Under the pieces are notes generated by a model. The model was not told the origin of the DNA. It worked only from the letters and a program-made list of their open reading frames with translations, and did no database searches. A stretch of 64,000 bases of DNA from NCBI GenBank assembly GCA_017499595.2, contig CM038999.1, forward strand, positions 3,844,001-3,908,000, read 5' to 3'. The DNA is from Psilocybe cubensis. Lineage: Eukaryota. A program made the translations under genes and the position numbers. This document shows, piece after piece, positions 1-64,000 of the stretch; the first letter of the stretch is position 1; every line of letters begins with the position of its first letter.

Positions 1-1027
1 GCTTCGCAAACGGTTTGAGATTAGTGGCAAGGATGAAGTTATCTCAAAGTCTATTGGTCTACACGAGGAAGCTTTGAAGCTGTGCCCTGAGCCTTACATC
101 GAACGTGATGATTGTTTTAGTGGACTGGCATCAGCGCTCGCTAGGCGATACATGAAATTCGGCGAGCAATCCGATCTCAAGGCAGCTCTCAACTCTTACC
201 TTTCCGCCCTCGACCTTCTTTCATCTTCTCATCCCAAACGAGCTACGTTATTGTTCGGATTGGCAACGACTATTCGTATATTTTTGGAGAATGCAAAGCA
301 AGAAGAGAAGCTGGAAGGAGTAATACCCTATTACCGCGAAGCGCTTGAGCTACTCCCTTTAACTCATGTCGACCGAGCTGACTCCCTATTTGGGCTTGCC
401 GTGGCTTTGAAGACCTTACACGTTCAACGCTCACTGAATCCTCATAAATTCCACACAGTAGCAAACAAGAGTGAAACGATTTTAGACGATATTTTACCAC
501 TGTACAGTGAACCAAACTCGTCGGGAATTATGTCAAAGAATTGGTTGGACTACCTTCCTATTCCCAATATCTTCGGTTCCACAAACTTGAAAGCACCGTC
601 GATGTCGAGCAGAGCATCCCAACCAAATATGCGGGAGCGCGCTCAGATTGATTCACCACGTGAAAAGCCGCGAAGATCCAGTCATCCTTCCCACGGTGAT
701 TCACCTACCAGACTCTTGAGCATGGCAAATATCCATGCTCCAAAGCATCGCTTGTCTGCATCGTCGTTACAGTCGGATGCTGTGTCAGCAATATCTATGA
801 CACACGGGCAATACGAAGAGCTTGATGAAGCAATTAACCTGCTCAAAGAATCATTGCAACTGCGTCCTCCTACTCATCCAGCTCGAATTGAATCCTTGAG
901 ATGCATAGTGGATGCCTACACGATACGATTTGGAGCTGTAGGCCATCCCGATGTGGATTCATATCGCAGGGAGTTGAATGCGCTTGAATATGGTTTTAAA
1001 CATCCTACCCCCTCGGAAGCAATTTGA
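1..1027 (+). CDS. 3' end of a TPR-repeat protein, paralog of the downstream DUF2235-TPR genes (5' part lies outside the window)
   Basis: The frame is open from base 2 (LRKRFEISGKDEVISKSIGLHEEALKLCPEPYIERDDCFSGLASA) and aligns with LRKRFEINRQYVDLARAIELHEEALTLCPEPYIERDNCFSGLASA of the next gene. Both share the terminal repeat LDEAIxLLKExLxLRPxxHPARxESL. Confidence 0.85.
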   Translation, partial: LRKRFEISGKDEVISKSIGLHEEALKLCPEPYIERDDCFSGLASALARRYMKFGEQSDLKAALNSYLSALDLLSSSHPKRATLLFGLATTIRIFLENAKQEEKLEGVIPYYREALELLPLTHVDRADSLFGLAVALKTLHVQRSLNPHKFHTVANKSETILDDILPLYSEPNSSGIMSKNWLDYLPIPNIFGSTNLKAPSMSSRASQPNMRERAQIDSPREKPRRSSHPSHGDSPTRLLSMANIHAPKHRLSASSLQSDAVSAISMTHGQYEELDEAINLLKESLQLRPPTHPARIESLRCIVDAYTIRFGAVGHPDVDSYRRELNALEYGFKHPTPSEAI

Positions 1028-2610
1028 ATGGTTCCTAATCATGCTCCATGAGCGGTGTGTACTATGTATACCATATGGTATAGCATTTCAGCTTGGTTCC
1101 ATTCATGTCACATTTCCATCTTCCAATGGCCTATCCGAACCGTATATTATTAAAAATTTAGCTTAATTTTATTAAACCCCGAAACGAGCCATACTGCGTA
1201 CTTTGCTAATGTTTTAACATCATGCACCGCTCTCAGAGCAAGCGTATGATAGATCATACCAAGTATGTAATTCACTTTAATCGATTGTTGAGTTTGTGTC
1301 AAGTATTTGTCGCAGCAACAACTTGTGCCTTTCTCTTTAAATCCAAGGGTCTTTTCAGTGAGGCTGAAGGGAAGTCATTGGGCGTATACTTGTCGACGTC
1401 CTGACTACTTGGACTACACAAGCGAACTCAAATCTTTTTCTCAAAACATAACGAAATCTTTGTTGACTTCGTTGTCAGAAAAATATGCTCGCCAGTCTAA
1501 TAGATCGTAGCTAATTTATACAACAGGTCTACAATTGCACAAATCCAAAGCAAGCGGAAGCCGTTCTGATTCCTGAAGATGTTGTTGATTCAGAGCCTCT
1601 GCCGAGACATGGCATCAGCGGAGAGTTCCAGGAGATCATTCTTGTATGCCTTATAGACACATTAAGTGTTTCCTATGTTTATTGAAACGATTTTGTATTA
1701 AGAATACTAAGATATGTAGTGAAAACATTTGACTTTGGAGAAAGAGTGATCAAGAGTTCAAGCTTTGTGCTTATCGGGATGTCAAACTACAATTTTTGCC
1801 GCCTCGGCATTGCCTTAAAGTTATTCCCGCTTAGTGGCGTAAACTAGCGTAACCTATGCGTAACGCTGTGACAACGAGTTTTCGCAGACGACGACAATCG
1901 ACGAGAGTGCCAGACGAGAGTATCTTCACCGTCATAATCAGGGTCCACGACATAATTGACACAAGATTAGCACTCCACACACAACGTCGTTTGTACAAGC
2001 TTACTTGGACTCAATACTGCTTTCATCGGCTCGACGCAGCATCAATGCGACATGCAGTCGTTGCATGTCCTAGGGTCAAACATGTTGTATTTCATGGTTG
2101 CGACAAACTCTACAGATGACTCGGAGGAACCAATCTAACGCTTAGGCGCTGGCAGGCGCTTGTCTTTCGATCTATCATGGCGTCTGGTCTTCATACTGCC
2201 ATGTTGAAACCATGAAGTTTCACTGCGCACCAGGAGGATCAACTCAATTATGGTGATCCCTGTGATCACGCGAATCTCTTTCAGGTGTCAAGGATCTGAG
2301 AAACCAACGCTGTTGATCCCCGATGCCTTCATATTACGCGTAGCGATTTCTTCTCAAGCTCTCTTGAAGGCTGGAGTGGGTAGGAGCATGTGTTGGACGA
2401 TGGTCAACTTTTGTATATCTCCGGTTGGGATACTTATCGTGGTTTGCCTTTGGGGTTCCTTCTCTCCTGAACAAGGTGTATATTTTTAACAAGGTCGAGA
2501 ACATACCCTCGTTCCAACCTCATGTTCCAAGCCATTAACTCGTATGCGCTGGATTTTTATGTCTTTCAGACAACTATGTATTCTCTTTATATTCTCTCTT
2601 CCTTTGCTCA

Positions 2611-5600
2611 ATGATGGATGCACAAATGGCCGATACCGAGAAAGGCACCCAAAGCACCATTGGGAGTGGTCCCACTTCACCGAGCATCACCATCGACAAC
2701 AGCGCAAGTTCGGAAAACGAAAGCCACCTTGAAAGTCACCATATCCCATGTTTTTGCGTCCCACTTTCCAACCAACGTTTTGGGAGAAATCTGGTCGTAA
2801 CCATTGACGGAACAGCCAACCAGTTTGGACTCAAGGTGAGCATCGTTACTTGTGTAGGTAAACGTTTACTCACCTTGGCAAAGAATACAAATATCGTCGA
2901 ATTATATAGTCGTTTGGTCAAAGACGAAGGCCAACTTACCTACTACAATAGTGGAATTGGGACATACGTCCCCGATTCGGCATCGTGGGCTTCGTTCAGT
3001 CAGTTCATATCCCATCAGTGGGACAAGGCCTTTGCGTCGTACGAAAACCAACTTATAGTATAACAACAACAACACTTATGTCTTTCTGGTGCTAGAAATT
3101 TCAAAACAAGGGTTCTCAAAGCATATGCATGGCTTTCCGAAAACTACAAACAAGGGGATCGAATATTTTTATTTGGTAGGGTGCATATTTCGATTTAATT
3201 ATTATCTCGTTATTGATTTAGTTCTAGGCTTCTCTCGCGGTGCCTATCAGGTCAGGGTTATTGCTGGAATGATAGAGAAGGTGATTCTATTATTTCCAGC
3301 AAAAGTGTCAGCTAATCTGCTTGACGTACGCTAGGTGGGCCTCCTCCACAAGGGTAACACGGAACAAATTCCATTGTGATTATAGTTCTATGTGCCATCT
3401 TGAATCATATTAACTCAAATTCCCCACAGTGCATATGATCTTTACATCGCAACCTTGAAAAGGAAAATGCCGGGAGCACCTACAACGTCTATTTCAACTG
3501 AGCGACCTTATGAAAAGAGCGCGGCCAAAGGAAGACCAAAGGAGACTCCCGAGCACTTGTGCAGGCAATTTAAGAAGTCGCTTTCAAATGATAAAGTTGT
3601 TGTTCACTTTGTCGGCTCATGGTAAAATATGTTCTCTGACCGCTTCAAAGTGTAATCTCAACATTGCAACAGGGACACTGTGTCGTCAGTTGGCGCTTTG
3701 CGTTCCGAATGTTTACCAGAAACAACAACCGGGATGGAGCACGTCTGCGCCTTCCGTCATGCGCTTGCTCTTGACGAGTTGAGAGTGAAGTTTCTACCTG
3801 AATATGCAAACGGCGGTGCGGGTCCGCCAGATCGAGACTCCGAACCTGTCCAAAATGAGGCAAAGGAAACTGTTGTCCAACATGCTGAAAGGTCTACTAT
3901 GACAAAACGAGGCAACATAAAAGAAGTCTGGTTTGCTGGGTCCCATTCAGATGTGTAAGTACTGTTAAAACATAATCATTATTGTTTTTTTTTTGACAAT
4001 TTCTCAAAAGTGGTGGCGGAAATGATGACAATCCGGAGAACGACCAGTTTGGCCCTTCTTTGCGCTGGATGACATATGAAGCGATATTATGGGGGCTGCG
4101 TATGAAGCCCTTCCACAAGGAATGGGTGCCTCCAAAATCTCGATCATCGATGACCTTGGTGTGGACCATACTCGAAGGGCTTCCAATATCGCATCTTTCC
4201 TACAGAGACGCTAGCAGCGTGACACGACGGTAAAAATACGCCAATTTGGAAACATTATTTGAATAACTGATATTTTTTTGAATAAAACCAGGCCCCATTT
4301 GAAAAGCCCTCGTCTTATACAACCCGGGCAACTAATCCATGCGTCAGTTTTCGAATTGATGCACCAAGAGCCCGGGTATCGTCCCAAAGCTCAATTCTCA
4401 GACAAAACGAAGTGGGATTCAGCTTTATCAACCTACCTGGAAAGTACCCGTGATACGAAGACTTTGAAGGCCAATAATATCGAAAATGATCCCTATATCC
4501 AGCCAAGCAAAATATTGGACACCATTGCGAAGCGACGGCATAAAGTTAAAACCGCGGATTATGATCAACTTCTGAAGCTATCATTTACCGGTATGTTTGA
4601 CTTTTGCTGAAGTGCGACCAATGTTTGACTGCCAGAAATGATTTCGTAGACATTGGCTTAATGTCAATTCAAGAAACTTACAATGCAGAGCATATATTGG
4701 CTCGTGCTCTTGCAGACGAGTCGAAAGAAGAACCAGTATCGGAAGCAACATTCCGCCGCATTGCAACCATAGCGAAGATAATGGACAGATGTTTCGATAT
4801 CATTCCCGCCGAATTCCTTGAAAATTATTCGGAGCCGCCTGCATCAGCTTGGGAAATTCTCAATCAACTTTATCCCGAACACTCAAGTTCGAGATCCAAA
4901 TTTCTTCATCGGTTTGGTAAGAGTTACATCAACATATTAATTGGCCCTCACCTGATATTCTAATACAGCCAATAGAGACGCTCGGTTGAAACAAGTCGAG
5001 GAAGAGGTTGATACATACAGCCGTGCCTTGCAAGGCAAACCTCAACCAGCCAGACATGTCCGTCTGGAATATATCAAAAAACTAGTGGTGGGATTGCTGG
5101 ACTCCCTTGTACTGGCCAACCAACAGCCTACTAAACTTTCTGAGCACCTCCACACTTGTTTGCCCACCTACAAGCAGGCTCTTCGGTTTCTTGAACTGTC
5201 GTATTCCGATCGATCCGCTCTCATCAAAACTCTCGCCAAAGAGATTGATAGCAATTTTGCCTGTGGTGGAGAAGGTTTTCTAGACGAGCGGATAGCATTG
5301 TTCAAAAGCTCTTTTGAACTCATACCCACCGACAGTGCCAACCAAGAAGATCATCTACAGGACCTGTTGCCTGCTTTATATCAGCGATTTGAGGAAACTT
5401 CTCAGCATGAAGACATTGACGAAATTCTCTCGTACAATTCGGAGATCCAGGGTCTCCTTTCTGCATGGCAGCCCCATCCCGTCGCGAGTAATCTGGCAGC
5501 TACCTTGGCGTCTTCTTGTATGGTTCGATTCAAATTGACTAGTGAATTTCACTATATCGACGAAGCTCTTTCACATCTTCAAGGGAGCATACTCAACTGT

Positions 5601-7049
5601 CCTGCATCTGACCCCAATCGTGCGGACCTTTACGTCATACAGGGCGATTGGTGTCATCTTCGCTTCAAGGAAACTGGCCAGGTATCATACTTAGATCAAG
5701 CAGATCAGTCATATCATCGTGCTATTAGCATTCGCCGTGTTTATGAACAAAAGGATTCTTATCCAAAAACCAAAGAAGCAGCCATTCTTTGCGATCGCTT
5801 CAAGTTGACACGGCAAAGAAGTTTCCTCGACAATGCAATCAATTTCCATCGAAGCTCTTTGCCTCTCATTTCCACGCGGCCACACGAGCTAGCTTCAGCA
5901 TCCTTTGACTTTGCAGATGCACTTCTTACCCTCTTTGTTGAAACAGGCGAATTCTGCCACTTGAATGAGGCAATTGAACACTACGAAAGTGCCCTGATAT
6001 TCAATAAGAAACCTCGGTTCTCGAGGGCGAAATGTCTGAACGGACTAGGTGTTGCGCTTCGGAAACGGTTCGAGATCAATCGACAGTATGTTGACCTTGC
6101 CAGGGCCATTGAATTGCACGAAGAAGCTCTAACTCTGTGCCCTGAGCCATATATTGAACGGGATAATTGCTTCAGCGGGCTTGCATCAGCCTTTGCTACT
6201 CGTTACTCAAGTTCAAATCAAAGATCTGATTACAACAAAGCTGTCGAACAGTATCACAACGCACTATTGCTTCTTCCACCTTCACACCCTAGCAGAACAG
6301 TTTCTCTTGTTGGGTTAGCAACAATCCTCCAAAAACCCTACGAAACGACAAATCAACGAAACGTACTACAGCAAGCCACAACACTATTTCGAGATGCGCT
6401 TTTGTTGCTACCATCACATCACGTTGAACGAGCTGACGCATTGTTCGGACTTGCTGCCGTCCTAAGAAGCCAATTTGATTTGTGCTTCCAGGAATCTCTC
6501 CAAAATAATCCCAGAAATAGTACGAAACGCCATGATACCATTGATGATTCACCACCATCCTACACCGAACAACTCATGAATTCCTTTTCGTTTCAAGTGG
6601 CACTACAACACTATCGCGCTCCGTTAACACATAGAGGTCATGTCTTCAACACTGTTGGCCTTGCAAGCTCGTTCCAGAGTCTTAAGCTTAAAACTGCACC
6701 GTTATCCAAGGCCACTACTCTCGAGTCTTCACACTCCATTGACACACCGACTTCAAGCACCCCTCTGGCACTGGATAATCCATCACCAACTGGTACAATC
6801 AATGGCGCCGATGCGAATTATCAATCCATAACCGCAGACGCCTCTTTCGCTTTTCTTGATGAAGCAATAAAATTGCTCAAAGAAACTCTACCCCTGCGCC
6901 CTTTCCCTCATCCTGCTCGAGTCGAGTCTCTGAGTTTACTGGTGGATATCTTGGAGAGGAGATCAGGGAATACGGACCAAGCTGAACTGCTCGCATATCG
7001 GCATGAACTAGCCAACCTGAGGAAATCTGGAGAGTCAAGTGGTCTATAA
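2611..7049 (+). CDS. DUF2235 (T6SS Tle1-like alpha/beta-hydrolase) fused to a C-terminal TPR array; multi-exon
   Basis: Spliced motifs RNLVVTIDGTANQFG, TNIVELY, YYNSGIGTY, GFSRGAYQVR (nucleophile elbow), WDTVSSVG, FRHALALDELRVKF and EVWFAGSHSDVGGG. The last exon (about 4969-7049) encodes ~42-aa TPR-like repeats. Confidence 0.9.
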
Positions 7050-9280
7050 TCTTACTCAGTGAGATATGAAATTAACAAAGACTGGTAATTTACATGGTAG
7101 ATTTTGTGTATTTAATAATTATTACAGGAGCTTCGTACTTAATAAATGACATTTGTTAAGCGCCGAAACTTTGACGTTATGACTGTTAGCATTATCGACA
7201 TAGGTGAGATTTTACAGACCTTGTGGTCTGACATGTAAAACTTGTGCCTTGGCGTAGATACCATACTACTTTATAGGTCATGTAAACGATGTGGGGAGTT
7301 GAAGGGACTAACGTTTTCTGAGGTATACGCCGGAGCGTTTCTCTGTGGACTCCGGTGTTAATGTAGAGTGGACAGAGACACGGGAGAGTACACCCACAGC
7401 ATGGAAGTGCAATCTCCGCGATGCAGCCTCGTGTACTAATTATTTATTTTCAGAGTTTCCAGTGATATACCTTACTCACCTGTCGAACGCCTCCCGTGAT
7501 CTAACACAGAGCAAGTCGTCAATGTCTTCTATTCCAATTGAACTATTTTGGGTAGCCGAAGAAGGATACGACTGTCTCTCCTCGGTACATAAGTACGAGT
7601 GTGAGGCTGTATGAATGAGGGACCGAGACTCGAGTCGATCTAAGAAGATTACAGAATTAATTTCCGAAATCCATTTGATGTAATCTCAAATCCTGCATTA
7701 GTCCGACTGGCCTGCGTGGATCTTGACAGAGCGTTTGAGTATACATTACTACCCCGTGTAAGGGCATAGATCGAGATTCATGCTCCAGATATTATCTATA
7801 TTAATATTTGTCAATTGAATGTGGACGGACAGGAGCACTGGCGTCCTGGGGTAGCCTCGATGTCATACTGGCCACAATTCAACAAGATTAAGAACTTGAA
7901 TTTTGATTATAACGACTCACTTACCATCTTGTGCTGCATGTAGATACGTACTGATACAGAAATCCGACTGGTCCAAATCTCATGACTAGCCTCCACTGAC
8001 TAGCCTCTACTGCTCGTCGTCATGTACGGCAGGGCAGGCAACAGGTAAGACTAGTAGCCAGAGCTGCTGGTCGTCTTGACAGTAGAGGAAGGGAAAAGGG
8101 ATAGATGATCGGCCTATGAGGCTGCTCAATGGCGTGTATGGAGCCGCGGGGCAAGAATAAAAGGTATGGCCTGCTCGTCATCGGTCCTGAGTCAACAACG
8201 GACATACAATCATCAATGGCCAGTATACTTGCCTTAAAACCAGAAATGGAGTTCCGCACCGTTATTTGGACAGAGGTGTGGGACGAGCAGGGCATGACTT
8301 CTACTTGTTGTTGACATGAAATACGGGGTTCTTCATTGGTGCAAAAGGCGGGAAAAAAAGTTGGGACGGGAAGCTTCTTGGCTGCTGGGAGAGTGTGTGC
8401 GAGACGCCTTGTCGTTAGGTTGTATGACGGGGTCGGCGCGCAAGACGACCAGAGCGACTGCTTCTCGTCTTTGTGAACAGAGGGATGGGGTCGTGGCAGG
8501 CAGCGTCCCTCGGAGCGGTGCCGAGCCCCGCTTGAATTTCGAACGGCAATCACCGCGCGGTCGCCAACGGACCAAAAACAAGCAGCAGAAACGCAGTACT
8601 TGACACATATCACTGAGACTTCAACCACTGAAAACGAATGCGCCAGGCTACAAGTTGCAACAGAGTTTCCCAACAAATCAACAATATGTTATCGGCAAGC
8701 TTAGCTAGGTTCTCTGGAATGGCAACACTGGCAACCTGACGCAGGACTTCAGCAAATAACACGAGGAACGTCAATCGAGCTTGAAATATCGCCTAGCGTA
8801 CGCGTATCCACTAATCTGAGGGATCGGCAAGAATATAATTTCTCTTCTTCTTACAATCACTTTGGTTGCACATTCCTGCGTGGGTATTACGAGGTGGTAC
8901 CCCCGTCTCCTGTTTTTACCGGTTCTACGACCAGTTGAAAATCTCCAAAAGTGCGTCCTTCACACTATCCCATCTCTGCAGAAAAAATTAACTGATGTTC
9001 GGCTCCCAGCTCAATTTCTGCCTTGCATTCAATGTCGGTTCAATGCTTCTCCCAACGGTTATTCAATATCGGTTTCAAGTCAATCAATAAAAATAGAACT
9101 GCCATGCAGCATTTTGCCAATGTCCGGGTGAGGCAGAAAGCATGCAATAACCCTCGCCGCAAACTCGTGGATAATGTCGTCAAACAACATCAAATCTCGA
9201 TTCTTCTCTTTTGAATGTATCTAAAAGTTGCTGGATAGTCCGGGTCTGTAGGACAAGGACCATATTGCGACCTCTTTCGA

Positions 9281-12200
9281 ATGACGCCCTCAATCGACAG
9301 CGACGAGACTCAGATACAACCTACTGAAAATGCCCCGATATCATGCCTATGCAGCCCGCCTCCCAACGGTGGGGTTGGGAGGAACCTCATAGTGTCCATT
9401 GATGGTACCGCAAATCAGTTTGGCATGAAGGTATATCTATTCTTCTGCCAACTTAAAGTCTATCTCTGTAGCTCATATATGCAATTTGTTTCAAGAATAC
9501 CAACATCGTCGAGCTCTACAGTCGACTAGTAAGGGATGAGACGCAACTCACATACTACAACAGCGGCATTGGTACCTATGTGGTTGATTCTAAATCGTGG
9601 CTGTCCTTAAAAGCCTGGAATCAGTCCATTTCTCATAACTGGGACAAAGCCTTTGCCACGTTCGTATGTTTGTTCTTAGACAATAATTATTTAATCGTCT
9701 GGGCTATTCTAGCAACTTCAAATCAAAAGTCCTCGACGCATACGAATGGCTATCTGAGAACTACAGGCCGGGAGATAAAATCTTTTTATTTGGTACGCGT
9801 ATCCATGCATTTGAACAGAAAAGAGAATTACACTGATACTTGATGGCAGGTTTCTCTCGTGGCGCCTACCAAGTCCGAGTTATTGCAGGTATGATCGAGA
9901 AGGTCAATAGCTCGCTTGTCATATTTTTATATTTCTGCTAATATGTCAACGTCTCGCAGGTGGGGCTTATTCATAAAGGCAACAAGCAGCAAATTCCATT
10001 GTGATTGCTCCTTCATTCATTTACGTGACTCGCTAACTTACTCTGCAAATTTTCAGTGCTTATGACCTTTACACCGCAACTCTGTCCAAACGTAAACGCC
10101 AAGAAGTCTCTGAAGAAACTCCCCTCGGCACTTCAAAGCAGCCAAAAGAACCAAAGAGTTTGAATGTCGTCAATGCGGAACATGATCCACGGTCATCGCC
10201 TTACCTTCACGTAAACCGCCTAGATGAAGACATAGACCAGAACATCGAAAGCGGACGTCGATCCAGAGCCACCACCAATACTGATAAAGACAAAGTCTTA
10301 TCCGGTGAAAACATTGAAAGTAGCGCAGACGACGGTCCAGAGGCTTTATGTCAGCACTTCAAGAGGTCTCTGTCCAACAACAAAGTTCGTGTCCATTTCG
10401 TTGGTGCTTGGTAATGACCTTCATTTTCCTCCATGTATATATTGTACTGACCATTGTGTACTAGGGACACCGTGTCATCAGTTGGCATTTTGAGAGGAGA
10501 ATGTCTCCCAGAAACGACCTCTGGAATGACACACGTATGCGCGTTCCGACATGCACTCGCTCTCGATGAATTGAGAGTGAAGTTTCTGCCCGAGTATGCC
10601 AACGGCGGGTCGGGTCCTCTGATGAACGACTTTCAACAACCTGATCCACTCCTTTTGCCTTCTTGGGAACTCTTCGGTCTCAAGATTGCAGGCCTTGTAT
10701 TTGCACGACCACATGCAAGAGTCAATCCAACCACAGATACCCAAAGGGCAAAGGGTGGCAATGTCAAAGAGGTGTGGTTTGCCGGTTCACATTCTGATAT
10801 GTAAGTACGTTCCCATCTTCGTCTTTCTTGATTTTCATATCTTATTCTTTTCTAGTGGAGGGGGAAACGTGAAAAATCTAAAACTCAATCAATTCGGCCC
10901 TTCTCTTCGATGGATGACATACGAAGCTCTTACTTGGGGCCTCAAAATGAACCCATTCGACCAGAAATGGGCACCGCTCTCTCCGAAATCATCTATGAAC
11001 TGGAAGTGGAATATTCTTGAAAACCTTCCCATTCTACGGCTTTCTTATCAGAACTCTAATGCCGTTACACGAAGGTAAATATCGTTCTTCGCAGTGTACC
11101 TTTTACAAACTCAATGTGATTCCACACCATTACAGACCTCATCGTCAAAGCCCGCGTTTGATTTTACCGGGCCAATTAATCCACGAATCCGTCTATGAAC
11201 TCATTAAATCGACTTCTAACGCTCAGCCACCGTCAAAGCCATACCTTCCGATGGCCTTACTTCCAGGTGGCAAAAAGTGGGCATCGGGTCAGGCACCAGA
11301 AGACAATATCATCGAGAAAGACCCATACCTCCAACCTGATCGCATCTTGGAAGCGATCAAGGAGAAGCGACACACCCCGGCAGATTTTGATGTCCTACTC
11401 ACTTTGTCATCGACTGGTGAGCATCATTTTTTACGATACCTGAACAACGTATTAAAATACATGATAGCGATCGGCCAAAGGTCTATCCGAGAGCGCCCTG
11501 AAGCTGAAGAAACTTTGGCCTCTGTTCTTGCGTCTCAAACTTCCAATGACAAGGACGAAAAGGACATAATACATACGATATCAAGAATTTTAGATCGGTG
11601 CTTCAATATGATTCCTGTGGAATTCATCTCGGAAAGCAAAAATCCATATTCACTCCAGTCATCGGTCTGGGAAACGTTGGACAAGCTATACCCAGAGGGA
11701 TCATCTAGTCGGTCTAAGTTTCTACATCGCTTTGGTAAATATTTTGACTTTTAATGTAATGTTTTCCGTTCTAATTAACAAAACTGTAGCCAACCAATCA
11801 ACCAGACTGGCCATAGTCAAACAAACCATTAGTTTACATATGGCGGCTTTAGAGGCCAGTCCTCAACCACCAAGGCATATTCAAATCGCATCCATCAAGG
11901 AATTGGTCCTCAGCTTTCTAAACCTACTCGTCCTTACGATACCGGATGGCGCCGAAGCATCCCACAGGCAATGGCTATACAGCCTGTACAAAGAAGGTCT
12001 TCGATTCGACAATATATCGTATAAGAAGCGATTTTCTCTTATCGAATGCCTGGCAGGCGAGATTCAGGACCGATTTGAAATGGGTCAAGACAACTATCTT
12101 AACGAGAGAGTGTTGCTATTCAAACGTATCTTCGACCTCAGACCTCCGGATCAGGGCAGGCAGGAGGATTACCTTCTTGGTTTGCTTCCTACGTTGTATC

Positions 12201-13810
12201 AACGTTTTGAAGCAACGTCCAGGCTGGAAGACATCGATGAGATTGTATCGTTCAACCCAGATATTCTTCGACTCCTCTCCGATCCAGACCATTATCCTGC
12301 AGTTGGTACCCTGGTTGCCGTTCTAGCGTTATCTTATCTTGCATTGTTCAAAACCACAGGCGACCTACATCACATCGACGAGGCAGCTATGCTCCTCAAG
12401 GAAAGTATATCCAATTGTGGTCACACAGATTCGAATTTGCCGTATCTTCTTGATCTGCATGGATATTCTTTCCATCTTCGATTCCAACAAACTGGTCATC
12501 ACATTTATCTCGACAAAGCAGACAATGCCTATCGTAGTGCTCTCGAAATACGCCATACATTGGAACCTCAAGGAACTTATCCTTCTATTGAGTTGGCAGC
12601 GGTACTATGCGACCGATATAAACTTTCTCGGCACCAGAAATTTCTAGACGATGCCATTCAGTATTGCCGTGACTCTCTTGCACTCTGTTCCTCGCGTCCC
12701 AGACAACGCGATGGACCCGCCTTTATTTTAGCAGAAGCATTGATGGCTCGCTATAAAGTTTTAGGAAAACCTCAAGATCTGGAAGATGCAATTTCATTGT
12801 ATCAGGAAGCTCTTGATCTCAATCCACCGCCTTATTTTCGCAGGGCTATATGCCTCAATGCGCTGGGTGGTGCCCTCACCGCACGTTTCCATTTAAAACA
12901 GCAACAAAAGGATGTCGAGAGGGCGGTTGTATTGCATCGCGAGGCTCTGGCACAATGTCTTTCTCGCTACTTCAAACGAGATAGCTGTCTTAGCGGACTG
13001 GCAGCTGCGTTGACGGGCCATTTCATAATTTCTGGCGAGAAGTCTGATTTAGAGGAAGCAATTTCTCATTATCAAAATGCCCTAGACCTTCTCCCGTCCC
13101 ACCATTTTATGCGGTCAGAATACCTCTTCGGTTTGGCGAATACCCATTTCTCTCTGTTCAAGGCGACAAAGCAAACTGATAGGCTCAATGAGGCGATCAC
13201 ACTCTATAGGGGTGCACTAAAGGATCTTCCTCCTTCGCATATTGACCGAGCAGACCTCCTCTATGATCTTGCAATTGCTCTGCAAAATTACGACGGTGTA
13301 TATCTTTCGGCAACTCATAGTGATTCAACGCATAAGGCTCAAAGAGGAAGATCTTCAATTTACGGTGATGAAGTCATTTTATTGCTCAAAGAATCGCTTC
13401 AACTCCGCCGTTTGTCTCATCATGGACGTGCCAATACTCTTAGACATCTGATTTCAGCTCTTTTATCAAAGTCCGGGGGAAAGAATATCAGAGAGATACT
13501 CTCGTATTGGGACGAGCTGACGATTCGTCACCCTCTCCTCTTCCCAACCTCACATCTTGAACGTCGAGAGCTTGATATGCTGATTTCGTTGCTCAAACTT
13601 GACCTCGAGAAATCTCCTGCACACCATGAACGACTGAAACTTCTCCGGTCTCTCTGGTGTGCGTTCCTCTTTCGATTTGGGAAAAGCAGCTCCCAAGAAG
13701 ACCTCGTTGAGGCATTCATGTATCATAAGGAGCTGATTCGCCTACAGCCCCCCATGGTCCCACTCATCCCGGACCCAATCTCAGCCAACATTATTCCAAA
13801 TCTTCTTTGA
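9281..13810 (+). CDS. Second complete DUF2235 alpha/beta-hydrolase-TPR gene; multi-exon
   Basis: Same motifs (IDGTANQFG, GFSRGAYQVR, WDTVSSVG, HALALDELRVKF, WFAGSHSD) and matching intron positions as 2611-7049. Large terminal TPR exon at about 11790-13810. Confidence 0.9.
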
Positions 13811-14107
13811 CTTCAGGTAAAAGAACTTCCTGGCCCGCACAGAATGGACTGATAGTTGTCAATGATTTTTTCTTGTAATTTATTTGTGCTCATATACATA
13901 ATTTATTGCAATCAATGGCCAACATTGGCTATCGAGTGTGAGGCCCATTATTTTAGTAACCCATTATTGTAAGCGTTTGCCGAGAGCAACAATGATTTCA
14001 AACGGGCACAATGTAAATTCAGAGATGGTTAAGACAGGATGGTTGCACACATGATGATAATGCTACTTGAGATGACTTATGCAAAAGAGAAAAAAGAAAG
14101 ATCCATC

Positions 14108-41976: not shown

Positions 41977-42685
41977 ATGGCCCGATTCTTCTGCTTCTTC
42001 ACCCTTGCTTTTGCTTTGCTCATGTCCTGCGTCATGGCTGGTGAGGAAACTCGCAAAGCATCAATTTGAATAGGAACTGACTCGGTCCCCAATTGCACGT
42101 TTCCAGCGCCACTCGGTGGGTCTCATCTTCATGATCACAGAAAGATATCATGACGACTGATAACAAATTTATCAGGCGAACAAAGCAAACGCCAGATTGG
42201 TAATCTCCAATGCAACATTGCACGCCTCAAGACCGTTGCTGGACTCGCTAAGTCGGCCTCTGCTATCAAAAAAGCAATGACTGCTGCTCAGGGGTGAGTA
42301 CCACAACATCAATAGAACCCACCCTCATTTGGGTAACACGCAATTATCTCAAGTGACGCCGAAACTACTGCACAGCTGCAGACGGCTGCACAAGGAGTCT
42401 CAAGTGCCCAGGCCGGAGTAGGAACGATCGCGAAGGCTCTCATCACCGGACAACTGGCGCCCGCTGCAGCGCGTCAGCAAGTCGCAGACGGCCTCAATGC
42501 TGCCACGACCGCACTTGGATCTACAACCTCGTAAATATCTTCTGTGGATGCATGATTAATTGAGGGCCGAACTGACCAGTGTCTCTAGGAGCGACCCTAA
42601 CGTCGACAGTGCTATTGCATCCGCCACCTCGGCTATCGCTGGCACCACCACCTCCGGGCAGCAGGTTGTCGCCAACTGCAAGTAA
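41977..42685 (+). CDS. Small secreted Ala-rich helical protein with two Cys (absent from the ORF track); 5 exons
   Basis: Signal peptide MARFFCFFTLAFALLMSCVMA, a 9-nt micro-exon at 42107-42115, a Kex2-type KR site, then QIGNLQCNIARLKTVAGL...AGVGTIAKALITGQLAPAAARQQVADGL...GQQVVANCK*. Confidence 0.85.
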
Positions 42686-42857
42686 AGAATGTCAACGGGG
42701 CAATTGCTTATAAGGACACTTTTTCACGGACAGATCAGTTTATTTCACTTGTGGGGAGAGATATAGTGCAAGTCAATAGGAATAGGATGATAGGCATTAG
42801 TTACATTTGATTTTACGTTACATTTTCAAGTCAAATACACGATGCGGTTCACGTTGA

Positions 42858-45280
42858 TCAAGAGATTCTTTTCTGGACGATGGGAATGAGGACAGAACAC
42901 CAAGCGTCTGATTTATTGGGGTCGGTGTACGGTAAGCTTGTTTCGGTGTCGCGAAGTATCTTGAAAGGGGACGACTGAGCGATCGGCGATAGGTCAATTG
43001 GTGAAGTCGAGAAAAAGAATTTTAAAAACCCGACGTCAACGTCGTGGCCATCAGGAATGAAGTATTCGATGGGATTTGCACCGCCATTCCCAAAACCTAT
43101 ATTGATCTGACCACCCTCTTTAGGTAGAGGTGAATCCGCCAGGAAGTGGTTTTCTGTAGTGGTCGAATAGTATGATTCTGAATGACAGAGTCACATCAGA
43201 AAATATAGATGCGCGAAACAAATAGGGCTTCCTCACCAATACTGAGCTCACTGTTATCAAAGTAAAATATGTTTGGGTACAAGTTTGTGCCGCTGTAATT
43301 AGTAACCCTGATCCCATACAAGTTTTCGACGGCGTCATCAATCTCAAGGGTGATTATGCCATCCTTGATAAGATTTTCACCCATCGGCATCCATCCTAAT
43401 GCACCGTCCTCGTCATGCTGCCATGACGGTTGCAGTTTAAAGAACTCGAATCGAAGAGATTTGCGCAGGTTGTCACTGGTAAGGTAAGATCGATTCAGAT
43501 GATAGTAGTACGTCGCTGCGCCCTGAAGTATTCGGCATAGGCTGGCAGGATCTGAATTGGCTGTGTGGATGCATCGTGTGAGGCCGTGGGCGGTGACTCG
43601 CTCATCAAGGTGGTAAAAGGCGATGTCATCCCCTTGCCGTCTGGCCTCTATGTCTGCGATTAATTTGTCCGCCAGGCTAAATCTAATTTGGTGGCCAGCA
43701 AGGGGCTCACGGGTCTGCACTAGGGAGGCTTCGTTGAAGATCTGTAGCAGAGCTTCTTCGGGAACATGGACTCTGAGCTGTTCCTGGACGCCTGATTTGC
43801 TTTGAACCGCAATTGGTGACTGTCCTAGGGCACGTGTTGGGTTTATGGGTTGTGATAATGTCGACTGAAATGGTCCGACATCAAGGACGGTGGAAACACC
43901 ACAAGGTTCTTGATTACTGAGCGCCTTAGCATCCGCGTACAGGGTGAACTCTGCTTTTGGCGAGACCCCATGCGCGGCACCTGCACGGAGAACGTACTGT
44001 GCATTGGGATTGAGATCAACTTTGAACACGTTCCTGGTTGGGGATAGGACTTTCCCGTTGAACAGTATGCGGTGTCTGTTGACACCTTCAAGCTGAGGGT
44101 TCTGGCTAATGGAAAAAAATCAGGATCATAGAAGACACGCCCAAAAGTTATCACTTACAAAACGAGCTGCTCCAGACGATCCATGAGATCGACGTAGCTG
44201 ATTTCAGAGATCGGGACGGAGTTGAGAACTTTGAGAAGTGCTCTCGTGAATTGACCTCGGCCATTAATCTCGATAGCACGTTCCGACGCGCTGCACGCAG
44301 CGAGAAAGACATGAGACGCAAGGCTTCCGGAGACATGCTGGACCGCAGCTCGTTGTTGATGCATGTCAATAATATCATCATCGAGGCCAGCGGGCAATGC
44401 ATAGTTTTTTAACATTGCACTTCTCACTGACACAGGTGAATCCAAACTTCGCGTCCCAGAGCCGGCATTACAGCAATCAAAGATCACAGTCTGGGAAATA
44501 GATTAGAGAAGAATAGGGAGTATTGAATAACCTCTTACAATATTATCGCCTTTCTCGATCATGATGTTGCGGAGGAGACGTCCGATTGTCCTGTCCGGAA
44601 TAACATGGACGTTCCCATTACTGGTAAAATCGCAAGGAACAATACTTTGCACGATGTTCCAACCATCCTCCGTTGGCCAATCATCTGGCACCTCGACCTC
44701 CTGTCCGTGGCCAGCATAGTATATCAGAATGGCGTCTCCTCTTCGTATATCGCGATTGGTCTGCAAAGCAACAAAGGCTTGTATGATGTTCTCCCGAGTA
44801 GCTTCGAGGTCGCTCAGCATACGGATGTTGCGGTCGTTAACCCCCAGCTTGTTCTTGAGGAATTTGCGGACTGCTTTTGCATCGCGCACCGAGCCACGTA
44901 GATCCTCAATTTGGGGATCTGAATATTGGTTTATACCAATGATGAAGGCAAATATCCGAGGTGAACTATGACTTTGTAAAAAATCGACTGGGACAGGGGT
45001 CGGACTTGACGTACTGATCAACTGATTCAACGGGACCCTCAACCTCGCTAGATGAGCTGCTAGACACAGTCCTTAACAAAGCTTCTGCCTACAGATGCCC
45101 TACTTTACGGACCTTGTCACAATGTTAGAGTCTCCATGTTTTCTAGGTTTTTTAAGATATGTTAGTTACGTCCCATCGAGCGTTAGTGCACACTCACAGT
45201 TTCATTTGGTCCTCGACTGACATGTCGTTTTTGTGAAATTTTGATGACAGCTTGGACGAGGTGCAGAAGGAAGAGAACAT
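42858..45280 (-). CDS. Caspase-like (peptidase C14, metacaspase-related) protein with a long C-terminal extension; start uncertain
   Basis: IFAFIIGINQY, LRGSVRDA, ATRENII, ILIYYAGHG (catalytic His), IFDCCNAGSGTR (catalytic Cys), SHVFLAACSASERAIE, GQFTRALL. C-terminal region YGIRVTN...LYPNIFYFD...DVGFLKFFFST. Confidence 0.9.
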
Positions 45281-45989
45281 GGAGGCGACCCTTTTATGTT
45301 TTGAAGGCTATGCTCTCGGTTTCGGTGCCTTCAATTCGCGGAGGCGATGCATATGGGTTCATGTTCAGTTCGTAGCACATTGAATTTAATGCGACTGCGG
45401 GAGGAGTTGGGCGAGCTTGTATTGTCGTTTGCCGCAATTTGTCATTTGGCGTTGGACGTACTTCGTATCGACGGTGTCGTCGTGTCGACGACATATGGGT
45501 ATAGGACGGAGTGCAAAAAGTTTACACTCCGCACCCTATGTTACAGTAATTGTACGCGACACTTCTCTTGTTCTTTTCCGACAACTGGCATTGTGATGCA
45601 AGTCTGAGACTCTGTCTATGTAAGAGAAATTATTCTCACTATCCTTTCTGCAACTTACATGTTTGAACTAGAAATGAATGCATGTCAAATTCGTCTGAAG
45701 TTTTAAATGGTGCCAGCAATGTTCCTCCGGCAGAAATTGCCTTCATGATCATTGGTACGGGTTCCGAACGATTCGAAACGTATCACAAGCTGACTCTTTC
45801 GTCCGTTCCTCAGATATGGTAGTAGTATATTTGAGGCAAAAACCTAAGTGTCCTATGTCAGATTGTTGAATAAAGTCTACACAACTAATCTGATCGGCCC
45901 GCAAGTAAGTATATTTACAGCCACTGTTTCCTATTTTTTTCCCAAGCTTGATCCTGCTTATCCTCTTATCTTACTCTACTGTCCTCGTT

Positions 45990-48900
45990 ATGGTCAAAAC
46001 AGTTACCCGATATCGCATAGGTGTAGACGTTGGAGGTAAACCAGCTTTCTATAAGATATCTTTGCCACTGACCTGTTCAAAGGTACCAATACCGACGGAG
46101 TTATTATCGACGTAGCAAAGTCAGGCGACCCGTCTTCAAGAGGGGTTGTCGCGTCTTTTAAACACGCCACTACCCCAGATGTTACCACAGGGATCGAATT
46201 GGCTGTCAAAAGAGTTTTAGACCAATCTGGAATCGACCCTGGGAGTGAATCAATTCTGAGTTTGACGATCGGAACAACGGTGAGCGATATTGCTGTCTCG
46301 GTGCATCGGTGAACTTAGTGGAATATTAGCATTTTATTAACGCCGTTGTACAACTAGATTCATCTAGGCTAAACAAAGTAGCGGTTTTACGCCTAGCTGC
46401 GCCGTACACGGGTGAATGTCCTTCTGTCAGTGCTACCACAGGCCCTGCAGCATCCATCCTGAATTTTCATTTAGTTCATAGACTTTCCTCCAGACCTGAA
46501 GGCACTTTTAAACGGGTATACTTCCATCATAAACGGAGGCTTACAAATGTAAACAATTTAAAAAATCATTCAATCATTATCTTACGACCTCGATATAGTG
46601 ACGGAAGGACAATTAACGACGTTCGCGAGGAAGAGGTCGTCCAACAGGCCGCAATCATCAAACAGAAAGGAATAAAGAATATTGTTTTGGTTGGAATTTG
46701 TGGGTCATAACCTACTGTCATCTATTCTATTTCCCTAAATTAGAGACAGACTCCCCTCTTGATGTTCAAGGTTCTCAGGAGTACAAAGCTAGAGACATTC
46801 TACGAAGAGAACTAGGTGACGGCGTCAACATCGTTTGCTCGCGAGACGGCAAGTGATTGTTTTATAGTTGATTTATGCTGTTTATAACCCGCCAATCACA
46901 GTGGGTCATGTAGGGCTTATCGAAAGAGAGAACGCGTCCATCCTCAACGCGTCAGTCTTGACATTTGCACAGCGTACGATACGGAGCTATAAGCGCGCGA
47001 TGAAGAGGCTCGGTCTCAAGTGCCCCTTGTACCTAACACAAGTCTGTGTTTCTGGGCTTCTCCTTATCGTACCTAACACCTAATTTGCCTAGAACGATGG
47101 GACATTGACTTCGGCAGCAGAGGCGGCTCGTTTACCAATCAAAACATTTTCGTCTGGGGCAACCAATTCAATGCGAGGGGCATCATACCTTGCTGGCATA
47201 GATTTAAAGAGCAAAGAGGGACCGGGAAAGAGTATGATTGTGGTTGATGTGGGCGGGACTACCACTGACGTCGGGGTACTGCTCCCAAGCGGGTTCCCTA
47301 GACAAGCAGCAGCTTTCATTGAAGGTAAATTTCCAATGATGCTTTTAGATTTACGTATTCACGAGTATACTTACAGTCGCTGGTGTGAGGACAAAGTAAG
47401 CAACTTTTTTTAATATATTTTATTTTTGTGTTTATTTTCCCGGAAGCTTCACGATGCCAGACGTCCATTCCATTGGACTCGGAGGCGGCTCTAGAATTCG
47501 GACAGATCAAGATGGCAAAGTCACCGTCGGACCAGATTCTGTTGGGCATTACGTGAGCCTAGTCAAGTTCGTTTCACAAAACATCGTTCGCTGACTTCTG
47601 ATGTTGGCCCATTGGTAGCTGACAAGAGACAGTCTAATATTCGGTGGAAGCCAGGTAACAGCGACTGACATCATGGCCGCCCATTCCCCGGAACTAAACA
47701 TTGGAGATCGAACCTTGGTTGCGAATGTGGATGGGGAGACAGTTCAGAAAGCTATCAAAGCGATGACACGGACTTTAGAGGTATGTTCTGGTATGCGGGG
47801 GACAAAGAAAAAACTGACCAGGCTGTCTAGACAGTCATTGACCGTATGAAGACCAATGCAGAGGATTGTGATGTTCTGTTAGTTGGAGGGGGATCCATTA
47901 TTGCGCCCAGCGCTCTCAAAGGTGTCAGGAATATAATGTAAGCCAAGGGATCAATAGCAATCATTTTCGCAAATGTAGACATCACTTTTTTTAGAATTCC
48001 TCAACACCACGAAGTCGCGAATGCAGTCGGAGCAGCGATCGCCAATGTCTCCGGAGAAGTGGACACCATTGAGATACTCAGCGGGAAAAGTCTCTCCGAG
48101 GCCGTCGACCGTATCAAGCGCCAGGCAATTGGGAGAGCCGTCGACATGGGCGCCGACTCAGAGAGTTCGAGAATTGTGGATGTAAATGTACTCCCTATCC
48201 AGGTTGGTCCCAGATTTAAGCCAGCCTTTCTATGTACTTGCTCATTTTTTTTTCATGTCAGTATGTCACTAACCAGGCCACAAGGATTATTGTTAGAGCT
48301 GTTGGCGAGCTTAAAGATGACGAGCAAGTTCTGTCTTCATCACTGGACGCATCCGAAGAGCACGGCGAAGATTGTGATGACAATGATGGTGACAACGAAG
48401 CTATCATTAACACCCCTATTATTCAAGAAAAGGTCGATTATACTACATATAAACCGAAGATTGTGGACAACAAATGGATACTCTCGGAAACTGATCTATG
48501 TGTGTGCTATGGTGCTCACAGAATCTCTAACATATAAAATCTAACGTGCACTTCGTTAACAAGTTTTTATTATGGAAGGATGTGGGGTCCTTGGGACGGT
48601 ACGTCGTTTCAAGACCTTGCACTGTTGATAAATGTATTAAACACAATTATAAAGGGTGGAGGAGGTTCCCCATACCCTATATATCTGATGTGCCGCCAAG
48701 CTCTCCGAGATGGAGGTACTATTAAAATCATAGATCACACCGCGCTCAATGATGACGATATAATTGTTCGAGGAGGTGAGTAACCACTTGCAATCAAATC
48801 ACGAGCCCTTACATATTCCCGCATATTGGCGGTCAGGCTTTATGGGCTCACCTTCAGTGGGATTTGAACGAATCAAGGGAGGAGAACACCTGCGTGTAGG

Positions 48901-50554
48901 CGGTCTGGAGTTGGCGAAATATTGTGGTATCACAAATTTTACGGCGACACTTTGGTACCACATTTCCATTTATGGAGTACTTTCCGCATTGACGAATATC
49001 TTTATGTAAAGCGATGAAATTGGTGGAGGGAACGGAATGCAGTCACTGTTGATGTCAAAGTACGCCCCTTTCCCATGTCTCTGGTACTTGAAAATAATTA
49101 ACTTGGGACTTAAGTATATATCATATCCCGGCCTTGGATGGCGATCTTATGGGACGAGGTGAGCGCACCAATAGATCATACAGCAATTACCCTAACTAAC
49201 CTGTACCAAAGCATATCCAATGCTAGACCAAGTTCTTCCAGGTTTGTTAGCAAGCTCCATCATCTGCCTATCTGGCTCACCATCATGGTTGTTTAGCGGT
49301 ATATAACAGACCAAACTCGTAAGTTTAAATGTAGTCCCACTTTGTGTCCTATGCTTATGGCTACTTGAAGACTAGTACCGTGCTCTCTGTACGACGGAGA
49401 TGGGAACGCCGTTGTTCGTAGCCAATAAATGTTTTGAAAGTTACTGATTCTGTGAACTAACACCTCAACATCAGATATTATCAAAGGTCAAGAACGACCA
49501 TTTCGTGGAATCCATCATGAGGGTTGTCACAGCTGAAATGGGGTCCTCGGCGGCACTTTGCCCTCCTCCATGTGCACTACGCGATGCACGGGACTTTGGT
49601 GTTAACAGAAGCCAAAGCCAAGCATGGCGGATTGGAAGAGCGATTGCAATTTGCAGGCAGACTAAGTACGTCTACATAATTTTACGGTGTCCCTTTATGT
49701 AGACCATGCTCATGTTCGGAACCTTAAAGTGACATGAGCGGGATTGTGGACGCCATTATGAAGCTCCAGAACGGGAAATGCTTGTTTATTGGCAAGATCA
49801 TTGAAGTGACGAGGGTAGGCTTCTCGGCGTAAACGAGGTGTGTCTAGCTAACATCCGATGTTTCTTAGGAGGTCCGAGCAGGTTTTACATGGGGTCAAGT
49901 GCGCATTGCACGCCTTCGAGATGACGAAATCGAAGACGTTATCCAGCAAAACCAGATATCCAAAACCGCAGAAGAGACGATGGAAGGCCCTGAGGATGTT
50001 ATGATTATACCCTTCCAGAATGAGAATTTGTGTGCGTACTTGGAGAGACCAGATGGGACCCGAAAGGTTATTTTGCTTCTTTAACTATTGTTGCAAGATA
50101 TGCTGACAAAACTTGTACATGATTGGCGCGGGTCTAGATCGTGGTGAGCGTCCCGGACTTGATCACAGTGCTCGACTCCCAGAGTGGATCGCACCTTGGA
50201 ACACCTGAATGCGAGTTTCCGTATTAATTTGTATCTTTGTCGAGGCTTACCCATTAACTTGATAGATGCGTATGGGCTTCGGGTTACAGGCACGTCATAT
50301 CTCTCGTGTCCGTATTTCCCAGTCTAATCCCGTCCGTGTTGTCCAGTTATTGCTATGGCAGGCCACCCGCTTTGGCGATCTGAAAGGGGCCTAGTTGTGG
50401 GCGGCCCCACGGCCTTTGGGTGTGTCTCACTGCCAGAATATACAAGCTGATTTGAGCTGACAATCTTTATTCCAATAGTTTGGATCATACTTTCGAGCCT
50501 CTGGGAGATTACATCGAGCCCAAGTCTGTCATTGAAGAATACAGAGGTCAATGA
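45990..50554 (+). CDS. Hydantoinase/oxoprolinase-family protein fused to DUF917; very intron-rich
   Basis: YRIGVDVGGTNTDGV, IGTTHFINAVV, SGATNSMRGA, VVDVGGTTTDVG, SIGLGGGS and ANAVGAAIA. DUF917 part: GCGVLGTGGGGSPY, GFMGSPSV, EIGGGNG, DGDLMGRAYP, IPFQNENL, VPDLITVLD. Confidence 0.9.
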
Positions 50555-53530
50555 GAACCGGGTGAAGAAAGCAACAGTGGAACGTCCAATTGTTACACTG
50601 CATATACATTTTCTGTGCTTGCATAAGTTTTGTGACTACCTGACTCTCATGATAGAGCTAACTTTTGTTTGTTTTCTTTTCGGCCTTCATGGACTCGAAA
50701 TCATTGTTTCGTTTTCAATTTCGAGATGCGTATCGTGACGAGTTTTGAATAAGGCAAGAAAGTTGAAGGTACACCACTAGTTTTGACGCAATGGGACAAT
50801 ATTACGTTTCGCGTACGTATTGGTGGTCGAGAATGACTTTCTTTCCATTATCTTGGGATAGTGACTTAGCCAGATGCTACACAGATGGCCGTCCATGGCT
50901 TCTTCGAGTCCGACTCGCATCGGAGCATCCTCATAGCTCATTGCTGCGTCCTGTTTCTCCGTAGTCCGAAAGTATCCCCTGCTAGGCGCCTGACTCCTGG
51001 ATCCAGACTCCCGCCGCCGAAGTCAATTATATAACGCTTCGTGAAGTTCAACGTCAACGTGTCGGACAAATGCTGGGGTACAAGGTGACAATGACATAAC
51101 TCTCAAGCACCTTCAGGCTTCGATTCTTGAAGGCTTCTCATCTCGTCATGATTCCAAATTCCAATCTAAGAGAGATTATTCATCGATCACCTCCACCTCC
51201 GAAAACTCAGGAGGCGGCGTGATTTGAGACTCGAGATTCGAGGCGGGCGCCGCTTTGTTTGAAAAATGTCAATGAAATGGCGAAGAGCCAAAAGTCAAAA
51301 GCCAAAACTTTGGGATTTCGAACTTTATTTTAGCGATGCGTCTGTGATTTTCCACATGCACTGGAATACTGGACTGGTGATGTACAGTGCACTGTGCAGG
51401 GATGGGAATGACGCTGACGCCGACTCCTGAGTTCAGAGTGGGGCGGTGACAATGACACTGAGGCTGAGTGGGATTTGCTTGGCGTGGTTGAACTTCAACT
51501 TGTGCTTGAATCGACGTCTTGTTGAAACGTGAACACACTGATTCGCGTACTGCTACCTGTAGGACCTAGCAAGTGGGTCCAGTCTCCAGATATCCAGGAT
51601 TATGACAGGGTCGAAGTCGAAAGTTGAGCTCTTCGACGCGGACGACCAATGGTCCGTCTTGACTTTTGAAAACTCCATCCCGTCCACCGCTGAGCGCTAG
51701 GGGCTTGCGAAATTGGAGTCCATGTTGAGGTTAAAGGTTAAAGACCTGATCCTGACCAAGCGCGCGGCGCCACAGCGCGTTTGGGCACTACTGCAGTCTG
51801 ACAGTGATAGTTATAGTATACTAATACCTGCCCGTACATCCCGAATTCCGAGTCCCGACTATGCCGTTTTCGAATTCAGTTTTTGCCATCTCATCTGCGA
51901 TCGTTCTTTGGTACATGTATGTCTTTGCGTGGCGCCGGAGTTTTGCTACCTTTATACGTATAACGTTACCTACAAAGCATGTTTATAAATTGTAAATGGT
52001 AATTGTAAAAGCGAGGGCGGAGAAAGGCCGTCCAGCCGCCTAGCCGCCTAGCCACCAGGGTCAGGGAGTGGAACTTGAACGTTGAACGTTGAACCTCCAT
52101 TGACATTGGACAGTAAGTATCTAGAATTAGAAATTTGAAGACGTGCACACTGCGACGTGCGACATGCGATATGTCAGCGACATTAAGAGTCAAATCAGAC
52201 TCAAGATAAAATTGAAACTATGCGTGGTCCGGGGCAGTGGGGAGTTCAAGAACTTTTTTTTATGGGAAGCACTTGCTTAGGCGGGTTAGACTGGTGCTTC
52301 AAGTGTTTAATTTTTTAGAGTTTACTTAATTCCATGTCGATATCGATTATCGAAGTTTGTTATGTTCCATGTTCCATGTTGAGAAGTTGAGAACTTCGAA
52401 CTTCGAGTACGGAATATGTAGGTGTACGGAATTAGATTTGTCAGTGTCATTGTGTCAATTATGTCATTGTCAACGCCATGCTCAATGTCCGTCCGCCAGA
52501 AGCGAGGAGAACATATTATAATATATTATAGAGTAGCGCCGTTCCTGGGCTAGTGCGTTGCGAGGGTGTTTCGAACTTTGAGCGCGTCTTGATCTCATAG
52601 GCCTCTGCGGACTCCCGAGTGGTGTGCGTTGGCACTTGCCCTCTCCCTCTCGATATCGCGTTCTTCGTCACTGCCTACCTTCCCCGCACGACGCACGTCT
52701 ACCGGCCACGCAGCTGTCTTGAGCGGGATTGTACTTCATCTACTTGCTTCTCTGTGTTGCTTAACTATCTCCTGTGTGTTCATCGTTCGCTGTTCGGTTC
52801 GTTGGAGTGTACTCTGTTCCTGGCACCTACCCACTGTTCCCAACCATTCCCACCAATTGAATTTCGGTCGACTCGTTGAAACTCGCTGAAACTCGAACGT
52901 TCATTAGGGAGCGAATATTGGGTGTGGGCAAGTTGAACTTGAAGGTACGTGATTGTGTCTGTGCTGTATTTATTATCACCATCACTATCGCGTTGAAACC
53001 CAACGCAGCGCGCTTTGCGTGTTAAACTGGATGATGGATATGTAATGTGGAACGCTGTATTCTGACGTTGAACTCAAGTTAGATTTTTTTTGTAATCAAC
53101 AACTTGCACAATCGTCGTCGTCAGCGGCGTCGTCCCTCGCACCGCACCGTATACTGACGCCACACCCTTGTCTGCCCCACGACGCCGTGACGCCGCGCTC
53201 CACAGTTGTATTGGCACTTTTTGGCAGATTTGCTTCCGGTTGGCATTTGCACATCAACAATCAATAATTATAATCAACGCTCCTTCGGTATTCGGTATTT
53301 GGTATTCGTCTCGGTTCGGAGGTATTCCATTATAGAAATCGAAATAGAAATTGATCGTTTGGCGCAGTGATACGTAGATCGTCGGGGTCCGGGACCATTT
53401 TCGTCGATTTGGATACAAAGACCAGGTGAAAGTAAAAGTGAAGTCTGCGCGCTTCTCTTCAGACGGAGGAACGAGGAATTAAATAATCCTAATCAAGTAG
53501 CATTTTCAAAACAACACGAAAAGTAACACA

Positions 53531-54058
53531 ATGCACCCGCACCCACTCCCATCAACACCTACAAACCCCTCGCGCACACGCACGCAAAAGACGCTGACCA
53601 TCGCGCTCTCCCAAGCACAGCTCGCCGTATCACTCGACGAGTCCCTCGCACACACACTTTCGCCGTCCACGGCGGACGCTGATGCAAATTATAAGAGGAT
53701 TGAAGAGGTAATTGGAGTGTACGGACGGAGTGTGGGGTTGCTTGGATGTGTGATTGAGGGGATTAGGAGGGAGGAGACGTTGGGGGTGTTGATTGGGAGG
53801 AAGAAAGGGAAGGGGAGGAAGGGAAAAAGGGAGGAAGAGGGAAAAGAGAATAAGGGGCAAGGGGAAGGGCAGGGAGAGGGGGAACAGAGTGCGCTGAGGC
53901 AGAGAGAGAAGAATGAAGATGATGATATTGGAAAATATAGAGAGGAAGATGTGAGTCGGTTGGTGGGTATACATGACTCATATAAGCGCCGTATGGAGGT
54001 TTTGAGTGAGGTGTATGGTGTCCCGCTCCCGCCGGATTCGACGCGTACGAGGTTGTAG
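53531..54058 (+). CDS. Small stand-alone MIT-domain-like protein
   Basis: LTIALSQAQLAVSLDE...IGVYGRSVGLLGCVIE...[K/E/G-rich insert]...EEDVSRLVGIHDSYKRRMEVL matches the three-helix MIT pattern (AVxxD, Y, YxxR). Confidence 0.6.
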   Translation: MHPHPLPSTPTNPSRTRTQKTLTIALSQAQLAVSLDESLAHTLSPSTADADANYKRIEEVIGVYGRSVGLLGCVIEGIRREETLGVLIGRKKGKGRKGKREEEGKENKGQGEGQGEGEQSALRQREKNEDDDIGKYREEDVSRLVGIHDSYKRRMEVLSEVYGVPLPPDSTRTRL

Positions 54059-55980
54059 TTCGTGTTTTTTTGCTTGTTTTCTTCTGTTTGTTTTGGTTTT
54101 TGATTTTCTTTGTTTCTTCGATTGCTTTGTGCTTTGATTTGGGTTTGAAATTGAATGGGTTGTGGATTACTCGCTTACTTACATACCCTCTTCGTATTTC
54201 AGTTTTGGAGTTGTTTTTTTTTTCTTTTTGGTTGTTCACGGATAATGATATATGCGTACACGTGTGGTTGATGTTCGCATAATTATGTTTTGATTGGCTA
54301 ACATTCACCATTTACTGTTTACTTCCTTTTGGAACGTCGGCCTCCGAGCTGCGGCCTCATTAAATTTATGTCATTATCAATGAAAAGTGGGTAATTTTTT
54401 CTTGTTTCTGGAAGGAACTGGAAGAGAGAAAGAGAGAGAGGGAGGAGGGAGAATGAAACCTGAATAATTTTGATTCTCGGAGACTATCCAAAGAGAACAT
54501 CCTTCTTGTCTTCCCTTTGTGCGCTCCTTTTACAATTTACCAAGTTCCGGGTGTGCACTTGGTTTTGTTTTTTGTTTGTTTGATGTTTTTTTATCCATTT
54601 GTCGTTCCAGCCGAGAAGACCCAGAACCATCTCTATCCCTTCTTCCATTCCCTCCTTCCTCTCCTCAGCCTCTTGGAAGTCAAACTAAAAGGTGTGAACA
54701 CAAAAAATACAAGGGCCAAACCTCCAAGCTCAAACTCCAACATTCACCAAAAGGGCACAAGGCGCGGCCGTGCGAATTTGCAGTGCCACAAAAGGCACAT
54801 TACCATCATCAGCGTGACAATGGTATGTAACACCACGATTTGTAACTTGTAACTGTCACAGTAACACTGATCGCGCGTCGCGTCAGAAATCTGGTTCGGA
54901 TTCCGCCCTTTCTTTAGTCCGCCATTGTCATTTGTGCTCCTTATCCCCCTCTTCATTCACCGCTCACCGTTCTCCGTTCAGCTTGAGCACATCAACGCCC
55001 CGCTCACCAGCCACAAGATTCTTTGTCGATTACCGTTCATCGCCATCCCTTTCTTCCTCTTCGTCTTCTTTTTCTTTCCTTGTTCTCGTTTTCCCCCTTG
55101 TGTTGGGTTGGGTATATTTGTACCTCAACTTTTGGTTAGACTTGTTCGACTCGATACACCACACCGCACCACACCTGCACCCGCAGCCAGCGAGATCACT
55201 CACAGACGCATAGACGTACGAAAGGCAACGGAGGCACAGAGGTAGAACCCACTTTGGCGAGTCAACCCCAACCCCAGCCAAACCAAACCGCAAAACGCCA
55301 CTCACCCTCGCGCAGTCAGCGTCCAGCCACCTTGCTTCGAATAAGCCATAGCGTACGCAAAATATAGCATATATACACTTCACTCGCCGATTTTCGATTT
55401 TTGATTGTGGTTTTCGTACGACGTACGACGTACAACATTCACCGGTCACCACTCTCACCGCCCACTCCCCACTCCAAACTCTAAACGAGTTACGAGTTTT
55501 AAACGGATTCGAACTCGAGGTTCTCCGTGCCCACACACACACCATCCTGGTTCAAACTGCAACCGCAGCCGCAATTTGTGCTATCACTACACTTACCGCC
55601 ACCGCTATCACATCTACAGCAACAGCACCAGCGCCAGTAAGGACAACACCTACACCAAGCACACGACAAGAGCACACTACAAACTACGAACTACGACTGC
55701 AGCTACAGCATCAGCTACAACAGACGAACGTACTAGCACTAGCCTAACCCAACCAAAGCCAAGGGTACCTCTGAATCCTGCGCGCAGAGCGAGCAGCACA
55801 GAATAGCACGCATATATCCCAATTCTCTTCCTTTTTCTGACCTGCTTCCTCAGTTCACGCCACCCCGCCACACACACGCCCACACCTTCACTTTATTGAA
55901 CCCAAAACATCGCAAAACCTTATACAATCCAATTCTTTATCCCATACCCAACCTAATCTATCCACCTACCCACCACATAA

Positions 55981-58230
55981 ATGTCCGGCCTCAAAAACTC
56001 GCCGTTCGGTAAACGCCTGCGCGCATCTCACCGCGAGGTGCCCTCCGCCTCGGCATCCTCTTCCGGTTCTGCATCCTTCTCTTCCACCGCATCTGGATCA
56101 TCAAGTACCGCAGCTGCATCTGGCTCTGGCTTTGCTTCCGGGTCCGGGGATGCAGAGAGTACAAGTACAAGCACGCCACGTAAGGGAAAGGAGAGAGTGA
56201 ACGCCATCTTTGGGGGTGCTTCTGGGAGTAGTAGTACGCTTGGAGGGGCCGAGTCATCGCCGTTTGCGTTTGGTAGTGGGATGGGGAGTATGGGAATGGG
56301 GAGCATGGGCATGGGCAGAATTGTGAAAGAATACGGCGACCGCTTTGTCCCGTCGAAAGACTCTGGCGATATGAGGACGTCGTATCATTTGATGGAGGAA
56401 GGTGGAGGATCTGGAGGTGGGCCGTCCACGCCGTCGAAGAGTAGGATTATCCCAAGTGAGAGTGATGCACTCAAAGGTGTGTGTCTTGCGTTTCTTGAAT
56501 TTGTGTCCTGTTTTTGCTGACGATATGGTTGGTACGTGGTGTGTTGCGGAGCAGAGCAAGCGAATGCCATTTTCAACTCGATATTGCACACGGAAGTTAC
56601 CCCTCCATCACCACAGCGCAGCGGGCGCGGGGGCAGCGGGAGCGGCTCACCCACGCGCCCACCCATCGCATCTGGATCCACACTCCCCTCTACACCGACC
56701 CGCGCGAAACGCCGGCTCTTCGCCTATAGCTCACCATCGACTACACCCACGCGGCGCCTTGACACGCCGACGGACGAAGCGTACTCACTGTCACCTGTGC
56801 GCGCGGAGAGCCAGCGGTTATTGCTCAGCCCGCGCAGGCAGCTTCGGAGTGTATGCAAGACGCCGTACCGCGTGCTCGACGCCCCCGAGCTCGCAGACGA
56901 CTTTTATCTCAATCTGGTGGACTGGTCGAGGACGAATGTGTTGGGTGTCGGACTCGGCGCGTGTGTGTATCTGTGGACGGCGCAGACGGCTAGCGTGGCG
57001 AAGCTGTGTGATCTCACACCGGCGAACGACACCGTCTCGTCCGTTGCATGGGTGCAACGCGGGAGTACGCTAGCAGTCGGCACTCTCGCAGGGCGTGTAC
57101 ACATCTACGACGCGGCAACGCTGCAGCTCCAACGCACCTACCCCGCAGCACACGCACAGCGGGTCGGTGCGCTAGCGTGGAACGCACATGTGTTGAGCTC
57201 GGGGAGTCGCGATCGGATGGTACATCATCGCGATGTGCGCGAGCCAGGGCAAAGGCCTCAGCGACGGGGAGCGGGACATCGGCAGGAAGTGTGTGGGTTG
57301 AAATGGAGTGGAGATGGGAGTGCGGGGGTTAATGCTCCTGGTGTGTATTTGGCCAGTGGGGGGAATGATAATAAGGTGTGTATATGGGATTTGAGGGGGA
57401 GTGGGAGGAGGGGCACGGGTGGGAGAGGTGCTGCTGCTGGGACTACTGCTATGGCGAGTGGGACTGGGACTGGGAGGGCGGGGGGTATTGGAGGTGGAGT
57501 TGGTGGAGGTATTTTGAGTACGGGTGCGAGTTCGAGTATTGCTGGGCCGTCCACTACGCCTGGAGCAACGACGACGGCGGGAGGTGGAGGAGGAGCGGGG
57601 GCTGGGGCAGGAGACGAGACGACGCCGGCGGACGTGCCACTGTGGAAATTCCATGAACATACGGCAGCTGTGAAAGCGCTCGCGTGGGATCCACATGTGT
57701 CGGGTGTGCTTGCAACCGGTGGGGGTACGCAGGATAAGCACATTAGGTTTTGGAATGTGGGTACGGGTACGATGTTGAAGGAGTTGGATACGGGCAGTCA
57801 GGTGCGTTACATATTAACTGGCAAGAAACATATAACACTCACCTCGTTTTCTCTACATATCCACCAGGTCTGCAACCTCATCTGGTCGCTCACCTCACAC
57901 GAGCTCGTCTCAACGCACGGCTTCTCATCCACCACTGCCCAAAACCAAATATGCATTTGGAAGTACCCGTCGCTTTCGATGGTCGCGTCACTCACGGGCC
58001 ATACGAACCGGGTGCTGTACCTTGCGATGAGCCCGGATGGGGAGACGATTGTGACGGGTGCTGGGGACGAGACGTTGAGGTTCTGGAATGCGTTTCCGAG
58101 GGTTGATGGTGGTGGGGGTGGTGCGAGTGGGAGTGGGGGACATGGACTTGGAAGTGGTGGTGATGGGTGGGGTAGGGGCCGTAGAGAGAGGGAGGAGAGT
58201 CGGTTGGATTATGGACGTTTGATTCGGTGA
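55981..58230 (+). CDS. CDH1: APC/C activator CDH1/Fzr/Srw1 (WD40); 3 exons
   Basis: C-box-like DRFVPS, KTPYRVLDAPELADDFYLNLVDWS, GHRQEVCGLKWS, LASGGNDNKV, HTAAVKALAW, GDETLRFWNAF and a C-terminal IR tail. Confidence 0.93.
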
Positions 58231-58288
58231 TATTCTGGCGTTGGGTTGGGTGGGGTTGGGTGGGGCAATGCCAGCGAGCACGCTCGTC

Positions 58289-59060
58289 CTCCAACATCGC
58301 GGTGTACAACAGACACACACACGCACGCACAAATCCCACTTGCAAACTCGCACGCACTCGCATACTCGTGTTCGTCTACATATCCAGAAACACATCGCAC
58401 ACGAGAATCTTACATACACTCGCAAGCACAAGCGCCCGTCTGTATTCCGACTTTCGAATCTTCGTGTCCACGACCACGGTCACGGATTCCCCCAGAGCCC
58501 ACGTCCTACGTCTTGAAATGCCCACTTTACAACCAAGAGCCTTACATTCCACATCGCAGACTCTAATTCCCGATGCCCAATACCGGAAACTATGACTCAT
58601 CCCGGAAACTAGCGCCCAGAACTAATCTGATTCAGGGGGATTCATTGTGTCGACCCTATCTCAGTTTTAGCGGAGACCTCATTCTCATTATCACGAAGCG
58701 CACGCATTCAGAGGTTGGGTCGGGGATTGGAGATGGGAGATGGGAAGAGATACGTGTGTTGCGAGCAGATCCGACTTCCAACATCACGGTGCTGTGTACA
58801 AATGCACACGTATACTCACGTCCATTGATACATTCAGAAACGCATCGCATACGTGCAGTTTACATGCACGCACACTCTGAAGCGCCCGTCTGTATCCGCT
58901 TTTTTGTTTCCGCCTCCGTGCCTATGAAGACATATACAAATCCCAGGAGTCCCCAGATCCCACATACTCAACCAATGACCCAAGTCCCAGGTCCTAGCCT
59001 CTCCCATATCCCAGAGGCCACATCTGACACTCTGTTCCCAGCTCCCAATGCCGGAAACTT
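58289..59060. repeat. Degenerate direct duplication (~300 bp units at about 58289-58591 and 58776-59060)
   Basis: Collinear shared blocks: TCCAACATCRCGGTG, CAGAAACRCATCGCAYACG, AAGCGCCCGTCTGTAT and CCGGAAACT. Confidence 0.7.
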
Positions 59061-59590
59061 GAGTGTTGCTTCGTTGTGGTACAAGAACCAGAGCCAGAGT
59101 CAATGTCAGAGGTCTCCGTGCGTGCTAAAACCGAGGTGGAGTTGGTGGAAGCGGAGGTGTTGCAGGGAGAGGTGTGTGGATGATGTGGACGATGCGCCTC
59201 TATGTCGATGAGGCATTATTCTTTTTCCTCGTTTTTCTTTCTAGGTTTGTTCATATGTTCTTGTTTTGTTTACTGGATCATCCGAGTCTTTCGTTCTTAC
59301 CCGCCTCCCTTTTTTTCAACTTGATTTGTCAATGTTACGATTTGTGAACTTTGTGTTTCCATCCTTTTTTCTTTTTTTCGTTCGATATTTAATTCGATTT
59401 GTGGTTTTGTTTCCGTTTGCGTTTGTGGTTTTGTCTCTAACTCTAACTCTGCCTCTTTCTTTCTTTCCCTTTGCCGTCACCTTTTGTTTTTGACCGTCCA
59501 TATTTTTCCAATCGGTGTATACGTAGTAAATAGGTGCATAAATTGTATAGGGTTCACTGTCCATGCTTCCTTTGGTTGTGGAACATTAAA

Positions 59591-60496
59591 TAGGGGAGGT
59601 CAGAGTGGACGATTCAGCGGCGATTCAGCGACGCGATTCAGGAATCAGAGGCGATTCTGGGTCATTAGAAGCGTGGGAAAACGCTGAATCGGCACAGAAA
59701 TGCAATTCTGCCTCTATGAATTCAAATTTCAGTCTTAAATAATTTTTTCCTCATAGAATCTGTAGTTCCTGAAGCAATTTGAAAGCCTCTTAAAGATGTT
59801 TCAACTATATGTATTGAAAACATTGAATTTATCAGAATCCTCCCTTCTCCCACTGCGGGCATTGGCTCCAATAATTACATGAGCAAATGCTGAAATGTAC
59901 TTCGATATTTTCAATAATTATTCAATATGTATCACGGCTCGTTAAAGGTTTAAAATATTCAACATTTACTTGCTTGAATACATGTTGAAAGACTAGTAAA
60001 GTTGCCTATTTATATTGTTTCATGTTTTCAGCTGTCAACTACACAATGTAATCCCCCGATGCCCATCCATCATTTCTTTCAAAAACATTCACAACTTATT
60101 TATCCATTCTCCTCAGATATACCTTGAATAAATGTTGAAAAATTAAAATACTAAGAATATCAATTATCATATATTCAAAATATACTCAGTAGTTATTGAA
60201 GCCAATGTCCGCAGTGTCTCTGTGCTTTCAGAACATGGAATTTAAGTGAATACAGGAAATATACTGGTCTCAGCAGCAAATATATCGTATTCAATACTTC
60301 AATTAAATGAGAAGGGTTATGCATCACTATGCATACCATGTAAGTTGAAAATTGCAGAAACAAACTTTGCTATTCTGCTGAATCGGAAACTTGAATCGAT
60401 TGCGCTTCGGAAGCAAATTCTGATCCCATTAATGCATGAGTCCTGACCTGAATCGTGTCAGAATCACCTCGGAATCGTCCACTCTGACCTCCCCTA
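59591..60496. mobile_element. Non-autonomous DNA transposon (MITE-like, ~906 bp) with perfect 25-bp terminal inverted repeats
   Basis: TAGGGGAGGTCAGAGTGGACGATTC (59591-59615) and its exact reverse complement (60472-60496). Subterminal GATTC/GAATC repeats and an AT-rich non-coding interior. Confidence 0.85.
59851..60216. mobile_element. Nested ~366-bp element with CACTG...CAGTG termini (CACTA-like MITE)
   Basis: CACTGCGGGCATTGGCTCCAATAATTAC at 59851 versus GTAGTTATTGAAGCCAATGTCCGCAGTG ending at 60216 (imperfect inverted repeat). Flanks TCC/TCT are a near 3-bp target-site duplication. Confidence 0.65.
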
Positions 60497-61199
60497 TTTG
60501 CTCAACTCGCTCATTCTTTCTTTCCTTTTTTATATTTGCTCCTTCCTTATTTGTAGTCGGACCATTGGATCCGGTAGCCCCTGTTCATCTGCTGAGTCTA
60601 GCAGTTTTTTTTCTTCAGCGTACAGCGCATCACTTTCTTTATATTTCTCATCAACCTCCGTAGCTATTCTTTCCTTACATATACTGGCTCGTCTCATTCT
60701 CGGTACCTCAGCCCTTGTTTCCTTTCAGCTGAGGTAAATTCAGTTTGTTGTTGTTCATAGGAATTAGCTGACATAGTTCGTAGACTCATCGTATTCAGTT
60801 TCCTTCAATTTTCATCTGGACCGTAGGAGTTGGCACAGTCCATGATGCAGGCCTTATGGATGCACACAAACATTCCTACGTCATTCCTGAGCTCGTGGCT
60901 CCAAACTTGAAAACTTTATCCATCAATGCACCGCTGGATAGGAAATTCTCCTCGACGTGGCCGGACTTTTGAACTTGATGAGACAAAGACTGAAAACAGA
61001 ATCTTTACGGCAATTATTAGTAAGTAACTAAGACCGTAGCGAGGTATTCCCGGGGATCCCCGCTCCTCTCCGTTAAACTACGCCATTGACAAGTACGGTA
61101 TTTAATTCAAACTTTTCTTTGTTTCTCTAAAGCATTGGTGTTGCTATACGGTCATTGACTCTATTTGGCAGAATTCACAAATCCACAGCAGAAGGATCC

Positions 61200-63119
61200 A
61201 TGCAAACGATAGACCAGCTTTTGACTAGCAATGATGAACCCTCCGAGGAGCAAGTCCACGAAGTGCGACGACTGTTGATGGACCCTAAACAAGAGGCTGA
61301 ATACCTTGATGCGGAGATCCAAAAAGCAAGAAGTCTCCTCCAGGAACTGGAAGAGAAACGAACAAAGGCCGGGGGAACCATTCGACGCTATGAAGCCATC
61401 TTGTCTCCAATCCGTCGTGTTCCTCCAGATGTTCTTCGCGTTGTGTTCCTTTACTGTCTCGTAACCCATCGGAACCCTGCAATATCAATAAAGGAGGCAC
61501 CTCTGCTTTTGACTCACGTATGCAGCTCGTGGAGGACCCTCGCTCTGAACACACCAGCTCTGTGGGCCCGGATACATATCTCGTTCACGAATCAGGACCT
61601 GTTGCCAGAGATTTTGGAAAAAGAGGGACAGTTCGAGGGTGGTGCTTGTGCAGTTCCTCAAATTCCAAGATATAGGATAACTGAGATACTGCGGATCCGC
61701 TGCGAGGCAGTGGAAGAATGGCTTCGCCGGTCAGCGGGGTGTTCCTTGGCGTTTTCCCTCCACTACACACAGAATAGTGTGTACTCACATATATATGTGA
61801 TTAATCACACCTCGTTCCACCCTGAAGAATCTAGTTTATCGAGAAGGTTGTTCAAGGCGCTTTCTGATGTATCAAGCCGCTGGCAGCACGTCCGATTGAC
61901 AATGTCTAATGACGCATATTGCGCATTTGTGGAGTCCTGGGGATCCTCGTATCTCGCTAATAATCTAGTCTCATTCAGGATACTTATTTCCCAAGAGTTT
62001 GGACAGCAGGGCGCTCTCTGGGAGATCTTCCCGGGGTTCAGCCTCGCAGCTCCAAATATGAAAATATTGTCTGCTCATACAAGCTGCGTCGGTCTGAGAA
62101 AACTTCTATCTCCGTGGCCAACTGCTCTTACTCACATATCAATCGACTCAGCAATATCTACGAAACAAGCGGCGTTTGTTCTTCAGAGATCTCCTCAGCT
62201 TGTACACGTCAAAATGTGTATAAATCCGCTAGAACATTACTCGGAAGGGATGTTGGAAACCATCCTGACCCAGGAAACATATCTTCCTGAACTTCGTACA
62301 TTCCTCATCAAGGACTTTTTATCCACCTCCCCATGCACTGAAGACTTTTACGACAAAATTATTGCTCCCAATCTTTCATATATTTCATTTTGGGCGCCAC
62401 GGCCGGCCCTTTATGTTGACACCCATGGTGGCGACCATAGTCGTCCGCTTACACCACTTCGGGGGCTCCTCCTGAAGTCCATTCACCTCAAAACACTGGT
62501 GCTCAGCGTGGACCGGTACACATGTGCAGAAATTTCCGAACTTCTGCGAAGCGCCACTACAGTCACGCACCTCGTTTATAGAGCTCCGAAGCTCATGTAT
62601 GATTCGGAATGGGGATGTCCGTCCAACTCGGCGCACGAAGCTTATTCATATCCTAAGTGGAAATTTACATCCGTATTTCTCTCTGACAGTGACAAGGAAT
62701 TGCTTCTGCTTCCAAACCTGGAGAAGATTGAGATTGACTCAGACGACAAAGTCCCTTATGTAACGGATCAAGAAATAATCCAGTTTGTAATCAACAGATT
62801 GGACCCCTCGCCTTCTAGTAATTTCTCAATACTCAAGGATGTAAAGATGAAATACTCCCAAAGAACAACCATGGATGTTATAAAACAGATTTCGGAGCAC
62901 GCGAGGGAGGTTGGTGTTCCCATGAACGATATAAAACTCGATTTAAAGGCCTATAGAACGAGGCGTGAAAACGCACCAGCGCCTACGAGCACAAACTTCG
63001 GACTGAAGGAACAATCCAAAGCATGGGATCAACGTTGCGTCGAAGAACAAGTCAGTAGTCAGTATTCTGAACATCTTCCTATGCTTCAGAGCTCCTGTCT
63101 CGCCCAAAGACTGATATAA
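61200..63119 (+). CDS. Agaricomycete F-box-like protein, single exon
   Basis: LLTSNDEPS coiled-coil lead-in, AILSPIRRVPPDVLRVVFLYCL, EAPLLLTHVCSSWRTLALNTPALWARIHI, EWLRRSAGCSL, LLLPNLEKIEI. Confidence 0.85.
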   Translation: MQTIDQLLTSNDEPSEEQVHEVRRLLMDPKQEAEYLDAEIQKARSLLQELEEKRTKAGGTIRRYEAILSPIRRVPPDVLRVVFLYCLVTHRNPAISIKEAPLLLTHVCSSWRTLALNTPALWARIHISFTNQDLLPEILEKEGQFEGGACAVPQIPRYRITEILRIRCEAVEEWLRRSAGCSLAFSLHYTQNSVYSHIYVINHTSFHPEESSLSRRLFKALSDVSSRWQHVRLTMSNDAYCAFVESWGSSYLANNLVSFRILISQEFGQQGALWEIFPGFSLAAPNMKILSAHTSCVGLRKLLSPWPTALTHISIDSAISTKQAAFVLQRSPQLVHVKMCINPLEHYSEGMLETILTQETYLPELRTFLIKDFLSTSPCTEDFYDKIIAPNLSYISFWAPRPALYVDTHGGDHSRPLTPLRGLLLKSIHLKTLVLSVDRYTCAEISELLRSATTVTHLVYRAPKLMYDSEWGCPSNSAHEAYSYPKWKFTSVFLSDSDKELLLLPNLEKIEIDSDDKVPYVTDQEIIQFVINRLDPSPSSNFSILKDVKMKYSQRTTMDVIKQISEHAREVGVPMNDIKLDLKAYRTRRENAPAPTSTNFGLKEQSKAWDQRCVEEQVSSQYSEHLPMLQSSCLAQRLI

Positions 63120-63239
63120 TATATACAGGAGACGAAAGACCGTTTGCAAAGCCATACAATGATTTATGATCGCTCAAGTACTGATATTATATATATAGGA
63201 GACAAGGGACCATTGATGAAGACATACGAAGATCTATGA
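63110..63239. repeat. Two-copy degenerate tandem repeat (~70 bp period) overlapping the F-box stop codon
   Basis: CTGATATAATATATACAGGAGACGAAAGACC...CATACAATGATTTATGA versus CTGATATTATATATATAGGAGACAAGGGACC...CATACGAAGATCTATGA. Confidence 0.65.
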
Positions 63240-64000
63240 GTGGCAAGTGCAATCGTTGGCAATAAAATAGCGTCTTCCTTTGATAATCATTCTAGTTTAT
63301 TGAAGATATCTCTTTAGCGTTACTCGTATTCTCCAATTGCCGTGTAGTGCTACAGAAACCGGTGTACATATCAAGGGTGATCTCATATCGCTAGGATGAT
63401 TCTTTCCATTTTCAGCAGTTGCAATGGATTGTCGAGAAACGGACGACCACGAATGTCATTGTCCATGCATCCCAATAAAACCGGGCAACAGAAATATGTC
63501 AAACTTAAAGATCAAACTTTTCACGTATGCGCACTGTCCATTAGATATTGGTAGAGAGTAGTGCGAGCGACAATTAGAACGATCTGACGTATTATGGCAA
63601 GCGAAGCGCTCACATGAAAAACATGTTCTATAACATCATTAAGTCGCAATGCAATGTCGGGCAGGGGTGTCCGCTATGAGAGTTTTTCTGACGGTCAACC
63701 GTCGCGTTGATACCCTTTACGCGAGCTCAATGAATAGAATGAAGCGAGGATGCTGGGGTGTATTGGACTTGAGTCCCGAAGTACTGCCAGGCTTACGTTG
63801 AGTCCTGTCGCACTTTAGCAGCTTTTGGGAGTAGTGGGAAAAGATGTCATGTGCGTATATACCAGCCTCTACCTCTCTGTATATCTCGGAAATTTGGTGT
63901 TGAGTCTCTCAAGTTTCTCGGAATATTACTATCATCAGTCATCAACTGACAATTGGTCAATTAAACAAAGCGGAGTTGAAAGACCCAAGCTGGTGATATG

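Follow-up and report, generated by a model that had tools for sequence, protein, structure and literature searches.

The first 13,810 nucleotides of the 64,000-nucleotide stretch of Psilocybe cubensis DNA analyzed here (the window) carry two complete genes, and the 3' end of a third, in which a predicted Tle1-like α/β serine hydrolase is fused to a long TPR region with no recognizable NOD. The reading that we tentatively favor, at a little under even probability, is that the hydrolase would act as a lipase-type effector and the TPR part as its sensor or regulator, that the protein has no nucleotide switch, and that the architecture arose by a WD40-to-TPR swap in Psilocybe.

The two complete genes, copies B and C, correspond to the annotated P. 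cubensis loci JR316_0002743 (P0001, 1288 aa) and JR316_0002744 (P0004, 1312 aa), as established by a match of the TPR open reading frame, 100% identical to JR316_0002743 in the case of copy B, and by exact spliced mapping, which gives 11 exons in each gene and places the whole TPR region inside the last of them. Copy B extends over 2614-7049 (+ strand) and comprises exons 1-8 (2614-4229), encoding an N-terminal tail and the Tle1-like hydrolase (residues ∼54-430), exons 9-10 (4292-4916), encoding the last part of an extended hydrolase module followed by a linker that is helical throughout (residues ∼415-596), and exon 11 (4969-7049), encoding the TPR solenoid; its product is 1296 rather than the annotated 1288 aa if the acceptor used by RNA-like contigs is taken. 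Copy C occupies 9281-13810 (+ strand), with hydrolase exons 1-8 at 9281-11074, linker exons at 11136-11707 and the TPR exon at 11790-13810; the annotated donor of its last intron is probably wrong. The single-exon TPR region of roughly 690 residues described in an earlier note on this DNA is recovered both in B (692 codons) and in C (672 codons). Introns 1-9 fall in the same alignment columns and have the same phases in the two copies, and intron 3 of copy B (3176-3227) interrupts the Gly codon of the GFSRG motif. In a scan of raw, stop-to-stop open reading frames of the + strand, PF09994 (T6SS_Tle1-like_cat) matched 5 of 13 pieces (2539-3063, 3059-3334, 3656-3958, 9472-9843 and 10451-10804), and TPR families matched three long frames (2-1027, 4956-7049 and 11612-13810). 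The flanking stretches 1028-2613 and 7050-9280 hold no long open reading frame and no spliced coding transcript.

Copy A enters the window with its 3' end (2-1027, + strand), the C-terminal 341 codons of the TPR region plus the stop codon, which belong to annotated model P0163; RNA-like contigs span 2-1230. In the public annotation this copy is split into two abutting models, JR316_0002741 (P0184, 667 aa) and P0163 (471 aa), aligning to residues 185-821 and 828-1279 of P0001, respectively, with the C-part of the hydrolase, the linker and the first TPRs residing in the upstream model P0184. On a DNA contig a look-alike of a hydrolase exon lies 3174 nt upstream of window base 1, a spacing the same as that in copy B. 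Copy A may be broken. Of the tandem array of at least three fusion genes proposed in the earlier note, B and C stand as complete fusions; the third member is present in the window as a 3' end only and is annotated as two models.

Evidence that hydrolase and TPR parts form one transcription unit comes from the contigs of two sequencing runs, X1 and X2, which, with no run on record as RNA, were taken to be RNA-like from their intron-skipping joints alone: annotated introns are skipped at GT..AG borders in X1 and X2 contigs, and DNA contigs from X3 and X4 run through those same introns. For copy B, GT..AG joints are seen in RNA-like runs only at 3375>3430, 4228>4291, 4589>4649 and 4915>4968, and X2 contigs tile 4078-4228/4291-4589/4649-4810 and ∼4810-4915/4968-5436. 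Because these contigs splice the final exon of the hydrolase to those of the linker and on to that of the TPR region, copy B is a single spliced gene, and the supposition that both parts share a transcript rather than being separate genes holds for copy B across exons 8-9-10-11. One RNA-like run supplies, for copy C, the joint 11072>11134 and cover of 10742-14000; cover is thin or absent over parts of the 5' exons of copy B and over copy C upstream of 10742. The copies are real, transcribed P. cubensis genes, whose expression may be constitutive.

At the level of whole proteins PF09994 matches residues 58-363 of copy B (E 2.4e-74, 250.7 bits) and residues 34-414 of copy C (E 6.8e-73, 245.9 bits), the Pfam gathering cut-off being 27. 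In P0001 the motifs GFSRG, WDTV and GSHSD are located at residues 153, 248 and 337, and in P0004 at 132, 281 and 388, confirming the intact putative Ser-Asp-His triad noted previously in both complete copies; in copy B it would consist of Ser155, Asp249 and His339, all three invariant in each of the 40 relatives aligned (40/40). Further, DGT, GFSRGA, DTV and GxHSDxGGG are colinear with the same elements of the solved Tle1 chains 9j3f and 4o5p. A predicted model of the copy B hydrolase (mean pLDDT 77.6) returned six Foldseek matches at E ≤ 0.001, every one of them of the DUF2235/Tle1 type (4o5p, two chains, 4m0m, 6sjl, 9j3f and 6ski), and VIA-align superimposed model residues 38-479 on Tle1-type chains with Z of 14.6-17.6 over 245-266 aligned residues at 21-23% identity, as compared with Z ≤ 11.2 for other hydrolases. 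Sequence similarity to the solved structures is marginal: a single-sequence search of these found no Tle1 chain, and a profile built from 8 relatives reached 9j3f with an E of 0.009 and 4o5p with an E of 0.67. Taken together, sequence and model show a predicted α/β serine hydrolase of the Tle1-like kind whose Ser-Asp-His set is intact. The protein revealed neither a hydrophobic signal-like stretch nor a membrane-spanning one, and by this absence it is predicted to be cytosolic.

Bacterial Tle1 enzymes have phospholipase activity. The T6SS Tle1 proteins of known structure (4o5p from P. aeruginosa, 6sjl and 6ski from enteroaggregative E. coli, and TleB, 9j3f) share PF09994, the motif order and the catalytic fold with the Psilocybe hydrolase, whereas the fungal protein is eukaryotic, intron-rich and predicted to be cytosolic, is without T6SS, VgrG adaptor or immunity gene, and continues into a helical linker and a TPR superhelix of 690 residues. 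A T6SS-delivered Tle1 with Tli immunity was considered and set aside, as this is a fungal gene with 10 spliceosomal introns, no signal-like stretch and no long-ORF neighbor.

The gap of ∼170 residues between hydrolase module and TPRs is predicted to be helical throughout, and the predicted structure of copy B shows nothing but helices between residue 484 and the C-terminus. No Pfam family matches the copy B linker (residues ∼415-596), and a protein atlas look-up of it provided leads only, all with scores below 0.9, among them a bacterial Tle1 C-terminal family at 0.77. Neither P0001 nor P0004 contains a Walker A motif (G....GK[ST]), and whole-protein Pfam searches of both copies gave no NACHT, NB-ARC, CHAT or any NTPase family at E ≤ 0.01; CHAT (PF12770) is absent from both, and a local CHAT profile found no match in the DUF2235 proteins. 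P-loop NTPases do not occur among the fold-search matches listed, which are in themselves no proof of absence. The earlier description of an effector plus repeats without a NOD is thus one on which Pfam, the motif scan and the all-helical models agree. In terms of known classes, an N-terminal effector and, at the C-terminus, repeats that form superstructures are present as in NLR/STAND proteins, but the NOD with its P-loop is absent; likewise there is a TPR_10/TPR-S type array as in TPR-CHAT proteins, but no CHAT protease domain.

The TPR exon of copy B is modeled as ∼13 helix pairs, with exon residues 520-618 forming a disordered insert and with a last TPR pair closing the solenoid, the model being all-helical with a mean pLDDT of 80.9. 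Of 198 Foldseek matches at E ≤ 0.001, every one of the 50 listed is a helical-repeat protein, mostly TPR. Against a TPR-S cut-off of 27.6 bits, copy C reaches 36.7 bits and copy B 24.0. Of the 7361 relatives found for the exon, the best 150 include 103 with CHAT, 4 with DUF2235 and 5 with a NACHT-like domain, bearing out the suggestion that these TPRs are of the TPR-CHAT type; the nearest relatives outside the protein's own family are CHAT proteins. Fungal and actinobacterial TPR-CHAT proteins, exemplified by GALMADRAFT_1201610 of Galerina marginata, share the TPR class (TPR_10, TPR_12, TPR-S) with 23-32% identity over 55-79% of the Psilocybe exon, and many of them, like the Psilocybe fusions, are without a NOD. 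The order of parts differs, however, in that they carry a caspase-like protease as C-terminal effector, preceded by the TPRs, whereas in Psilocybe a lipase-type hydrolase lies at the N-terminus with the TPRs behind. In the literature these proteins, among them repeat-bearing fungal proteases, are treated as effector-plus-sensor proteins, and the proteases that control gasdermins bear ANK, TPR or WD40 repeats, with NLRs only a subset (PMC10197012).

The relatives of the hydrolase place the fusion in a wider context. Most are Agaricomycete DUF2235-WD40 proteins without a NOD: among 119 long relatives, 102 have a WD40-type C-terminus, 5 have TPRs, all from Psilocybe, and 12 have neither. The WD40 proteins (CVT26_013291 of Gymnopilus dilepis, others in Pleurotus djamor and Auriscalpium vulgare), annotated and unstudied, share the hydrolase to residue ∼430 with 35-56% identity and, like the copies in the window, have no NOD; they are multi-copy, tandem-prone and lineage-expanded, but end in WD40 rather than TPR repeats and, unlike B and C, many of them have near-identical internal repeats. 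In the hydrolase tree the 5 TPR forms make up one Psilocybe clade (SH-aLRT 90) whose sister is P0044, a DUF2235 protein with a caspase domain (SH-aLRT 99), and this group is nested among WD40 forms. Such a topology would be consistent with an exchange, in the Psilocybe lineage, of the WD40 sensor of a widespread DUF2235-WD40 protein for a TPR sensor of the TPR-CHAT type. The hydrolase-repeat family as a whole has expanded within lineages, to dozens of paralogues per species, with locus tags that are adjacent, and the array appears to be a local form of a mushroom gene family that is large and so far undescribed.

Fungal NLRs with a sesB-like or patatin effector, NACHT or NB-ARC and TPR, WD40 or ANK repeats also couple an N-terminal lipid-directed enzyme to C-terminal repeats; these have a central NOD, the defining switch that the Psilocybe fusions are without. 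The two types meet in P0061, from another mushroom, an NLR of the lipase-effector kind that carries the same DUF2235 hydrolase at its N-terminus, ahead of NACHT. The NLR-like effector-sensor logic invoked in the earlier note fits both P0061 and the expansion of the family within lineages. According to the parts of the literature at hand, fungal NLRs include lipase-type effectors together with C-terminal superstructure-forming repeats, the effectors of most Basidiomycota receptors are still unannotated (both PMC4986451), and DUF2235 is among the domains up-regulated in Armillaria facing Trichoderma (PMC10269595). DUF2235 and Tle1 have 0 occurrences in the main text of a survey of fungal NLR effectors (PMC9815663), and a literature search on DUF2235, PF09994 or Tle1 in fungi found no paper on fungal fusions, although supplementary tables of NLR surveys could list DUF2235.

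In the mechanism that we envisage, the hydrolase would be a phospholipase-type effector attacking membranes, either the fungus's own or those of an invader, and the TPR superhelix a regulatory or sensor part that would hold it inactive or off membranes pending the binding of a ligand or partner. Release or clustering would then activate it directly, without the ATP-driven oligomerization step of NLRs. We know of no activity, toxicity, ligand or phenotype for the fungal members; an immune or cell-death role of the lipase-TPR fusions is plausible, judging from sequence.

At the amino acid level B and C are 68% identical over the 373 codons of the hydrolase, 46% over the linker and 43% over the TPR region, with dN of 0.25, 0.46 and 0.52, respectively, so that the contrast drawn previously between a conserved hydrolase and much more divergent TPRs is upheld. 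Synonymous sites are saturated (pS 0.77-0.97), leaving dN alone usable and dN/dS per domain not computable; because of this saturation B and C are taken as old duplicates, and in the favored reading the three neighboring copies are old duplicates as well. Diversification by tandem duplication, as had been suggested, consequently finds little or no support. The same is true of allorecognition: het loci have deeply divergent alleles, whereas in DNA contigs from other strains only 9 to 31 letters depart from the window sequence over 5.1-6.6 kb, and so few strain differences argue against such a function. Among the differences listed (40 of 184), 24 are coding differences in copy B, 15 nonsynonymous and 9 synonymous, with 22 of the 24 in the TPR exon; since 40 of 184 are listed and RNA cover is 3'-biased, the count of 15 versus 9 is no selection test. 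Nor are the repeat units within the B and C TPRs kept alike, the best internal identity in 42-residue windows being 40-45%. The corresponding value is at least 70% in 41 of the 102 WD40 forms and at least 85% in 9 of them, and reaches 86% in the Psilocybe TPR paralogue P0036.

TPR domains also serve as ordinary scaffolds, and several of these observations fit an alternative, possible but on balance unlikely, in which the protein is a housekeeping or developmental lipase whose TPR scaffold places a lipid-remodeling enzyme on an organelle or complex, with no role in non-self recognition or death. The copies are old and intact with conserved introns, counterparts, P0002 and P0003, exist in P. cyanescens, strain variation is low, the internal repeats of B and C are unhomogenized and the TPR model resembles the generic scaffolds OGT, SPY and APC/C subunits. 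Against this, the hydrolase clade swaps its C-terminal module (WD40, TPR, caspase, NACHT-WD40) and has expanded to dozens of paralogues in a lineage-specific manner, the TPRs are nearest to those of CHAT proteases rather than of housekeeping TPR proteins, and a TPR fusion found only in Psilocybe would be odd for a core function. Should the scaffold explanation be true, the array would represent an ordinary lineage-specific lipase family.

A further alternative, which we regard as improbable, makes the protein an executioner rather than a sensor, the TPRs being a platform for docking or cleavage that lets another, upstream receptor or protease, such as a CHAT protein or an NLR, recruit or release the lipase. 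The homology to CHAT-protease TPRs and the joining of the same hydrolase to a caspase domain in the sister protein P0044 are in keeping with it, and the disordered insert in the TPR exon, as modeled, could be a cleavage or modification site; as a lead only, bacterial conflict systems are described as pairing caspase-superfamily with α/β-hydrolase genes (PMC7159879). The array has no evident partner gene next to it, however, the sole transcript between B and C being without a long open reading frame. Finally, that the annotation has merely fused neighboring hydrolase and TPR genes, as the two models of copy A and the thin RNA cover over the 5' exons of copy B might suggest, is scarcely credible given the in-frame joining of copy B exons 8-9, 9-10 and 10-11 at GT..AG borders, the identical 11-exon layout of copy C, the full-length P. 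cyanescens proteins and the lack of any stop codon or start context between the two parts.

Returning to the favored reading, that of a lipase-type effector under TPR control, the fusions offer a simple test system, a single polypeptide with one catalytic serine and a sensor that can be removed, in which it could be asked whether repeats gate an effector without a nucleotide switch. Research on fungal immunity has centered on NLRs and, lately, on repeat-bearing proteases that open gasdermin pores. More broadly, and doubtful as this extension is at present, the array may belong to a large and as yet undescribed NOD-less class of immune or cell-death receptors in mushroom-forming fungi, in which a domesticated Tle1-like phospholipase toxin is wired to exchangeable WD40 or TPR sensors and the TPR version in Psilocybe has taken over the CHAT-protein sensor, so that either route to death, by lipase or by protease, could be set off by the same cues. 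If true, this would add a lipid-directed effector arm, a hydrolase derived from a bacterial weapon, present in dozens of copies per mushroom genome and fused to WD40 or TPR repeats, and would illustrate clearly how a sensor can be swapped from one effector class to another.

Copies B and C are complete neighboring genes on the plus strand, each with 11 exons that encode a Tle1-like DUF2235 hydrolase, a helical linker and a TPR region, in a window of ∼45% G+C where introns are short with GT..AG borders. The plus-strand ORF at 4956-7049 matches the P. cubensis protein JR316_0002743 (P0001, 1288 aa) with 100% identity and that at 11612-13810 corresponds to part of JR316_0002744 (P0004, 1312 aa), annotated on the same contig; exact spliced mapping to 2614-7046 (copy B) and 9281-13807 (copy C), each followed by a stop codon, reproduces the two proteins. 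Introns 1-9 occupy identical alignment columns with identical phases in the two genes and the TPR region is in both cases a single exon, of 692 codons in B and 672 in C. In both copies the catalytic GFSRG motif is interrupted within its Gly codon by intron 3 (phase 1), a single ordinary intron of 52 bases in B (3176-3227) and 57 in C (9793-9849).

In order to establish whether hydrolase and TPR parts belong to one gene we have made use of four public sequencing runs (X1-X4) in which the stretch is present. Since the X3 and X4 contigs read through all introns these runs are DNA. Contigs from X1 and X2 skip 3376-3429, 4230-4291, 4591-4649 and 4917-4968 in copy B and 11075-11135 in copy C, with GT..AG borders at every skip, and give no cover in the spacer bins 1402-2335 and 8874-9340; their assignment as RNA is a software guess and hence we refer to them as RNA-like. 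Two X2 contigs tile copy B (4078-4228/4291-4589/4649-4810 and about 4810-4915/4968-5436), joining it by tiling rather than in a whole-gene contig and with thin cover over the 5' exons, and therefore place exons 8-11, from the last hydrolase exon through the linker to the TPR, on one spliced RNA. Separate transcripts for the two parts, which the earlier note had named first among the observations that would refute its reading, are thus not what is found for copy B. At two positions the evidence departs from the public gene models. For copy B the acceptor in the RNA-like contigs is at 4650, as against 4674 in the annotation (intron 4591-4673), adding 8 residues, and for copy C the annotated last donor at 11708 (intron 11708-11789) removes RSKFLHRF, a segment conserved in all relatives that would be retained in frame with an alternative donor, GTAAAT, at 11735.

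The RNA-like contigs also include a spliced minus-strand transcript between copies B and C (7067-8870) that skips 7343-7479 and 7868-7924, with minus-strand borders GTGAGT..CAG and GTAAGT..CAG. No ORF of more than 91 codons is present in the joined sequence, the ORF at 8020-8688 is without a Pfam match and several indels between strains lie within the interval; the transcript may be non-coding or come from a gene that has decayed. Further along, single-exon plus-strand ORFs at 38592-40478 (628 codons) and 61131-63119 (662 codons), neither with a Pfam match, have in common an N-terminal ILSPIRR(L/V)PPE/D-like motif and look like paralogues of a mushroom-specific family, while a 569-codon ORF with glycine- and alanine-rich runs (56521-58230) is found at a stretch of high G+C (56001-58000, 0.59 compared with about 0.45 elsewhere).

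PF09994 matches residues 58-363 of P0001 (E 2.4e-74) and 34-414 of P0004 (E 6.8e-73). The GFSRG, WDTV and GSHSD motifs occur in both proteins, and S155, D249 and H339, together with the D65-G66-T67 motif, are invariant in an alignment of 40 relatives, so that the putative Ser-Asp-His triad noted previously is indeed intact in B and C. A profile of eight relatives, compared with solved Tle1-type chains, gave E values of 0.009 for 9j3f and 0.67 for 4o5p, with motif-by-motif correspondence in conserved order. For an AlphaFold model of P0001 residues 1-718 (mean pLDDT 77.6, pTM 0.78) Foldseek returned only six chains at E ≤ 0.001, 4o5p (two chains), 6sjl, 6ski, 9j3f and the related 4m0m, to which VIA-align gave Z scores of 14.6-17.6 over 245-266 residues, with generic alpha/beta hydrolases at Z ≤ 11.2.

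A pattern search found no Walker A in P0001 or P0004 (2 of the best 120 family proteins have the pattern) and Pfam no NTPase, CHAT or other enzyme family besides the hydrolase, in agreement with the earlier claim that B and C lack Walker A, NOD and CHAT. Conservation of P0001 with the wider family extends to about residue 430; residues 430-600, with an all-helical prediction, are common to nine relatives only, and no signal-like or membrane-spanning stretch was seen. The TPR exon is modeled (mean pLDDT 80.9) as a regular, all-helical TPR superhelix with a disordered insert at exon residues 520-618. Its nearest relatives outside Psilocybe, as agreed by a word-index search and a full HMMER scan, are CHAT proteins of Agaricomycetes (Galerina, Hydnomerulius, Mycena), some Ascomycota and Streptomyces. 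The full scan yielded 7361 proteins at E ≤ 0.001, and the best 150, classed with profiles, include 103 with CHAT, as anticipated for a TPR of the TPR-CHAT type, 4 with DUF2235 (P0002, P0004, P0036, P0184), 5 with a NACHT-like domain (one also with CHAT and counted among the 103), 38 without any of these and one more with a Walker A pattern alone. In the 38 and the Walker-A-only protein Pfam gives TPR families and no further enzyme common to them. The order of domains is different, however, the TPR lying ahead of the protease in CHAT proteins and behind the hydrolase in B and C.

The window opens inside copy A (2-1027) and contains the final 341 codons of its TPR region. Of two public gene models, P0163 (471 aa, aligning to P0001 828-1279) ends in 341 residues that equal the ORF at 2-1024, and P0184 (JR316_0002741, 667 aa, aligning to P0001 185-821 with 57% identity) begins beyond the GFSRG region, with WDTV and GSHSD retained. 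There is an overlap of five residues between the two models, whose junction lies ∼390 bases ahead of the window, and a DNA contig contains a look-alike of hydrolase exon 2 upstream at the expected distance; this leaves two readings of copy A, disruption of the gene itself or a split in its annotation. Of the at least three fusion copies proposed, B and C are complete, and A, in the window as its 3' end, may be disrupted.

P0001 residues 1-600 as query retrieved 463 proteins of 708-2254 aa, and the family counts that follow rest on the best 120, of which the named members all belong to mushroom-forming genera. P0135, missing the His pattern, was left out, and of the remaining 119 the C-terminus is WD40-type in 102, TPR-type in 5, all Psilocybe (P. 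cubensis P0001, P0004 and P0036, JR316_0002692; P. cyanescens P0002 and P0003), and neither in 12, for which precomputed Pfam lists give 4 weak WD40, one caspase fusion (P0044), one S9 peptidase fusion, one HEAT and 5 hydrolase only. In P0061 (Stygiomarasmius) DUF2235 (172-495) is followed by NACHT (918-1098), which places the same hydrolase at the N-terminus of a true NLR as well. In an unrooted tree of the hydrolase part (119 rows, 406 columns), built with a quick maximum-likelihood method that makes stars less safe, the five TPR forms are a single clade (SH-aLRT 90) with the caspase fusion P0044 as sister (SH-aLRT 99), nested together among WD40 forms. The window itself contains a minus-strand caspase-family gene (43196-45072; PF00656, E 1e-13) whose caspase part and C-terminal extension are 27-30% identical to the post-DUF2235 part of P. 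cyanescens P0044. About 32 of the best 120 are from Pleurotus djamor and about 14 from Auriscalpium vulgare, and several of the listed proteins have adjacent locus tags. The best internal repeat identity is ≥70% in 41 of the 102 WD40 forms and ≥85% in 9; of the TPR forms P0036 reaches 86%, as against 40% for B and 45% for C.

Between B and C residue identity is 68% for the hydrolase, 46% for the linker and 43% for the TPR, with dN of 0.25, 0.46 and 0.52, so that the TPR, as had been noted, is the more divergent part, changing at ∼2 times the hydrolase rate; pS is saturated (0.77-0.97), making dN alone, and not dN/dS, computable. The C-terminal part of copy A is 38% identical to B. Judged from sequence divergence, the duplication giving B and C is old, which speaks against an array that is actively diversifying through tandem duplication. 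For other strains, DNA contigs show 14 and 25 differences to the window in 6587 bases, 31 in 5072 and 9 in 6260, and such small numbers argue against allorecognition. Among listed differences at least 24 are in B coding sequence, 22 of these in the TPR exon, with 15 protein-changing and 9 not. At 6558-6701, in the C-terminal part of the TPR exon, each DNA run assembles into a pair of contigs with similar depths, of which one equals the window sequence and one has 7 differences in 144 bases (of six sites listed, three protein-changing, S>P, H>R and H>Y, and three silent), as expected for two alleles of a dikaryon.

In passages on the domain, Zhang et al. 2012 (PMC3482391) define DUF2235 as a lipase-like domain of toxins for which T6SS is the main route of delivery, date its transfer to fungi before the ascomycete/basidiomycete split and make no mention of repeat fusions. 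Dyrka et al., where N-termini are treated, find only about 15% of those in Basidiomycota annotatable, and the main text of PMC9815663 contains neither DUF2235 nor Tle1. Proteases controlling gasdermins, in the account of PMC10197012 that concerns them, mostly have ANK, TPR or WD40 repeats, with NLRs a subset only, and offer a precedent for effector-repeat proteins lacking a NOD, while PMC10269595 has DUF2235 among the domains up-regulated when Armillaria confronts Trichoderma. A literature search, supplements excepted, found no paper on fungal DUF2235-repeat proteins.

As a whole, the observation of hydrolase-TPR genes with no NOD is confirmed and its interpretation as immune receptors is supported in part. 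The architecture of B and C and their kinship to conflict-type proteins are real; lipase activity, its gating and a role in immunity are putative, and the data speak against allorecognition and active tandem diversification. Within a large Agaricomycete family of DUF2235-repeat proteins, apparently undescribed so far, the Psilocybe genes represent the TPR variant.
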